Source of the DNA: an uncultured Candidatus Saccharibacteria bacterium | GTDB lineage: Bacteria; Patescibacteriota; UBA1384; XYA2-FULL-43-10; 1-14-0-10-43-13 | Reading direction: 5' to 3' | DNA length: 32,000 nt | Assembly (NCBI GenBank): GCA_964543385.1 | Contig: CAZIYE010000002.1 | Span: 30,001 to 62,000 of the forward strand | Shown: one piece after another, positions 1 to 32,000 of the stretch | Numbering within the stretch: the stretch's first letter is position 1 | Layout of the letters: each line of letters begins with the position of its first letter | Translations under genes and position numbers: made by a program | The notes under the pieces: generated by a model | Databases searched by the model: none | What the model saw: only the letters and a program-made list of their open reading frames with translations | Told to the model about the DNA's origin: nothing

Positions 1-206
1 GTTATTGAGAAAATTAGGAATCTTCTTGCAACTGAAAGTATGGGGCAGCCACTATAAATTATTTGAGAGAGTTTACGACAAAATTGATGACCATCGGTCG
101 TCATCTAGTCGAATCATTTCTCATACGGATGTATTAGGTCCAGTCAAATTATTTTTAGCACCAACTTGTACTGAAAAAATATATTGAGTCTCGCACGATT
201 ATATAT

Positions 207-350
207 TTATTTTATTGGAGAAGAAACCTTGCAATCTCTGCAAAATAAAACTTTTTCTGTTTTCTTTACTACAGAGACGCCATCAGCGTCTTTTGTAATT
301 ACTGATTTCTCTTTTTCTTCCATCTTGCTTCCACAACGGGGACAGTTCAT
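207..350 (-). CDS. small zinc-ribbon protein (47 aa); below the length cutoff of the supplied ORF track
   Basis: My minus-strand translation is MNCPRCGSKMEEKEKSVITKDADGVSVVKKTEKVLFCRDCKVSSPIK*. It has two CxxC pairs. A purine-rich gagaaagg lies 6 nt upstream of the ATG. The two + strand ORFs over this region read like antisense shadows. Confidence 0.35.
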   Translation of the reverse strand: MNCPRCGSKMEEKEKSVITKDADGVSVVKKTEKVLFCRDCKVSSPIK

Positions 351-560
351 ACTGGGCCTTTCTCTTACTTATCTTAAACACTAGACTCAATCAGGCATTA
401 ATGCAAGGATTTACTGGATATTTGCCATTTTTCTATATAACAAATTTCCCCATAAATATATCTGTGTGTTATATCTTTGGGCTTAATATGTAATGGCAAG
501 GTGCCTTGGCTTGATCGTAAAATTATGATATAGATAATAAGTTAAGTCATTGCAATAACT

Positions 561-1247
561 ATGGTCAATGGAGAAATGAAGCAAAATTTCAAATATATAG
601 ATGTAATCACCGTAATATTTGTCGCAGTATTATTGATATCTAATATCGCCTCGACAAAAATCACCCAGATCGGTGGTTTTTCTCTTGATGGCGGTACAAT
701 ACTTTTTCCTCTAGCCTATATTTTTAACGATATCTTGACCGAGGTTTATGGATATAGGCAATCAAGGAAGGTTATTTGGTTAGGTTTTGCTAGCGCTATT
801 TTGATGTCCATAACCCTTGGTTTGGTCGGATTTTTGCCCTCCGCGAATGGCTGGGAGAACCAAGATGCTTATCAAAAAATTCTTGGTCAGGCGCCAAGAA
901 TAGTTATCGCAAGCCTTTGTGCTTATCTAGTGGGAGAGTTCTCAAATTCTTTTATCCTTGCAAAAATGAAAATTGCCTCCAAGGGAAAATGGCTCTGGAT
1001 GAGAACTGTAGGATCAACATTAGTAGGTGAGCTATTAGACAGTCTGATCTTTATCGTCATTGCTTTTTCTGGCGTTTTGCCAAAAGAACTAATAATCGCT
1101 CTGATCGTCTCAAACTATGTATTTAAAACGGCTATCGAGATAATTTTCACTCCGATAACTTATGTTATAGTTAACTTCTTGAAGAAGGCAGAGGGCCAAG
1201 ATTACTATGACAAAAAGACAAATTTTAATCCATTTGCTTTAAAATAG
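561..1247 (+). CDS. yhhQ: queuosine-precursor (preQ0/preQ1) transporter, YhhQ/VUT family membrane protein
   Basis: 228 aa, polytopic. The N-terminal pattern ...ISNIASTKI...GGTILFPLAYIFNDILTEVYGY is characteristic of YhhQ. No convincing SD, so the start is uncertain (ATG 561 or 576). Confidence 0.8.
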   Translation: MVNGEMKQNFKYIDVITVIFVAVLLISNIASTKITQIGGFSLDGGTILFPLAYIFNDILTEVYGYRQSRKVIWLGFASAILMSITLGLVGFLPSANGWENQDAYQKILGQAPRIVIASLCAYLVGEFSNSFILAKMKIASKGKWLWMRTVGSTLVGELLDSLIFIVIAFSGVLPKELIIALIVSNYVFKTAIEIIFTPITYVIVNFLKKAEGQDYYDKKTNFNPFALK

Positions 1248-1343
1248 CTTAGCCCAATTATTACTCCGATCTCTTGCATGTGTAGGATGGCGCAACTATA
1301 ATTATCAGTAGATTCCAATTTTATATATTAAAAAAAGGAACAA

Positions 1344-1574
1344 ATGAGCAAAGATATAATCAGGAGATTAATCGGCGACTCCATCGTTGTAGAGGAGAGA
1401 TCAATACCTATCTACACTCGTCATCTAAAAGATTCCTTATTTTGGTCGCCATTTTCTCCGAAAGAGGAAGAATCCATCAAAAGCAAACTCCAGATTCTCG
1501 AATCACAGTCAGAGGAACATGTTATTTTGCTGCGAAAACTTGGTGAATTATTAAGGGAGGAACAATGTTCATAA
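1344..1574 (+). CDS. hypothetical small helical protein (76 aa)
   Basis: ORF preceded by aaaaaggaacaa ATG. Its stop overlaps the start of the next ORF by 10 nt (ATGTTCATAA). No family recognised. Confidence 0.5.
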   Translation: MSKDIIRRLIGDSIVVEERSIPIYTRHLKDSLFWSPFSPKEEESIKSKLQILESQSEEHVILLRKLGELLREEQCS

Positions 1575-1765
1575 AAAGAGAATATCTAAAATATTTCAAC
1601 GAGATTGAGCAAGTCGAGGCAGAGATGATTCGACGAGCCAAAGAATTACAAAAAGTCTTCGAAGGTAGTAGAGAAGCTACAGCGCTAGTCAACACGTGGC
1701 TTGCAGATGAAGAATCCCATCGCGAAATTGCACAAGAACTTATCAAAATAGTCAAAAAGAGATAG
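1565..1765 (+). CDS. hypothetical small helical protein (66 aa), translationally coupled to the upstream ORF
   Basis: The ATG is preceded by agggaggaaca (strong SD) inside the end of the upstream ORF. Charged helical composition. No family recognised. Confidence 0.55.
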   Translation: MFIKREYLKYFNEIEQVEAEMIRRAKELQKVFEGSREATALVNTWLADEESHREIAQELIKIVKKR

Positions 1766-1820
1766 ATATCGGCCTTAATAAAGGGTTGATAAAGTAGTCA
1801 ATTACTGCTACATTTTTGTA

Positions 1821-2267
1821 ATGTATAAAAGAATATCAAACTTCAAATATAAGCGTTTGCGTCATGCCGTATCTGTCCCATTTATTTTTGGTATGGCGAT
1901 ACCAATCGTCATACTGGATTTTTTTATAGAGATTTATCACCATGTTGCCTTTCCTCTCTATGGACTGCCAATTATCGAACGCAAGAAATACATTAGAATA
2001 GATCGCCAAAAATTATCCTATGTCGAAAACTTCGATAAGATCTGGTGTATGTACTGCGGCTATGCAAATGGTGCGCTGAATTATGCTGTCAAAATCGCTG
2101 GTGATACAGAGAAATATTGGTGTGGTATTAAGCACAAGGAGGGTGATGGATTTATTCCTCCGGCCCACCATAAGGATTTCCTCCCGTACGGTGATGAGAA
2201 AGCATACCGCGATCTCGTAGATCAAAAAGAATGCAAACTTGCTAAAGATAGCAATAAATATAACTAA
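1821..2267 (+). CDS. hypothetical membrane-anchored Cys/His-containing protein (148 aa)
   Basis: Hydrophobic segment VSVPFIFGMAIPIVILDFFIEIY followed by WCMYCGYANG...YWCGIKH. No family recognised by eye. Confidence 0.55.
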   Translation: MYKRISNFKYKRLRHAVSVPFIFGMAIPIVILDFFIEIYHHVAFPLYGLPIIERKKYIRIDRQKLSYVENFDKIWCMYCGYANGALNYAVKIAGDTEKYWCGIKHKEGDGFIPPAHHKDFLPYGDEKAYRDLVDQKECKLAKDSNKYN

Positions 2268-2380
2268 TATAAAAACTACAAATCATCTCTTGGGCTATCG
2301 GTGTAATGATTTTGTTGCGGCTAATTTTTTGATCTCAACTTCCAACAAAAAAGAACCTGAAACTAGTCCAGATTCCCTTA

Positions 2381-2768
2381 TGGTGGAGGCGGTCGGAGTT
2401 GCACCGGCGTCCAAAAGGTCAAAAACATACATTCTACAAGTTTAGACACGATTAAATTTTTCAGACTAAGCTTAAATCGTGACCAAAAAACTTTTGTCCT
2501 GCCTCAAGAAATCTTAATCGAGCACGCTTGAGAACCGTACACGCAGCATCCCGATGTATAACACCCGTGATCCATCGTCGAGACGCAATGGGCGGATGCA
2601 GTCGCTATTAAGCAGCAACTGGAGCGAAAGCAAAGCCAGCAAAAGCTGTCTTTACGCGCTCAACAAGTGATTTTGCACTTGAGTTTTTTGTATGCACTTT
2701 GAAGCGGCAATACTTACTTACTTGCAATATGTTTTTAAAGTACCTTCTGTCGAAGCTAATACGCCCCC
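2381..2768 (-). ncRNA. ssrA: tmRNA (SsrA), 388 nt with encoded CCA
   Basis: Minus-strand 5' end is GGGGGCGUAUUAGCUUCGACAG. The 3' end is GGACGCCGGUGCAACUCCGACCGCCUCCACCA. Together they form a tRNA-Ala-like acceptor stem with G3:U70 and a T-arm. The internal tag frame is ...GCU UUU GCU GGC UUU GCU UUC GCU CCA GUU GCU GCU UAA UAG (..AFAGFAFAPVAA, double stop at 2605-2610). The region is locally GC-richer than its surroundings. Confidence 0.92.
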
Positions 2769-2829
2769 ATGTGAAAAAAATATGTTCAATTTTTGAACTT
2801 CATAATTTTATAACTTTATGAGTCTATTG

Positions 2830-3099
2830 TCAACGTTTAGTGCTATCAACTATATTAACAATTTTCTCGATCAATCCACCCAAAAAGCTGTTACCATCAA
2901 GTCCTAGGTGGGTTAGGAAATATACTACGCCTGCAGCGATAATCGCTGAGCCAATAAAGAAACCAAATCCATAGAGAATGCCTCTGAGAAAATTCCAACG
3001 TAGGCTCGACTGTTTTTTCCAGTAATGTTTTAATTCTGATAAAACCTCGTGAAGGTCTCTCAAATCATCACTCAATAATTTCTCTGAATTTTGGTCCAT
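2830..3099 (-). CDS. small membrane protein, DUF5665-like
   Basis: 89 aa. An N-terminal charged helix is followed by FLRGILYGFGFFIGSAIIAAGVVYFL and a C-terminal amphipathic tail. The architecture resembles DUF5665 proteins (recalled from memory). Confidence 0.55.
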   Translation of the reverse strand: MDQNSEKLLSDDLRDLHEVLSELKHYWKKQSSLRWNFLRGILYGFGFFIGSAIIAAGVVYFLTHLGLDGNSFLGGLIEKIVNIVDSTKR

Positions 3100-3170
3100 T
3101 ATTGCTCCATTTTATTTTGTTAAATTATAGCATCTTTTGCCATAACGTAAAATAATGTTATGATTTCTTT

Positions 3171-3722
3171 ATGATTTTAACATTTTCTATTTTTATTTTG
3201 ATAGTTTTGCTGCTGGTGGTTTTTTGGCAGGGGTCATTGCTCATAGCTACAATGATTGGCTCACCTGTAGTTTATTCATATCGCGGAGCAGTTATAGACT
3301 CGATGGAATTAGCCGGAGCAAAGAAGGGGGATCTTGTTATAGATCTCGGTTGTGGTAGCGCTAGGACATTGATTACCGCTGTCCAGAAATTTGGAGTAAA
3401 AGGTGTCGGAGTAGACAGGTCCCTATATTGTTACCTTAGATCTCTGATGAATGTTTGGCTAAGTGGCAATCGAAAAAATATCAAGATTATCTTGGGCGAC
3501 TTCAAGAAGGCGGAGGAGGATTTAAAGAAGGCCGATATTGTTTACCTATATTTGCTAAATACAACTCTAAAACAAATTGAAGATTGGATCTTCCAATCTA
3601 TCGGCGATAAAACAAAAATTATTTCCTTGGCTTTTTATTTTGAAAAGCATAAGCCTATTGCTGAAGCCATGACTTTTACTCTTGGTAAGGAGACAAAAGC
3701 GAGACTATATAATAAAAAGTAA
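3171..3722 (+). CDS. membrane-anchored class I SAM-dependent methyltransferase
   Basis: N-terminal TM helix, then SAM motif I VIDLGCGSARTL and acidic motif II GVDRS. 183 aa. Confidence 0.75.
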   Translation: MILTFSIFILIVLLLVVFWQGSLLIATMIGSPVVYSYRGAVIDSMELAGAKKGDLVIDLGCGSARTLITAVQKFGVKGVGVDRSLYCYLRSLMNVWLSGNRKNIKIILGDFKKAEEDLKKADIVYLYLLNTTLKQIEDWIFQSIGDKTKIISLAFYFEKHKPIAEAMTFTLGKETKARLYNKK

Positions 3723-3733
3723 TAACTATCATT

Positions 3734-3769
3734 TTGACTCTTGACAAGATGTAAAGCCTGCTTTACATT
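3734..3769 (+). promoter_or_regulatory. sigma70-like promoter with a palindromic operator overlapping the spacer and -10
   Basis: TTGACA at 3741-3746, then a 17-nt spacer, then TACATT at 3764-3769. The inverted repeat TGTAAAGC-ct-GCTTTACA lies at 3750-3767. The ATG at 3776 is about 7 nt after the -10 and has no SD, so the transcript may be leaderless. Confidence 0.45.
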
Positions 3770-3775
3770 TTAGAT

Positions 3776-4525
3776 ATGGAAGAAAAAGATTTACCAATCG
3801 AAAACAGGCTTAAGGACTTGCGAAAAGAAAAGCACCTTAGTCAAGAGGAATTAGCCGATGCAATCGGTATTTCTCGTCAGTCAATAATCTCACTTGAACA
3901 AGGCAGATCAATGCCTTCTGTTCCGTTGGCGATTTCCCTATGTCGGTATTTTGATGCCGCATTTGAAGAACTTTTCGACTTCGAGCGCGAAGTTGATAGA
4001 GAAATCAACAATGCAATTCACAATGGTAGTATTAATATAAAAGTAATTAATGATCCAGAAGTCGGATCGAGAAAGGACAATGCTATGGTAGAATTAGAGC
4101 CATGGAGACCTTTTAGAGAAACAGTATCCTTGAGAGACGCAATGGATCGGCTTTTAGAGGATAGTTTTATTACTCCTGCCAAAATGGGGGGTATGCCTCG
4201 AATTGATGTCAAAGATAAGAAAGACTCAATTGTAGTTAAAGCCGAGTTGCCAGGAATCAAGGAAGAGGACATCAATGTCGAAATCCTCGATAATGTCATG
4301 ACAATCTCAGGTGAGAAAAAAGAGGAAAAAGAAGAGAAAGAAGAGGACAAAGGCTATTATTACAAAGAAAGCCATACTGGAAAATTCTCTCGAAGTTTCA
4401 CCCTGCCATCTGAAGTAATGACCGAAAGGGCCGTTGCTGATATGAAAAATGGTATTCTCACAATCACTGTTCCAAAAATAGAGCCAAAGAAAGCTCAAAA
4501 GATAAGCATCGCCCCAAAGAGATAA
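3776..4525 (+). CDS. fusion protein: N-terminal XRE-family helix-turn-helix domain + C-terminal Hsp20/alpha-crystallin domain
   Basis: HTH: LRKEKHLSQEELADAIGISRQSIISLEQGRSMPSVPLAISLCRYF. ACD: PRIDVKDKKDSIVVKAELPGIKEEDINVEILDNVMTISGEKK...GKFSRSFTLPSEV...ADMKNGILTITVPK. One uninterrupted 249-aa ORF. Confidence 0.85.
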   Translation: MEEKDLPIENRLKDLRKEKHLSQEELADAIGISRQSIISLEQGRSMPSVPLAISLCRYFDAAFEELFDFEREVDREINNAIHNGSINIKVINDPEVGSRKDNAMVELEPWRPFRETVSLRDAMDRLLEDSFITPAKMGGMPRIDVKDKKDSIVVKAELPGIKEEDINVEILDNVMTISGEKKEEKEEKEEDKGYYYKESHTGKFSRSFTLPSEVMTERAVADMKNGILTITVPKIEPKKAQKISIAPKR

Positions 4526-4542
4526 AGGCCATCTAAATAATA

Positions 4543-4571
4543 AATAACCCCGAAATTTAATCGGGGTTATT
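4543..4571. terminator. bidirectional intrinsic terminator between convergent genes
   Basis: AATAACCCCGA-aatttaa-TCGGGGTTATT: an 11-bp perfect stem flanked by A-rich and T-rich runs on both sides. It sits between the hsp20-fusion stop and the HD-gene stop. Confidence 0.75.
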
Positions 4572-4596
4572 TATTATTAAGGACGGACCTATTATT

Positions 4597-5223
4597 TTAT
4601 GAAAGAAAATCTTTGCCACTCCAATCATCCATAAATTCTCTTAGATATTTTGCGATAATCTCATGTCTCCTATCTGCAATTATTCTAGCAGTTTTAGTAT
4701 TCATCATATCTCTTAAGAGCAAAAGTTTTTCATGAAAGTGGTTTATACTTGATCCATTTTCTTCCTGAGATTCTTCAGGGTCGAAAATTGGTCTATTTAT
4801 CTGTGCGCCGTAAGCAAATGTTCTGGCAATACCAATAGCACCTAGTGCATCGAGTCGATCTGCATCTTGGACGATTTGTGCCTCTAGTGTCTCTGGTTTT
4901 ATAGCATGCCTTTTATCCTTGAAGCTCACTGTTAAAATTACATCAATAATTCTATCAATCTTTTCTTGGCCAATCCCTAGAGTGTCCAACCATTTCCGCG
5001 TCTTGGATCTCTCTTTCTCATCTTCTACACTTGAGAACTTGTGATCATCAATATCATGAAGCAGAGCAGCCATCTCTACAATAAAAGCATCGGCTTTTTC
5101 CTTTTCGCAAATATATTGTGCAGCTTTCCAAACCCTCTGAGTATGCCACCAATCATGACCAGAAATGTCATCCTTGAAAAAATCTTTTACAAAATCAATT
5201 GTTTTCTCTATTTCTTTATTCAT
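4597..5223 (-). CDS. HD-domain metal-dependent phosphohydrolase (YpgQ-like)
   Basis: H...HD signature: WWHTQRV ... AALLHDIDDHK ... QDADRLDALGAIGIAR. 208 aa. Confidence 0.8.
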   Translation of the reverse strand: MNKEIEKTIDFVKDFFKDDISGHDWWHTQRVWKAAQYICEKEKADAFIVEMAALLHDIDDHKFSSVEDEKERSKTRKWLDTLGIGQEKIDRIIDVILTVSFKDKRHAIKPETLEAQIVQDADRLDALGAIGIARTFAYGAQINRPIFDPEESQEENGSSINHFHEKLLLLRDMMNTKTARIIADRRHEIIAKYLREFMDDWSGKDFLS

Positions 5224-5290
5224 ATATCTATTATATCAGAGATTATTTTTCTAAATAAAAAAAAGGTCATCACTATCGATGATCTTTTTT

Positions 5291-5367
5291 TGGTGGGGCT
5301 GGGCGGACTCGAACCGCAGACCTCTTCAATGTCAATGAAGCGCTCTAACCAACTGAGCTACAGCCCC
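5291..5367 (-). tRNA. tRNA-Val (anticodon GAC), CCA encoded
   Basis: Minus strand reads GGGGCTGTAGCTCAGTTGGTTAGAGCGCTTCATTGACATTGAAGAGGTCTGCGGTTCGAGTCCGCCCAGCCCCACCA. Cloverleaf folded by hand. Anticodon stem CTTCA/TGAAG, loop TTGACAT. One mismatch in the T stem. Confidence 0.9.
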
Positions 5368-5468
5368 AAGTATTTATTTCCCAGATTGGAACAACAAGAA
5401 TATTAGCAAATTATTTGCAATTATTCAACTTCGACAGCGATAAATCAGCTCACTGTGGAAAACTAGAG

Positions 5469-5497
5469 TTACTTAAAATTCATTAACTATCTATAAT
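5469..5497 (+). promoter_or_regulatory. sigma70-like promoter of the pyrimidine-nucleotide operon
   Basis: TTACTT (5469-5474), exact 17-nt spacer, TATAAT (5492-5497). Confidence 0.5.
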
Positions 5498-5528
5498 AAA
5501 CATACAAACAAAAATAAAAACAAAATTG

Positions 5529-5557
5529 GCGCTTATTTATAGTGAAAGCGCTTTTTT
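5529..5557 (+). terminator. terminator-like hairpin + U6 inside the operon leader (possible attenuator)
   Basis: GCGCTT-atttatagtga-AAGCGC followed by TTTTTT. It ends 14 nt before the dut ATG. There is no + strand gene upstream that it could terminate. Confidence 0.45.
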
Positions 5558-5571
5558 AATCCCCAAAATAT

Positions 5572-6012
5572 ATGAAGATCAAAGCAAAAAAATTAAATAA
5601 AGATGCCATTGTTCCTGTCCATTTATTACATGGTGACGCAGGGTTGGACTTACATTCCGTAATAGATGTAACTTTAAACTCAGGAGAGAGGCTTGCAGTG
5701 CCTACAGGGCTAGCATTTGAGCTGCCGGAGGGCTATGTATCATTGATCTGGGATAAGAGCGGATTAGCTCTGCGAAATGGTATAAAAACGATGGGCGGGG
5801 TGATAGAATATACTTATCGGGGTGAATATAAAATAATATTGCTAAACACGACCAATACGCCGTTTCATATTAAAAAGGGTGATAAAATCGCCCAGATGCT
5901 GGTGCAGCCAATAATGTCAGTTGATGTTGAAGAAGTCGAAGAATTAAGCGAGACAGAGCGCGGACTACATGGATTTGGCTCTGCTGATGAGAAGCTAAAG
6001 AATGGAAAATAA
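5572..6012 (+). CDS. dut: trimeric dUTPase-fold protein (dUTP pyrophosphatase)
   Basis: Motifs GDAGLDL, DKSGLA, GGVIEYTYRGE, GDKIAQML and the C-terminal ERGLHGFGSA. In motif III the usually invariant Asp is Glu (GVIE instead of GVID). Confidence 0.85.
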   Translation: MKIKAKKLNKDAIVPVHLLHGDAGLDLHSVIDVTLNSGERLAVPTGLAFELPEGYVSLIWDKSGLALRNGIKTMGGVIEYTYRGEYKIILLNTTNTPFHIKKGDKIAQMLVQPIMSVDVEEVEELSETERGLHGFGSADEKLKNGK

Positions 6013-6685
6013 AACCGGAAAATTCATTGTCATAGATGGTTCTGACGGGTCAGGTAAAAAGACCCAGTCTGATTTATTGATTGAAAGCTTGAAAAAAGCA
6101 GGGCATGAGACCGCTTATTATGATTTTCCTGATTATGATTCATTCTTTGGTAAGATGGTAGGCCGATACCTCAATGGAGAATTCGGCGAAGCAGATCAGG
6201 TCAGCCCCTATCTTGGCTCACTTTTATATGCAGGGGATCGCTGGCAAGCAAGTAAACAAATAGAAAAAGATCTTTCAGAAGGCAAAATTGTCATTTCAAA
6301 CCGATACACGCAGTCAAATATGGGCCATCAGGCTGCAAAAATAGACAATATTGATGAAAAAGAAAAGTATTTGAAATGGCTTGAAGAGCTAGAGTTTAAT
6401 ATTTATAAAATACCAAAACCAGACTTAGTTTTATTTTTACATGTCCCAGTAGAGATAAGTCAGAATCTGTTTGTCGGAAAGGGAAAGCGCAAATATACAA
6501 AGGCAGTCAAAGATATCCACGAAGGGAATGTCGATTTTATGAAGAGGTCGGTCAATGAATATCTCCGTTTAACAGAAAAATATCCAGAGTGGCGAAGAAT
6601 TGATTGTACAGAGGCAGAAACCCTACTGTCAAAGGAAGAGATTGCTGATAGAATTTATTCGATGATAACGAAAGAAGTTTTATGA
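6002..6685 (+). CDS. tmk: thymidylate kinase
   Basis: FIVIDGSDGSGKKTQ P-loop, a DRY-type motif present as NRY, and a lid region. Overlaps the dut end by 11 nt. TGA stop. Confidence 0.85.
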   Translation: MENKTGKFIVIDGSDGSGKKTQSDLLIESLKKAGHETAYYDFPDYDSFFGKMVGRYLNGEFGEADQVSPYLGSLLYAGDRWQASKQIEKDLSEGKIVISNRYTQSNMGHQAAKIDNIDEKEKYLKWLEELEFNIYKIPKPDLVLFLHVPVEISQNLFVGKGKRKYTKAVKDIHEGNVDFMKRSVNEYLRLTEKYPEWRRIDCTEAETLLSKEEIADRIYSMITKEVL

Positions 6686-6830
6686 TCAGAGATAGGTAAA
6701 TTTAGATGTTATTCCGGCCTTAATCATTCCTTTCTCATCAAAGCGGATGTTGAGCGAGGTGGAATCGGAATGTACAAAATAGCAATTAGATCCCAAATAA
6801 AATTTGGGATGAAAAAATAAAGGAGCCATT

Positions 6831-8072
6831 ATGAATTTGAAAGATCAAGACAAAGAAATATTTGAAGTAATCAATTGTGAAAAAGAGCGCCAAGTCGAAG
6901 GTTTAGAGATGATTGCTTCTGAAAATTATGTCTCAGAAGCTGTCCTCGAAGCAACTGGTTCAATCCTCACTAACAAGTATGCTGAGGGCTATCCATACTC
7001 TAGATATTATGGTGGCTGTGAGTGCGTTGACAAAGGAGAGTCATTAGCAATTGAGCGATTAAAGAAATTATTTGGCTGCAAATTTGCCAATGTTCAGCCA
7101 CACTGTGGATCAAGTGCAAATATGGCAGCTTATGCTGCTATCCTTGCGCCAGGTGATAAATTGCTCGGACAAAGTTTAGATGCTGGAGGACATTTGACTC
7201 ATGGAGCCAAAGTTTCTTTTTCTGGGAAATGGTTTGAGTCATACAGCTATGGACTTGATTCAGAAACTGGACAGTTAAATTATGAAGAGATCAGAAAAAT
7301 TGCACTTGAAGTAAGGCCAAAAGTTATTATGTGTGGGTACTCAGCATATCCAAGAAAAATAGATTTCAAGAAATTTAGAGAGATTGCTGACGAAGTAGAC
7401 GCATATTTGATTGCAGATATAGCCCACATAGCCGGATTAGTTGCTACTGGCTATCATGATTCTCCTATTGGTATCGCTGATATAGTTACATCAACAACTC
7501 ATAAAACTCTAAGAGGTCCACGTTCCGGCATCATTATGACAAATAATGAAGAATTGGCAAAGAAGATTGACAAAGCGGTTTTCCCGATGCTTCAGGGTGG
7601 TCCACTCGAGCATGTTATTGCCGCTAAGGCAGTTGCATTTGGCGAAGCGCTAAAACCTGAATTTAAGATATATATAAGCAATGTTTTAGATAATATGCAG
7701 ACTTTTGCCAAGACTTTAATGTCTTTTGATTTTGACTTGGTCACTGGCGGGACAGAGAATCATCTAATATTAGTCGATCTTAGAAGCAAGAGCATAACCG
7801 GTAAGGAATTCGAGTATGCTCTACACGAAGCAGGGATTACAGTAAATAAAAATGCTATTCCCAATGACCCAAATCCGCCAAAAGTTACTTCCGGCATCAG
7901 AGTTGGGACAGCCGCATTAACAACCCGCGGAATGGGTGTTAAAGAAATGCAGCGGATTGCTGAAATGTTTAATATCGTTGCTGAAAATATCAGCGATGAG
8001 CAAAAACTTGCCGAAATCAAACAAGAGATTAAAGAAATGACCGAAAATTTCCCAGTACCGGGCATTAAATAA
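6831..8072 (+). CDS. glyA: serine hydroxymethyltransferase
   Basis: 413 aa with GLEMIASENYVS, YAEGYPYSRYYGGC and TSTTHKTLRGPRSG (PLP-lysine motif). SD aaaggag lies 6 nt upstream. Confidence 0.96.
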   Translation: MNLKDQDKEIFEVINCEKERQVEGLEMIASENYVSEAVLEATGSILTNKYAEGYPYSRYYGGCECVDKGESLAIERLKKLFGCKFANVQPHCGSSANMAAYAAILAPGDKLLGQSLDAGGHLTHGAKVSFSGKWFESYSYGLDSETGQLNYEEIRKIALEVRPKVIMCGYSAYPRKIDFKKFREIADEVDAYLIADIAHIAGLVATGYHDSPIGIADIVTSTTHKTLRGPRSGIIMTNNEELAKKIDKAVFPMLQGGPLEHVIAAKAVAFGEALKPEFKIYISNVLDNMQTFAKTLMSFDFDLVTGGTENHLILVDLRSKSITGKEFEYALHEAGITVNKNAIPNDPNPPKVTSGIRVGTAALTTRGMGVKEMQRIAEMFNIVAENISDEQKLAEIKQEIKEMTENFPVPGIK

Positions 8073-8081
8073 GGATTAGCG

Positions 8082-8390
8082 ATGGATTTTTCAGAATTAC
8101 AAGAAAAAATTATTGCCAATGCAGAGCGATATTCAAAAAAACATGATATTTTAATTAATGATGATTATGCAATTCATAAATTATATGAAGAAGTTGGCGA
8201 GTTTTCTCAAGCCTGGCTTATTCACAATCGCCAATGCAGAGAATCGAAATATGTTGAAAAAGAGATGTCCAAGAAGATGATCTCGCACGAATTGGCTGAT
8301 ATAATCGGAATTGCGGTAGTGATAGCAAATTTGCAGAAAATAAACTTAGAAAAAGCAATTGACCAAAAATGGATTAATAGAGAAAAATAA
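8082..8390 (+). CDS. MazG-like all-alpha nucleoside triphosphate pyrophosphohydrolase (single domain, DCTPP1/YpjD-like)
   Basis: 102 aa with LYEEVGEF (EExxE-type metal motif) and ISHELADIIGIAVVIA (second acidic helix). Confidence 0.7.
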   Translation: MDFSELQEKIIANAERYSKKHDILINDDYAIHKLYEEVGEFSQAWLIHNRQCRESKYVEKEMSKKMISHELADIIGIAVVIANLQKINLEKAIDQKWINREK

Positions 8391-8391
8391 T

Positions 8392-8946
8392 ATGATATTA
8401 GGAGTAACTGGAACAATTGGCGCTGGCAAAGATTTGATTGCAAGATATCTGGAAAGTAAAGATTTTCAGCATATTTCTACTGCCGATATCCTTAGAGAAG
8501 AAGTCTCTCAAAAAGGCTTATCCTTAGAACGTGAATCATTACGCACTTTTTCAAACGATTTAAAGAAAGAAAAAGGTGGCGATTATCTAGCAAGGGAGGC
8601 TGTTGCTAGAATGAAAAGTGATAATATTATAATATCCGCAATAAGAGCAGTAGAAGAAGTCGATTACCTAAAAAAACTAGATAATTTTTATCTTATTTTT
8701 ATTGATGCTCCTGTTGAATTACGATATGAAAGAATCAGAAAAAGATCACGGATAGGCGAGAAGGAAATAGCCTTTGAAGAGTTTAAAAGAAAAGAAGACT
8801 TAGAAATGTTTGGCCAAAGCTCACAAAGACTAGATTATTGCAGGGAGAAGGCCGATTTCATAATTAGTAATACTAGCTCCATAGATCAATTAAATATAGA
8901 AATTGACAATCTGCTAATCAAGATTAGGGAAAGTGGAAATAAATGA
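8392..8946 (+). CDS. P-loop nucleoside/nucleotide kinase (CoaE / dNMP-kinase-like), substrate unknown
   Basis: ILGVTGTIGAGKD P-loop at the N-terminus and a lid-like RYERIRKRSR. I prefer ATG 8392, directly after the mazG-like stop, over the track's TTG at 8359. Confidence 0.65.
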   Translation: MILGVTGTIGAGKDLIARYLESKDFQHISTADILREEVSQKGLSLERESLRTFSNDLKKEKGGDYLAREAVARMKSDNIIISAIRAVEEVDYLKKLDNFYLIFIDAPVELRYERIRKRSRIGEKEIAFEEFKRKEDLEMFGQSSQRLDYCREKADFIISNTSSIDQLNIEIDNLLIKIRESGNK

Positions 8947-9773
8947 CACAGTTTGATCATGTATACCAAGATGCAATAGCCAGAGTTCTGAATGAAGGAG
9001 TGGAAGATTTTAATGTTCGTACTGGCATGAAAGTAAAGGCAGTGCCGGGACTTACTTTTCAGTGTGATTTTGGTTTTCCGATATTAACATTACGCAAAAT
9101 CCCCATAAAACTATTTATAGCTGAGATGGTTTGGTTTCTTTCTGGTAGCAAGGATCCAGATGATTTCTTAAGTAAATATACGAAAATATGGGATGATTTC
9201 CGAGAAGAAGATGGTACTATTGCTGCGGCTTATGGTCATCGCTGGAGACACCATTTCGGGCGTGATCAGATAAAAGACTTAATTTCCCTTCTCCAGAATG
9301 AGCCATCTTCGCGCCACGGTGTGGTCGTAACATGGGATCCGGCAGACGACGGTCTTGGCAGCGGCACGAAAAAGAAAAACGTACCTTGTCCATACACATT
9401 TACCGTAAATATTATCGGTGATAGACTTCATTTGCATTCAATAGTTCGCTCAAATGATATGATGCTTGGCTGCCCTCACGATACAGCCGGCTTCTCATTG
9501 CTCCAATATTTATTAGCAGCAAAACTTGGCGTAAGACCAGGCGTTTATACACATTCAGTAAGCAATGCTCATATATATGAAAATCATTATGACCAGGCAT
9601 GGGAGATCGTGAATAGAGAAAATTCTCACCCCCCAATCGTTTTTGAGCCCAGGCCAGATTATCTAGATAGAGCAATGGCAGGGGACGAAAGCGTAATAAA
9701 TGAAATTTACGAAACATTAACAGAACAATACAAACCTAGATCAGCAGTTAAAAAAATGAAGATAGCATTATGA
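8943..9773 (+). CDS. thymidylate synthase (ThyA) superfamily enzyme with Asp at the Asn177-equivalent position; predicted pyrimidine C5 (hydroxy)methylase acting on a cytosine nucleotide
   Basis: ThyA-family motifs: VRTG, FIAEMVWFLSG, AYGHRWR, DQIKDLISLLQNEPSSRH, catalytic NVPCPY, VRSNDMMLGCPHDTAGF, SNAHIYENH. The start overlaps the kinase stop by 4 nt. Confidence 0.85.
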   Translation: MTQFDHVYQDAIARVLNEGVEDFNVRTGMKVKAVPGLTFQCDFGFPILTLRKIPIKLFIAEMVWFLSGSKDPDDFLSKYTKIWDDFREEDGTIAAAYGHRWRHHFGRDQIKDLISLLQNEPSSRHGVVVTWDPADDGLGSGTKKKNVPCPYTFTVNIIGDRLHLHSIVRSNDMMLGCPHDTAGFSLLQYLLAAKLGVRPGVYTHSVSNAHIYENHYDQAWEIVNRENSHPPIVFEPRPDYLDRAMAGDESVINEIYETLTEQYKPRSAVKKMKIAL

Positions 9774-10297
9774 AAACAATAATAATCATGGCTCAGTCAC
9801 TTGATGGTGTGATAGCTTATGACGCTGACCACGCCGCGAACTGGACATCGAAAGAAGATAAGCAGTTTTTTATATCTGAAACCAAGAAAGCCGGAGTAAT
9901 AATTTTTGGCAGAAATACCTATAAAACTTTTGGCGACAAACCTTTGCAAGGCAGACTAAACCTTGTGATGACCCTGGATGAAAGTGAAAAGCAATTTGAA
10001 AAGCCAGGTCTTGTTGAATATGCGGTTAAAAAAGAGCCATCGGAAATATTAAAAATGTTAAAAAAGAGAGGCTTTAAAAAAGTTTTTGTCGGCGGAGGAA
10101 GTATGATTAATTCACTTTTCCTTGATAAGGGGTTAATCGATGAACTTTGGATAACCATTGAGCCAAAAATTTTTGGAAAAGGATTAAAAATACTCACTGA
10201 TCAAAAAAGAGATATTAATCTTGTTTTGAAAACAGTTAAAAAAGCAAACCAATCAGTTTTATTAAAGTACGGAGTGAATTATGGGAATTCTAACTAG
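9770..10297 (+). CDS. dihydrofolate-reductase-fold reductase (RibD C-terminal domain family)
   Basis: IIIMAQSLDGVIA..., IIFGRNTYKTFG, VFVGGGSMINSLFLDKGLIDELWITIEPKIFGKG. ATGA overlap with the thyA-like stop. Confidence 0.7.
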   Translation: MKTIIIMAQSLDGVIAYDADHAANWTSKEDKQFFISETKKAGVIIFGRNTYKTFGDKPLQGRLNLVMTLDESEKQFEKPGLVEYAVKKEPSEILKMLKKRGFKKVFVGGGSMINSLFLDKGLIDELWITIEPKIFGKGLKILTDQKRDINLVLKTVKKANQSVLLKYGVNYGNSN

Positions 10298-10997
10298 AAA
10301 AGAAATTTTGACTGCTATTGCTGATGGGGAGCTTAGTTTTGAGCCAGGCTTAGACCAATTTCAGCTACAACCAGCTGCAATCGACGTTCGGGTTGGTATG
10401 AACTTTTTCATACCAAAAATTTGGTCATTTGGAGAAGAGGGAAGAACGGGCTTGAATACTGATCATCTTGATAACGAAAAAAAGAATGAGTTTTTAGATA
10501 GTCTACATTTAAAACATGGGCAGACCTTTGAATTGCTCCCAGGGGAATTTATCTTAATTTCGACTCTAGAAAAGATTTCTATGAAGTCAGGCAGACTTGT
10601 CTCTATCCTTTATCCTAGGAGTTCCACGACCAGAAGAGGTATATCTATTGAATCTGGCGTTATAGATCCTCATTACGAAGGCTCTCTTATGATCCCTGTT
10701 TTTAATATGACTAGAACGCAAAAAATCAAGATATATCCCGGTGAAAGAATTGCCCAGCTTGTTTTTTCTACTACCGAGAGTGTTCTTTCTAAGGAAGAGT
10801 CCTTGAATCATGGACTTGCAAAACCTAAATATCAGGGAGTCCAAGGCTATCAGTTGGATTATAAGTTCGATCCGCATGATGAAATCAATTTAGTCAAAAA
10901 TGGCCAATTGGATAAATTAAAAAAGAATCACCTAATTTCATTAGACGAAAGGGTTGAAAGTGGCGACGAAAAAAATCAACTACCCTTATCTGCCTAA
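10281..10997 (+). CDS. dCTP deaminase/dUTPase-superfamily protein (Dcd-like N-terminus, dUTPase-like catalytic motifs, no deaminase Glu)
   Basis: ILTRKEILTAIADGELSFEP...AAIDVRVG (Dcd-like), YPRSSTTRRGISI, GVIDPHYEGSLMIPVFN, PGERIAQLVF. SD ggagtg lies upstream of the ATG. About 45 aa of C-terminal extension. Confidence 0.75.
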   Translation: MGILTRKEILTAIADGELSFEPGLDQFQLQPAAIDVRVGMNFFIPKIWSFGEEGRTGLNTDHLDNEKKNEFLDSLHLKHGQTFELLPGEFILISTLEKISMKSGRLVSILYPRSSTTRRGISIESGVIDPHYEGSLMIPVFNMTRTQKIKIYPGERIAQLVFSTTESVLSKEESLNHGLAKPKYQGVQGYQLDYKFDPHDEINLVKNGQLDKLKKNHLISLDERVESGDEKNQLPLSA

Positions 10998-11841
10998 AGG
11001 TAGAGAAATCAAGTTTGTCGGTTCTGAAAATGAATATATATTAGCGGCTAAAGAGGCTGCTATGAAGGCTGGCTGCAGAAAACAGCCAACAGGAGCAGTC
11101 TTGGTCAAAGACGGCAAAATAATAATGACGGCTACCAATGCAAGTACTACGGTCAGCGTCTGCCCCAGAGTATTAAAAGGAAGCAAGACTGGAACCGACT
11201 ATCATTTTTGCAAGGAAGTTTGTAATCAAGACGGGCACTCTGAATATAGCGCAGTACAAAAATGTCTAGAGAAGGGGATAGACATAAAAGACGCTGATAT
11301 TTATCTCTGGGGACATTGGTGGTGCTGCAAACCATGTTGGGACAAGATGATCGAAGGAGAAATCAAAAATGTTTATCTGGAGAAAAATGCAGATGAAAAA
11401 TTCATGTTTTCCGCAACTATCGGCAAAATCTATATTTCAGGTGCTCTCACCATACAGCCAAAGGGTAAAAATTTAAGAAAATCATATGAAAATTTAGCAG
11501 CAGTTTGCTCAAACTTTTGTAGCAATGTTTATGTGCCACATCTTAATAGCACGGATCCGATCAAGGATCCCAATGAAGTGCCGTCTATTGTTTGGAAAAC
11601 TGATCACAGGGAAGTAGCTTCTTCTGATATCGTAGTCGCATATGTTGGCGCACCATCTCTAGGGACTGGCGCAGAGCTTGAGATCGCCAGAATGGCGGCT
11701 TCAGATATAGTAGTTTGGTGGTATAAAGGTGAAATGGTTAGTAGAATGTGTCTTGGAAATCCAAATGTTAAATATAAGTTGGAAGTTATCAATGACCAAG
11801 ATTTAGCCCATCAGCTTAAGTTAGTCCTAAGGAATTATTAG
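10954..11841 (+). CDS. fusion: dCMP/cytidine-deaminase-fold zinc domain + DNPH1/Rcl (nucleoside 2-deoxyribosyltransferase-fold) domain
   Basis: Deaminase signature: DGHSEYSAV (HxE) and CCKPCWDKM (PCxxC). C-terminal half: IYISGAL ... SSDIVVAYVGAPSLGTGAELEIARMA. Start uncertain: TTG 10954 or GTG 10960; the latter has aaggg 6 nt upstream. Confidence 0.75.
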   Translation: MKVATKKINYPYLPKGREIKFVGSENEYILAAKEAAMKAGCRKQPTGAVLVKDGKIIMTATNASTTVSVCPRVLKGSKTGTDYHFCKEVCNQDGHSEYSAVQKCLEKGIDIKDADIYLWGHWWCCKPCWDKMIEGEIKNVYLEKNADEKFMFSATIGKIYISGALTIQPKGKNLRKSYENLAAVCSNFCSNVYVPHLNSTDPIKDPNEVPSIVWKTDHREVASSDIVVAYVGAPSLGTGAELEIARMAASDIVVWWYKGEMVSRMCLGNPNVKYKLEVINDQDLAHQLKLVLRNY

Positions 11842-11850
11842 GTTTTGATA

Positions 11851-12019
11851 TTTACTTTTTTTGTTAAAGTGGTAAAATAATAGAATTATCCAAGTTGATG
11901 ATGGGAGTACCGCCCCGGAGACTTGGCGCAAACTCAAGCGAATGAGTAAATTAAGATCCAAATCGAGATGGAACCGCCCCCAAATAAAGGGAGCTCTCGA
12001 GTTCTTTGGGTCTTTTTTG
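11851..12019 (+). promoter_or_regulatory. thrS promoter plus T-box-like transcription-attenuation leader
   Basis: -35 TTTACT, 16-nt spacer, extended -10 TGgTAAAAT (11870-11878). The leader has UGAUGA and GAGUA (K-turn/S-turn-like) motifs. There is a T-box-like AGAUGGAACCGCC at 11966-11978, and possible antiterminator arms UCGAGA/UCUCGA. An alternative hairpin ends in UCUUUUUU (12011-12018). Confidence 0.45.
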
Positions 12020-12079
12020 TTACAATAAATTTATTAAATATTTCAAACCCCATTTTTGGGTAATCAAAGAAGGACAAAG

Positions 12080-13807
12080 ATGCAAGAGAAAATCGACATC
12101 GAAAAAGTTAGACACTCGCTTAGCCATGTTTTGGCTGCAGCTGTTTTGGATATGTTTCCAGAGGCAAAGCTCGGTATCGGACCGGCTATTGAGAATGGTT
12201 TTTATTATGATTTTGATTTGCCAAGAACTTTAATCCCAGAAGACCTGCCAATCCTTGAGGAGAAAATGAAAAAAATGATTGCTGGTGATTTTGCCCTAGA
12301 ATGCAGGAAGGAGCCGAAAGACAAGGCTGAAAATTTTTTCAAAAAAATAGGTCAACAGTATAAATCTGAATTAGCAAGTGAAATTGATGATGAGAGTGTC
12401 TCAATATATGACATAAAAGACGAGAAAAGCGGTCAATATGTATTTGCTGATCTTTGCGCTGGGCCACACATCGAGTCTGCGAAAAATTTAAGAAACATTG
12501 GCTGGAAATTAGATAAAATCGCTGGTGCTTATTGGCGTGGTAATGAAAAGAATAAGATGTTGCAGCGTATTTATGGGTTGGCTTTCGAAACTAGAGACGA
12601 ACTAAAAGAATATGAGCTGATGATGATCGAAGCAGCTAAGCACGATCATAAAAAATTAGGCAAAGAGCTGGATTTGTTCTCTTTTCATCCCGAAGCTCCG
12701 GGTATGCCCTTCTGGCACGAAAAAGGGATGGCTATTTGGACTCAGCTTGAAAAATTTGGCAAATCAATTCGTAAGAAATATGATTATATTGAGATCAAGA
12801 CTCCACTTCTAGCCAAAAATAGCTTATGGATAACATCTGGCCACTGGGACCATTATCGAGATGGCATGTTCACTTTTAATATCGGCGAAGATATTTATGG
12901 ACTGAAACCCATGGATTGTCCATTTAATGTAAAGATTTATCAGACGAAACCAAGATCATATAAGGATCTGCCAATTCGTTACACAGAAATAGGTCATGTT
13001 CACCGCAAGGAGCAATCGGGTGAATTAAATGGTCTTTTGAGAGTACAAGAAATTACCCAAGATGATTCTCATATATTTATGAGAGAAGACCAAATCGGCG
13101 AAGAAATTGGTAAATTATTAAAAATGGTCAAAGAATTTTATAAAAAACTCACATTAGAACCAGAGTTTTTCCTTTCGACTAGACCGGAAAAATATATAGG
13201 TGAGATTAAGACTTGGGACAAGGCTGAAGATGACTTAAGAAAGGTACTTGAGTCTGAAAAAATCAGCTATGAGCTGAAGGAAAAGGATGGCGCATTTTAT
13301 GGCCCAAAAATCGATGTTAATATCAAAGATGTGTTTGGTAGATCTTGGCAGTTAGCCACTATCCAGTTAGATTTTCAATTACCCGGACGCTTTGATTGTG
13401 AATATATAGACGAAAATGGTGAAAAAAAGACTCCAGTCTTAATACATGCTGCAGTATTTGGTGCGTTTGAACGCATGATTGGCATCTTAATTGAGCATTT
13501 TGGTGGTGCTTTTCCAACATGGTTGGCGCCAATTCAAGCTCAAATACTGCCGATTGCTGATAGACATCTCGAATATGCAAAGAAAATCAGAGAAGCATTG
13601 CAAGACCAAGGAATCAGAGTCTCTATTGATGATAGAACAGAATCCATCGGCAAGAAAATCCGTGAAGCTGAAATGCAAAAAATCCCTTACATGCTAATAG
13701 TCGGTGACAAAGAAATCGAAGCCAAGAAAATAGCAGTTCGAAAATATGGAGAAGGGGATAGGGGGCAGATAGATGCTGAGGAATTAATCAAAGAGATAAA
13801 TGGCTAA
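12080..13807 (+). CDS. thrS: threonyl-tRNA synthetase (no N-terminal TGS domain)
   Basis: Starts MQEKIDIEKVRHSLSHVLA (editing-domain HxxxH) after SD aaagaagga. Class II motifs: FHPEAPGMPFWHEKG, RVQEITQDDSHIF, GAFYGPKID. Anticodon-binding C-terminus. I prefer ATG 12080 over the track start 12056. Confidence 0.95.
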   Translation: MQEKIDIEKVRHSLSHVLAAAVLDMFPEAKLGIGPAIENGFYYDFDLPRTLIPEDLPILEEKMKKMIAGDFALECRKEPKDKAENFFKKIGQQYKSELASEIDDESVSIYDIKDEKSGQYVFADLCAGPHIESAKNLRNIGWKLDKIAGAYWRGNEKNKMLQRIYGLAFETRDELKEYELMMIEAAKHDHKKLGKELDLFSFHPEAPGMPFWHEKGMAIWTQLEKFGKSIRKKYDYIEIKTPLLAKNSLWITSGHWDHYRDGMFTFNIGEDIYGLKPMDCPFNVKIYQTKPRSYKDLPIRYTEIGHVHRKEQSGELNGLLRVQEITQDDSHIFMREDQIGEEIGKLLKMVKEFYKKLTLEPEFFLSTRPEKYIGEIKTWDKAEDDLRKVLESEKISYELKEKDGAFYGPKIDVNIKDVFGRSWQLATIQLDFQLPGRFDCEYIDENGEKKTPVLIHAAVFGAFERMIGILIEHFGGAFPTWLAPIQAQILPIADRHLEYAKKIREALQDQGIRVSIDDRTESIGKKIREAEMQKIPYMLIVGDKEIEAKKIAVRKYGEGDRGQIDAEELIKEING

Positions 13808-14225
13808 TCCAAAACCTGGAAAAGATTATATCGGTGTTGGTGGAGGGGTATTAATTATCAACGATAAAAAAGAAACTCTTTTGTTGAAACGAGGCAAGAA
13901 GGCAAAAAACGATATTGGAATCTGGTGCAAGCCTGGCGGCGCAGTGGAGTATGGGGAGACCGTTGAGGCAATGATGAAAAGAGAGGTCAAAGAAGAATTA
14001 AATATAGATATAGAAATCATTAAATGGCTCAAACATACAGATCATTTTGTTGATGGCGATCACTGGGTCGCATTTAATTGCGTTGCCAAAATTATAAATG
14101 GTAATCCGGAAAATATGGAACCTCTTAAACATTCCGAAATAAAGTGGTTTAGTCTTGATAAAATGCCGAAAAATCTAGCTGCACCTACTAAAGATGCAGC
14201 AGAAGAATATCTAAAAAGTCTATGA
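13800..14225 (+). CDS. NUDIX hydrolase
   Basis: Nudix box GGAVEYGETVEAMMKREVKEELNI. Overlaps the thrS stop by 8 nt. Confidence 0.85.
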   Translation: MANPKPGKDYIGVGGGVLIINDKKETLLLKRGKKAKNDIGIWCKPGGAVEYGETVEAMMKREVKEELNIDIEIIKWLKHTDHFVDGDHWVAFNCVAKIINGNPENMEPLKHSEIKWFSLDKMPKNLAAPTKDAAEEYLKSL

Positions 14226-15376
14226 AATTTCCAAAAGGTTTTTTATTTGGTTCTGCTACTGCTGCCCATCAAATTGAGGGCGGCAATTATGATAATGATT
14301 GGTATCAATGGGAGAAAATCCCAGGGAATATTATCGATGGCTCGACTTCGGAAGTCGCTAATGATAGCTGGAACAATTGGCGTGAGGACATACGACTCCT
14401 AAAACAGACCAAGCAGAATGCTTATCGGTTCTCTATAGAGTGGGCTAGAATTGAGCCAAAAGAGGGGGTCTTTGATTATGAAGTAATAAAGCAGTACAAA
14501 GAGATATTACTTGAGCTTAAGAAAAATGGCATTAAATCAATGGTCACGCTTTTTCATTTTACTTTTCCTTTCTGGCTGGCAAAAAATGGAGGTATTGTGA
14601 ACAAGAAGATAGGTTTCTATTTTGAACGTTATGCTATGGTTGTAGCCAAAGAGCTCGGCGAACTCATCGACCTATGGGCAATCCTGAATGAACCAAATGT
14701 TTATCTGCTCAAGGGCTATATCCATGGTGATTGGTGTCCGGGCCAAAAAAATTATTTCAAGATGATCAAAGGATGGTTTAATTTCATAGATTGCCAGAAA
14801 AGAGCATACAAAAAAATTAAAAAAATCGTCAAAAATGCAAGAATTGGTATTGCGATGAATATCGCTGTTTATAGGCCAGCGACCGAAAATTTTTTAGATA
14901 AAATTTTCACTTGGGCTACTCCAAAAATTACTCATGAAATATTTTTATTTTTTATAAAAAATTATTGTGATTTTTTTGGTATTAATCACTATATGAAATT
15001 TATTGTTGGTTTTGGCAAGAGTGCAAAACAAGCAGGAGAGAATCAGTCCGATTTTGGTTGGGGAATAAATCCAGAAAGCCTTTACGAGGTTATTAAGGAA
15101 AATATCCATTGGGGTAAGCCAATTTATATAACAGAAAATGGTATTGCAGACGCAGATGATAAGTTGCGGCCGGAATTCATAAAAGATGCTTTAGGACAGA
15201 TCAAAAAAGCCTTAGATGACAATATGCCAGTCAAAGGGTATTTCCATTGGAGTCTAATGGATAATTTTGAATGGGCTCATGGTTACAGTATGAAGTTTGG
15301 ATTGTTCACAATAGATCGCAAACCAAAAAAAAGTGCAAATATTTATAAGTGTCTTATAGAGAAATACTCTAACTAA
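14222..15376 (+). CDS. glycoside hydrolase family 1 beta-glucosidase
   Basis: FLFGSATAAHQIEGG, acid/base ILNEPN, nucleophile YITENGIA, and the C-terminal HWSLMDNFEWAHGY. ATGA overlap with the nudix gene. Confidence 0.9.
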   Translation: MKFPKGFLFGSATAAHQIEGGNYDNDWYQWEKIPGNIIDGSTSEVANDSWNNWREDIRLLKQTKQNAYRFSIEWARIEPKEGVFDYEVIKQYKEILLELKKNGIKSMVTLFHFTFPFWLAKNGGIVNKKIGFYFERYAMVVAKELGELIDLWAILNEPNVYLLKGYIHGDWCPGQKNYFKMIKGWFNFIDCQKRAYKKIKKIVKNARIGIAMNIAVYRPATENFLDKIFTWATPKITHEIFLFFIKNYCDFFGINHYMKFIVGFGKSAKQAGENQSDFGWGINPESLYEVIKENIHWGKPIYITENGIADADDKLRPEFIKDALGQIKKALDDNMPVKGYFHWSLMDNFEWAHGYSMKFGLFTIDRKPKKSANIYKCLIEKYSN

Positions 15377-16392
15377 CTATTAGAAATATCATTTAATATT
15401 CGCCAACGACGTTCTTTCTCAATCCATGGGATAGGATCTCCTAGCTTAAAAGCAGCAGTACCTTCTCGTGGGGAATATTTATTATTGAAGGCTTGCGAAA
15501 ATTTCACACTTGTTAATACATCAACAGTTTCTTGAAAATCATCCAGAGTTTCGTCTGGAAAGCCAACTATAGTATCAGTCGATAATTTTACATCAGGAAT
15601 TTTATTTTGTATTTTTCTTATTAATTCCAAATATATCTCTTTTGTGTACGGTCTATTCATCGCCTTTAATATCTTATTGCTACCAGATTGTATCGGCAGG
15701 TGAATAGATTTTGCAATTTTTGGTAGTGATGCAATAGCATCAATTATATCGTCGCTCATATCCTTGGGATGATTCGAAGTAAAATAAACAACAAAGTCCC
15801 CTGGAATATTGTTGATTTCTTTTAGCAGTTTGGAAAAACCAAATTCATAAGAATTTACATTTTGGCCCAGAAGCCATATTTCTTTATGGCCGGCGTCAGC
15901 CACCTTTTTCACGTCTTCAATTATTTCTATGGCAGGACGTGATATTTCTCTACCGCGGGTATATGGCACTGCACAATAAGAGCAAAAATTATTGCAACCT
16001 TTCATAATAGGTATATAATTCGATCTCTTTTGTCCTTCTTTTAACAAGCTAGACAGAACTAGAGCTTGATCACCATCAAGGCTCAGGAAATCTTTCAAAC
16101 TATCGATATCGCCATTGTCCCAGATCTTAGCTCCCTTGTTGGCAAATATTTTTTTATCTTTTTCGAGAATACAGCCAGATACAAAGACCTTTTTCCCTTC
16201 TTTGATAAAATTCTTAGTAATACTCATAGCTCGATCAACCCCGGTTTTTCGGACAGAACAATTCAAGAGAAACACTATGTCGGCCTCTTCTTTATTTGTT
16301 TCTCGTAAACCCAAGTTTCTTAGGACAAAAGCCAGGCGGGCAGCATCCCACTCGTTATATTGGCAGCCAAATGATTTGATGAAAAAATTCAT
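15373..16392 (-). CDS. radical-SAM methylthiotransferase family protein (MiaB/RimO-like), lacking a C-terminal TRAM domain
   Basis: UPF0004-type N-terminus FIKSFGCQYNEWD...LNCSVR...SGC. Radical SAM cluster CNNFCSYCAVPYTRG. Ends shortly after the radical-SAM core. Start is ATG 16392 (preferred) or 16431. Confidence 0.8.
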   Translation of the reverse strand: MNFFIKSFGCQYNEWDAARLAFVLRNLGLRETNKEEADIVFLLNCSVRKTGVDRAMSITKNFIKEGKKVFVSGCILEKDKKIFANKGAKIWDNGDIDSLKDFLSLDGDQALVLSSLLKEGQKRSNYIPIMKGCNNFCSYCAVPYTRGREISRPAIEIIEDVKKVADAGHKEIWLLGQNVNSYEFGFSKLLKEINNIPGDFVVYFTSNHPKDMSDDIIDAIASLPKIAKSIHLPIQSGSNKILKAMNRPYTKEIYLELIRKIQNKIPDVKLSTDTIVGFPDETLDDFQETVDVLTSVKFSQAFNNKYSPREGTAAFKLGDPIPWIEKERRWRILNDISNS

Positions 16393-16500
16393 TGTGTGTA
16401 TTTTAAAATAAATTGAATCAAGTGAAAACATACCAGAAAAATGTGTGTTTTTCTATCGGTCTTTTGTAAACCTCTGATTATGGTCAGCATGTGCTAAAAC

Positions 16501-16524
16501 AAAAATGCCCTTACGGGCATTTTT
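16501..16524. terminator. bidirectional intrinsic terminator downstream of rplY
   Basis: AAAAATGCCC-ttac-GGGCATTTTT: a perfect stem with an A-run and a T-run. Confidence 0.75.
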
Positions 16525-16552
16525 GCAATATGTAACAGAATTGACGGTAAAA

Positions 16553-17230
16553 TTACTCGGTTTTTTTCTCTTCAGCCTTTTTCTCTTCAGCGCCTTCTTC
16601 AGCTGGAGCTTCACCCTTGTTTTCAACTTCGATAGCCTCAACATCTTCCACGATCTCTTCGTTTAGAGCCTCCATTTCAGCTTCGCTTCGTGGCTCCTGA
16701 ACAAATGCAATAATTTCTTCTAGATCACTCAAAATTTCAATAGTTTCAGGGAGTTTAAGATCGGAAACTTTAATATTTTTTTCGAAATCATCCAATACAG
16801 ATATATCGACTGTAATTTCGGACATAAGATCACCCGGCAAACACTCAACCTCGATAGAATCAACAGGAGTGATTAGGGAACCTTCTAGATTTATAACAGC
16901 GTTTGAATCGCCAACAAATTCTAATGGGATTTCAGCATGAATCTTTTCTTTCATATTTACCTTTAAGAGGTCGATATGAATGATGTCTCCGGAGATTGGA
17001 TCAATTTGAGTGTCGTGAACCAATACTTTGAACTTTTTTTCACCAGCAGTAACATCTATAAGATTGGAAGTTCCAGCATCTTTAAAAATTTTTTCGAAAT
17101 CTATTCTATCTACGGCGATTGCTATTGGCTCAAAATGTTTACCATAAACAACAGCAGGAATCTTGCCTTCTTGTCTAAGCTTATTGGCTTTTGCATTTTT
17201 TTCAGTGGTCTTGAGTTTAAACTCTGTCAT
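16553..17230 (-). CDS. rplY: 50S ribosomal protein L25/Ctc (general stress protein form) with acidic C-terminal tail
   Basis: LRQEGKIPAVVYGK..., two-domain Ctc length (225 aa). Tail is ...VENKGEAPAEEGAEEKKAEEKKTE. Confidence 0.9.
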   Translation of the reverse strand: MTEFKLKTTEKNAKANKLRQEGKIPAVVYGKHFEPIAIAVDRIDFEKIFKDAGTSNLIDVTAGEKKFKVLVHDTQIDPISGDIIHIDLLKVNMKEKIHAEIPLEFVGDSNAVINLEGSLITPVDSIEVECLPGDLMSEITVDISVLDDFEKNIKVSDLKLPETIEILSDLEEIIAFVQEPRSEAEMEALNEEIVEDVEAIEVENKGEAPAEEGAEEKKAEEKKTE

Positions 17231-17242
17231 TTTTACCTTAAA

Positions 17243-17563
17243 TTATTTATTGGTATTGTTATTTTTTGAATTTTCAAATAGATTTTCGAAACTTCCATTA
17301 AAATCTTTAAAAAACTTGTATGTTTCGATTACATCGTTAGAGGTAATTTCAGTTCTCCTAGCCATAGAAGCAGGCGATTGCTTTGCTAGACTTACAGTAG
17401 CCAGTAGGGGCATGTGGCTCGAACAGTTGAGTTCTAGGAAAACCAATGAATCAACAACACCACGGATCTGAATCAAAGGAAAATCGTACGATTTGCCGCA
17501 CTGAGGGCAACGTACATTTTTCTGAACAGTTACAAGTAATTTGTATAGATCTTGATGATTCAT
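17243..17563 (-). CDS. hypothetical protein (106 aa) with a single CxxC
   Basis: ORF lies between uvrB and rplY on the same strand and contains VRCPQCGKSY. No family recognised. Confidence 0.5.
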   Translation of the reverse strand: MNHQDLYKLLVTVQKNVRCPQCGKSYDFPLIQIRGVVDSLVFLELNCSSHMPLLATVSLAKQSPASMARRTEITSNDVIETYKFFKDFNGSFENLFENSKNNNTNK

Positions 17564-17623
17564 AATACCACGAAATTATAGCTCTTTAAGGGTCAAAAGT
17601 CAAGCTCAGAGCCGTTTAGCCTA

Positions 17624-19630
17624 TTAGATATTCTGCTCCATAATCGCAATTTGGTCTCTTAGTTCTGCTGCTCTCTCAAATTCCAACTTTAGGGCAGCCA
17701 TTTCCATCATCTTTTTCATCTCCTTGATGATATGATATTTTTCTTTCTTGGGTAATTTGTTAAACTCACCATCAATTTTTGACAGTCTCTGTTCTTCTTC
17801 AATTATTTCAGGCGAAACATCCTTTTGTATACTCAAGGGAGTGATATTATGTTTTTGATTAAATTCTTCTTGCATTTTTCGTCGCTTTGACGTCTCATCT
17901 ATAGTTAGCTTCATGGATTTAGTAATATTATCGGCATACATTATCACCCTTCCTTCAACATGTCTCGCTGCTCTTCCGGCTGTTTGGGTTAGGGAAGTTG
18001 CACTTCTTAAGAACCCTTCTTTATCCGCGTCCAAAATAGCAATCAGTGATACTTCTGGAAGATCTAATCCCTCTCTAAGTAAATTTATTCCCACTAAAAC
18101 GTCAAATTTACCCAATCGAAGTTTATGGAGTATTTCTAACCGCTCGAGTGTTACGATATCTGAGTGGAGATAGGCAACTTTAATATCCTTTTCTAGTAGA
18201 AAATCTGTTAATTCTTCAGCCATTCGTTTAGTAAGGGTGGTAACAAGCACCCGCTGATTTTTCTTTGTAGTTAATGTGATTTCAGAAATAAGATCATTTA
18301 TTTGGTTCTTAGTTTTTCTTACTTCTATCACTGGGTCAAGCAATCCGGTAGGACGAATAAACTGTTTAATAATCGCGTCATACTTTTTATGATTTTCCCC
18401 TACAATATTTTCTTCCGAACTTTTCAATAGTTCATATTGTCCTGGGGTTGCAGAGACAAAAACTACCTGATTTATTTTCTTATAAAACTCTGGGTATCTA
18501 AGCGGTCTATTATCATAAGCCGAAGGAAGTCTGAAGCCATAATCAACCAATTTATTTTTTCTAGATCTGTCTCCCTCAAACATCGCTCCTATTTGTGAGA
18601 CGGTAATATGTGATTCATCAATGAACATCAAGAAGTCCTTCGGAAAATAATCAATCAATGTAGTCGATGGTTCTCCCGGTTTTCTATCATCAAAATATCT
18701 TGAATAGTTCTCGATTCCAGAGCATGTCCCGGTTTGCTCAATCATTTCTATGTCAAAATTAGTTCTCTGCTCAATTCTTTCTGCTTCAAGCAATTTTCCT
18801 GATTTCTTAAACTCTGCTATTTGAATGTGTAAATCGTTTCTAATCTCTACGACGGCACGTTTAAGTTTTTCTGGTGGTGTCATGAAGTGTGTTACTGGAA
18901 ATACTTCAAATTCATTGAAATTTTTAAGACCGTTTCCTGTTATCCAATCCATTTCCTGAATTCTCTCAACGACATCTCCAAAAAAATCAATTTTATAAGA
19001 ATTATTTGAGTAGGCTGGCATCAGTTCTAGAGTATCACCTTTGAGTCTGTATGATCCTCTCTTGAGATCAATATCGTTGCGTTCGTATTGTAGGACGTTA
19101 AGTCTTCGTAGAAATTCATTCCTATCAATCTTTTCTCCTACTTTGAAGAAGAAATTTTCCCCGAGATAAAATTCAGGTGAACCTATACCATATATACAGG
19201 AAACAGAAGCGACGATGATCACATCTTTTCTAGTCAGCAATGCATGAGTAGCAGCATGGCGTAATCTTTCGATCTCATCATTTATCGATGAGTCTTTCTC
19301 TATGTACGTATCTGAATTGGGGATATAAGCTTCTGGCTGGTAGTAGTCATAGTACGAAACAAAGTAGTGTACTTCATTCTCTGGAAAGAATTCCCTGAAT
19401 TCGTCGGCAAGCTGAGCGGCTAATGTTTTATTGTGGGCTATAACAAGTGTTGGTTTCTGCACATTCTGGATAATATTGGCCATTGTAAATGTTTTACCAC
19501 TACCAGTTATACCCCAAAGTGTCTGATGTTTAACACCTTTTTCAATATTCTTCGTTAAACTAGAAATAGCTTCCGGTTGATCACCGGCAGGCTGATATTT
19601 CGATTGAATTTTAAAATTATTTTGAATCAT
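17624..19630 (-). CDS. uvrB: excinuclease ABC subunit B
   Basis: 668 aa with GITGSGKTFTMA, FIDESH, helicase motifs, and the C-terminal UVR motif AAELRDQI. Confidence 0.97.
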   Translation of the reverse strand: MIQNNFKIQSKYQPAGDQPEAISSLTKNIEKGVKHQTLWGITGSGKTFTMANIIQNVQKPTLVIAHNKTLAAQLADEFREFFPENEVHYFVSYYDYYQPEAYIPNSDTYIEKDSSINDEIERLRHAATHALLTRKDVIIVASVSCIYGIGSPEFYLGENFFFKVGEKIDRNEFLRRLNVLQYERNDIDLKRGSYRLKGDTLELMPAYSNNSYKIDFFGDVVERIQEMDWITGNGLKNFNEFEVFPVTHFMTPPEKLKRAVVEIRNDLHIQIAEFKKSGKLLEAERIEQRTNFDIEMIEQTGTCSGIENYSRYFDDRKPGEPSTTLIDYFPKDFLMFIDESHITVSQIGAMFEGDRSRKNKLVDYGFRLPSAYDNRPLRYPEFYKKINQVVFVSATPGQYELLKSSEENIVGENHKKYDAIIKQFIRPTGLLDPVIEVRKTKNQINDLISEITLTTKKNQRVLVTTLTKRMAEELTDFLLEKDIKVAYLHSDIVTLERLEILHKLRLGKFDVLVGINLLREGLDLPEVSLIAILDADKEGFLRSATSLTQTAGRAARHVEGRVIMYADNITKSMKLTIDETSKRRKMQEEFNQKHNITPLSIQKDVSPEIIEEEQRLSKIDGEFNKLPKKEKYHIIKEMKKMMEMAALKLEFERAAELRDQIAIMEQNI

Positions 19631-19660
19631 TTAGTGTAGTTGATTGCAGCTACCGGTCTA

Positions 19661-19688
19661 TTGACTTAATTCCTAAAAGTGGTACTAT
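19661..19688 (+). promoter_or_regulatory. sigma70-like promoter pointing into the GC-rich island
   Basis: TTGACT (19661-19666), 16-nt spacer, extended -10 TGgTACTAT (19680-19688). It lies in the uvrB upstream region but on the opposite strand. Confidence 0.45.
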
Positions 19689-19826
19689 AGCTGCTATATC
19701 CAATAATAAACCATACCATTTTTAGAGACCAGAGTCTAGGGTAAATGTATTCTAACCCTGCTCTCTAAATCCCCATATTTTTATGATAGAGAGCAGTGTC
19801 TCAGAACCCCTAGGAGGTATCGAGTT

Positions 19827-20072
19827 ATGGCAAAGCGATCTAATCCCAGCACCAAAGGTGCCAAAAAGCCGGCAACGGAAGCGAAATTGCCTGGCTGGCT
19901 GCGCAATATTGCGCGTCGTGCCAAAGCCATGATTGAGCGTGGCCAACAGGTCATTCTGCTCATCAAAGGCAAAATCCGCGTCGGTCTTGCTTGCAAGGCC
20001 AAGGAGGTAGCTGATACCATCCTTGAAATTAGCAAGCGGCATCAGACCAAAGCAATCCAGATCGCTGCATAA
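19827..20072 (+). CDS. hypothetical small basic protein (81 aa) on a compositionally foreign island
   Basis: A TAGGAGGT SD lies 7 nt upstream of the ATG. G/C is strongly enriched at codon third positions (GCC, CTG, CGT, GGC codons), unlike every neighbouring gene. N-terminus is Lys/Ala/Pro-rich (AKRSNPSTKGAKKPATEAK); the C-terminus ends AIQIAA. No family recognised. Confidence 0.6.
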   Translation: MAKRSNPSTKGAKKPATEAKLPGWLRNIARRAKAMIERGQQVILLIKGKIRVGLACKAKEVADTILEISKRHQTKAIQIAA

Positions 20073-20090
20073 GCAGCAACATCGCAACAC

Positions 20091-20130
20091 ACTCCGGCTC
20101 GTACTGGGTACGAGCCGGAGTACCCCCCCC
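20091..20130. other. perfect 14-bp GC-rich stem-loop followed by a C8 homopolymer
   Basis: ACTCCGGCTCGTAC-tgg-GTACGAGCCGGAGT (20091-20121), then A + CCCCCCCC (20123-20130). No U-tract on either strand, so it is not a canonical intrinsic terminator. Confidence 0.6.
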
Positions 20131-20148
20131 AAGAAGAAGTCAATTGAA

Positions 20149-20814
20149 TTACTTTATTATATCTCTTTTATCATCTCGCCATTCGGCGATTTTTTTGTGA
20201 TCTCCAGATAGCAGTACCTCTGGCACTTTCCATCCGTTATAATCTATAGGTCTAGTATATTGAGGATATTCTTTTAGATAATTACCATTTTCGTCTTTTT
20301 TCATGAAAGTTTCCTCGACTTCTGAGCCCTCTGATAGTACGCCAGGTATCATTCTTGAAACGGCATCTATTATACACATGGCTGGAATCTCTCCACCGGT
20401 TAAAACAAAATCGCCGATAGAAATCTCTTCATCAATAAGGTGCTCCCTGATTCTTTCATCAAATCCCTCATAATGGCCACAAACTAATATTATTCTTTTA
20501 TATTTTGCTAGCTCAATCGCTTTTTCTTGATTAAATCTATTACCTTTTGGAGTAAGCAAAATAGTTCTTATTTTATCTGGCTCTTGGTCTTTTATATCCG
20601 TAATAGCTTTGTCCATCACGTCGATCTTCAAAACCATACCTTTGCCACCACCACATGGCGTGTCATCAACAGTTTTGTGTTTGTCAGTCGCATAGTCTCG
20701 AAGATTGTGACAAGCGATATTAACTAGCTTCTTTTCGCTAGCACGTTTAATGATGCTCTCTGAGAGAGGTCCATTGAACATTTCTGGAAATAATGTGATG
20801 ATGTCGAATTTCAT
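20149..20814 (-). CDS. trmD: tRNA (guanine37-N1)-methyltransferase
   Basis: MKFDIITLFPEMF..., GGGKGMVL, CGHYEGFDERI, SIGDFVLTGGE. Confidence 0.95.
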   Translation of the reverse strand: MKFDIITLFPEMFNGPLSESIIKRASEKKLVNIACHNLRDYATDKHKTVDDTPCGGGKGMVLKIDVMDKAITDIKDQEPDKIRTILLTPKGNRFNQEKAIELAKYKRIILVCGHYEGFDERIREHLIDEEISIGDFVLTGGEIPAMCIIDAVSRMIPGVLSEGSEVEETFMKKDENGNYLKEYPQYTRPIDYNGWKVPEVLLSGDHKKIAEWRDDKRDIIK

Positions 20815-20846
20815 TTGATTGTTAACTAATTTAAATAGGTTTATTG

Positions 20847-20874
20847 ATTATAAATCTATCATATATTCTTGTAA
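20847..20874 (-). promoter_or_regulatory. candidate trmD promoter
   Basis: Minus strand: TTACAA (20874-20869), 16-nt spacer, TATAAT (20852-20847). Confidence 0.4.
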
Positions 20875-20879
20875 CTCTT

Positions 20880-20950
20880 AAAAAAAGAGCCGCCAAGCTT
20901 TAGTCAGTCTCGGCTAGGCCGATCCTAGACGGAAGCTTGTGGCGGTCTCT
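20880..20950 (-). terminator. unusually long GC-rich hairpin + U7 downstream of the KH-protein gene
   Basis: Minus strand reads AGAGACCGCCACAAGCTT-(inner CTAGG..CCTAG hairpin)-AAGCTTGGCGGCTCT followed by TTTTTTT. It is about 65 nt of structure in an otherwise AT-rich spacer. Confidence 0.55.
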
Positions 20951-20967
20951 TTTATATAGTATCTATA

Positions 20968-21300
20968 TTATGCTAATACATCGTTTGGAACATCATCCAT
21001 AACATTGCTTGTAGTATCTTCTTCTTTATCTTCTCTGACAACTCTTTCAGATCCTTCTGGCTCAACTATTTTCAAATTCAATCTGGCATTATTCTTTGCG
21101 CCGAAGACTCTAAGTAAAGTTCTAATCGCTTTGGCAGTCTTACCATCTTTACCAATAATTTTGCCCATGTCTTCTGGATTCACATAGAGTTTGATTAAAA
21201 CGCCACGTTCATCGATTGTTCGCTCTGTTTTTACATCAGCGGGATTGTCGACAATTGCTTTTACTACGTCTTCAACAAACTTTTCATCTGCTTCTGTCAT
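20968..21300 (-). CDS. KH-domain RNA-binding protein (KhpA/YlqC-like) with acidic C-terminal tail
   Basis: GKIIGKDGKTAKAIRTLL (GxxG KH motif). ATG 21300 has aagaaagga upstream and is preferred over the track start 21318. Confidence 0.8.
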   Translation of the reverse strand: MTEADEKFVEDVVKAIVDNPADVKTERTIDERGVLIKLYVNPEDMGKIIGKDGKTAKAIRTLLRVFGAKNNARLNLKIVEPEGSERVVREDKEEDTTSNVMDDVPNDVLA

Positions 21301-21374
21301 AATTTCCTTTCTTAGCATCGATTGCAGTTTCGATGCGGGTTTACTAATATATCAGGCTAATGATAGCTAATTTG

Positions 21375-21785
21375 TTATTTCTCTTCAACAGCTGGTTCTA
21401 CAACCTCTTCGGCTTCAACAGGTGCTTTTGTTTGTGATTCTTCACTGATTGCTTCCTCTGTTATAGCAGGCTCTGCGGTATCTGCCTCTGCCTTTTCTTC
21501 TTTAACTGGGGCTTTTGCATATACTTTTTTGGCTTTCGCATCTTTTGCTAAAATACCAAGATCGCACATAAGATTGCGGACCGTGTCAGAGGGTTGTGCA
21601 CCCATGCTAATCCAATACAAAGATCTTTCTTTGTTTATAACAAGACCTTTTGGATTAGAAGCAGGATTATAGTGCCCAAGAATTTCAATAGATTTTCTCT
21701 TTACTGCTCTTTTGTGATCAGCTACTACTACACGATATGCAGGGCTGTTTTTCTTACCGACTCTGGTTAATCTGATTCTTAACAT
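21375..21785 (-). CDS. rpsP: 30S ribosomal protein S16 with ~55-aa Ala/Glu-rich C-terminal extension
   Basis: MLRIRLTRVGKKNSPAYRVVVADHKRAVKRKSIEILGHYNP. Confidence 0.95.
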   Translation of the reverse strand: MLRIRLTRVGKKNSPAYRVVVADHKRAVKRKSIEILGHYNPASNPKGLVINKERSLYWISMGAQPSDTVRNLMCDLGILAKDAKAKKVYAKAPVKEEKAEADTAEPAITEEAISEESQTKAPVEAEEVVEPAVEEK

Positions 21786-21829
21786 TATTCTCCTAAATTA
21801 CAAAAATTCACTATTAAAATAACAAATTA

Positions 21830-23152
21830 TTAGCTAAATGTCAATTCTGTACGATAGCCCCTTTTAAAATCTTCGTAGGTCATTTCATTCTTGCCTTCAG
21901 GCTTGACTCGATCTAGCGCATAGGTCAAATCCTTCTCAAAATGACCGGCAATCAATTGCACTTTTTTGTCTTTTACAACTGCGAATGCCTTTGGCCAGTC
22001 GCTAAATGCTCTAATTTTTCTGTCTACTATCTCTTTGGGTGTATCTGCGTCGACAAATCCATCTTCTTTTTTGAAAAGTCGATTGTATGTTGCCTTGCTA
22101 TCATCTTGGGGTGTTGGTTCTAGATCCTTGGTCAGATAATAAGGGATAGAATTAACCAGAAGCGAAGCACCAATTTCTGCTAAGTAAGGTTTTAAAATAG
22201 TTGTTGTCTCTGTGCCACGAAGCTGGACACTAGCCTGTGAAATGATGTCACCAGCATCCATTTTTTCGCCAGTCAATATTAGAGATACTCCGGTAACCTT
22301 ATCACCGTCTAAAATTGTTTGTTGAATCGGTGATGGTCCTCTGTGCTGAGGCAAAAGAGACGGATGGATATTTATTATGCCAAATTCTGGAATATCAATT
22401 ATATCTTTACTAATGATCTGTCCAAAATCGGCCATTATCCCAAGCTTCGGTTTCAGTGCTTTAATTTTTTCAACAATGTCAGGAGATTTAATATTGTCGG
22501 TTTTGATTATTGGTAGATTATATCTGTTTGCAATCTCCTCAATTGGATTTTTCTTTTTATTATGTTTTCTGGAAACAGCCTGGGAATTGCCGGTTATGAC
22601 TGCCCTGATCTTATATTGGGGATCAATAGCTAAAATTTCTAGAGCATCGATGCCGAGAGTTCCAGTACCTATAAATATAACGTCTATCTCTCGGATATGG
22701 TCAATTAGTAGAGTTGAATTTAAATGGTCAATTTCATGTTGAAGTACTCTCGAGAATAGGCCAGTTGCCTCGATAGTCAGATTATTTCCTAATCGATCTT
22801 TGCCAGTCACAGTAACGTCGCTAGGTCTCTTAACAATTATCTCTAAGCCAGGAAAAGACAGACACCCCTCCACCATATTTCTAGATGATTTCGATCTTTT
22901 AGTTATTTTTGGGTTGCAAATAACTGTCAGGGGAAAGGATTTAAATCTTGAGTCCTCTTCGGCCTTGTATTCGCAAACTATTACTTTTTTTGAACTTTTG
23001 ACTTGAGGAGCGGCAAGGCCAACGCCATTAGCAGCTCTCATGGTATCAATCATATCATCTATGAAGGCTTGAAATTCCATACCAAAATCGCTGACCTCTT
23101 CGGTCTTGGCTCTAAGAATTGGATTGCTAGTTTTTATTATTTCTAATTTCAT
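21830..23152 (-). CDS. fused peptide deformylase + methionyl-tRNA formyltransferase (single 440-aa ORF)
   Basis: Def motifs: GVGLAAPQV, EGCLSFPG, QHEIDHL (aa 1-~155). About 12 aa later the Fmt part begins: VIFIGTGTLG, INIHPSLLPQHRGPSPIQ, KMDAGDII, and a C-terminal tRNA-binding domain. No stop or frameshift between the two parts. Confidence 0.9.
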   Translation of the reverse strand: MKLEIIKTSNPILRAKTEEVSDFGMEFQAFIDDMIDTMRAANGVGLAAPQVKSSKKVIVCEYKAEEDSRFKSFPLTVICNPKITKRSKSSRNMVEGCLSFPGLEIIVKRPSDVTVTGKDRLGNNLTIEATGLFSRVLQHEIDHLNSTLLIDHIREIDVIFIGTGTLGIDALEILAIDPQYKIRAVITGNSQAVSRKHNKKKNPIEEIANRYNLPIIKTDNIKSPDIVEKIKALKPKLGIMADFGQIISKDIIDIPEFGIINIHPSLLPQHRGPSPIQQTILDGDKVTGVSLILTGEKMDAGDIISQASVQLRGTETTTILKPYLAEIGASLLVNSIPYYLTKDLEPTPQDDSKATYNRLFKKEDGFVDADTPKEIVDRKIRAFSDWPKAFAVVKDKKVQLIAGHFEKDLTYALDRVKPEGKNEMTYEDFKRGYRTELTFS

Positions 23153-23186
23153 TTGGTAATAACATTAATGGTTATATAAAAAATAT

Positions 23187-24356
23187 CTATGATTTGCCAT
23201 ACCCATTTGGATGGGTTTCATGCCATTTCCATGCAGTGCTTGCCATATCATCAACAGAATATTGGGCTTCCCATTTTAAGATTTCGTTTGCCTTTTTTGA
23301 GCTAGCATACGAAGCAACCGGATCTCCCGACCTTCTTGTCGAAATAATATAATTTACTTTTCTATCGCTTGCTTTTTCTACAGCCCTAATAATTTCCATC
23401 ACGGTAGATCCTTTACCTGTTCCAAGATTGAAAATGTCTGATCGTTCTGATTTTAGTAGATATTGCAATGCTTTAACGTGGCCATTTGCTAAATCTACAA
23501 CATGAATATAATCTCTGACACCGGTCCCATCCTTTGTAGGGTAATCATTGCCGAATATTTCAAGTTTGTCTCTTTTGCCCATAATCTGACACATGGTAAC
23601 TGTCATTAGAGTGGTTGGGCTTGGTTTGTCTTCTCCTATAGTGCCATCAATTAACGCGCCACAAACATTAAAATATCTTAATACAATTCCTTTGAGTCCA
23701 AAGAGCTTGTCATATTTCTTCATAATTATTTCATCGAGGAGCTTTGATAACCCATAAATTGACGCAGGTATTCTAAGCATAGACAGATCATCTTCTGTCA
23801 GCTTCAGTTCTGGTCTGTTGGAAATCAAATTATTGTAAAGATCGATAAACTTTAAGAAAAAATCTTCCCCGGATGTTTCAACTCCATCGAATTTCCCCGG
23901 TAATAGGCATGATGCAGCTGGTTTAAATCTTGAAGTATATTTCTCTTTCAGGGGGAAATCTTCATCTTTGAGTGGATTGCCATAAGTAGAAGCTGTTGAC
24001 GATTTGATAATAAATTTACAACCATTTTCAACCATTACGTCTAGGAGGTTTATAAAGTTTTCAACGTTATTCTTGAAATATTTCTCAGGCTTTTCCATTG
24101 ATTCACCAACAGCAAGATAGGCTGCAAAGTCAATTATTGCGGTTGGTCTATGTTTTTTTAATATTGCATCCATTGCTTTTTTATCACCAACATTTGCAAT
24201 TTCTAATTCTGCTAAGTCAGCAATAGCTTCTTTGTGCCCATTCTCAAGACTATCAACTACTACTACATCATAACCACAGGAAACTAGTTCCTTAACCGTG
24301 ATACTTCCTATGTAGCCAGCACCGCCAGTGACTAAAATTGTCTGTTTGTTTTCCAT
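23187..24356 (-). CDS. galE: UDP-glucose 4-epimerase-like SDR with a ~54-aa insertion before the YxxxK motif
   Basis: ILVTGGAGYIGS, SSTASTYG, YGLSK (YxxxK), FGNDYPTKDGTGVRDYIHVVDLA. ATG 24356 has an aggga SD and lies after the priA stop; preferred over the track start 24395. Confidence 0.85.
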   Translation of the reverse strand: MENKQTILVTGGAGYIGSITVKELVSCGYDVVVVDSLENGHKEAIADLAELEIANVGDKKAMDAILKKHRPTAIIDFAAYLAVGESMEKPEKYFKNNVENFINLLDVMVENGCKFIIKSSTASTYGNPLKDEDFPLKEKYTSRFKPAASCLLPGKFDGVETSGEDFFLKFIDLYNNLISNRPELKLTEDDLSMLRIPASIYGLSKLLDEIIMKKYDKLFGLKGIVLRYFNVCGALIDGTIGEDKPSPTTLMTVTMCQIMGKRDKLEIFGNDYPTKDGTGVRDYIHVVDLANGHVKALQYLLKSERSDIFNLGTGKGSTVMEIIRAVEKASDRKVNYIISTRRSGDPVASYASSKKANEILKWEAQYSVDDMASTAWKWHETHPNGYGKS

Positions 24357-24369
24357 AAAATCCCTAAAT

Positions 24370-26355
24370 TTATAGTAGATTAGTTGGCTCAACATCCCAT
24401 ATTAAATTGGGAAATTTTTTCCATAAATCTACAATCTCCTTATCAATCTTATCACATTTTATCATTAAATGATACCTGAATTTGTTATGAAGCTTTTGGT
24501 AAAAGCAAGCGCCTGGACCAATAATTATGAAGTTATCTTGTCTCAAAATTGCTTCTAATTTTACAATTTCAGCAAGAGCTTTATTTTTATCAGCATGTTC
24601 CGAAACTATTCTAACAATTTTGCAAAAAGGTGGGTAGTTAAAATTTTCTCTTTGGACAATCTCATTCTCGTAGAATTGATTGAGATCATGGTTTAGAGCT
24701 GATTGAATCGGTAGAGCATCCGGCCAATAGGTCTGTAGAATGGTTGATCCGCGGTTTTCTTTTCGGCCGCTACGTCCTGAAACCTGAGTCAGAATTTGAA
24801 AAGTTTTTTCATTTGCTTTGTAATGTGGCATATTTAATCCAGTATCTGCTGATATAATTCCAACTAGATCTACATTCGGAATATCAAGACCCTTTGCAAT
24901 CATCTGTGTACCTATTACTATATCTACTTCATTGTTTTTAAACTTATTATAGAAATTTTCGTAATCATTTTTGGAATTAATAGTTGTAGAGTCAACCTTG
25001 AAGATTCTGGCTTTAGGGAATAGCTTTTCAATTTCCGATACAATCTTATCAATACCAGCACCAAAAAATTTAATTCTATAACTTTGACATTCTGGGCACG
25101 ATAATGGGACTGTTTCTTCGTGACCGCAATGATGGCATGCTAAGTGCTGGTGTCTCAAATTAAAATAATAGACAAGAGGTATCGAACAATTTGGACAGAG
25201 ACTGATAAATCCACAATCACGGCATGAAACAAAAGTGGCTGTGCCCCTTCTGTTTAGAAACAATAAGATTTGTTTCTTTTCCGCGAGAGTTTTGCTAATA
25301 CCTTCTTGTAAGGCTTCAGAAATAGGGGAGAAATTACCGAGTTTTACTTCATTTCGTAGGTCTACCATTTTTGAAGAGGGCAGAGAATTTGTATTATGAC
25401 GATTTTTTATCTTCAGCAACTTATAAGTGCCTGTTTTCGCTTTATATAAGCTTTCAATTCTTGGCGTGGCGCTACCCAAAACGAGCAAAGCCCCGGTTTT
25501 TATGGCAATTTGTTCAGCCAATGCAACTGCATGATATCGTGGGTTTTGTTCCTGTTTAAAAGAGTCTTCTTGTTCCTCGTCAACTATTATTAAACCAATC
25601 TTTTCGCTTGGTACAAGTAGTGCTGAGCGAGGACCAATGATAATTGGTTTTTTCCCATTGTAAAAATCATAATAACAATTATACTTTTCGGATTTAGACA
25701 GACCGGAATGCATCAGAGCCACTTTATCTCCAAAAACCTGTTCAAAACGCTGGACGGTCTGGGGAGTAAGCATAATCTCCGGGACAAGGATAATTACCTG
25801 TTTGCCAAAATCGATTATTTCTCTTGATGCTTTTATATAAAGTTCCGTCTTGCCGCTACTTGTGACCCCATGAAGCAAAATAGGCTTGATTTCTTTGTCT
25901 TTAACAAATTCAGAGTTCAGGGATTTTTTTATCTCATTGAAAACAATTTTTTGTTCATCATTTAAAACGATATCATTTTCTGGTTTTTTATCTGCCATTC
26001 TCTGCTTGTTGTCCGTTCTCGGACGTTTCATCTGTGGTGGCAGAAAGATGGATATTGCTTCCCCTAAGTTGCAGAGATAATAATTGGAAACCCATTCGGC
26101 AATTTCCATATAAATTGTCGGTAGCAGAAAATTTATATCAACAGATTTTATTGTCTTAATCTCGTACTTTACCGTGCCATCAGCTGCTTGTTTGCTACAG
26201 ATCGATTTAACAACTCCTCTGGTTATCTTTTTGCCAAATGGTATTTGCACTACCGAGCCAATTCTAATCAAATCCGCCAAATGTTCGGGGACTAAATAAG
26301 AAAAAGTTTGATTCTCAAAAAATGTTTTTATTTCTGGCACTACTTCTATAATCAT
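24370..26355 (-). CDS. priA: primosomal protein N' (replication restart helicase PriA)
   Basis: LLHGVTSSGKTELY, VDEEQEDSFKQ, and Cys-rich zinc insertion CRDCG..CPNCS..CHHCG..CPEC. Confidence 0.95.
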   Translation of the reverse strand: MIIEVVPEIKTFFENQTFSYLVPEHLADLIRIGSVVQIPFGKKITRGVVKSICSKQAADGTVKYEIKTIKSVDINFLLPTIYMEIAEWVSNYYLCNLGEAISIFLPPQMKRPRTDNKQRMADKKPENDIVLNDEQKIVFNEIKKSLNSEFVKDKEIKPILLHGVTSSGKTELYIKASREIIDFGKQVIILVPEIMLTPQTVQRFEQVFGDKVALMHSGLSKSEKYNCYYDFYNGKKPIIIGPRSALLVPSEKIGLIIVDEEQEDSFKQEQNPRYHAVALAEQIAIKTGALLVLGSATPRIESLYKAKTGTYKLLKIKNRHNTNSLPSSKMVDLRNEVKLGNFSPISEALQEGISKTLAEKKQILLFLNRRGTATFVSCRDCGFISLCPNCSIPLVYYFNLRHQHLACHHCGHEETVPLSCPECQSYRIKFFGAGIDKIVSEIEKLFPKARIFKVDSTTINSKNDYENFYNKFKNNEVDIVIGTQMIAKGLDIPNVDLVGIISADTGLNMPHYKANEKTFQILTQVSGRSGRKENRGSTILQTYWPDALPIQSALNHDLNQFYENEIVQRENFNYPPFCKIVRIVSEHADKNKALAEIVKLEAILRQDNFIIIGPGACFYQKLHNKFRYHLMIKCDKIDKEIVDLWKKFPNLIWDVEPTNLL

Positions 26356-26469
26356 AAGGGTAATATATCACAAGCGTTCCTATTATCAGAAATCTTCATT
26401 ATATTAAAAACATTTACTCATGCTACTTCCATTGATAGAAATGATATTTTATGTTATTGTAAGCAAACT

Positions 26470-27798
26470 ATGAGCGAAACAAAACTAAAAACTGTAGCAA
26501 TGATCGGGCGTCCAAATGTTGGAAAGTCCACTCTTTTTAATCGTCTGGTCGGAAGAAGAATTGCAATTGAAACATCGGTTCCTGGAACAACAAGAGATCG
26601 TCTTTTTGGCGAAGTATCTTGGGGTAAATCAAAATTTAATTTGATTGATGTCGCCGGTATGGAATTTGGTACTAAAAAAGAGATAGATTCAAATATCCAA
26701 GAAGGTATCCAATATGCGATTAATAATACAGACCTTCTGTTATTTTTAGTTGATTGGAATGAAAAAGATAACGAAGCAGACAAAAGAATCGCCAGGCTTT
26801 TGAGAAATTTGGATAAAGAAGTGATTTTAGTAGTAAACAAAGTTGATAATCTTCAAAGACAGGGCAGCATAGATGAGTTCAAGCGTCTAGGGAATTTCAA
26901 AATTTTTCCAGTATCTGCAATCTCAGGAAAAAGTTCTGGTGACTTGCTTGATGAAATAATCAAAAGGTTACGCAAGGTTAAAGTAGTAAAACAAGAGAGT
27001 AAAGCCAAGGGTCCTAAGGTAAGCCTAGCTATTATAGGGCGCCCAAATGTTGGTAAATCTACACTTTTAAATACAATAATTGGCGAGAAAAGAGCCATCG
27101 TTTCTTCTGAGGCTGGTACAACTAGAGACATAGTTAATATTGATTTTATGCATTCTGGCAAGGATATAAGGATTGCTGACACAGCTGGACTTAGAAGACC
27201 GGGCAAAATTTCCAAGGACACCATCGAATCTTTCAGCGTGATCAGAACTATGAGTGCCCTTAAGGAGAGCGACATAGCAATTCTTGTAATCGATGCTAGT
27301 GAAGGTCTGGTGGCCTTAGATATAAATATATTGGGCAAAGCCAAGGAGTGGGGAAAGGGTATAATCCTGGCTGTTAACAAAATTGATCTGGTTGATAAAG
27401 ATCAGAAAGAGTATATGGCTAGGATGATTTGGGAATTCCAGACAAAACTTAATTTTGCTCCATGGCTGCCAATCGTCTTTATCTCAGCGCAAAACGATGA
27501 GAATATCAAGCCTTTACTAAATCAGGCCATGAAAGTATATGAGAGCAGAAGTACTACTATATCGCAGGAAGATTTGACTGAAATACTTGAGGATGCTAAA
27601 AAAAGCAACCCTCAGCTGCTTGATATCGTTGCTTTTGTGCAGAAAAAAGCTAACCCGCCTATCTTTGAGGCTATATACAAAGGCAGGACCATTCCTCACT
27701 ATACACAGATTCGATATTTGGAAAACAAGCTCAGAGATGTTTGTCCTCTCAGCGGTTCCCCTATATTTATAGATCTAATGTCTAAATCCAAGAAGTAA
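26470..27798 (+). CDS. der: ribosome-associated GTPase Der/EngA
   Basis: Two G domains (IGRPNVGKSTLFN and IGRPNVGKSTLLN; DTAG; NKxD twice) plus a KH-like C-terminus. Start set at MSETKLKTVAMIG (ATG 26470), not the track's 26308. Confidence 0.95.
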   Translation: MSETKLKTVAMIGRPNVGKSTLFNRLVGRRIAIETSVPGTTRDRLFGEVSWGKSKFNLIDVAGMEFGTKKEIDSNIQEGIQYAINNTDLLLFLVDWNEKDNEADKRIARLLRNLDKEVILVVNKVDNLQRQGSIDEFKRLGNFKIFPVSAISGKSSGDLLDEIIKRLRKVKVVKQESKAKGPKVSLAIIGRPNVGKSTLLNTIIGEKRAIVSSEAGTTRDIVNIDFMHSGKDIRIADTAGLRRPGKISKDTIESFSVIRTMSALKESDIAILVIDASEGLVALDINILGKAKEWGKGIILAVNKIDLVDKDQKEYMARMIWEFQTKLNFAPWLPIVFISAQNDENIKPLLNQAMKVYESRSTTISQEDLTEILEDAKKSNPQLLDIVAFVQKKANPPIFEAIYKGRTIPHYTQIRYLENKLRDVCPLSGSPIFIDLMSKSKK

Positions 27799-28509
27799 TT
27801 CATCTAACTGGTTTTGGGAATATTGTACCCCGCTATGTATTTTGAAGTACACTCCAGGTTTTTTATTTTGGTTTCCTAGCTGTGCGATTGAGACCCATGA
27901 TCTGCCGGCGATATTAGCTCTTGGCAAAGCGCCCCACTCACGTGAGTCTGATGAGCCCTCTCTGTTGTCACCCATTACAAAATACTCATTTTCATTAAGT
28001 TTTTTAGTCAAAGTCTGTCCAGAGCCGATCTCTGTTTTGGTTGTCTTTGGCAAATAATCCTCTTTCAAAGTTAATCCATTTGGATTATCTATATTTATAA
28101 TCGTGACAGTATTATTTTTTATAGATACTGTTTCCCCAGGCAAGCCGATTATTCTCTTAATATAATTCAGACTAGGATTCTTTGGGTATCGAAATACAAC
28201 AACATCACCACGTTTTGGTTGTCCAAACATGTACGAAGTTTTTTCTGCTAGAAGATATTCATTATTTTCATAATTTGGCATCATTGATTGGCCATCTACA
28301 ATATATGGTTGAATAACAAAATATCTAAGTATGAATGCAATAATAAATACAACAAGGCCGGTTTTCAGCAGATCTAAAACGAAATCAAAAAAGTCTTGTG
28401 CTGAACCACTTTTAACCTGTAAATTGTTTAGTTGTTCAGAGTTATTTTCTAATAATTCTTTTAGTTCCTGATTACCCTGAGTCAAATTATCATGGTTATT
28501 TTCTTGCAT
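27775..28509 (-). CDS. lepB: signal peptidase I
   Basis: TM anchor, GQSMMPNY (catalytic Ser), YIKRIIGLPGE (Lys), GDNREGSSDSREWG. Confidence 0.9.
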   Translation of the reverse strand: MQENNHDNLTQGNQELKELLENNSEQLNNLQVKSGSAQDFFDFVLDLLKTGLVVFIIAFILRYFVIQPYIVDGQSMMPNYENNEYLLAEKTSYMFGQPKRGDVVVFRYPKNPSLNYIKRIIGLPGETVSIKNNTVTIINIDNPNGLTLKEDYLPKTTKTEIGSGQTLTKKLNENEYFVMGDNREGSSDSREWGALPRANIAGRSWVSIAQLGNQNKKPGVYFKIHSGVQYSQNQLDELLLGFRH

Positions 28510-28554
28510 GTTTACCTTGTTACATTTTATAAAGATAGTTTATTCTACCAATAC

Positions 28555-28585
28555 TTGACAGGCAGGGTCAAATGCAAGGTATAAT
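28555..28585 (+). promoter_or_regulatory. candidate lgt promoter
   Basis: TTGACA (28555-28560) and TATAAT (28580-28585), but the spacer is 19 nt, longer than optimal. Confidence 0.35.
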
Positions 28586-28614
28586 TTAACTACAATTTAA
28601 AGATTAGGATTATT

Positions 28615-29352
28615 ATGTATCCAGAATTATTTAAGATCGGTAGTTTGACGTTCTATACTCATGGTGTCTTAGCGGTATTTGGGATATTTCTTGGTAGTTT
28701 AGCGATTTACTTGCTTGCAAGAAAAGAGAAAATCAAGAATGGCTTCTTATTCGATAATGTAGTCTACTCGGTGTTGGTAGGAATAATCTTCGCCAGAATA
28801 ACTTATTTTTTTGTTTATTCTGATCAGTTTTCTAGTATTAAGGAGATATTTTATATTTGGCAGGGTGGGATGGTCTCATATGGAGGTTTTATCCCGGGGT
28901 TTATAACATTTATTCTTTTATTGAAGGCACAAAAGGCACAATTATCTAGATGGCTAGCAATTTCAGCTATTGCCTTCCCTATAGGACTTTTTTGGGGAAG
29001 GATCGGAAATATTTTTGCTGGTGAATATTCTGGAGTTTTAACAACAAGCAAATTCAATCTCGGCGGAGTGATTCCTGTGCCATTATATGAAGCGACTCTT
29101 CTTGTGCTGATAATAGCATGTTTGTTATTGATGTATAAAAAATGGCATAAACTTTTTGAACAGTATTCATTCTTCATCTTCATTTTATCCTATACATTAG
29201 GCAGATTCATAATAGATTTTTGGAGGGATGAGAGTAAAATCTTATTTAATATCTCATTGGGTCAAATGGTGAGCTTGCTGATATTTATTATCACAGCCAT
29301 ATTCTTGGTCTATGGATATGTTAAAGAAAGGCGCAAAAATGCAACTATCTAA
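28615..29352 (+). CDS. lgt: prolipoprotein diacylglyceryl transferase
   Basis: YTHGVLAVFG, WQGGMVSYGG, WGRIGNIFAGEYSG, PLYEA, GRFIIDFWRDE. Confidence 0.9.
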   Translation: MYPELFKIGSLTFYTHGVLAVFGIFLGSLAIYLLARKEKIKNGFLFDNVVYSVLVGIIFARITYFFVYSDQFSSIKEIFYIWQGGMVSYGGFIPGFITFILLLKAQKAQLSRWLAISAIAFPIGLFWGRIGNIFAGEYSGVLTTSKFNLGGVIPVPLYEATLLVLIIACLLLMYKKWHKLFEQYSFFIFILSYTLGRFIIDFWRDESKILFNISLGQMVSLLIFIITAIFLVYGYVKERRKNATI

Positions 29353-29668
29353 AGATTTTATAGATAAACAGAGGACAGCTTTGCTACAAGAGAAAAGTCG
29401 TCTTGAGGGTGAAATTAAAAAACTAGATAAATATCCTGATTACGGTGATAAGGATGATGATAATGATATGGAATTGCGCGATTATGAGAATAATCGATCA
29501 ATAGAAGATCAGCTTACCATTCTTCTCGAGAAGGTTAAGTCGGCTTTAGAATCAATAGACAATGGTAATTATGGCAAGTGTAAAAAATGCGGAGAAATGA
29601 TAAAGGACGATAGGTTGGATATAATGCCATACGCAGAAGTCTGTGTCGCTTGCTTGCCTAAAAAATGA
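29339..29668 (+). CDS. TraR/DksA-family C4 zinc-finger protein
   Basis: Coiled-coil N-terminus and CKKCGEMIKDDRLDIMPYAEVCVAC. ATG 29339 has a gaaagg SD and is preferred over the track start 29312. Confidence 0.75.
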   Translation: MQLSKDFIDKQRTALLQEKSRLEGEIKKLDKYPDYGDKDDDNDMELRDYENNRSIEDQLTILLEKVKSALESIDNGNYGKCKKCGEMIKDDRLDIMPYAEVCVACLPKK

Positions 29669-30078
29669 TTAATAATAAAAATAATCCTAAATTACTCCTC
29701 TCTGCTCTATTTTTGGTTTTTTTATTACAGACCGTTTCATTTTTTGCCATTAAGTTTTCCCTAGCAACGATTAATAGTAAATTTATCCTCGGCGAGGTAG
29801 CAGATAATACTATTTCAATAGTTGTCTCAATAGTACTATTATTGATATTAAGTTTTTTTCTATTGTCAGTTAAAAATTTTTTTACCATATGGTCAGTCTT
29901 GGTTATTGCGGGCTCATTATCCAACATCATCGACCGCTTTCTTTATGGGGGAGTAGTAGATTATTTTAGTATCCCTAAAATCTTTGTATTTAATTTATCG
30001 GATTTATTGATAGTAACAGCCATATCTGGCATTACTATCTATTCTACGATTAAAAAAAAATACCCTCCTGACCTTTAA
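29665..30078 (+). CDS. lspA: lipoprotein signal peptidase (signal peptidase II), short form
   Basis: AGSLSNIIDRFLYGGVVDYF and FVFNLSDLLI (catalytic Asp motifs). 137 aa. ATGA overlap with the upstream gene. Confidence 0.8.
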   Translation: MINNKNNPKLLLSALFLVFLLQTVSFFAIKFSLATINSKFILGEVADNTISIVVSIVLLLILSFFLLSVKNFFTIWSVLVIAGSLSNIIDRFLYGGVVDYFSIPKIFVFNLSDLLIVTAISGITIYSTIKKKYPPDL

Positions 30079-30413
30079 TAGGCTAGGAAGGCATTTTATT
30101 TTTCGTTGGGTTCGCTAGTTCCTTGACCTCTTATTTTGTTAAGAGCTGGACTACCTTGGATTGAGTTTTACCCCAATACATAGAGACGATCCAAAAAAAA
30201 TTTTAAAAATCAGGCCGGGAATTAGCGTGGTCTTTATTAAAACAATTCCGAAATAAAATTGTTTTAGCTATTGATGCATTTATCGACGGTAGTTTTAATA
30301 TTATTTTGTTTATTATTACAAATCATTATAAATTAATGATTTTTTTCATATTTGCTGAAGACTTATTAAAAAAATTCATTTAAGGTTAATCCAGAAATAT
30401 TAGGGATTAGAAA

Positions 30414-30860
30414 ATGAGCAATGACATAAAAGATAATAAACCAGATGAAAAAGAAGGTCTAGTTTCAGAAATAAGTAGCGAAATTTTGGGACAACCACTC
30501 AAAAATTTGGAGACTAATGAAATAGAAATATCTTCTGATGAAGACATTGTGAGTGACCTAAGCCAAGATAAAAGAGCAAGCAAAGAAGCAATCTCTGGCA
30601 TTAGGTCAGCAATTAATGTTGGGAAAAAGAATACTGATGCTGACCTGGGCGTTGTCTCTAATGACGTTGATGCTGACTGGCAGAATGAGTCAACTTCGGA
30701 AGAAGTATCTATGGGGGAGAATCCCACTCCGGATCAGGATCAAGTTGATTCTATATCGAGTTCATGGGGTATGAATTATCATAACCAAGAGGAACTCGAT
30801 ATAGAGAAGAAGGTAAAAGGTCTTGAACAGAAAAGAAGAAATGACGATAACACAGAATAA
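30414..30860 (+). CDS. hypothetical acidic, low-complexity (likely disordered) protein
   Basis: 148 aa rich in D/E/S. agggattagaaa precedes the ATG. No family recognised. Confidence 0.5.
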   Translation: MSNDIKDNKPDEKEGLVSEISSEILGQPLKNLETNEIEISSDEDIVSDLSQDKRASKEAISGIRSAINVGKKNTDADLGVVSNDVDADWQNESTSEEVSMGENPTPDQDQVDSISSSWGMNYHNQEELDIEKKVKGLEQKRRNDDNTE

Positions 30861-30872
30861 GAAAGGAGTAAT

Positions 30873-32000
30873 TTGTTATTTGGAATAAAAAAATATAACC
30901 CACTTGTTTTTATTAAAGACGCAGTAATATTTCCAGATATTCTCGTAGAACTATTTTTTAGCAATAGTTATTGTATAAATGCAGTAAAGAATGCCAAGGA
31001 TGGCATGTTGATTTTGGTAACTCAAAGATCGAGTACGAGTAGTTCTCTTCCTTCGCAACAAGACCTGTTCGAGGTTGGCACAATTGGCGAAATAAAAAAT
31101 ATAATCTATGAAGGGGACAAATTAAGAGTCCTTTTTGAGTCGAAAAGAAGAACGTTCATAGAAAAGATCATAGATAAGAGGACATACTTTGATGCATCTC
31201 ATTCTCTTATTGATGATGATAAAAGTAATGACGATCAAACAGTTGCGCTTACAAAAAACTTAATTTCAAATATTAAAGATTTCGTAAACAAGAATCGTTT
31301 TTTACCCTTAGATATTGCAATAAAAATTTTGTCCCTTGAAGATCCGAACAAAATCATAAATAATTTAATCCCTATTCTTTCAGAGACAATTGAAACTAAG
31401 CAAGATATATTAGAAACTATCGATATAAATGATCGTTTAGCTAAAGCAAACAAGGCAGTATCTCATGCGCTTCAAATTCATGATCTAGAGGAAAAAGTTG
31501 CCCAGCAAACTCAAGAAGAATTATCTAAAACACAAAAAGAAGTTTTCCTCAGGGAAGAGCTTAAAACAATCCAAAAAGAACTTGGAGGAGGGGCAAGCGA
31601 GTATACCGATCTTGAAAGAAAAATCGAAATATCAGGTATGCCATTAGATATAAAAAAAGTCGCCCACAGAGAGTTAAACCACTTGGAAAAAACCCCGTCA
31701 TTTTCACCGGAAGTTTCCTATATCAGGAATTATCTTGATTGGTTGGTCTCTATGCCTTGGATTAAGTATTCTGCAAGTATTATTGATATCGAAGAAGCTA
31801 AGATAATCCTTGATAACGATCATTATGCCCTTGATCAGGTTAAACAACGGATTCTGGAATTTCTTGCCGTGCAATCCAGGGTAGGCAAGATAAAAGGTCC
31901 GATCCTCTGTTTTGTGGGCCCTCCTGGCACTGGTAAGACATCGATAGGTAAGTCAATCGCAAAAGCCCTTGGACGTAAATTTACCAGAGTGTCTCTTGGA
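30873..32000 (+). CDS. lon: ATP-dependent Lon protease, N-terminal part (runs off the window)
   Basis: My translation from TTG 30873 (after SD gaaaggag): LLFGIKKYNPLVFIKDAVIFPDILVELFF... (Lon N domain) ...KTQKEVFLREELKTIQKELG...ILCFVGPPGTGKTSIGKSIAKALGRKF (Walker A). The frame is open to position 32000. Absent from the ORF track because it has no stop in the window. Confidence 0.9.
   Translation, partial: MLFGIKKYNPLVFIKDAVIFPDILVELFFSNSYCINAVKNAKDGMLILVTQRSSTSSSLPSQQDLFEVGTIGEIKNIIYEGDKLRVLFESKRRTFIEKIIDKRTYFDASHSLIDDDKSNDDQTVALTKNLISNIKDFVNKNRFLPLDIAIKILSLEDPNKIINNLIPILSETIETKQDILETIDINDRLAKANKAVSHALQIHDLEEKVAQQTQEELSKTQKEVFLREELKTIQKELGGGASEYTDLERKIEISGMPLDIKKVAHRELNHLEKTPSFSPEVSYIRNYLDWLVSMPWIKYSASIIDIEEAKIILDNDHYALDQVKQRILEFLAVQSRVGKIKGPILCFVGPPGTGKTSIGKSIAKALGRKFTRVSLG

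Follow-up and report, generated by a model that had tools for sequence, protein, structure and literature searches.

The window, the whole 32 kb stretch of DNA analysed here, carries nine plus-strand open reading frames lying head to tail between positions 5572 and 11841, in the order dut, tmk, glyA, MazG-like gene, dNMP-kinase-like gene, ThyA (thymidylate synthase, TS) homolog, DHFR, Dcd-like gene and dCMP-deaminase::DNPH1-like fusion. The features are:

5572..6012, + strand: dut, canonical trimeric dUTPase, 146 aa (TIGR00576, 138.8 bits, cut-off 102.55; PF00692, 102 bits)
6002..6685, + strand: tmk, dTMP kinase, 227 aa (TIGR00041, 88.5 bits, cut-off 83.25; PF02223, 81.8 bits)
6686..6830, + strand: tmk–glyA spacer, 145 nt
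6831..8072, + strand: glyA, serine hydroxymethyltransferase (SHMT), 413 aa (NF000586, 615 bits, cut-off 335; PF00464, 526 bits)
8082..8390, + strand: small MazG-like all-alpha NTP pyrophosphohydrolase, 102 aa
8392..8946, + strand: P-loop nucleotide kinase, phage dNMP-kinase-like, 184 aa (ATG 8392; alternative start TTG 8359)
8943..9773, + strand: Asp-type TS homolog, predicted dCMP C5-methyltransferase, 276 aa (PF00303, 182 bits)
9770..10297, + strand: dihydrofolate reductase (DHFR), T. maritima type, 175 aa (PF00186, 52.9 bits; PF01872, 74.4 bits)
10281..10997, + strand: Dcd-family protein without the deaminase Glu, 238 aa (PF22769, 98 bits; TIGR02274, 101.5 bits)
10960..11424, + strand: dCMP-deaminase-family domain, residues 1–155 of the fusion (PF00383, 42 bits)
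11425..11841, + strand: DNPH1/MilB-like nucleotide N-glycosidase domain, residues 156–293 of the fusion (PF05014, 20.8 bits, under cut-off)

An ORF check and recomputed junctions (in order −11, +145, +9, +1, −4, −4, −17 and −38 nt) reproduced the coordinates and overlaps of the tight nine-gene operon described in an earlier note on this DNA, whose junction list stands as given except that it omitted the 9-nt gap between glyA and the MazG-like gene; profile searches upheld its family assignments for all nine genes. Overlaps of 11 nt and 4 nt join dut to tmk and the kinase gene to the TS start, and the DHFR start and TS stop share an ATGA. The fusion ORF ends at 11841 and starts at GTG 10960 or at TTG 10954, from which its overlap with the Dcd-like gene becomes −44 rather than −38 nt. 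Immediately 5′ of the glyA ribosome-binding site, the tmk–glyA spacer contains a perfect 9-bp hairpin (6790–6810, ATCCCAAAT-AAA-ATTTGGGAT); the overall fold of the spacer is ordinary (z = −0.97) and an Rfam search of it matched no family. The operon is flanked by ordinary housekeeping genes and G+C is uniform; the setting is chromosomal, in keeping with the cellular, apparently non-mobile context proposed earlier. Further nucleotide hydrolases, a YpgQ-like HD protein and a NUDIX protein, are encoded nearby.

The nine-gene arrangement is not due to chance, because 80 species-level genomes spread over many Patescibacteria classes share the same neighbourhood (sequence was read over 32 kb here and, for each relative, over up to 20 kb surrounding the locus). 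Counting genes no more than 3 kb from the TS homolog, 48 of 55 loci have a deaminase, 33 have DHFR and 22 have the Dcd-like gene. What is conserved is a core of TS and deaminase, with DHFR and the Dcd-like gene; two elements are lineage-specific: the MazG-like gene, which adjoins TS in the closest relatives only, and the DNPH1-like domain, fused to the deaminase in 13 of the 80 loci and present in 13–16 of them. Fusion proteins from elsewhere in the Asp clade join TS to a deaminase (deaminase::TS) or to a MazG-like domain (PRA-PH::TS); the DHFR::TS fusion recovered by the same search is Asn-type. None of the contexts read was an Asn-type twin of the operon, the counter-example envisaged in the earlier note; among these contexts, the two Asn-type representatives nearest to it belong to phages, and both are TS genes lacking a deaminase, one of them accompanied by DHFR.

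In the TS homolog, the catalytic Cys149 (9387–9389) is retained and followed by Pro150, and Asp180 (GAT, 9480–9482) lies opposite E. coli Asn177 in two independent alignments (HMMER to PDB TS; MAFFT), so the Asn-to-Asp change reported earlier is real. Relative to E. coli ThyA, Pro replaces His147, Phe replaces Trp83 and, in the CPR clade, His replaces Arg127, while the equivalents of Arg166/Ser167/Asp169, Tyr94 and His207/Tyr209 are kept along with the catalytic Cys. The Asp is conserved in all 120 closest homologs and at all 80 species-level Patescibacteria loci. A survey of the best 150 50%-identity cluster representatives of the TS homolog found Asp in every one of the first 76 covering the position. 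Asp was accompanied by Cys-Pro in 96 cases and Asn by Cys-His in 20 of 21; over >100 clusters, neither Asp nor the His147-to-Pro change varies. The best phage relatives of the TS homolog are the Asp-type enzymes of Mallos and PaMx74, with which it shares 37–39% identity; identity falls to 30% with E. coli ThyA and to 22% with T4 gp42. The protein has full TS length and a TS-like hydrophobic C-terminus, and finds its best PDB matches among true TS enzymes. It exceeds the cut-off of TIGR03284 thym_sym (121.6 against 108.35 bits); of the seven remaining NCBIfam equivalog models for ThyA, six fall far short of theirs.

According to PMC8670742, Asp at this position confers dCMP specificity on the E. 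coli and L. casei enzymes and is the dCMP-reading residue of T4 gp42, and N177D/N229D, as quoted there, makes TS a dCMP methylase. The Xp12 TS and five of seven metagenomic Asp-type TS enzymes made 5-methyl-dCMP (5mdCMP) in E. coli, and their neighbouring deaminases were 5mC-selective, yielding thymine nucleotides and ‘bypassing the need for another TS’ (bioRxiv 10.1101/2024.12.05.627091). Membership of this large Asp-type clade, whose characterised relatives methylate dCMP, favours the earlier proposal that the TS homolog acts on a cytosine nucleotide; its full length and TS-like C-terminus, with the coupled DHFR, suggest transfer of a methyl and not a hydroxymethyl group, and we predict a methylase rather than a hydroxymethylase.

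The Dcd-like protein resembles Dcd and DCD-DUT enzymes in scoring above the TIGR02274 cut-off, in its Dcd-type N-terminal region and in keeping the active-site Ser and Arg. It differs in that Pro139 (10695–10697) occupies the position of the catalytic Glu in the Dcd enzymes of M. tuberculosis and B. halodurans, a Pro found in 35 of 37 Asp-TS neighbours and 120 of 120 best homologs, which on sequence appears to rule it out as a deaminase. Public records name the protein dCTP deaminase despite the Glu-to-Pro change. Alongside RSSxxRRG it retains a dUTPase-like G-x-ID-x-x-Y-x-G motif, and its core motif, GVIDPHYEGSLMIPVFN, resembles dUTPase (compare GLIDSDYQGQLMISVWN of E. coli Dut). Loss of the deaminase Glu makes a pyrophosphatase role plausible, probably on dCTP (or dUTP or 5-methyl-dCTP), in line with the dNMP-supplying function suggested earlier, and with dCTP apparently not deaminated the dCTP-to-dUTP branch would be missing. 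Reciprocal contexts of Dcd-like homologs contained an Asp-TS in three of three; the gene co-occurs with canonical Dut in several loci and, on a phage-like contig, lies next to a fused deaminase::TS(Asp).

The MazG-like protein scores slightly under cut-off for Pfam MazG-like (22.9 bits) and MazG (20 bits), carries the metal-binding motifs EExxE and ExxD (EEVGE, ELAD) and matches phrog_715 and phrog_4856 and, weakly, PDB 1vmg, 2q73 and 2gta. The P-loop kinase resembles phage dNMP kinases (phrog_139, ‘deoxynucleoside monophosphate kinase’, 55 bits); it also matches AAA_18/AAA_17, PRK08356 (84.9 bits), the archaeal (d)CMP kinase model TIGR02173 (38 bits), the kinase region of NF041025, a model for anti-phage dCTP deaminases (36 bits), and PDB SSO1041 (E 3.5e-10). 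Folate recycling has both of its proposed enzymes: an SHMT, predicted to supply 5,10-methylene-THF, and a true DHFR, matching T. maritima DHFR (PDB 1cz3) over its full length (E 7e-22).

The deaminase half of the fusion is related to S. mutans dCMP deaminase (E 9e-5), and Foldseek matches it to the T4 and S. mutans enzymes; H93-x-E95, C122/C123/C126, C68 and C84 are invariant and C88 nearly so. We predict that it deaminates a 5-methyl-dC nucleotide or dCMP. The CPR deaminase has no detectable relation to that of PaMx74 beyond their common Pfam family, so its preference for 5-methyl substrates lacks the support of orthology. For the C-terminal half, an AlphaFold2 model (pLDDT 87.7) shows a DNPH1/MilB fold, which supports the DNPH1 assignment made earlier: Foldseek target-normalised TM-scores are 0.75–0.84 to human DNPH1 and 0.72–0.73 to MilB, and E239 is invariant within PSLGxGAELE.

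The earlier note drew on the T4 paradigm, and the logic of T4 (gp56 dCTPase, Asp-type gp42, gp1 dNMP kinase) is indeed shared, as is an RSND motif in gp42 and the TS homolog. The operon differs from T4 in the low identity to gp42, the TS-like features and coupled DHFR already described, and the lack in the window of any glucosyltransferase or other DNA-modifying gene. Its closest counterpart is instead the 5mC system of Xp12 and Pamexvirus, the Xp12 genus to which PaMx74 belongs (PMC9206674). The PaMx74 cluster runs pyrophosphohydrolase–TS–dCMP deaminase–DHFR and that of Mallos TS–dCMP deaminase–DHFR; the same four functions stand side by side here, the deaminase is linked to TS, and Asp and the NVPCP active-site motif are identical. 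DHFR is common to both modules, as would be expected of a reductive methylation yielding dihydrofolate. Unlike the phage systems, the operon lies in a cellular chromosome and is conserved across many classes; it adds SHMT, Dut, Tmk, the dNMP-kinase-like and Glu-less Dcd-like proteins and, in some lineages, the DNPH1-like domain, and neither its deaminase nor its MazG-like protein shows recognisable orthology to the phage counterparts.

Gene identities, active-site substitutions, synteny, fusions and homology are the observations from which we infer every substrate and product of the likeliest reading, the dUMP-independent thymidylate route listed first in the earlier note. In this route, which we give about an even chance, dCTP would pass through dCMP and 5-methyl-dCMP to dTMP with no need of dUMP. 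The Glu-less Dcd-like protein, with or without the MazG-like enzyme, would convert dCTP to dCMP and PPi; the Asp-type TS would methylate dCMP at C5 with 5,10-methylene-THF, giving 5-methyl-dCMP and dihydrofolate, from which the translationally coupled DHFR and SHMT would regenerate methylene-THF. The adjacent deaminase would then turn the 5-methyl-dC nucleotide into a thymine nucleotide, most simply 5mdCMP into dTMP, or alternatively at the triphosphate level, as does the phage enzyme mSCD-B5. Tmk would carry dTMP onward, the dNMP-kinase-like protein may phosphorylate (d)CMP or 5mdCMP, Dut would remove dUTP and, in some lineages, the DNPH1/MilB-like domain may destroy an unusable pyrimidine dNMP such as dUMP or a 5-hydroxymethyl by-product.

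With dTMP the likeliest end product, the earlier description of the operon as ‘not plain dTMP synthesis’ fits the route, with its modified intermediate, but probably not the product. Folds, folate cycle, catalytic residues and this end product would be common to the canonical ThyA–DHFR–dCMP deaminase pathway of Gram-positive bacteria, eukaryotes and T4 (td/frd/cd); the predicted substrate would place methylation before deamination, the reverse of the canonical order. Several points count against the 5-methyl-dCMP route: Dut implies that dUMP is made, canonical names could fit all nine genes, a glycosidase fused to the deaminase would work against the route if dTMP were among its substrates, Arg127 is replaced by His in the CPR clade, and two of seven Asp-type TS enzymes gave no 5mdCMP (bioRxiv 10.1101/2024.12.05.627091).

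That the Asp enzyme still methylates dUMP, supplied by Dut and dCMP deamination, with nine genes in textbook jobs, seems to us unlikely. Every gene matches a standard family (TIGR03284 above cut-off included), Dut is present, a dCMP deaminase beside ThyA and DHFR is the normal Gram-positive and T4 arrangement, and the CPR literature takes the gene for an ordinary thyA (PMC12455944). Against this stand the Asp, which switches TS to dCMP in the work quoted above, its fixation with the His147-to-Pro change, the 5mdCMP made by the closest characterised relatives, the failure of most ThyA models and the probable absence of dCTP deamination by the ‘Dcd’.

It is likewise improbable that 5-methyl-dCTP enters replication and 5-methylcytosine takes the place of cytosine in large part or entirely, as it does in phage Xp12; the pyrophosphatases would then keep dCTP out, and the deaminase would send only some of the pool to dTTP. 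The gene set is that of full C-to-5mC phages (NTP pyrophosphohydrolase, Asp-TS, deaminase, DHFR), and the characterised phage deaminase acts on 5mdCTP only (bioRxiv 10.1101/2024.12.05.627091). The operon also holds two candidate dCTP pyrophosphatases and the phage-like dNMP kinase required to take 5mdCMP to the triphosphate, and 5mC would be invisible to short-read sequencing. Nothing in the sequence requires such replacement, however; the translationally coupled tmk fits dTMP as an intermediate, and our literature search turned up no account of Patescibacteria DNA with an unusual cytosine content. To our knowledge, no cellular organism replaces a base in this way.

Quite unlikely, too, is a cluster mainly cleaning or degrading host-scavenged pyrimidine deoxynucleotides, pyrophosphatases turning dNTPs into dNMPs and the deaminase::glycosidase taking dCMP or modified dCMP through a dUMP-type nucleotide to base and deoxyribose-5-phosphate. 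The intact catalytic-Glu motif of the glycosidase and the hydrolases in and near the operon (Dut, MazG-like, Dcd-like, YpgQ-like HD and NUDIX proteins) would suit this, and the fusion mirrors, in one polypeptide, the mammalian DCTD and DNPH1 route for 5-hydroxymethyl-dCMP (hm-dCMP deamination, hm-dUMP hydrolysis). Yet the glycosidase domain occurs in a minority of loci while TS and deaminase are nearly universal, and four of the enzymes (TS homolog, SHMT, DHFR, Tmk) serve biosynthesis and have no part in disposal.

A hydroxymethylase making 5-hydroxymethyl-dCMP, from which the fusion would release 5-hydroxymethyl-uracil or -cytosine, is very improbable. In its favour, Asp-type homologs include T4 gp42 (with its RSND motif) and MilA, and the glycosidase domain is structurally closest to DNPH1 and MilB, both of which have 5-hydroxymethyl pyrimidine nucleotides as substrates (PMC5175136). 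Against it, identity to gp42 is well below that to methylase-type phage enzymes, the C-terminus is TS-like, and DHFR is coupled and conserved although hydroxymethylation leaves folate unoxidised. The pairing of a cytosine-nucleotide TS homolog with a MilB/DNPH1-fold glycosidase does recall MilA and MilB (CMP hydroxymethylase and hmCMP N-glycosidase of mildiomycin); MilA, however, has Ala176 and Lys133 where TS has Ser and Arg (PMC5175136), while the TS homolog keeps the Ser (RS170) and one Arg (S-R124-H125), and the operon contains no antibiotic-biosynthesis genes and its glycosidase is a lineage-specific addition.

As a whole, the reading of the operon as a chromosomal, vertically conserved, dUMP-independent source of thymidine nucleotides in Patescibacteria stands at roughly even confidence, and we found no paper reporting a dCMP-methylation thymidylate route for CPR. 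With a relative of the phage-type dCMP-methylating TS in this operon of an ultra-small bacterium, the large bacterial group Patescibacteria/CPR probably makes its thymine nucleotides via 5-methyl-dCMP and not by the textbook dUMP route; if so, chemistry of the Xp12 type would serve as a housekeeping pathway of the cell.

The operon comprises nine + strand open reading frames, and the identity proposed for each of them in an earlier note, made without database searches, was confirmed with Pfam and NCBIfam models, that of the MazG-like protein at scores just short of the Pfam cut-offs. Recomputed junctions were −11, +145, +9, +1, −4, −4, −17 and −38 nt; the distances given in that note stand, its sole miss being the 9-nt gap between glyA and the MazG-like gene, which it had omitted. 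The features discussed here are as follows.

3776–4525, +, ORF with XRE-type HTH and HSP20 (alpha-crystallin) domains
4597–5223, −, HD-domain hydrolase
5291–5367, −, tRNA-Val (GAC)
5572–11841, +, operon: dut, tmk, glyA, MazG-like gene, kinase, thymidylate synthase (TS) homolog, DHFR, Dcd-like gene, deaminase::DNPH1-like fusion
6790–6810, hairpin in the tmk–glyA spacer
8943–9773, +, TS homolog (276 aa)
10281–10997, +, Dcd-like protein (ORF8)
13800–14225, +, NUDIX hydrolase
21830–23152, −, fused ORF of 440 aa

A tmRNA, a tRNA-Val and a YpgQ-like HD hydrolase flank the operon on one side, and ThrRS, NUDIX, UvrB, TrmD, ribosomal proteins, PriA, Der, Lgt and signal peptidases on the other. Given these housekeeping flanks and a uniform G+C content across the locus, a prophage or mobile-element origin was rejected; the operon sits on the chromosome of a Patescibacteria (CPR) bacterium. 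Contigs identical to this one are present in four sequencing runs, and the nearest species-level genome encodes a TS 95% identical to that of the window.

Several further features of the locus were recorded. The HD-domain hydrolase gene lies divergently upstream of the operon, with the tRNA-Val gene in between, and its product strongly resembles HD hydrolases of solved structure, among them 5dqv (E 1e-41), presumably the nucleotide pyrophosphohydrolase YpgQ of B. subtilis; it may be a further nucleotide-pool enzyme of the same theme. Just downstream of the operon on the same strand, the NUDIX hydrolase gene overlaps the ThrRS stop by 8 nt and is a candidate further nucleotide-sanitising enzyme. 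A 121-aa ORF (5041–5406, +) was rejected as spurious, as it overlaps the HD gene and runs through the tRNA-Val gene. The tmk–glyA spacer, the only long one in the operon, contains a perfect 9-bp hairpin (ATCCCAAAT-AAA-ATTTGGGAT) about 10 nt 5′ of the glyA ribosome-binding site; the whole 145-nt spacer had no Rfam match to a known regulatory RNA and did not fold unusually (z = −0.97). Promoter and terminator scans of the operon gave counts at or below shuffle expectation and were thus uninformative. Elsewhere in the window, the fused ORF joins peptide deformylase to methionyl-tRNA formyltransferase (Pep_deformylase, Formyl_trans_N/C), a folate-dependent fusion of N-formyl-adding and N-formyl-removing enzymes, and the pairing of XRE-type HTH and HSP20 domains in one ORF is unusual. 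Cumulative GC skew (15000–16500) peaks near 16 kb, where gene orientation flips from + (up to 15376) to − (15373–26355); this could be a replication landmark or a plain effect of gene strand bias.

The TS homolog has a TS fold (PF00303, 182 bits). Its Cys149 lies opposite the catalytic Cys146 of E. coli ThyA (HMMER alignment to PDB TS sequences; MAFFT), and in the motif RSNDMMLGCPHD Asp180 falls opposite Asn177, a placement on which both kinds of alignment (HMMER to TS enzymes of solved structure, MAFFT to E. coli ThyA) concur. In ThyA, Asn177 (E. coli numbering) reads O4 and N3-H of uracil. Equivalents of Glu58, Tyr94, Arg166, Ser167, Asp169, His207 and Tyr209 are kept, and changes from E. 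coli ThyA are found at His147 (Pro, at Pro150), Trp83 (Phe) and Arg127 (His). The protein scores above the cut-off of TIGR03284 (121.6 vs 108.35) and falls far below those of seven other TS models (six ThyA NF models and the methanogen-type TIGR03283); for NF002497 it scores 152 against a cut-off of 327.

The Asp is a clade-wide property and not peculiar to the window. It is conserved in 120/120 of the closest TS homologs (61–96% identity) and at all 80 loci from species-representative genomes, among which are Falkow-, Uhr-, Kuenen-, Nomura-, Moran-, Magasanik- and Kerfeldbacteria and Paceibacteria. When 1.84 billion cluster representatives were searched exhaustively, the first 76 matches covering the position were Asp-type without exception, down to ~36% identity. 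Among TS cluster representatives, Asp is paired with Cys-Pro (96 cases) or with another aliphatic residue after the Cys, and Asn with Cys-His in 20/21. Almost none of the distant representatives bears a name. No Asn-type twin of the operon, the pattern that the earlier note had set against its own proposal of a modified-pyrimidine nucleotide pathway, was seen: the contexts that we read for two of the nearest Asn-type representatives hold TS genes of phages, neither with a deaminase and one adjoining DHFR. Coverage amounted to 32 kb of this genome and up to 20 kb around each relative. A search for a second TS in related loci totalling 1.24 Mb detected no further PF00303-like ORF, and the matches to the ThyX signature RHRx7S were all chance ones within short ORFs; this has no bearing on the remainder of these genomes. 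IMG/VR viral contigs yielded no close TS relatives with a method that finds close relatives only.

What an Asp at this position does is indicated by work on other TS enzymes. The substitutions N177D (E. coli) and N229D (L. casei) turn TS into a dCMP methylase, and in T4 dCMP hydroxymethylase cytosine is read by Asp179 (both as cited in PMC8670742). The window TS is 39% identical to the TS of Pseudomonas phage PaMx74 and 37% to that of Xanthomonas phage Mallos, compared with 30% to E. coli ThyA and 22% to T4 gp42; its best phage matches are all of the Asp-type, dCMP-methyltransferase-like kind. The PaMx74 and Mallos enzymes are themselves Asp-type and share the motif NVPCP with it, and their genes lie in clusters of (pyrophosphohydrolase-)TS-dCMP deaminase-DHFR. 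PaMx74 is placed in the same genus as Xp12, the classical 5-methylcytosine (5mC) phage (PMC9206674). According to a 2024 preprint (10.1101/2024.12.05.627091), C is fully replaced by 5mC in both phages, and 5mdCMP is produced in E. coli by the TS of Xp12 as well as by five of seven Asp-type TS proteins of metagenomic origin. The same study found that, of the deaminase genes on cytosine-modified contigs, 70% adjoin a TS, vs 6% of those on unmodified contigs. Like the Xp12/Pamexvirus type, the window TS carries Asp at the Asn177 position of a full-length TS scaffold, and in the window and its relatives, as in the phages, the neighbours of TS include a gene of the dCMP deaminase family, DHFR and an NTP pyrophosphohydrolase, a candidate one in the window. 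Concerning the MetaGPA ‘phage’ preparations, only a 5000 g spin and PEG precipitation were used (PMC8670742, methods), so ultra-small CPR cells could be present in them, and some ‘modified phage contigs’ with TS and deaminase might be cellular.

Synteny was assessed by tblastn and blastp of window proteins against the 80 loci, and counts were restricted to the 55 loci in which TS is flanked by 3 kb or more to either side.

Genes found within 3 kb of TS (loci with the gene/loci counted)
dCMP-deaminase-family gene: 48/55
DHFR: 33/55
Dcd-like gene: 22/55
Kinase: 15/55
tmk: 13/55
glyA: 11/55
dut: 10/55

The deaminase gene is either co-directional (TS-DHFR-Dcd-deaminase) or divergent, directly upstream of TS. 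A DNPH1-like domain was found at 16 of the 80 loci, fused in 13, and the MazG-like gene was seen only in the window's nearest relatives. Two members of the Asp-type clade are natural fusions: protein P0144 joins a dCMP deaminase to TS, and P0193 (locus L093) joins a PRA-PH (MazG-like) domain to TS; an Asn-type fusion from the same search was the ordinary DHFR::TS. P0144 lies on a phage-like, 58-kb contig with RNR and VanY (locus L092, 8001–9302 and 9335–9973) and directly adjoins a Dcd-like gene of the ORF8 subfamily, which has Pro at the catalytic-Glu position (Pro-type) and is 41% identical to ORF8. In another protein, P0143, an HNH_3 domain precedes an Asp-type TS. One relative (locus L096, 8943–10295) has a TS-DHFR-Dcd-deaminase-kinase cluster followed by tmk and thymidine kinase (PF00265), so thymidine salvage is also available to at least some members of this group. 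Many metagenome-assembled genomes with the operon (loci L010–L030) are recorded as ‘uncultured Gammaproteobacteria’ or ‘Candidatus Saccharibacteria’, labels that seem generic or mistaken.

ORF8 scores above the dCTP-deaminase equivalog cut-off (TIGR02274, 101.5 vs 92.8 bits; PF22769, 98 bits). Two independent HMMER alignments place its Pro139 opposite the catalytic Glu of the M. tuberculosis and B. halodurans Dcd enzymes, which is E129 in M. tuberculosis and corresponds to E138 in E. coli. Pro occupies this position in 35/37 Dcd-like neighbours of Asp-type TS and in 120/120 of the best ORF8 homologs, many of which appear in public records as ‘dCTP deaminase’. ORF8 keeps the Ser/Arg pair and the dUTPase-like G-x-ID-x-x-Y-x-G motif. 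With three distant Pro-type members as starting points, Asp-type TS and DHFR lay within 5 kb in all three contexts and a deaminase immediately adjoined in two. Several loci carry both the Dcd-like gene and a canonical Dut, which argues that the specificity of the Dcd-like protein differs from that of Dut; phage homologs of ORF8, archaeal-virus Dcd genes at only ~30% identity, gave no help on specificity. Judged by its residues, ORF8 is predicted not to be a deaminase, and we infer that it acts as a dCTP pyrophosphatase supplying dCMP. The NCBI and JGI records of Pro-type proteins such as P0394, P0401, P0439 and P0483 also read ‘dCTP deaminase’, probably a misannotation.

The last gene of the operon encodes a deaminase domain (PF00383, 42 bits vs a cut-off of 25) in which the zinc-binding motifs H-x-E and C-x-x-C (H93, E95, C123, C126) are invariant in 25 full-length homologs. 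The glycosidase domain falls under the PF05014 gathering score (20.8 vs 28.8 bits); its motif PSLGxGAELE (PSLGTGAELE in the window) includes E239, invariant in 25 fusion proteins, and the glutamate of the S-L-G-x-G-x-E motif is presumably the DNPH1 nucleophile. In Foldseek searches with an AlphaFold2 model of the fusion (pLDDT 87.7), the N-terminal half matched T4 and S. mutans dCMP deaminases, and the C-terminal half matched human DNPH1 (E ~1e-6, TM-score normalised to target 0.75–0.84) and the CMP/hmCMP glycosidase MilB (0.72–0.73 on the same normalisation). The model thus assigns the C-terminal domain a predicted DNPH1/MilB/nucleoside 2-deoxyribosyltransferase fold. Identity of the window deaminase to the deaminase part of the P0144 fusion was weak (21%). 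Neither the window deaminase nor the MazG-like protein showed significant BLASTP similarity to its PaMx74 counterpart, so the resemblance to the phage module lies in family and linkage and not in orthology; with the 5mC-selective deaminases of 5mC phages (mSCD), which prefer 5-methyl-dC nucleotides, the window deaminase has only the linkage to an Asp-type TS gene in common. DHFR (PF00186, 52.9 bits vs 25) matched T. maritima DHFR 1cz3 over its full length (E 7e-22). The kinase matched a PHROG of phage dNMP kinases (55 bits) as well as archaeal UPF0200/AdkA-like proteins and the kinase part of an anti-phage dCTP deaminase model. The MazG-like protein (102 aa) has the EExxE and ExxD metal-binding motifs; its Pfam scores (22.9 and 20) lie just under cut-offs of 27 and 22, and its PHROG and PDB matches are weak.

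We favour, at roughly even odds, a dUMP-independent route from dCTP through dCMP and 5mdCMP to a thymine nucleotide, in which we infer all substrates and products from the observed gene identities, residues, synteny and fusions. dCTP would be converted to dCMP by the Dcd-like and/or MazG-like protein, and the Asp-type TS would methylate dCMP to 5mdCMP with release of dihydrofolate, DHFR and SHMT closing the folate cycle. The deaminase would then turn the 5-methyl-dC nucleotide into a thymine nucleotide, Tmk would carry dTMP onward, and Dut would remove dUTP. In lineages that have it, the glycosidase domain may dispose of a pyrimidine dNMP of no use to the pathway, dUMP and 5-hydroxymethyl by-products being candidate substrates; the mammalian DCTD/DNPH1 route handles 5-hydroxymethyl by-products.

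Taken by itself, the gene set fits an Xp12-style replacement of C by 5mC in DNA as well as it fits the thymidylate route, and a dNMP-kinase-like gene and two candidate dCTPases agree with such a replacement; the coupling of tmk into the operon and the want of any precedent in cells speak against it, and we consider it unlikely. A more specific form, in which module-bearing Patescibacteria would have much or all of their genomic cytosine exchanged for 5mC made at the nucleotide-pool level, with Asp-type TS and the dNMP kinase making the substitute and the Glu-less Dcd-like and MazG-like pyrophosphatases clearing dCTP, is distinctly unlikely in our estimation. If true, it would make Patescibacteria the first cellular organisms with pool-level base substitution, and the 5mC mark would set their own DNA apart from scavenged host or environmental DNA. 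The literature searched gave no report of 5mC-replaced DNA in Patescibacteria, and C5 DNA methyltransferase signatures were absent from the window and the 80 loci, which is uninformative on unmodified cytosine. Canonical use of dUMP by an Asp-type enzyme that still reads uracil is improbable, being contrary to the mutational and comparative evidence and leaving the Glu-less Dcd unexplained. Sanitation or catabolism agrees with the deaminase::glycosidase fusion but is very unlikely, as most lineages manage without the glycosidase and no role would be left for the biosynthetic genes.

T4 gp42 has its Asp in common with the window TS, which at 276 aa has a TS-like C-terminus and a coupled DHFR, whereas T4-type dCMP hydroxymethylases have a shortened scaffold without the C-terminal segment and do not oxidise folate. 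In the CMP hydroxymethylase MilA, Ala176 and Lys133 replace Ser167 and an Arg of TS (PMC5175136); the window TS keeps the Ser (R169-S170), and it reads S-R124-H125 where E. coli has S-R-R. The TS-like scaffold and C-terminus, the closer relationship to the methylase group and the overlap of DHFR with the TS stop, given that a hydroxymethylase would not oxidise folate, all favour methyl over hydroxymethyl transfer, and a hydroxymethylase variant of TS is highly improbable.

The chemistry of dCMP methylation and the TS-deaminase-DHFR-pyrophosphohydrolase module are already known from 5mC phages; what is new is the occurrence of the module, conserved as a housekeeping operon, throughout a major bacterial radiation, together with the Pro-type Dcd-like family and the deaminase::DNPH1 fusion. 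Cellular organisms are not known to make thymidylate other than by methylation of dUMP, through ThyA or ThyX, and dCMP methylation followed by deamination has until now been known only in phages whose genomes contain 5mC. The CPR radiation may comprise a quarter of bacterial diversity. In the literature searched, nothing relevant was found on dCMP methylation, 5mdCMP or 5-methylcytosine in CPR/Patescibacteria, and a 2025 paper on Patescibacteria takes their thyA as canonical (PMC12455944). The genes currently carry the labels ‘thymidylate synthase’ and ‘dCTP deaminase’, each of which is probably inexact if the reading given here holds. If the proposed route is correct, the CPR radiation would methylate dCMP and then deaminate it instead of methylating dUMP, metabolic reconstructions of CPR genomes would change, and the Glu-less Dcd-like pyrophosphatases would form a newly defined family. 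These bacteria would also be a large cellular source of dCMP methylases and perhaps of 5mC-selective deaminases, enzymes of current biotechnological interest, and the question would arise of cytosine modification in CPR DNA itself.

Follow-up and report, generated by a model that had tools for sequence, protein, structure and literature searches.

Cells are recognized to make thymidylate with one of two enzymes, ThyA or ThyX, both of which methylate dUMP. In ThyA, the asparagine at position 177 (E. coli numbering) reads O4/N3 of uracil. Exchanging this Asn for Asp switches the L. casei and E. coli enzymes from dUMP to dCMP (N229D and N177D, respectively; Liu & Santi 1992, Hardy & Nalivaika 1992, as cited in PMC8670742 and PMC13326640). 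Under published diagnostic rules, N177D denotes dCMP as the substrate, an acidic residue 143 denotes hydroxymethylation and D169N denotes 5-hydroxylation, with the acidic residue 143 admitting water in T4-type hydroxymethylases and MilA (PMC13326640); the two positions that best set cytosine-modified phage contigs apart are 177 and 147 (PMC8670742).

The closest described systems are those of Xp12-type phages, in which genes for a pyrophosphatase (PPase), an Asp-type thymidylate synthase (TS), a deaminase and a DHFR occur together, and in which this module leads to full replacement of C by 5mC (PMC8670742; bioRxiv 10.1101/2024.12.05.627091). The Xp12 enzyme makes 5-methyl-dC in vivo, and 5mdC was made in E. 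coli by this enzyme as well as by five of seven Asp-type metagenomic enzymes (bioRxiv 10.1101/2024.12.05.627091). The same study proposed that deaminases encoded beside Asp-type TSs yield dT nucleotides, and reported that mSCD-B5, the only such phage-type deaminase with in vitro characterization and one that stems from a metagenomic contig, converts 5mdCTP to dTTP in vitro, that is, at the triphosphate level; for Xp12-type phages, an inverted pathway logic is thus a proposal of which part has been demonstrated. In viromes, tight linkage of deaminase genes to TS genes was a mark of contigs predicted to be cytosine-modified (70% versus 6.1% of deaminase genes), and mostly involved TS genes predicted to act on dCMP (bioRxiv 10.1101/2024.12.05.627091). 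Here we compare these systems with a locus in a 32,000-nucleotide stretch of DNA from an ultra-small bacterium of the Patescibacteria, or CPR (the window), for which a sequence-only reading had proposed a cytosine-modifying TS homolog.

The TS-fold gene and its active site

The gene under study and its key codons are as follows.

8943-9773, plus strand: TS-fold enzyme of 276 aa (PF00303), predicted dCMP C5-methyltransferase (5-methyl-dCMP synthase)
9387-9392, plus strand: catalytic Cys149 followed by Pro150, within the motif KNVPCP that Xp12-type enzymes also have (E. coli C146-H147; alignments)
9447-9449, plus strand: Arg169 codon (E. coli R166; alignment)
9480-9482, plus strand: Asp180 codon, aligned to the base-reading Asn177 of E. 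coli ThyA (HMMER and MAFFT alignments)

The open reading frame encodes a full-length TS-fold protein, matching PF00303 in a profile search at 182.3 bits (E 1.3e-53; curated cut-off 24.3), and its AF2 model (pLDDT 86) resembles solved TS structures with TM-scores of 0.75-0.80 (E about 1e-20). While the TIGR03284 "thymidylate synthase" model is passed (121.6 bits, cut-off 108.35) and databases name the protein thymidylate synthase throughout, the ThyA equivalog models PRK01827.1-1, -2, -3 and -5 scored it at 112-152 bits against cut-offs of 325-405. The start codon overlaps the stop of an upstream kinase gene (ATGA, 8943-8946), and the stop codon overlaps the start of a downstream DHFR gene (ATGA, 9770-9773), confirming the coupled DHFR gene of the earlier reading. 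Its description of the protein as the only TS homolog holds for the window only, where a scan of all ORFs of at least 200 aa found no ThyX or other ThyA. Across the window and 80 CPR loci bearing the gene (about 0.66 M translated ORF residues), the ThyX motif RHR-x7-S/T gave chance matches only; the single long ORF that matched it encodes a DUF975 protein, not ThyX.

HMMER aligned the segment "mmlgcphdtagf" without gaps to "iflgvpfniasy" of solved TSs, placing Asp on the Asn177 position, and a MAFFT alignment with E. coli ThyA again put Asp180 there. Among the best 120 homologs, all 111 motif-matching sequences carry Asp (the other nine were off-pattern), and the column is invariant in a 29-sequence family alignment. 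Asp180 is thus neither a sequencing accident nor a chance event. The strings NVPCPY, VRSND and LGCPHDTAGF cited in the sequence-only reading are all present, and the 20 residues from Cys149 (codon 9387-9389) to Arg equal the E. coli C146-R166 spacing. Its central claim of Asp at the uracil-reading position was borne out by the alignments and by the Asp of the motif-matching homologs.

Further differences from ThyA surround this residue. The active-site shell, defined as the 12 residues within 6 Å of C5, compares as follows.

Window TS: W Y K N C P V S N D G D
Xp12 enzyme: W Y K N C P L S S D G D
E. coli ThyA: W Y A L C H Q S C D G N
T4 gp42: W Y S D C T M S N D G D

In E. coli numbering, the window protein has Asn at 143 (Asn146, for Leu), Pro at 147 (Pro150, for His), Asp at 169 (Asp172, also an invariant column of the 29-sequence alignment) and Asp at 177; this N-P-D-D combination is identical in Xp12, PaMx74 and ZQG1, and is present in 85 of the 150 nearest representatives. 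Residues R21, E58, W80, Y94, R126, C146, R166, S167, D169, H207 and Y209 are all kept. Arg127, through which the partner subunit contributes a phosphate ligand, is replaced by His in the window protein and by His or Gln across the CPR family, and position 176 (Phe in E. coli ThyA) is His or Thr in the family. The C-terminal lid is retained, with the window tail "Y.P....K.KIAL" aligned to E. coli "YDPHPGIKAPVAI"; this TS-type tail is conserved in the family and missing from T4 gp42.

The best phage match is ZQG1 (35% identity over 97% of the protein), whose sequence in turn shares 69% identity with that of Xp12. In a neighbor-joining tree, a simple distance tree of 50%-identity representatives built with a numpy implementation, the window and Xp12 enzymes fell inside a group of 115 Asp-type and zero Asn-type sequences in 99 of 100 bootstraps. 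Relative to E. coli ThyA, two indels are common to the window, Xp12, PaMx74 and ZQG1 proteins: an insertion ("DGLG...KNVPCP") and a 5-residue deletion ("WRxH-----FGRDQ"). Phage-like contigs carry the closest non-CPR representatives. The same is true of two of the nearest Asn-type representatives, which were inspected in a search for CPR genomes that have a canonical ThyA in this module. Together, Pro147, Asn143, the two Xp12 indels and the bootstrap value support the cytosine substrate predicted from sequence.

Gene neighborhood and distribution in Patescibacteria

The TS gene sits in a same-strand run with the following genes.

5572-6012, plus strand: canonical trimeric dUTPase, first gene of the run (PF00692, 102 bits)
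6002-6685, plus strand: dTMP kinase (PF02223; TIGR00041 88.5 bits, cut-off 83.25)
6831-8072, plus strand: serine hydroxymethyltransferase (SHMT), which regenerates 5,10-methylene-THF (PF00464, 526 bits)
8082-8390, plus strand: small MazG-like NTP pyrophosphohydrolase (PF12643, PF03819 and PF01503, all weak; phrog_715)
8359-8946, plus strand: P-loop nucleoside-monophosphate kinase (AAA_17/18, CoaE)
9770-10297, plus strand: DHFR-fold reductase (DHFR_1/RibD_C)
10281-10997, plus strand: DCD-fold protein, annotated as dCTP deaminase, predicted nucleotide pyrophosphatase (TIGR02274, 101.5 bits)
10954-11841, plus strand: zinc deaminase with a DNPH1/nucleoside-deoxyribosyltransferase (NDT)-like domain, predicted 5-methyl-dC nucleotide deaminase (PF00383)

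The most constant partner is the deaminase, an ortholog of which adjoins the TS gene in 72 of the 80 CPR loci; one protein (P0144) combines a deaminase with an Asp-type TS in a single chain. The window protein consists of a dCMP-deaminase-superfamily domain (residues ~26-150; PF00383 at 42 bits, with a MafB19-deam match) and a DNPH1/NDT-like domain (~153-295; Nuc_deoxyrib_tr, E 4.5e-4), and its zinc motifs "GHSEYSA" and "CCKPC" align to S. mutans dCMP deaminase (2hvv). The dCMP deaminase equivalog TIGR02571 matched at 33 bits, below its cut-off of 219, and by these profile matches the protein belongs to the dCMP deaminase family at the superfamily level only. BLAST revealed no specific similarity between the CPR deaminase and those of Xp12, PaMx74 and ZQG1, so its preference for 5-methyl-dC is purely our inference. 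A true dUTPase, which makes dUMP, together with a dCMP-deaminase-family enzyme in the operon fits the classical dUMP route equally well.

A DHFR gene adjoins the TS gene in 51 of the 80 loci. In the BLAST comparison with Xp12, PaMx74 and ZQG1, the DHFRs matched only weakly and N-terminally; CPR folA genes complement an E. coli delta-folA strain (PMC11974145), and these may belong to another family. The DCD-like gene, found in 35 loci, encodes a Pro in the window on the position of Glu129 of M. tuberculosis DCD-DUT (2qxx alignment), the equivalent of E. coli E138. Pro occupies this catalytic-Glu position in 34 of 41 aligned sequences, window and CPR orthologs included, and also in the DCD-like protein of locus L090. 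Without the catalytic Glu the window protein cannot be a deaminase; its pyrophosphatase-site residues Ser, Arg and Asp are kept.

The remaining genes are less constant: dTMP kinase is in the module of 27 loci, the P-loop kinase of 22 (strict phmmer search, with AAA_17/18 genes also in L004 and L007), dUTPase of 21 and SHMT of 17, and the MazG-like gene is in only two. P0193 joins a PRA-PH/MazG domain and an Asp-type TS in one protein. The best phage family of the kinase is "deoxynucleoside monophosphate kinase" (phrog_139, E 3.7e-15), and its PDB matches (3lw7/3h0k) are AdkA-like. The 190-aa N-terminal extension of another protein, P0122, showed no similarity to this kinase.

At least 80 species-level genomes from many Patescibacteria lineages encode orthologs of the TS with 55-95% identity. 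In the window the run is flanked by tmRNA, tRNA-Val, ThrRS, L25, UvrB, TrmD, PriA, Der, LepB, Lgt and LspA genes, and other loci have differing housekeeping neighborhoods such as S2/EF-Ts/GAPDH or SecE/NusG/L11/L1. IMG/VR holds only three close relatives. The G+C content of TS-bearing loci ranges from 29.5% to about 64%, and these loci share neither an AT drift nor a depletion of CpG. A literature search found no relevant reports on CPR with a dCMP methylase, thyX or methylome, no report of an inverted thymidylate route in cells or of unusual CPR DNA and, with incomplete coverage, no paper noting Asp in CPR ThyA.

Proposed route and competing readings

On balance, we favor the reading that the window protein is an Xp12-type dCMP C5-methyltransferase rather than a dUMP-dependent TS, and that it serves a housekeeping thymidylate route in which methylation precedes deamination. 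Given the Xp12-like active-site signature, the order of steps toward thymidylate in these cells is probably cytosine methylation followed by deamination. Judging by the residues held in common with characterized enzymes, Cys149 would attack C6 of dCMP while Asp180 would read and protonate N3/N4 of the cytosine; the one-carbon unit of 5,10-methylene-THF would pass to C5 and be reduced by the folate hydride under the closed C-terminal lid, giving 5-methyl-dCMP and dihydrofolate, and the coupled DHFR and SHMT would recycle the folate. The linked deaminase would then convert the 5-methyl-dC nucleotide to the matching thymidine nucleotide, either at the monophosphate level, yielding dTMP for the operon's dTMP kinase, or, like mSCD-B5, at the triphosphate level after the dNMP-kinase-like enzyme. 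The DCD-fold protein would probably supply dCMP from dCTP, or else remove 5-methyl-dCTP. With methylation and deamination in inverted order, dUMP would not be an intermediate. The module recurs, conserved, in many Patescibacteria. What the sequences show directly are the residues, the place of the protein in the tree, the gene linkage and the missing Glu of the DCD-like protein; substrate, product, product fate and accessory roles are inferred. The product may go to thymidylate supply or into DNA as 5mC; ThyX or an Asn-type ThyA in the same genomes, if present, would make the former role unnecessary. The sequence-only reading was made in ignorance of the phage precedent. The reductive methyl transfer that it put forward gains from the DHFR coupling, the retained lid and the lack of hydroxymethylase or hydroxylase signatures, and its suggested deamination to thymidylate gains from the deaminase linkage, the P0144 fusion and the precedent of Xp12-type phages.

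It is unlikely, in our judgment, that the protein is a working dUMP-dependent TS in which compensating changes let a protonated Asp read uracil, with the deaminase supplying dUMP from dCMP and the dUTPase from dUTP. The gene set is indeed exactly the classical one for making thymidylate (Dut, dCMP deaminase, DHFR, SHMT, Tmk), the remaining catalytic and deoxyribose/phosphate ligands are conserved, and both the TIGR03284 score and the database names agree. However, this same Asn-to-Asp exchange switches L. casei and E. coli TS to dCMP, the protein has additional derived characters in common with proven dCMP methylases and is never placed among Asn-type enzymes, the four PRK01827 models are missed by more than 170 bits, and tight TS-deaminase linkage in viromes marks contigs with predicted modified cytosine.

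We also assign a low probability to a dCMP methylase whose product goes mainly into DNA, so that 5mC or a derivative partly or wholly replaces C as in Xp12. Here, the dNMP-kinase-like enzyme would phosphorylate 5-methyl-dCMP for incorporation, and the two pyrophosphatases (DCD-like and MazG-like) would use up the dCTP pool. All phage replacement functions have candidate counterparts in the window (DCD-like/MazG pyrophosphatase, dNMP-kinase-like enzyme and Asp-type TS), and the same module carries out full replacement in the phages, yet the cell still needs a thymidylate source, a need which the deaminase linkage fits. Only 22 of the 80 loci have the kinase gene and 35 the DCD-like gene, the literature search turned up no account of unusual CPR DNA, and the lack of common AT drift or CpG depletion weighs weakly against this reading as well. 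We know of no cellular organism with wholesale base replacement. There is a slim chance that 5-methyl-dCMP is both thymidylate precursor and incorporated, with 5mC largely or wholly replacing C in the chromosome; in that case the dNMP-kinase-like and Glu-less DCD-like proteins would correspond to the dNMP kinase and dCTPase of the phages.

A dCMP enzyme with other C5 chemistry, either a hydroxymethylase (T4 gp42, MilA) or a 5-hydroxylase (RB69 gp48) whose product would feed a modified base or small molecule, is improbable. Asp177 is common to all these enzyme classes, and the deaminase-DNPH1/NDT fusion recalls the pairing of MilA, a hydroxymethylase, with MilB, an NDT-family N-glycosidase, but position 143 is Asn as in Xp12 instead of the Asp/Glu of T4 gp42 and MilA, position 169 carries Asp where 5-hydroxy-dCMP synthases have Asn, the protein keeps the TS C-terminal lid, it shares only 23% identity with T4 gp42, and conservation of a DHFR partner would be expected only for an enzyme that yields dihydrofolate. 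We rejected both chemistries on positions 143, 169 and the C-terminal tail. A phage-derived island or prophage remnant in a single genome with no housekeeping role is highly improbable and was likewise rejected. In its favor, the closest experimentally characterized relatives are phage enzymes and phage-like contigs bear the closest non-CPR representatives; against it, the flanking genes mark an ordinary chromosome, the orthologs span many genomes in differing housekeeping neighborhoods and close relatives in IMG/VR are few.

If the favored route of dCMP methylation followed by deamination is correct, a large part of Patescibacteria would use a third arrangement for thymidylate, so far known from Xp12-type phages alone. 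Relabeling would be needed for thousands of "thymidylate synthase" annotations and for the neighboring "dCTP deaminase" ones, whose protein lacks the catalytic Glu, and metabolic reconstructions of these minimal cells would need revision. It would also suggest a link between CPR and phage DNA-modification enzymes, with transfer in either direction, and indicate that cells may be a source of 5mC-selective deaminases, which are of interest to methylation sequencing. The locus further raises the question of bulk 5mC in any cellular genome; were that reading true, this would be the first cellular organism with phage-style base replacement.

Comparison with known systems

With canonical ThyA (EC 2.1.1.45), the window enzyme shares the fold, the nucleophilic Cys, the phosphate and deoxyribose ligands, E58, W80, Y94, D169, the C-terminal lid and the coupling to DHFR and SHMT, whereas it differs in Asn177 to Asp, His147 to Pro, Leu143 to Asn and the two indels, and never grouped with Asn-type sequences. 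T4 gp42 resembles it in the catalytic Cys, in having Asp where the base is read and in the substrate to be expected, dCMP, but carries Asp143, Thr147 and Val83, lacks the whole C-terminal segment and, as it releases THF, has no need for DHFR. The mSCD-type deaminases resemble the window deaminase as dCMP-deaminase-superfamily genes with a MafB19-deam match directly beside an Asp-type TS, and in the proposed conversion of 5-methyl-dC to dT nucleotides; in contrast, the GYNG-type motif of the phage sequences is absent from the CPR protein, and the window deaminase bears the C-terminal DNPH1-like domain.

The Xp12-type systems differ from the window in several respects. Sequence identity between the Xp12 and window TSs is only about 35%, and the CPR gene lies in cellular chromosomes amid housekeeping genes and is conserved across a bacterial radiation. 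Xp12 has Arg127 and Tyr176 where the CPR family has His/Gln and His/Thr, and its tail reads "EVIE" where that of the window is ThyA-like ("KIAL"). The phages encode a large MazG/HAD hydrolase instead of the Glu-less DCD-fold protein, the window operon adds Tmk, SHMT and Dut, and the CPR deaminase showed no specific phage kinship by BLAST. Even so, the Xp12, PaMx74 and ZQG1 enzymes (Mesyanzhinovviridae/Pamexvirus) share with the window TS the fold, K/R142, N143, C146, P147, S167, D169, G173 and D177, as well as F83 instead of W83. In both settings an NTP pyrophosphatase, a dCMP-deaminase-family gene and a DHFR stand beside the Asp-type TS, and the proposed logic is the same, namely that thymidine nucleotides would arise by deamination of 5-methyl-dC nucleotides.

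Chromosomal setting of the nucleotide operon

The window is chromosome of the usual bacterial kind and of Patescibacteria (CPR) type, with a G+C content of about 37% and genes for tmRNA, tRNA-Val, ThrRS, ribosomal protein L25, UvrB, TrmD, a Def-Fmt fusion, PriA, Der, LepB, Lgt and LspA. The thymidylate synthase (TS) homolog lies within a run of nine same-strand genes whose stop and start codons overlap at several junctions. ATGA overlaps are present at both ends of the TS gene, in line with the translational coupling to DHFR that the sequence-only reading had described.

Genes of the nine-gene run
5572-6012 (+): dUTPase (Dut), first of the run
6002-6685 (+): dTMP kinase (Tmk)
6831-8072 (+): SHMT
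8082-8390 (+): small MazG-like protein
8359-8946 (+): P-loop NMP kinase (dNMP-kinase-like)
8943-9773 (+): TS homolog (PF00303, 182 bits)
9770-10297 (+): DHFR-fold reductase
10281-10997 (+): DCD-fold protein, passing the dCTP-deaminase model of NCBIfam
10954-11841 (+): zinc deaminase with an extra C-terminal domain

Directly upstream of the operon is a tRNA-Val(GAC) gene (5291-5367, -), and on either side stand an HD-domain protein (4597-5223, -) and a NUDIX hydrolase (13800-14225, +). Both families contain nucleotide-sanitising enzymes, and these two proteins might be part of the operon's nucleotide economy. Elsewhere in the window, the tmRNA gene (2381-2768, -; Rfam, 106.7 bits) has the predicted tag peptide AKSLVERVKTAFAGFAFAPVAA, the Def-Fmt fusion is a single 440-aa ORF (21830-23152, -) with Pep_deformylase and Formyl_trans_N/C (methionyl-tRNA formyltransferase) domains, and a 249-aa ORF (3776-4525, +) begins with a Cro/C1-type HTH domain and has an Hsp20/alpha-crystallin domain in its C-terminal part.

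Asp at the base-reading position and the residues around it

The TS homolog had been read by eye as carrying Asp in place of the uracil-specifying Asn177 of E. coli ThyA, and HMMER alignments to solved thymidylate synthases bear this out: RSNDMMLGCPHDTAGF lies gap-free on RSADIFLGVPFNIASY, so that Asp180 occupies the Asn177 position, and Cys and Arg stand 20 residues apart, as counted before. The ORF at 8943-9773 matches PF00303 with 182 bits, and its AlphaFold model (pLDDT 86, pTM 0.88) aligns over the full length with solved TS structures at TM 0.75-0.80. Asp was found in all 111 motif-matching sequences among the best 120 database homologs, and the Asp180 column is invariant in a family alignment of 29 sequences.

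By alignment, we compared the window protein with E. coli ThyA, T4 gp42 (a dCMP hydroxymethylase) and the TS homologs of phages Xp12, PaMx74 and ZQG1, using the 12 shell residues within 6 Å of nucleotide C5 listed in PMC13326640.

Active-site shell residues, in the order of the E. coli positions
E. coli positions: W80 Y94 A142 L143 C146 H147 Q165 S167 C168 D169 G173 N177
Window protein: W Y K N C P V S N D G D
Xp12 enzyme: W Y K N C P L S S D G D
E. coli ThyA: W Y A L C H Q S C D G N
T4 gp42: W Y S D C T M S N D G D

Asp is one member of a linked set of changes in the window protein, which has in common with Xp12-type enzymes an insertion ('A(D/E)DGLG..KNVPCP'), a five-residue deletion ('WRxH-----FGRDQ') and the replacement of Trp83 by Phe. 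By rules derived from experiment, N177D marks enzymes that act on dCMP, Asp or Glu at 143 marks hydroxymethylation (T4-like enzymes and the hydroxymethylase MilA), and D169N marks 5-hydroxylation (PMC13326640); cytosine-modified and unmodified viral contigs are best told apart by residues 177 and 147 (PMC8670742). Under these rules, the shell residues give the window protein the pattern of a methylase, not that of a hydroxymethylase or 5-hydroxylase. Its C-terminal tail YKPRSAVKKMKIAL aligns with the ThyA lid YDPHPGIKAPVAI and is kept across its family, while being absent in T4 gp42. Hydride transfer in TS enzymes takes place in a ternary complex closed by this lid, whose retention would suggest reductive methylation by the window protein.

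The window protein is 35% identical to the Xp12 enzyme, 30% to E. coli ThyA and 23% to T4 gp42; its top phage match is the ZQG1 enzyme (35% identity, 97% coverage), which in turn shares 69% of its residues with the Xp12 enzyme and 74% with that of PaMx74. An exhaustive search covered 1.8 billion cluster representatives, and among the nearest 150 listed, 85 had the combination N143/P147/D169/D177 and 21 had Asn at 177. In 99 of 100 bootstraps of a distance tree of cluster representatives, the window protein and the Xp12 enzyme fell among 115 Asp-type sequences, and their part of the tree contained no Asn-type sequence. Expression in E. coli yielded 5-methyl-dC for the Xp12 enzyme and for five of seven Asp-type enzymes from metagenomes (bioRxiv 10.1101/2024.12.05.627091).

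Distribution and linked genes

Scanning one genome per species, we found 80 loci with the TS homolog at 55-95% identity. All specifically named records among them are Patescibacteria lineages (Falkow-, Kuenen-, Uhr-, Magasanik-, Kerfeld-, Moran-, Nomura-, Harrison- and Portnoybacteria, Paceibacteria, Minisyncoccia), the remaining labels being generic or doubtful bins, and the chromosomal setting varies between loci (e.g. S2/EF-Ts/GAPDH or SecE/NusG/L11/L1). Neither ThyX nor an Asn-type ThyA turned up when the window and the 80 loci were searched by motif. In IMG/VR, close relatives of the CPR enzyme (47-60% identity) were confined to three contigs, L096, L097 and L098 (UViG_3300031521_000456, 3300025858_000007 and 3300031250_000005), all three with Asp and a nearby dUTPase; they may come from CPR-infecting phages, or from CPR bacteria and have been classed as viral by mistake.

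A core neighbour set travels with the TS gene: a deaminase ortholog adjoins it in 72 of the 80 loci, and the other partners are DHFR (51 loci), the DCD-like protein (35), Tmk (27), the kinase (22), Dut (21) and SHMT (17). The phages Xp12, PaMx74 and ZQG1 have one gene order in common: pyrophosphohydrolase, TS homolog, dCMP deaminase and DHFR. In viromes, dCMP-deaminase genes lie at most 3 kb from a TS gene in 70% of cases on predicted modified-cytosine contigs versus 6.1% on contigs with predicted canonical DNA, and 85.1% of the linked TS genes on modified contigs are predicted to be dCMP-acting (bioRxiv 10.1101/2024.12.05.627091). CPR folA genes, possibly of another family than the window DHFR, complement E. 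coli delta-folA (PMC11974145). Some of the more remote Asp-type representatives have the TS domain fused to a dCMP-deaminase domain (P0144) or a PRA-PH/MazG pyrophosphohydrolase domain (P0193). P0143 joins an Asp-type TS domain to an HNH endonuclease domain; these natural fusions include the gene at L090 8001-9302. Downstream of the module, a Falkowbacteria contig (L007, 12881-14125) encodes a 414-aa fusion of thymidylate-kinase and thymidine-kinase domains (Tmk-TK).

For the DCD-like protein (10281-10997), alignment places its GVIDPHYEGSLMIPVFN on GFIDPGFSGHITLELSN of the M. tuberculosis DCD-DUT structure, so that Pro stands where that enzyme has its catalytic Glu129 (Glu138 in E. coli). Of 41 aligned sequences, those of the window and CPR orthologs included, 34 have Pro here, and the exceptions are mostly ordinary dUTPases caught by the same search. 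The DCD-like gene (L090 9335-9973, -) adjoining a deaminase-TS fusion also has Pro; orthologs occur in L010-L089 (e.g. L018 8542-9192, L024 8846-9580). Judged by its sequence, the protein is not a dCTP deaminase, and current annotations as such are likely wrong. The pyrophosphatase site of the dUTPase fold still has its Ser, Arg and Asp, and these proteins probably constitute an unrecognised DCD-fold nucleotide pyrophosphatase family. Many of the loci, the window included, also have a standard dUTPase, which suggests a different specificity for the DCD-like protein; the simplest predicted reaction would convert dCTP (or 5-methyl-dCTP) to the monophosphate.

The deaminase (10954-11841, +) carries at residues ~153-295 a domain related to DNPH1/Rcl and nucleoside 2-deoxyribosyltransferases, in which the 'PSLGxGxE' motif is kept. 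This fusion occurs in about 14 of the 80 loci, and free-standing versions (L022 9259-9756; L051 4743-5159, -; L046 565-984, -; L052 4298-4711, -) have the complete DNPH1 signature 'IYFxGSIRGGRxD'. The domain may serve to sanitise dNMPs or to bind nucleotides in a regulatory role, and the TS homolog with this fused deaminase resembles the pair of MilA and the NDT-family N-glycosidase MilB.

Proposed route to thymidylate and its precedents

We favor, with moderate confidence, a route in which the TS homolog methylates dCMP and a 5-methyl-dC nucleotide is then deaminated to a thymidine nucleotide. The residue pattern, the grouping in the tree, the gene linkage and the missing Glu of the DCD-like protein are observed; we infer the substrates, the products and the level of deamination. 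The dCMP would come from dCTP or dCDP pools, possibly via the Glu-less DCD-like or the MazG-like protein, and would be methylated at C5 by 5,10-methylene-THF with release of dihydrofolate, DHFR and SHMT recycling the folate. The linked deaminase would then yield the thymidine nucleotide, which would join the pool through Tmk if deamination occurs at the monophosphate level, or enter directly as dTTP if it follows phosphorylation by the dNMP-kinase-like protein. The deaminase mSCD-B5 from a metagenomic phage contig has 5mdCTP as its sole substrate (bioRxiv 10.1101/2024.12.05.627091).

A canonical dUMP enzyme despite the Asp is unlikely: the surrounding genes (Dut, deaminase, DHFR, SHMT, Tmk) would fit it equally well and the window protein passes the TIGR03284 threshold, but both the mutational literature and the derived characters in common with proven dCMP methylases conflict with it. 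Incorporation of 5mC in DNA is compatible with the methylation-deamination route, and the module has a candidate counterpart for each phage replacement function; we nevertheless doubt it, as the kinase and DCD-like genes occur in a minority of loci only, the cell requires thymidylate regardless, and the carrier loci range from 29.5% to about 64% G+C, with no AT drift common to them. Another C5 chemistry on dCMP is quite improbable in view of the residues at 143 and 169, the retained lid and the partnership with DHFR, and the distribution of the TS homolog makes a phage island very improbable.

The searchable literature, covered incompletely, regards CPR thyA as a TS gene of the usual kind, and we found no mention in it of the Asp. 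For phages, Asp-type TS homologs and their reading as dCMP enzymes are published (PMC8670742, bioRxiv 10.1101/2024.12.05.627091, PMC13326640), as is thymidylate formation via deamination of 5-methyl-dC nucleotides (bioRxiv 10.1101/2024.12.05.627091); thus, the enzyme class is known. What is new is that a large bacterial radiation has an enzyme of Xp12 type as its conserved 'thyA' on the chromosome, together with the Glu-less DCD-like protein that accompanies it and the deaminase-DNPH1-like fusion.

Follow-up and report, generated by a model that had tools for sequence, protein, structure and literature searches.

The fusion gene described here lies in a 32,000-nucleotide stretch of Candidatus Saccharibacteria DNA (hereafter, the window), within a row of same-strand genes headed by a dUTPase and a thymidylate kinase (Tmk). 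The window has a GC content of 0.33-0.41 and belongs to a reduced CPR genome. Two genes separate the thymidylate synthase (TS) homologue from the fusion gene, and the row is composed as follows.

5572-6012, + strand: canonical dUTPase, head of the row
6002-6685, + strand: Tmk, also at the head of the row
6831-8072, + strand: serine hydroxymethyltransferase (SHMT; methylene-THF supply), profile match
8082-8390, + strand: MazG/PRA-PH-like small pyrophosphohydrolase, weak matches
8359-8946, + strand: P-loop (d)NMP-kinase-like protein, profile matches
8943-9773, + strand: TS homologue, predicted dCMP methylase (Cys149, Pro150, Asp180)
9770-10297, + strand: dihydrofolate reductase (DHFR; RibD_C/DHFR_1), profile match
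10281-10997, + strand: DCD-like protein of 238 aa, predicted dNTP pyrophosphatase
10954-11841, + strand: whole fusion ORF, 295 codons from TTG 10954, stop at 11839-11841

The fusion ORF is a single continuous frame in which a frameshift is absent; an alternative start at GTG 10960 gives the version in the databases (P0001, 293 aa). The first 44 nt of the ORF also belong, in a different frame, to the upstream DCD-like gene; loci L003, L006, L010 and L012 keep this overlap, and the DCD-like gene is translationally coupled to the fusion. The motifs reported in the initial annotation are present in the translation, namely GHSE (H95/E97), CKPCWDKM (C125/C128), IYISGAL (Y160) and DIVVAYVGAPSLGTGAELEIARMA (S235, E241). 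Its placement of two domains in one ORF is borne out by a PF00383 match above the cut-off and by profile, hhalign and structure matches of the C-terminal domain. About 40 full-length homologues, every one in Patescibacteria, share this layout across independent assemblies, which makes the architecture neither a sequencing artefact nor a product of chance; together with the continuous frame, this rules out a frameshift or two-gene artefact. The domain assignment, a dCMP-type deaminase and a DNPH1/Rcl-like N-glycosidase domain in one polypeptide, is solid and stands on firmer ground than when first proposed. Both domains come from known enzyme families, while their fusion is uncharacterised, and our search of the literature found nothing specific on the fusion or on a CPR dCMP-methylase pathway. 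Database entries label the fusion 'deaminase', 'deoxycytidylate deaminase' or 'hypothetical protein', and one JGI entry reads dNMP N-hydrolase. The parts of the protein are located as follows.

11029-11379, + strand: zinc deaminase domain, dCMP/ComEB-like (residues 26-142), from PF00383, PDB and Foldseek matches
11161-11223, + strand: insertion with C70, C86 and C90 (VCPR...C...C), from the homologue alignment and alignment to the S. mutans enzyme
11236-11244, + strand: H95-S-E97 (HxE), catalytic zinc ligand and proton-shuttle Glu, invariant in 40 homologues
11326-11337, + strand: C125-K-P-C128 (PCxxC-type zinc ligands) in a GHWWCCxxCW motif, invariant in 40 homologues
11380-11421, + strand: short inter-domain linker (residues 143-156), pLDDT ~80-86 in the model
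11422-11838, + strand: NDT-superfamily, DNPH1-like domain (residues ~157-295), from the family profile, hhalign and Foldseek

By family, the N-terminal half is a zinc deaminase of the dCMP type, with substrates predicted from that membership. PF00383 matches this half at 42.2 bits (curated cut-off 25), the sole PDB sequence match is the S. mutans dCMP deaminase (E 3e-5) and Foldseek retrieves the T4 Cd and S. mutans dCMP deaminases, and also RibD. The dCMP deaminases (ComEB of Streptococcus/Bacillus, T4 Cd and human DCTD) match it best in sequence and structure, and the domain shares with them the PF00383 family, the HxE and PCxxC zinc motifs and an extra Cys/His insertion ahead of the HxE helix. 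Within this insertion C70 and C86 are invariant and C90 is shared by 90% or more of the 40 homologues; by analogy with the ComEB/T4-type enzymes, it may form a second, structural metal site. Unlike those enzymes, the fusion deaminase represents a distinct CPR subfamily (GHWWCCxPCW) that carries a C-terminal DNPH1-like domain, and its score against TIGR02571, the ComEB equivalog, is far under the cut-off (33 versus 219). Among phages the N-terminal domain finds only weak matches, 7 records in all, which are deaminase ORFs from Xanthomonas phages and a single Stenotrophomonas phage, and no full-length match to the fusion was found in 50,697 phage records or in BFVD. No sign of a phage origin was found, and the window also encodes UvrB, PriA, TrmD, ThrRS and L25.

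The C-terminal domain falls in a subfamily of the NDT superfamily that is distinct and widespread and whose nearest solved relative, as judged from profiles and a structural model, is DNPH1. Taken alone, the C-terminal half scores 20.8 (E 4.5e-4) to 22.9 bits against PF05014, below the gathering score of 28.8. The same Pfam family is matched by 19 of 20 members of the C-domain family (best E 1.6e-9), and some relatives exceed the gathering score (e.g. P0138, 45.6 bits), which argues for membership of the superfamily rather than of the family itself. A profile of the C-domain family retrieves DNPH1 chains from the PDB at E 2e-8, the CMP N-glycosidase 4jen at E 8.5e-6, MilB at E 7e-3 and also the NDT structure 7m5h, and hhalign aligns the domain to human DNPH1 with 96.7% probability (E 4e-10). 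The AlphaFold (AF2) model of the fusion (pLDDT 88, pTM 0.74) has an NDT-type flavodoxin-like fold in this region and matches about 40 DNPH1 chains in Foldseek (prob 1.0, TM(target) 0.72-0.84) and the MilB crystal structure (TM ~0.7). The agreement of these approaches rules out a chance resemblance; the expected match to NDT/DNPH1 profiles is thus found for DNPH1, while PF05014 alone stays sub-threshold. The Lactobacillus-type nucleoside 2-deoxyribosyltransferases (NDTs; PF05014) share the superfamily and its covalent Glu chemistry, but they use nucleosides rather than nucleotides and transfer rather than hydrolyse; the C-domain, in contrast, has the DNPH1-type phosphate-binding serines.

Family conservation was counted over 149 representatives with pairwise identities of no more than 50%. 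The residues concerned are listed with their counterparts in DNPH1.

11431-11433, + strand: Y160, equivalent to Y24 of the catalytic triad (hhalign; Y in 133/149)
11536-11541, + strand: P195-H196, equivalent to E55-H56 (Pro 145/149, His 141/149)
11551-11559, + strand: T200-D201-P202, family-specific motif (D 133/149, P 140/149)
11602-11604, + strand: D217, equivalent to D80, the general acid (D 126/149, N 16/149)
11656-11676, + strand: S235-L-G-T-G-A-E241, phosphate-binding Ser (S98) and nucleophile Glu (E104) (S235 139/149, E241 148/149)
11740-11745, + strand: S263-R264, cross-dimer phosphate ligand (S128') and conserved Arg (S263 138/149, Arg 137/149)

The C-domain has the fold of DNPH1/Rcl (2'-deoxynucleoside 5'-phosphate N-hydrolase 1, or 5-hydroxymethyl-dUMP N-hydrolase; PDB 8OS9, 8RPS, 4P5E) and equivalents of its PSLGVGxE nucleophile motif, Tyr/Asp/Glu triad, His56 and both phosphate-binding serines, and the counts point to strong purifying selection on these catalytic and phosphate-binding residues. 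With Tyr160, Asp217, Glu241, His196, Ser235 and Ser263 kept, the domain is expected to take a (deoxy)nucleoside 5'-monophosphate as its ligand and to cleave the N-glycosidic bond via a glycosyl-Glu intermediate. The initial annotation's term 'DNPH1/Rcl-like' holds to this extent, but the domain is not a DNPH1 orthologue. It represents a sister subfamily, and is bacterial, fused to a deaminase and only ~20% identical to DNPH1; a PH-x(2-3)-[TS]DP motif occupies the position of the non-conserved DNPH1 shielding loop, and Arg30 is replaced by the Leu/Thr of the SGALT motif. In DNPH1, E55 is the proposed water activator and the E55-H56 pair serves water activation and leaving-group stabilisation (PMC10603095), and it is this Glu that has become the near-invariant Pro195. 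From its position and conservation, the TDP motif is a candidate for a substitute acid/base or for a base-recognition residue.

Since Glu55 and Arg30 are both missing, hydrolysis may be slow or replaced by transfer. The C-domain would then be a nucleotide 2-deoxyribosyl (5-phosphate) transferase in which a free base resolves the glycosyl-Glu241, so that a dNMP would swap its uracil or cytosine, for instance, for thymine or another base, a direct form of base salvage at the nucleotide level. The founding members of the superfamily are transferases, PF05014 and 7m5h are matched and a proline stands in for E55, the proposed water activator (PMC10603095), as disfavoured hydrolysis would lead one to expect. 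We nevertheless consider this quite improbable: by profile and structure, true NDTs rank behind the NMP hydrolases (DNPH1, the BcmB-like CMP N-glycosidase and MilB), the conserved Asp201 of the TDP motif could replace E55, and the operon has no genes for supply of an acceptor base. Loss of the E55 and R30 equivalents, together with Asn or Gly at D217 in several fused homologues, could also denote a non-catalytic module for nucleotide sensing or oligomerisation. Classical dCMP deaminases are allosteric, and such a module would replace their dCTP/dTTP site; DNPH1-type domains dimerise and could organise a deaminase oligomer. This is highly improbable given a nucleophile Glu in 148/149 representatives, with Tyr, His and both Ser at about 90% or more, among highly divergent fused and stand-alone members, as a pure binding module needs no nucleophile. 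In addition, stand-alone proteins of 140-160 aa, which have nothing to regulate in cis, make up two thirds of the C-domain family, and this predominance argues that its members are autonomous enzymes.

The 'Rosetta-stone' idea that accompanied the first description of the locus is reinforced by the recurrence of fusion, since the same NDT-like family has been joined independently to several partners. Besides the deaminase-NDT order (about 40 proteins), a reversed NDT-deaminase order with the same GHWWxCxPCW deaminase type occurs in P0129, a CDA-type cytidine deaminase is the partner in P0192, and NDT-DCD-like fusions are found in P0188, P0216 and P0220. Two triple fusions draw in the neighbouring genes of the operon, DHFR-deaminase-NDT in P0217 and DCD-like-deaminase-NDT in P0261. 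The fusion protein is best read as a genuine bifunctional pyrimidine deoxynucleotide enzyme (dNMP deaminase/N-glycosidase), with predicted substrates and a predicted physiological role.

TS, DHFR and a long DCD-like protein lacking the catalytic Glu lie beside the fusion in all 12 distinct fusion loci examined, and the TS of each has Asp at the position of E. coli N177. In the window, Cys149, Pro150 and Asp180 of the TS homologue align with C146, H147 and N177, which confirms the nearby Asp-type TS noted earlier. TS becomes a dCMP methylase on N177D substitution (Liu & Santi 1992 and Hardy & Nalivaika 1992, both cited in PMC8670742). In phages, 5mdCMP is the product of Asp-type TSs accompanied by deaminases in cis, and these deaminases yield dT nucleotides (bioRxiv 10.1101/2024.12.05.627091). 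As the TS always occurs with DHFR, retains a TS-like C-terminal tail and resembles phage enzymes that form 5-methyl-dCMP, it is more likely a dCMP methylase than a hydroxymethylase of the MilA/BcmA/T4 type, contrary to the analogy first drawn. The neighbouring TS is, by this comparison, probably a dCMP methylase whose annotation is likely wrong. The DCD-like protein has a dUTPase-like motif 3 and Pro139 in place of the deaminase catalytic Glu (E129 of M. tuberculosis DCD-DUT), and it scores above the NCBIfam dCTP-deaminase cut-off despite this absence. A true dCTP deaminase feeding dUMP is thereby ruled out for the upstream gene, which would supply no dUTP or dUMP by deamination; its dCTP deaminase label, like that of the TS, is flagged as a probable mis-annotation.

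MilB, BcmB and BlsM (CMP and hydroxymethyl-CMP N-glycosidases, with the TS-like partners MilA/BcmA) are NDT-fold enzymes matched by profile and structure, and their genomic partner is a cytosine-specific TS homologue, as is predicted for the Asp-type TS beside the fusion. By this parallel with the mildiomycin/bacimethrin clusters, the TS homologue would hydroxymethylate (d)CMP and the fusion would free 5-hydroxymethyl-cytosine or -uracil as a metabolite or cofactor precursor; the 4jen and MilB profile matches fit, as does a stand-alone NDT gene of Anaerolineae that overlaps the start of an Asp-type TS gene. Those enzymes, however, belong to antibiotic biosynthesis, use ribonucleotide substrates and work with hydroxymethylases that have no need of DHFR, whereas the partner TS of the fusion is DHFR-coupled in a DNA-precursor context. 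The constant presence of DHFR, even as a fusion partner, implies dihydrofolate production and hence reductive methylation. Tailoring, methyltransferase or ThiD-like genes are not adjacent, the organism has a minimal genome and the rest of the operon (dUTPase, Tmk, SHMT, kinase) is housekeeping DNA-precursor metabolism. This is the least probable of the readings, and the once-suggested release of a modified base, if meant for secondary metabolism, is unlikely in such an operon. We know of no deaminase fusion of MilB/BcmB.

Neither partner is exclusive to the other. Two CPR loci (L007, L008) pair an Asp-type TS with a stand-alone deaminase, and no NDT gene was found near it there; conversely, in ten Patescibacteria loci a stand-alone NDT accompanies an Asn-type TS of 330-346 aa. 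The occurrence of stand-alone NDT with canonical TS suits a catabolic or salvage role with no special link to 5-methyl-dCMP, in which surplus cytosine deoxynucleotides from foreign DNA would be degraded from dCMP via dUMP to uracil, deoxyribose-5-phosphate and NH3, and the DCD-like pyrophosphatase would extend degradation to dCTP. Uracil would pass to RNA salvage and the deoxyribose phosphate to central carbon metabolism, rebalancing the pools of a low-GC (36-40%) organism, in keeping with the reduced genome and base composition of the window. Fusion joins the NDT-like domain to a Zn deaminase, a CDA-type deaminase and DCD-like/dUTPase-like proteins, all of which yield dUMP or dCMP, and P0261 would form a linear pipeline from dCTP to base. 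Tight coupling of the fusion to TS(Asp) and DHFR in 12/12 loci and the DHFR-deaminase-NDT protein would be unexpected for a purely catabolic enzyme, and deoC/upp-type genes were not seen in the window. We judge this role unlikely.

The best overall explanation, held with a confidence just short of an even chance, is a bifunctional deaminase/N-glycosidase that would serve a dCMP to 5-methyl-dCMP to dTMP route and dispose of off-pathway dUMP or 5-hydroxymethyl-dUMP. From its context, the operon would make thymidylate without dUMP. The Glu-less DCD-like pyrophosphatase and/or the MazG-like protein would convert dCTP to dCMP, the Asp-type TS, with SHMT and DHFR, would methylate dCMP to 5-methyl-dCMP, and the deaminase domain of the fusion would yield dTMP for Tmk. 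Most speculatively, deamination of unmethylated dCMP and the action of dUTPase would generate dUMP, a dead end because an Asp-type TS is unable to consume it, and capture of water by the TS would give a 5-hydroxymethyl species; the DNPH1-like domain would hydrolyse such uracil-type by-products to free base and deoxyribose 5-phosphate, sparing dTMP, as built-in pool sanitation. The channelled deamination plus base removal and the sanitation envisaged at the outset are plausible in this light. The human hmdC pathway, in which DCTD acts first and DNPH1 downstream of it, follows the same two-step logic that the fusion mirrors.

The independent fusions, the 12-locus operon, the conserved residues and the overlap of the fusion with the DCD-like gene count in favour of this explanation, and DNPH1 itself hydrolyses 5hmdUMP, and dUMP slowly (PMC10603095, PMC10483697). 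Phage modules of dCMP methylase and 5mC-selective deaminase (Xp12-like phages; mSCD-B5) offer a further likeness: a TS homologue with Asp at N177 is encoded in cis with a PF00383 deaminase, a PRA-PH/MazG-like gene often goes with them, and dT nucleotides are proposed to arise from 5-methyl-dC nucleotides (bioRxiv 10.1101/2024.12.05.627091). Those modules come from viruses whose genomes carry 5mC in place of all C, and an NDT/DNPH1-like domain is not reported in them (bioRxiv 10.1101/2024.12.05.627091); the fusion operon, in contrast, is cellular and sits amid DHFR, SHMT, Tmk and ribosomal/repair genes. Several observations weigh against this explanation. Asn takes the place of D217 in about 11% of family members, including several fused homologues, and the D80N form of human DNPH1 is inactive enough for substrate to be trapped (according to the title of PDB 8RPS). 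Glu55 is a near-invariant Pro and Arg30 is missing, the NDT-like family also occurs beside Asn-type TS, where destruction of dUMP would compete with dTMP synthesis, and L007 and L008 have no NDT gene near their Asp-type TS. The sole characterised phage 5mC-selective deaminase of the same protein family, moreover, acts on triphosphates, not monophosphates (bioRxiv 10.1101/2024.12.05.627091).

A broader proposal is that Patescibacteria and some Anaerolineae use a dUMP-independent thymidylate route in which the DNPH1-like domain of the fusion would serve as a glycosidase dedicated to proofreading, destroying dUMP and 5hmdUMP, dead-end or mutagenic by-products, where they are made; in this full form it is rather doubtful. 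To our knowledge, a dUMP-independent route has so far been proposed only for 5mC phages. If true, such a pathway would be seen in cells for the first time, and a bacterial DNPH1-like enzyme would gain its first physiological role. The locus, with its Asp-type TS, obligatory DHFR and Glu-less 'dCTP deaminase', would provide a concrete model of dUMP-independent thymidylate synthesis with pool sanitation in ultra-small bacteria living on scavenged nucleotides. The repeated independent fusions mark a large bacterial branch of DNPH1-like proteins, so far unstudied (848 cluster representatives at E<1e-10), that is firmly tied to thymidylate metabolism, and its members offer bacterial models for DNPH1, a current cancer-drug target.

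The fusion gene (10954-11841, +) is an uninterrupted frame of 295 codons when counted from TTG, and a GTG at 10960, two codons further on, is the start of an identical database protein of 293 aa, P0001; an AAAGGG Shine-Dalgarno-like element lies upstream of both candidate starts. The motifs quoted in the initial annotation are all found in the translation, namely GHSE (H95, E97) and CKPCWDKM (C125, C128), together with IYISGAL (Y160) and DIVVAYVGAPSLGTGAELEIARMA (S235, E241). Approximately 40 full-length homologues of 290-320 aa, 34-79% identical and drawn from independent NCBI, JGI, ENA and Logan assemblies, share the same two-domain layout. A frameshift artefact is ruled out because the frame is unbroken and these independent homologues have the same architecture. 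Their named sources are all Patescibacteria/CPR (Moranbacteria, Uhrbacteria, Portnoybacteria and 'Patescibacteria group'). Databases label them 'deaminase', 'deoxycytidylate deaminase' or 'hypothetical protein', apart from one JGI entry called '2'-deoxynucleoside 5'-phosphate N-hydrolase'. A literature search found no paper on a deaminase-nucleoside-2-deoxyribosyltransferase (NDT) fusion, nor on a cellular dCMP-methylase route to dTMP. The fusion is absent from the phage records and viral structure models searched. Phage-database matches are weak (28-34% identity), cover the deaminase domain only and lie in ORFs from phages of Xanthomonas translucens and from one of Stenotrophomonas, which carry the label deaminase in Langgrundblatt1/2 alone and are hypothetical elsewhere; the sole phage neighbourhood inspected (L050, Xanthomonas phage Langgrundblatt2, 43751-44068) has no adjacent thymidylate synthase (TS). 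The fusion is real, conserved and uncharacterised, a new architecture and subfamily of known kinds of enzyme.

The N-terminal deaminase proposed initially is confirmed by Pfam: residues 26-142 score 42.2 bits (cut-off 25) with PF00383, the zinc-binding region of CMP/dCMP deaminases, and by this profile the fusion is a member of that family. The sole sequence match of this domain in the PDB is the dCMP deaminase of Streptococcus mutans (E 3e-5), and in a Foldseek search of the PDB the modelled domain superposes on the T4 and S. mutans dCMP deaminases. Residues H95, E97, C125 and C128 are invariant among the ~40 homologues, the two cysteines lying within a family-specific GHWWCCxPCW motif. Ahead of the HxE helix lies an insertion in which C70, C86 and C90 are conserved; ComEB/T4-type dCMP deaminases have extra metal ligands at the matching site, and the insertion may likewise form a second metal site.

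The C-terminal half had been assigned to the NDT/DNPH1 group. Taken alone it scores below threshold against PF05014 (20.8 bits, threshold 28.8, E 4.5e-4), and the domain was therefore tested at the family level, where the assignment holds. PF05014 is matched by 19 of 20 diverse C-domains (best E 1.6e-9), and a profile of these 20 searched against the PDB ranks human and rat DNPH1 first (E 2e-8), then the CMP N-glycosidase 4jen (8.5e-6), the nucleoside 2-deoxyribosyltransferase 7m5h (3e-4) and MilB (7e-3). Alignment to human DNPH1 with hhalign gives 96.7% probability (E 4e-10, 110 columns). An AlphaFold2 model of the fusion, built from a 40-sequence alignment (mean pLDDT 88, pTM 0.74), was compared with the PDB using Foldseek, its C-domain matching ~40 DNPH1 chains at an on-target TM of 0.72-0.84 and MilB at 0.70-0.73. 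Judged by these profiles, the C-domain belongs to the NDT superfamily. An exhaustive HMM search of 1.84 billion cluster representatives with the C-domain profile returned 2449 proteins with E <=1e-3, of which 848 reach <=1e-10 and 92 reach <=1e-30; among the best 149 representatives, 101 are stand-alone proteins of <=200 aa.

The hhalign alignment relates the active site to DNPH1, whose residue roles are taken from DNPH1-hmdUMP structures (PMC10603095).

Active-site residues of the fusion, DNPH1 equivalents, roles and conservation over 149 representatives (pairwise <=50% identical)
Y160, DNPH1 Y24: catalytic triad; 133/149
H196, DNPH1 H56: contacts base O2, leaving group; 141/149
V213, DNPH1 I76: packs on base; 131 V and 15 I of 149
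D217, DNPH1 D80: general acid; 126 D and 16 N of 149
S235, DNPH1 S98: phosphate ligand; 139/149
E241, DNPH1 E104: nucleophile, the catalytic Glu in question in the initial annotation; 148/149
S263, DNPH1 S128': phosphate ligand from partner subunit; 138/149

Arg264, adjoining Ser263, is conserved in 137/149, and the family has a motif of its own, PH-x(2-3)-[TS]-D-P (D201 133/149, P202 140/149). Unlike DNPH1, the fusion has neither Glu55, the proposed activator of the hydrolytic water (PMC10603095), whose position is a near-invariant Pro (145/149), nor Arg30, which has no equivalent in the family by hhalign. From this alignment we conclude that the C-domain is an NDT-superfamily member predicted to bind nucleoside 5'-monophosphates and to use covalent Glu catalysis, its glycosyl-enzyme resolved either by water or by a base, and that it forms a sister subfamily of DNPH1 and is not its orthologue; it should be filed as a new DNPH1-like subfamily because it lacks Glu55 and Arg30 and misses the PF05014 threshold. 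The missing Glu55 equivalent also favours an alternative in which the domain is a dNMP base-exchange transferase, a reading considered quite improbable. That it is a non-catalytic regulatory module is very improbable, the nucleophile being all but invariant and many family members standing alone.

The fusion is the last gene of a same-strand row in the window.

Genes of the row preceding the fusion
5572-6012, +: dUTPase
6002-6685, +: thymidylate kinase
6831-8072, +: SHMT
8082-8390, +: small MazG/PRA-PH-like protein, weak Pfam matches
8359-8946, +: P-loop (d)NMP-kinase-like protein
8943-9773, +: TS homologue
9770-10297, +: DHFR
10281-10997, +: dCTP-deaminase-like (DCD-like) protein, 3' end overlapping the fusion gene by 44 nt

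This is probably an unconventional thymidylate operon. On modified-cytosine contigs, PRA-PH is one of the domains found most frequently near deaminases (bioRxiv 10.1101/2024.12.05.627091). The kinase-like protein hits NCBIfam NF041025, the 'anti-phage dCTP deaminase' model, over the N-terminal kinase portion of that model (E 2.5e-9), and also hits PRK08356. The remainder of the window is housekeeping (ThrRS, Nudix, L25, UvrB, TrmD, PriA, Der, Lgt, LspA), and the window is CPR chromosome, not phage. It also encodes a 440-aa Def-Fmt fusion of peptide deformylase and methionyl-tRNA formyltransferase (21830-23152, -; Pep_deformylase plus Formyl_trans_N/C) and a protein joining an N-terminal HTH_3 to an HSP20/alpha-crystallin domain (3776-4525, +), an architecture repeated at L003 1155-1934.

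The TS homologue has Asp180 at the position of E. coli N177 and Pro150 at that of H147. Exchange of Asn177 for Asp switches TS from dUMP to dCMP, creating a dCMP methylase (Liu & Santi 1992 and Hardy & Nalivaika 1992, as cited in PMC8670742), and the window TS is accordingly predicted, from its residues, to be a dCMP methylase. Of seven phage Asp-type TSs that have a PF00383 deaminase in cis, five make 5mdCMP, and the deaminases are proposed to turn 5-methyl-dC nucleotides into a supply of dT nucleotides; the only phage 5mC deaminase characterised prefers triphosphates (bioRxiv 10.1101/2024.12.05.627091). The window TS retains a TS-like hydrophobic C-terminus (...KMKIAL), which, together with the constant presence of DHFR at the fusion loci, once fused to deaminase-NDT, points to reductive methylation yielding dihydrofolate and not to hydroxymethylation. 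A base-releasing pathway like that of MilA/MilB is highly improbable, with both DHFR and the housekeeping context standing against it.

The DCD-like protein scores 101.5 against the NCBIfam dCTP-deaminase TIGR02274 (cut-off 92.8) and has a ~50-aa C-terminal extension. Aligned to M. tuberculosis DCD-DUT (2qxx), it retains Ser102, Arg106 and Asp119, and its Pro139 falls at the catalytic Glu129. None of the TS(Asp)-linked DCD-like homologues has this Glu; the bona fide DCDs from loci L015 and L018 do have it. A further motif, GVIDPHYEGSLMIPVFN, we take to resemble motif 3 of the E. coli dUTPase. Because of the missing Glu and this motif, the annotation of the protein as a deaminase is probably wrong; it is more probably a dNTP pyrophosphatase, likely to convert dCTP to dCMP by analogy with T4 gp56.

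Contigs of fused and stand-alone relatives were annotated using the window proteins as queries. In 12/12 distinct fusion loci with a complete TS (the window, L001, L003, L004, L005, L006, L010, L011, L012, L016, L045 and L053) the fusion is linked to a TS of 276-282 aa, DHFR and a 'long' DCD-like protein. All 12 TSs have the Asp and Pro pair and retain, in E. coli numbering, E58, W80, Y94, C146, R166, D169, H207 and Y209, with R21 kept except in L005. L006 also encodes a second deaminase fused to dUTPase (3768-4823, 351 aa), and L001 (10518-11693) and L016 (4310-5512) encode thymidylate kinase-dUTPase fusions of 391-400 aa. The same Asp and Pro pair occurs beside stand-alone deaminases in CPR loci L007 and L008, near which there is no NDT gene; Asp-type TS plus Zn-deaminase is therefore the general module, to which some lineages have added the NDT fusion.

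The pair is also found in seven Anaerolineae genomes, where the Asp-type TS begins within the end of a stand-alone NDT gene and is followed by a second, divergent TS-like gene and a long DCD-like one; neither Zn-deaminase nor DHFR was detected in these clusters. Gene order here (L029-L032, L035, L036 and L046; e.g. L031 3200-10100) is RNR-like (784 aa), SDR, DCD-like (192 aa), NDT-like (142 aa), Asp-type TS (279 aa), second TS-like (342 aa, PF00303 E 2.5e-10) and long Glu-less DCD-like. DHFR adjoins TS in most Patescibacteria loci examined. Ten further Patescibacteria loci have their stand-alone NDT between DHFR and kinase/Tmk, adjoining a canonical Asn-type TS of 330-346 aa, with no Zn-deaminase nearby. 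In these loci (L013, L014, L015, L017-L019, L021-L024) the TS has a large insertion, E. coli R126/R127 are aligned with K/S, R21 is not conserved, and there is a short Glu-less DCD-like gene (LTFGxCN).

The initial 'Rosetta-stone' idea is borne out more widely, the NDT-like domain having been joined independently to deaminases in both orders, to DCD-like proteins and to DHFR.

Domain architectures among the relatives
Deaminase-NDT, the fusion's own layout: P0019, P0036, P0127, P0138, P0141, P0159
NDT-deaminase, reversed order, same GHWWxCxPCW deaminase type: P0129
NDT plus CDA-type (PCGxCR) cytidine deaminase: P0192
NDT-DCD-like: P0188, P0216, P0220
DHFR-deaminase-NDT: P0217, overlapping by 4 nt the Asp-type TS directly before it
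DCD-like-deaminase-NDT: P0261, single-polypeptide counterpart of the overlapping window genes 10281-10997 and 10954-11841
NDT-HTH: P0183, P0195, P0259

These independent fusions indicate that the NDT-like enzyme partners cytosine-nucleotide deaminases, DCD-like pyrophosphatases and the TS/DHFR cycle.

Both domains of the fusion are intact catalytic domains, with conserved residues for nucleotide-monophosphate binding and covalent catalysis, and linkage to the Asp-type TS, DHFR and DCD-like genes is obligatory. The proposed pathway would run from dCTP through dCMP and 5mdCMP to dTMP, the last step being performed by the fusion's deaminase domain. As the Asp-type TS would be unable to use dUMP, dUMP arising from deamination of unmethylated dCMP, or from the operon's dUTPase, would be a dead end that could re-enter DNA as uracil. 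In TS-type enzymes, moreover, water can capture the exocyclic methylene and so give rise to hydroxymethyl by-products. A fused glycosidase specific for uracil-type dNMPs except dTMP could clear such by-products at their point of origin, releasing uracil or 5hmU and deoxyribose 5-phosphate, by a logic likened to that of human DCTD and DNPH1; the fusion would place in one chain what is there a pair of proteins.

The domain-level statements, on their own, are held with high confidence. The overall reading, dTMP made via 5mdCMP with fused DNPH1-like clearance of uracil-type dNMPs, is tentative and falls a little short of even probability, the clearance role being its most speculative part. It is weakened by the NDT-like gene beside a canonical Asn-type TS, the Asp217 to Asn variants in the C-domain family, the lack of a nearby NDT gene in L007/L008 and the triphosphate preference of the characterised phage 5mC deaminase. 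Plain dCMP/dCTP catabolism and pool rebalancing, as the role of the same genes, is unlikely. With respect to the favoured 5mdCMP route, the occurrence of Asp-type TS across CPR and Anaerolineae loci suggests a dUMP-independent route to dTMP in cellular organisms.

Follow-up and report, generated by a model that had tools for sequence, protein, structure and literature searches.

Does a sharp GC-rich islet in the AT-rich, reduced genome of a bacterium have to mean a recent gene transfer? The question is raised by a small gene found between uvrB and trmD in a stretch of 32 kb, called the window below, which belongs to a Patescibacteria-type genome of 0.9 Mb. The initial annotation of this stretch had read the islet as a recent acquisition, possibly from a higher-GC host or a mobile element. 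The comparisons reported here point elsewhere: the islet is probably a lineage-restricted small-protein gene, inherited vertically at least within its sub-clade, and lodged in a pocket of variable content between uvrB and trmD.

Composition and signals of the islet

The GC content of the ORF is 0.520 (128 of its 246 nt), exactly the count given in the initial annotation. Windows of 200 nt across the ORF peak at 0.54, against 0.33–0.40 on either side, and the islet is the sole 300-nt bin of the window with a GC content above 0.44. All three codon positions are raised (0.56, 0.45 and 0.55, compared to genome means of 0.47, 0.35 and 0.34), and synonymous codon choice scores as atypical (z = −4.4): the 7 Arg codons are all CGN, and AGA/AGG, TTA/CTA and ATA are absent. 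The composition had been described as unlike that of any other gene, which is true within the window but not in the genome as a whole, where about 90 islets have a GC content of at least 0.48, and where the ORF falls within the top 1.5% of 246-nt windows (mean 0.383, sd 0.048). Other small genes of this kind, GC-rich and self-contained, each with a promoter, a Shine-Dalgarno (SD) sequence and a hairpin of its own, are present elsewhere in the genome.

The gene is oriented opposite to both uvrB and trmD, as first described, and it carries the signals collected in Table 1. The promoter, inverted repeat, SD sequence and 14-bp hairpin that had been read by eye were all recovered. Transcription is predicted to start near 19696. 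The promoter is kept in the relatives L007, L032 and G008, and a strict pattern for an outward-facing extended −10 promoter next to uvrB was matched at 14 of 23 family loci. In the relatives, the ORFs are preceded by AGGAGG-type sites at the same distance.

Table 1. Features of the islet, in window coordinates.
Feature	Coordinates	Strand	Description and basis
Small-gene promoter	19661..19688	+	−35 TTGACT, 16-nt spacer, extended −10 TGgTACTAT; consensus scan
Predicted uvrB promoter	19710..19738	−	−35 TAGACT (19738-19733), 17-nt spacer, −10 TATGGT (19715-19710) preceded by TG
Leader hairpin A	19721..19769	+	Three-segment stem of 20 pairs: P1 TTTAGAGA/TCTCTAAA, then P2 and P3; RNAalifold consensus of 7 sequences
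Hairpin B	19758..19796	+	9-bp inverted repeat, 19758-19766 / 19788-19796; extends to 13 nt with 92% complementarity
Shine-Dalgarno sequence	19811..19818	+	TAGGAGGT, 9 nt before ATG
CDS of the 81-aa basic protein P0001	19827..20072	+	Homologues in synteny, in-frame indels, omega
Stop-codon hairpin	20064..20077	+	GCUGC-AUAA-GCAGC; read from the sequence
3′ hairpin	20091..20130	+	Perfect, 14 bp, GC-rich, then C8; inverted-repeat search
Terminator-like site	20176..20199	+	TCGCC-ATTC-GGCGA + T7, inside the 3′ end of convergent trmD; consensus scan

The ORF ends in a hairpin whose 5′ strand consists of the last two Ala codons and whose loop contains the stop codon. No other DNA is as well conserved between the window and G008 as the corresponding block, GC(T/A)GC(A/G)TAAGCAGCA.ACATCG, which L007 has in identical form. 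The 3′ hairpin itself spans 20091-20121 and is followed by an A and the C8 tract (20123-20130); it has no U-tract directly after it, as an intrinsic (Rho-independent) terminator would. A hairpin occupies this position in L007, L032, G008, G010 and G019, each time with an unrelated sequence, and an imperfect one is found in G015. C-runs come after the hairpin in four cases, and a T-tract in G010, G019 and G015. The terminator-like site lies 55 nt beyond the 3′ hairpin, has the same sequence in L032, and may be the true end of the transcript; its T-run is the antisense of trmD Lys codons, so that the site may also be incidental.

The initial annotation had noted the absence of a recombinase and of flanking direct repeats. 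Indeed, no recombinase was found within 3 kb of the island, nor any tRNA target near it, the sole tRNA of the window being at 5291. The only flanking repeat is an inverted one of 11 nt (19657-19667 / 20137-20147, 10/11 match); by our estimate it is at chance level, as about 3 such pairs are expected per 900 nt, and its right arm was not seen in G008. An IS200/IS605-like element or an integron cassette seems unlikely, since the two hairpins are unrelated, no transposase or integrase is nearby and the genome has the element in a single copy. Neither is the gene a displaced rplS or an L19 antisense: the slot is one where rplS is often found, and rplS is located elsewhere, on contig C1.

A chimeric assembly would account for the compositional jump, and for nothing else in the data. 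It can practically be dismissed, and this could be settled without reads: the exact 81-aa protein is present on 4 contigs of up to 128 kb, one of them (Logan assembly, SRR12261223) shown to have the same gene order, and the same architecture was assembled separately in L007 (ENA), in L032 (another SRA run) and in G008.

Homologues and turnover at the uvrB-trmD junction

Two homologues of P0001 were found at the same junction, P0002 (82% identity) and P0003 (45%, in L032), both from metagenome relatives. The three proteins are 81–83 aa long, their start codons are equally distant from the SD sequence, and they are the only clear family members among 5.8 billion proteins; P0003 is retrieved by HMMER at an E-value of 1e-12 from 1.8 billion proteins. 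No further homologue was detected by word-index search, with the single sequence or a profile, or by HMMER over 1.84 billion representatives. A back-translated scan of 185,579 species genomes gave one match, in Nocardioides, which was spurious, no copy of the island was found in JGI metagenomes outside the lineage, and a scan of metagenomes with the leader motif returned three chance matches in unrelated GC-rich contigs. The ORF of G008 is homologous across its N-terminal half (hhalign 82%, E 1e-5; local database, E 2e-4).

In L007, L032 and G008, the homologue lies between uvrB and trmD with a matching layout of promoter, leader and 3′ hairpin, and in L032 the gene order is identical throughout: L25, a 106-aa gene, uvrB, the ORF, trmD, KhpA, S16 and def-fmt. 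More broadly, among the 19 family genomes in which both genes were found, 17 have a uvrB-trmD spacer of 0.4–1.2 kb with GC peaks of 0.53–0.71, and most of these spacers hold an ORF preceded by an SD sequence (in G001, the one genome of the same genus examined, uvrB is unassembled). One family member has a spacer of 37 nt, and several sister-family genomes have spacers of about 0–300 nt. This means that an insertion did happen at some time relative to a direct uvrB-trmD junction, and this part of the initial proposal stands; its dating as recent does not. Vertical conservation among relatives had been named beforehand as the observation that would speak against a recent acquisition, and it is largely what we found: the relatives have kept the gene at this junction for long, and the islet is therefore not a recent import.

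Across the family, the content of the slot appears to turn over, most genera having a GC-rich small ORF that is unrelated or has diverged beyond recognition. UvrB of the window is 75–77.5% identical to that of L032, G010, G019 and G015, and at this distance the ORF is still 45% identical in L032 and unrecognisable in the other three, where the data fit a replacement as well as they fit divergence in place. It is thus conceivable that the slot receives swappable cassettes, i. e. GC-rich units of SD sequence, ORF and hairpin from a pool within the lineage, which replace one another by recombination through the conserved flanks. The spread of spacer lengths (37 to 1179 nt) fits such an exchange, as do the other self-contained GC-rich small genes of the genome and three sister-family genomes with other GC-rich ORFs in the slot, two of which encode mutually related basic proteins. 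However, the searches revealed neither a second copy nor a donor for any cassette, and the promoter, the leader, the stop-codon block and the position of the 3′ hairpin are common to the window type and G008, which argues for descent in place at least within the sub-clade. The slot ORF of G015 also retains a faint C-terminal similarity to the window protein. We regard cassette exchange as a possible explanation, but one clearly less probable than vertical inheritance of a small-protein gene.

Coding constraint, RNA folding and the protein

Between the window and L007, the ORF differs by two 3-nt indels, both in frame. Compared to L032, Lys is replaced by Arg through three base changes, I/V/L residues are exchanged, and a Leu codon has changed synonymously from CTT to TTG. 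The window-L007 comparison gives pN 0.089, pS 0.20 and an omega of 0.40, values that rest on very few sequences because the family has just three clear members. Constraint is uneven, with an omega of 0.14 for residues 41–81 and of 0.76, almost neutral, for the N-terminal half. By these measures, the ORF behaves as a protein-coding gene under purifying selection with a weakly constrained N-terminal half, and its description as a self-contained small gene is upheld.

Synonymous sites of the ORF are unusually slow. Between the same two genomes, uvrB has a pS of 0.83 for a pN of 0.078, whereas the ORF, with a similar pN, has a pS of only 0.20. Gene conversion limited to the ORF could also have produced this difference. 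This excess similarity at synonymous sites, together with the atypical composition and codon use, the empty junctions and the other GC-rich genes of the genome, is what would be explained by a recent import, be it from a GC-richer donor or from a mobile element. Yet GC3 is 0.55–0.69 in the four copies of the ORF, although the window and L032 copies are near saturation (pS 0.70); the composition is thus maintained, and is not a fading foreign signature. Moreover, other parts of the island, namely its loops, SD spacer and 3′ hairpin, have diverged between the window and L007 as fully as neutral sites, which is hard to reconcile with a recent transfer of the entire unit. Adding the occupied junctions, the homologues in place, the single-copy state of the element and the empty searches for mobility genes, flanking repeats and copies outside the lineage, we conclude that a recent acquisition is very improbable.

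The maintained composition goes with RNA folding. Relative to synonymous-codon shuffles, the folding z of the ORF is −4.6 in the window, −6.2 in L007, −4.3 in L032 and −2.5 in G008, and 9 of 14 slot ORFs have a z of −1.9 or below. The average is +0.08 for 14 typical genes of the genome and −2.05 for its other GC-rich genes; the whole unit reaches −7.4. The high GC content, held over a long divergence, thus accompanies selection for an exceptionally folded coding RNA, and this selection accounts for the slow synonymous sites as well. An overlapping antisense gene was considered as another cause of the synonymous constraint. Antisense frames are open in all four copies of the ORF, as expected from the avoidance of TTA, CTA and TCA codons, and no SD-like site was seen upstream of them; this candidate was rejected.

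Strong folding also raises the alternative of a structured non-coding RNA gene, in which the open frame would be fortuitous because GC-rich sequence has few stop codons. The GC content of the islet matches that of the genome regions that we take to be rRNA (about 0.54), the folding scores, constrained synonymous sites and open antisense frames are all compatible with it, and both the leader and the stop-codon hairpin are conserved. Against it, a consensus SD sequence and an ATG stand at a fixed distance in all copies, indels keep the frame, amino-acid-conservative changes involve several bases, the C-terminal half has its low omega, and HMMER retrieves P0003 from among proteins. Rfam gave no match at E-values up to 1 in the island or at six related loci; with Rfam 15, the sole match in the stretch examined lies at 20409-20463, within trmD. 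ARAGORN placed one tmRNA at 2381-2768 and nothing at 19661-20130, and the RNase P RNA is at another locus; these two RNAs were thereby ruled out, along with all other Rfam families. A non-coding RNA gene, which the initial annotation had named as an alternative to a CDS, is accordingly very unlikely.

The 81-aa protein is very basic (pI 11.1, net charge +14). It has a disordered Lys/Ala/Pro-rich tail (residues 1–20), followed by an alpha-beta-beta-alpha-beta domain, modelled by AlphaFold2 with a pLDDT of 70.7 (61 in an earlier two-sequence model). Foldseek returned only generic alpha/beta matches for both models (best E-value 0.27), and Pfam and PHROGs recognised no family, in agreement with the initial reading; homology searches and structure prediction yielded homologues in relatives, but no known family or fold. 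For ten slot ORFs, the same two databases gave just a sub-threshold HTH_29 match, for G008. Residues 12–49 (...WLRNIARRAKAMIE...) are weakly similar to the RNR-motif helix and following strand of Thermotoga RnpA in a PDB profile search, at an E-value of 0.16 that is below any threshold. A divergent RnpA was rejected, as there is no match to Pfam PF00825 and a bona fide rnpA (67 bits) is encoded elsewhere in the genome. The product does not resemble type I toxins (hok/tisB-like) either, being hydrophilic and basic, with no long hydrophobic stretch seen by eye.

The homologues end in QIAA (window), IVAA (L007), PAAA (G008) and LPVW (L032), and the tmRNA tag of the organism itself ends in ...PVAA. 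The Ala-Ala end, which L032 lacks, could make the 81-aa protein short-lived by its likeness to this tag, or could be a by-product of the stop-codon hairpin. Given how basic the protein is, a nucleic-acid-binding or regulatory role is plausible, and a short-lived nucleic-acid-binding protein is the most likely role. It has no sequence or fold match to nucleic-acid-binding families, and binding as such we consider possible but doubtful.

The leader, the predicted facing uvrB promoter and known systems

The strong extended −10 promoter and the consensus SD sequence would drive an mRNA with a leader of roughly 130 nt. On the opposite strand, which faces uvrB, a −35-like hexamer, a spacer of exactly 17 nt and a TAnnnT hexamer are aligned in 7 of 7 related sequences. 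From this conservation, uvrB transcription is predicted to start near 19703. The two promoters would thus be opposed to each other, their start sites separated by about 8 nt, so that RNA polymerase could occupy only one of them at a time, and the small gene would be expressed less when uvrB is expressed more.

The 5′ arm of leader hairpin A overlaps the predicted uvrB promoter. In the alignment, 93.6% of the cells of this hairpin are paired and 11 pairs have compensatory changes, a value reached by none of 500 shuffles, while slid controls are 31–55% paired. G-U pairs assign the structure to the + strand RNA, so that the small-gene mRNA would carry a covarying hairpin of 20 bp. It is the minimum-energy fold in 6 of the 7 sequences. 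In hairpin B, the 3′ strand of hairpin A has an alternative partner, and this pairing is the minimum-energy fold in the window copy only; in our reading of the relatives' sequences, equivalent downstream partners may be present. Rfam has no match for hairpin A, and a covariance model built on the leader detected neither another copy within the genome nor the leader in any further genus. Hairpin A is restricted to five genera, and the leader is retained in G010, G019 and G015, whose ORFs are unrecognisable. In 8 relatives, a DnaA-box-like TTATNCACA precedes the −35 by 8–20 nt; it has been lost from the window copy, and matches occur at 14 of 23 loci, compared to 24% of shuffles. The genome encodes LexA, but no LexA box was recognised at the uvrB/small-gene locus, nor any motif common with the region upstream of lexA, which was inspected by eye.

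These features suggest a dual-function unit, in which the protein is made and the transcript, or its transcription, is also regulatory, through occlusion of the facing uvrB promoter, a switch of the leader between hairpins A and B, or binding of a factor by the folded RNA. Such a unit is compatible with a vertically inherited small-protein gene, and places the main function differently. It would account for a predicted uvrB promoter of conserved spacing within the leader, for covariation in a hairpin whose 5′ arm is promoter DNA, for a strand shared by two hairpins, for a leader that outlasts recognisable ORFs, for the DnaA-box-like element and for the extreme folding of the coding RNA. Nevertheless, the promoter evidence is all consensus-based, the window copy has lost its DnaA box, and hairpin A is single-copy and of narrow distribution. 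Tight folding is common to the other GC-rich genes, and thus characterises this class of genes as a whole, not the uvrB-trmD locus. We consider a dual function unlikely, though by far not as improbable as a recent acquisition or a non-coding RNA gene. Less likely still is a fuller version, where the module would be a checkpoint switch, DnaA-responsive in most relatives, combining competition for RNA polymerase with uvrB and a short-lived basic protein, and would exemplify a wider class of genes that owe their GC content to selection for RNA folding, not to a donor.

If that version were true, these ultra-small bacteria would have in the module a switch of their own for a replication or DNA-damage checkpoint; an ordinary gene would be another orphan encoding a small basic protein. 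A sharp rise in GC content within an AT-rich, reduced genome is not necessarily a sign of recent transfer: here the composition has been long held, and follows the exceptional folding of a coding RNA whose synonymous sites are slow. With its predicted facing promoters, covarying leader hairpin and the DnaA box of its relatives, the locus bears on the control of uvrB in ultra-small bacteria. It also bears on what the numerous small GC-rich orphans in such genomes do, and on whether the folding serves mRNA stability or a function at the RNA level.

Several known systems invite comparison. Like accessory islets and other pockets of gene turnover, the uvrB-trmD junction has flanks fixed across the order, a content that is variable or absent, and small orphan residents with their own signals. 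Its residents differ in being tightly folded as RNA, without mobility gene or attachment repeat, vertical in a sub-clade, and GC-richer than the genome, imported genes being usually AT-rich. SgrS/SgrT, RNAIII/hld and SR1/SR1P are dual-function small RNAs with a coding part. The small gene is similar to them in its structured transcript of ~430 nt, its small ORF and a nucleotide-level constraint atop the coding one, but here the ORF fills most of the transcript. In tmRNA, the tag frame ends in Ala-Ala codons and the loop of helix 5 contains the stop codon. The small gene has a similar arrangement, its two terminal Ala codons being paired with what follows the stop; the gene differs in having a normal SD sequence and ATG, no Rfam match, and a separate tmRNA in the same window. 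Sda of Bacillus subtilis is a small checkpoint protein degraded by ClpXP, whose gene is controlled by DnaA boxes. By analogy only, our gene is also small and stand-alone, with a DnaA-box-like site upstream of the promoter in many relatives and a protease-tag-like C-terminus; the two share no sequence or fold similarity, the window copy is without the box, and the 81-aa protein is strongly basic. Finally, the regulatory region of uvrB in E. coli contains several promoters and a DnaA box. The relatives studied here likewise have a DnaA-box-like element and more than one promoter upstream of uvrB, with the difference that the second promoter faces away from uvrB and would drive a separate gene.

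A maintained GC-rich islet in the slot between uvrB and trmD

The GC-rich islet noticed between uvrB and trmD is real. The ORF has a GC content of 52.0%, compared to 38.3% for the genome, and all three codon positions are raised; it forms the sole 300-nt bin above 44% GC in the window, and falls in the top 1.5% of windows genome-wide. Synonymous codon choice was indeed atypical (z = -4.4), and the promoter (TTGACT-16-TGgTACTAT), the SD, the orientation opposite to the flanking genes and the perfect 14-bp hairpin with its C8 run were all found as initially annotated. rplS, whose usual place the gene had been said to occupy, lies on a contig other than the window's. A chimeric assembly can be dismissed as the source of the islet, since independent assemblies share the identical layout. 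The window's genome (G000) contains about 90 islets with a GC of 0.48 or more, among them other self-contained small genes, each equipped with a promoter, a strong SD and a 3' hairpin of its own (examples in the table).

The initial annotation proposed a recent horizontal acquisition, and this did not hold. The region upstream of uvrB was compared across 22 members of the window's family and 18 genomes belonging to two sister families. The adjacency of uvrB and trmD holds across the order. Of the 19 family loci with both genes, 17 have spacers 0.4-1.2 kb long whose GC peaks at 0.53-0.71, and one has a spacer of 37 nt; sister-family spacers are mostly about 0-320 nt long, 5 being longer. Most family spacers carry an SD-preceded ORF of about 60-160 codons, and these ORFs are mutually unrecognisable, the exceptions being the window type and a further pair. 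Because the slot is occupied in most of the family, and GC-richness persists between homologous copies that have come close to saturation at synonymous sites, the insertion is old, and its composition is maintained. It is also unlikely that the unit as a whole was transferred recently, given that the leader loops, the SD-ATG spacer and the entire 3' hairpin have fully diverged between the window and its closest homologous locus, L007. The slot itself has the behaviour of a turnover pocket. We conclude that this gene for a small basic protein is old and lineage-restricted, and that the pocket it occupies next to uvrB is variable.

Other occupants were seen nearby. In two sister-family loci of different genera (L045 and L046, from genomes G041 and G033), the slot carries a different GC-rich gene, whose basic protein (RNHNRRSKGPVAGPR.DNHPRGN.SPYFTRHRR...) is common to both and unrelated to the window's. 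Three relatives have extra palindromic GC-rich inserts of about 70-130 nt between uvrB and the small-gene promoter, possibly elements of the REP or MITE type. A 106-aa ORF with a CPQCG...C motif separates the L25 gene from uvrB and keeps its place in L008 and L032; it gave only sub-threshold zinc-ribbon matches and has no Pfam family on record.

Features of the uvrB-trmD slot and related sites
Feature	Location	Strand or remark
tmRNA	2381-2768	
106-aa ORF	17243-17563	-
DnaA-box-like TTATNCACA	L012 (G008), L007, L032, L011, L017, L019 and others	between uvrB start codon and small-gene promoter
Window's copy, TTGATTGCA	19649-19657	site lost
Perfect TTATCCACA	G000 C1, about 108,890	upstream of lexA promoter
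Predicted small-gene start	near 19696	+
Predicted uvrB start	near 19703	-
Leader hairpin	19721-19769	+
Alternative hairpin	19758-19796	
Small-gene ORF	19827-20072	+
Stop-codon hairpin	20064-20077	
3' hairpin	20091-20121	
GC-rich islets of G000	C1:575455-575619, C1:86286-86552, C1:613671-613847, C2:94143-94523	examples
Palindromic inserts GGATCCCGGATC..., GGATTCCGGATCTC..., GATCCGGGGATCC	L032 3760-3815; L011 (G010), L013 (G019)	between uvrB and leader

The encoded protein

Only 2 clear homologues of the 81-aa product were found among 5.8 billion proteins. P0002 (82% identity) is encoded at L007 on a 916-bp contig adjoining uvrB, and P0003 (45% identity) at L032, a locus that keeps the gene order from L25 to def-fmt. 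The ORF is coding: two 3-nt indels distinguish the window from L007, replacements among homologues are conservative, some of them requiring 2 or 3 base changes, and omega, at 0.40 for the entire ORF, is 0.14 in residues 41-81. In G008, a genome of another genus, an 82-aa ORF at the same position is homologous over its N-terminal half.

No family had been recognised initially, and Pfam, PHROGs, Foldseek and a PDB sequence search likewise gave no significant match. An AlphaFold2 model from 3 sequences (pLDDT 70.7) has a disordered tail (residues 1-20) followed by an alpha-beta-beta-alpha-beta domain. The product has a pI of 11.1 and a net charge of +14. Of its possible functions, that of a short-lived nucleic-acid-binding protein is rated the most likely; an additional role at the level of RNA or promoter competition is possible.

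Leader and predicted facing promoters

A three-segment hairpin in the leader is common to 7 sequences, with 93.6% of cells paired and compensatory changes in 11 of the 20 pairs; none of 500 shuffles matched this pairing, and slid controls reached 31-55%. Its G-U pairs assign it to the plus-strand RNA. The inverted repeat initially annotated does exist, but as an alternative hairpin sharing the 3' strand of this stem, and it is preferred only in the window's own copy. A covariance model of the leader gave one match per genome, exclusively at the uvrB-trmD locus, in five genera.

On the minus strand, all 7 sequences have, within the 5' arm of the leader hairpin, a -35-like hexamer separated by exactly 17 nt from a TAnnnT hexamer. 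This conservation predicts a uvrB start facing that of the small gene, and the polymerase footprints of the two predicted promoters would overlap. In 8 relatives, the -35 of the small gene is preceded, at a distance of 8-20 nt, by a DnaA-box-like site; 14 of 23 family loci have a match (perfect in 11), compared to 24% of shuffles.

mRNA folding and the 3' end

Between the window and L007, pS and pN are 0.83 and 0.078 for uvrB, against 0.20 and 0.089 for the ORF. As noncoding parts of the island have diverged, synonymous sites of the ORF appear constrained. The mRNA is hyper-folded: relative to synonymous-codon shuffles, z was -4.6, -6.2, -4.3 and -2.5 in four homologues, and -1.9 or lower in 9 of 14 slot ORFs. 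Since 12 other GC-rich genes, large ones, also fold much better than their synonymous shuffles (mean z -2.05), whereas 14 typical genes do not (+0.08), tight folding is a trait of this genome's GC-rich gene class. RNAalifold on 3 sequences found a central domain that is partly conserved, with a few compensatory pairs, which is suggestive only.

Downstream of the ORF, 6 relatives have hairpins of unrelated sequence at the equivalent place, and a 7th an imperfect one; a C-run follows in 4 copies and a T-tract in 3. Inside trmD, 55 nt beyond the 3' hairpin, lies another hairpin with a T7. The stem of the hairpin just after the ORF is perfect over 10-15 bp in the window, L007, L032 and G008, each time with unrelated sequence, meaning that these hairpins turn over fast yet stay perfect. 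Renewal by intrastrand template switching would fit.

That the islet is a described RNA gene was ruled out: Rfam gave no match at E up to 1 within the island or in 6 related loci, and tmRNA, RNase P RNA and rnpA sit elsewhere. At the end of the ORF, the last two Ala codons pair with the sequence after the stop, leaving the stop codon in the loop, and conservation of this block extends to G008. In tmRNA, helix 5 has two Ala codons immediately followed by a stop codon in the hairpin loop; the tag of the organism's real tmRNA ends ...PVAA. The stop-codon hairpin, GCUGC-AUAA-GCAGC, resembles helix 5 in this arrangement.
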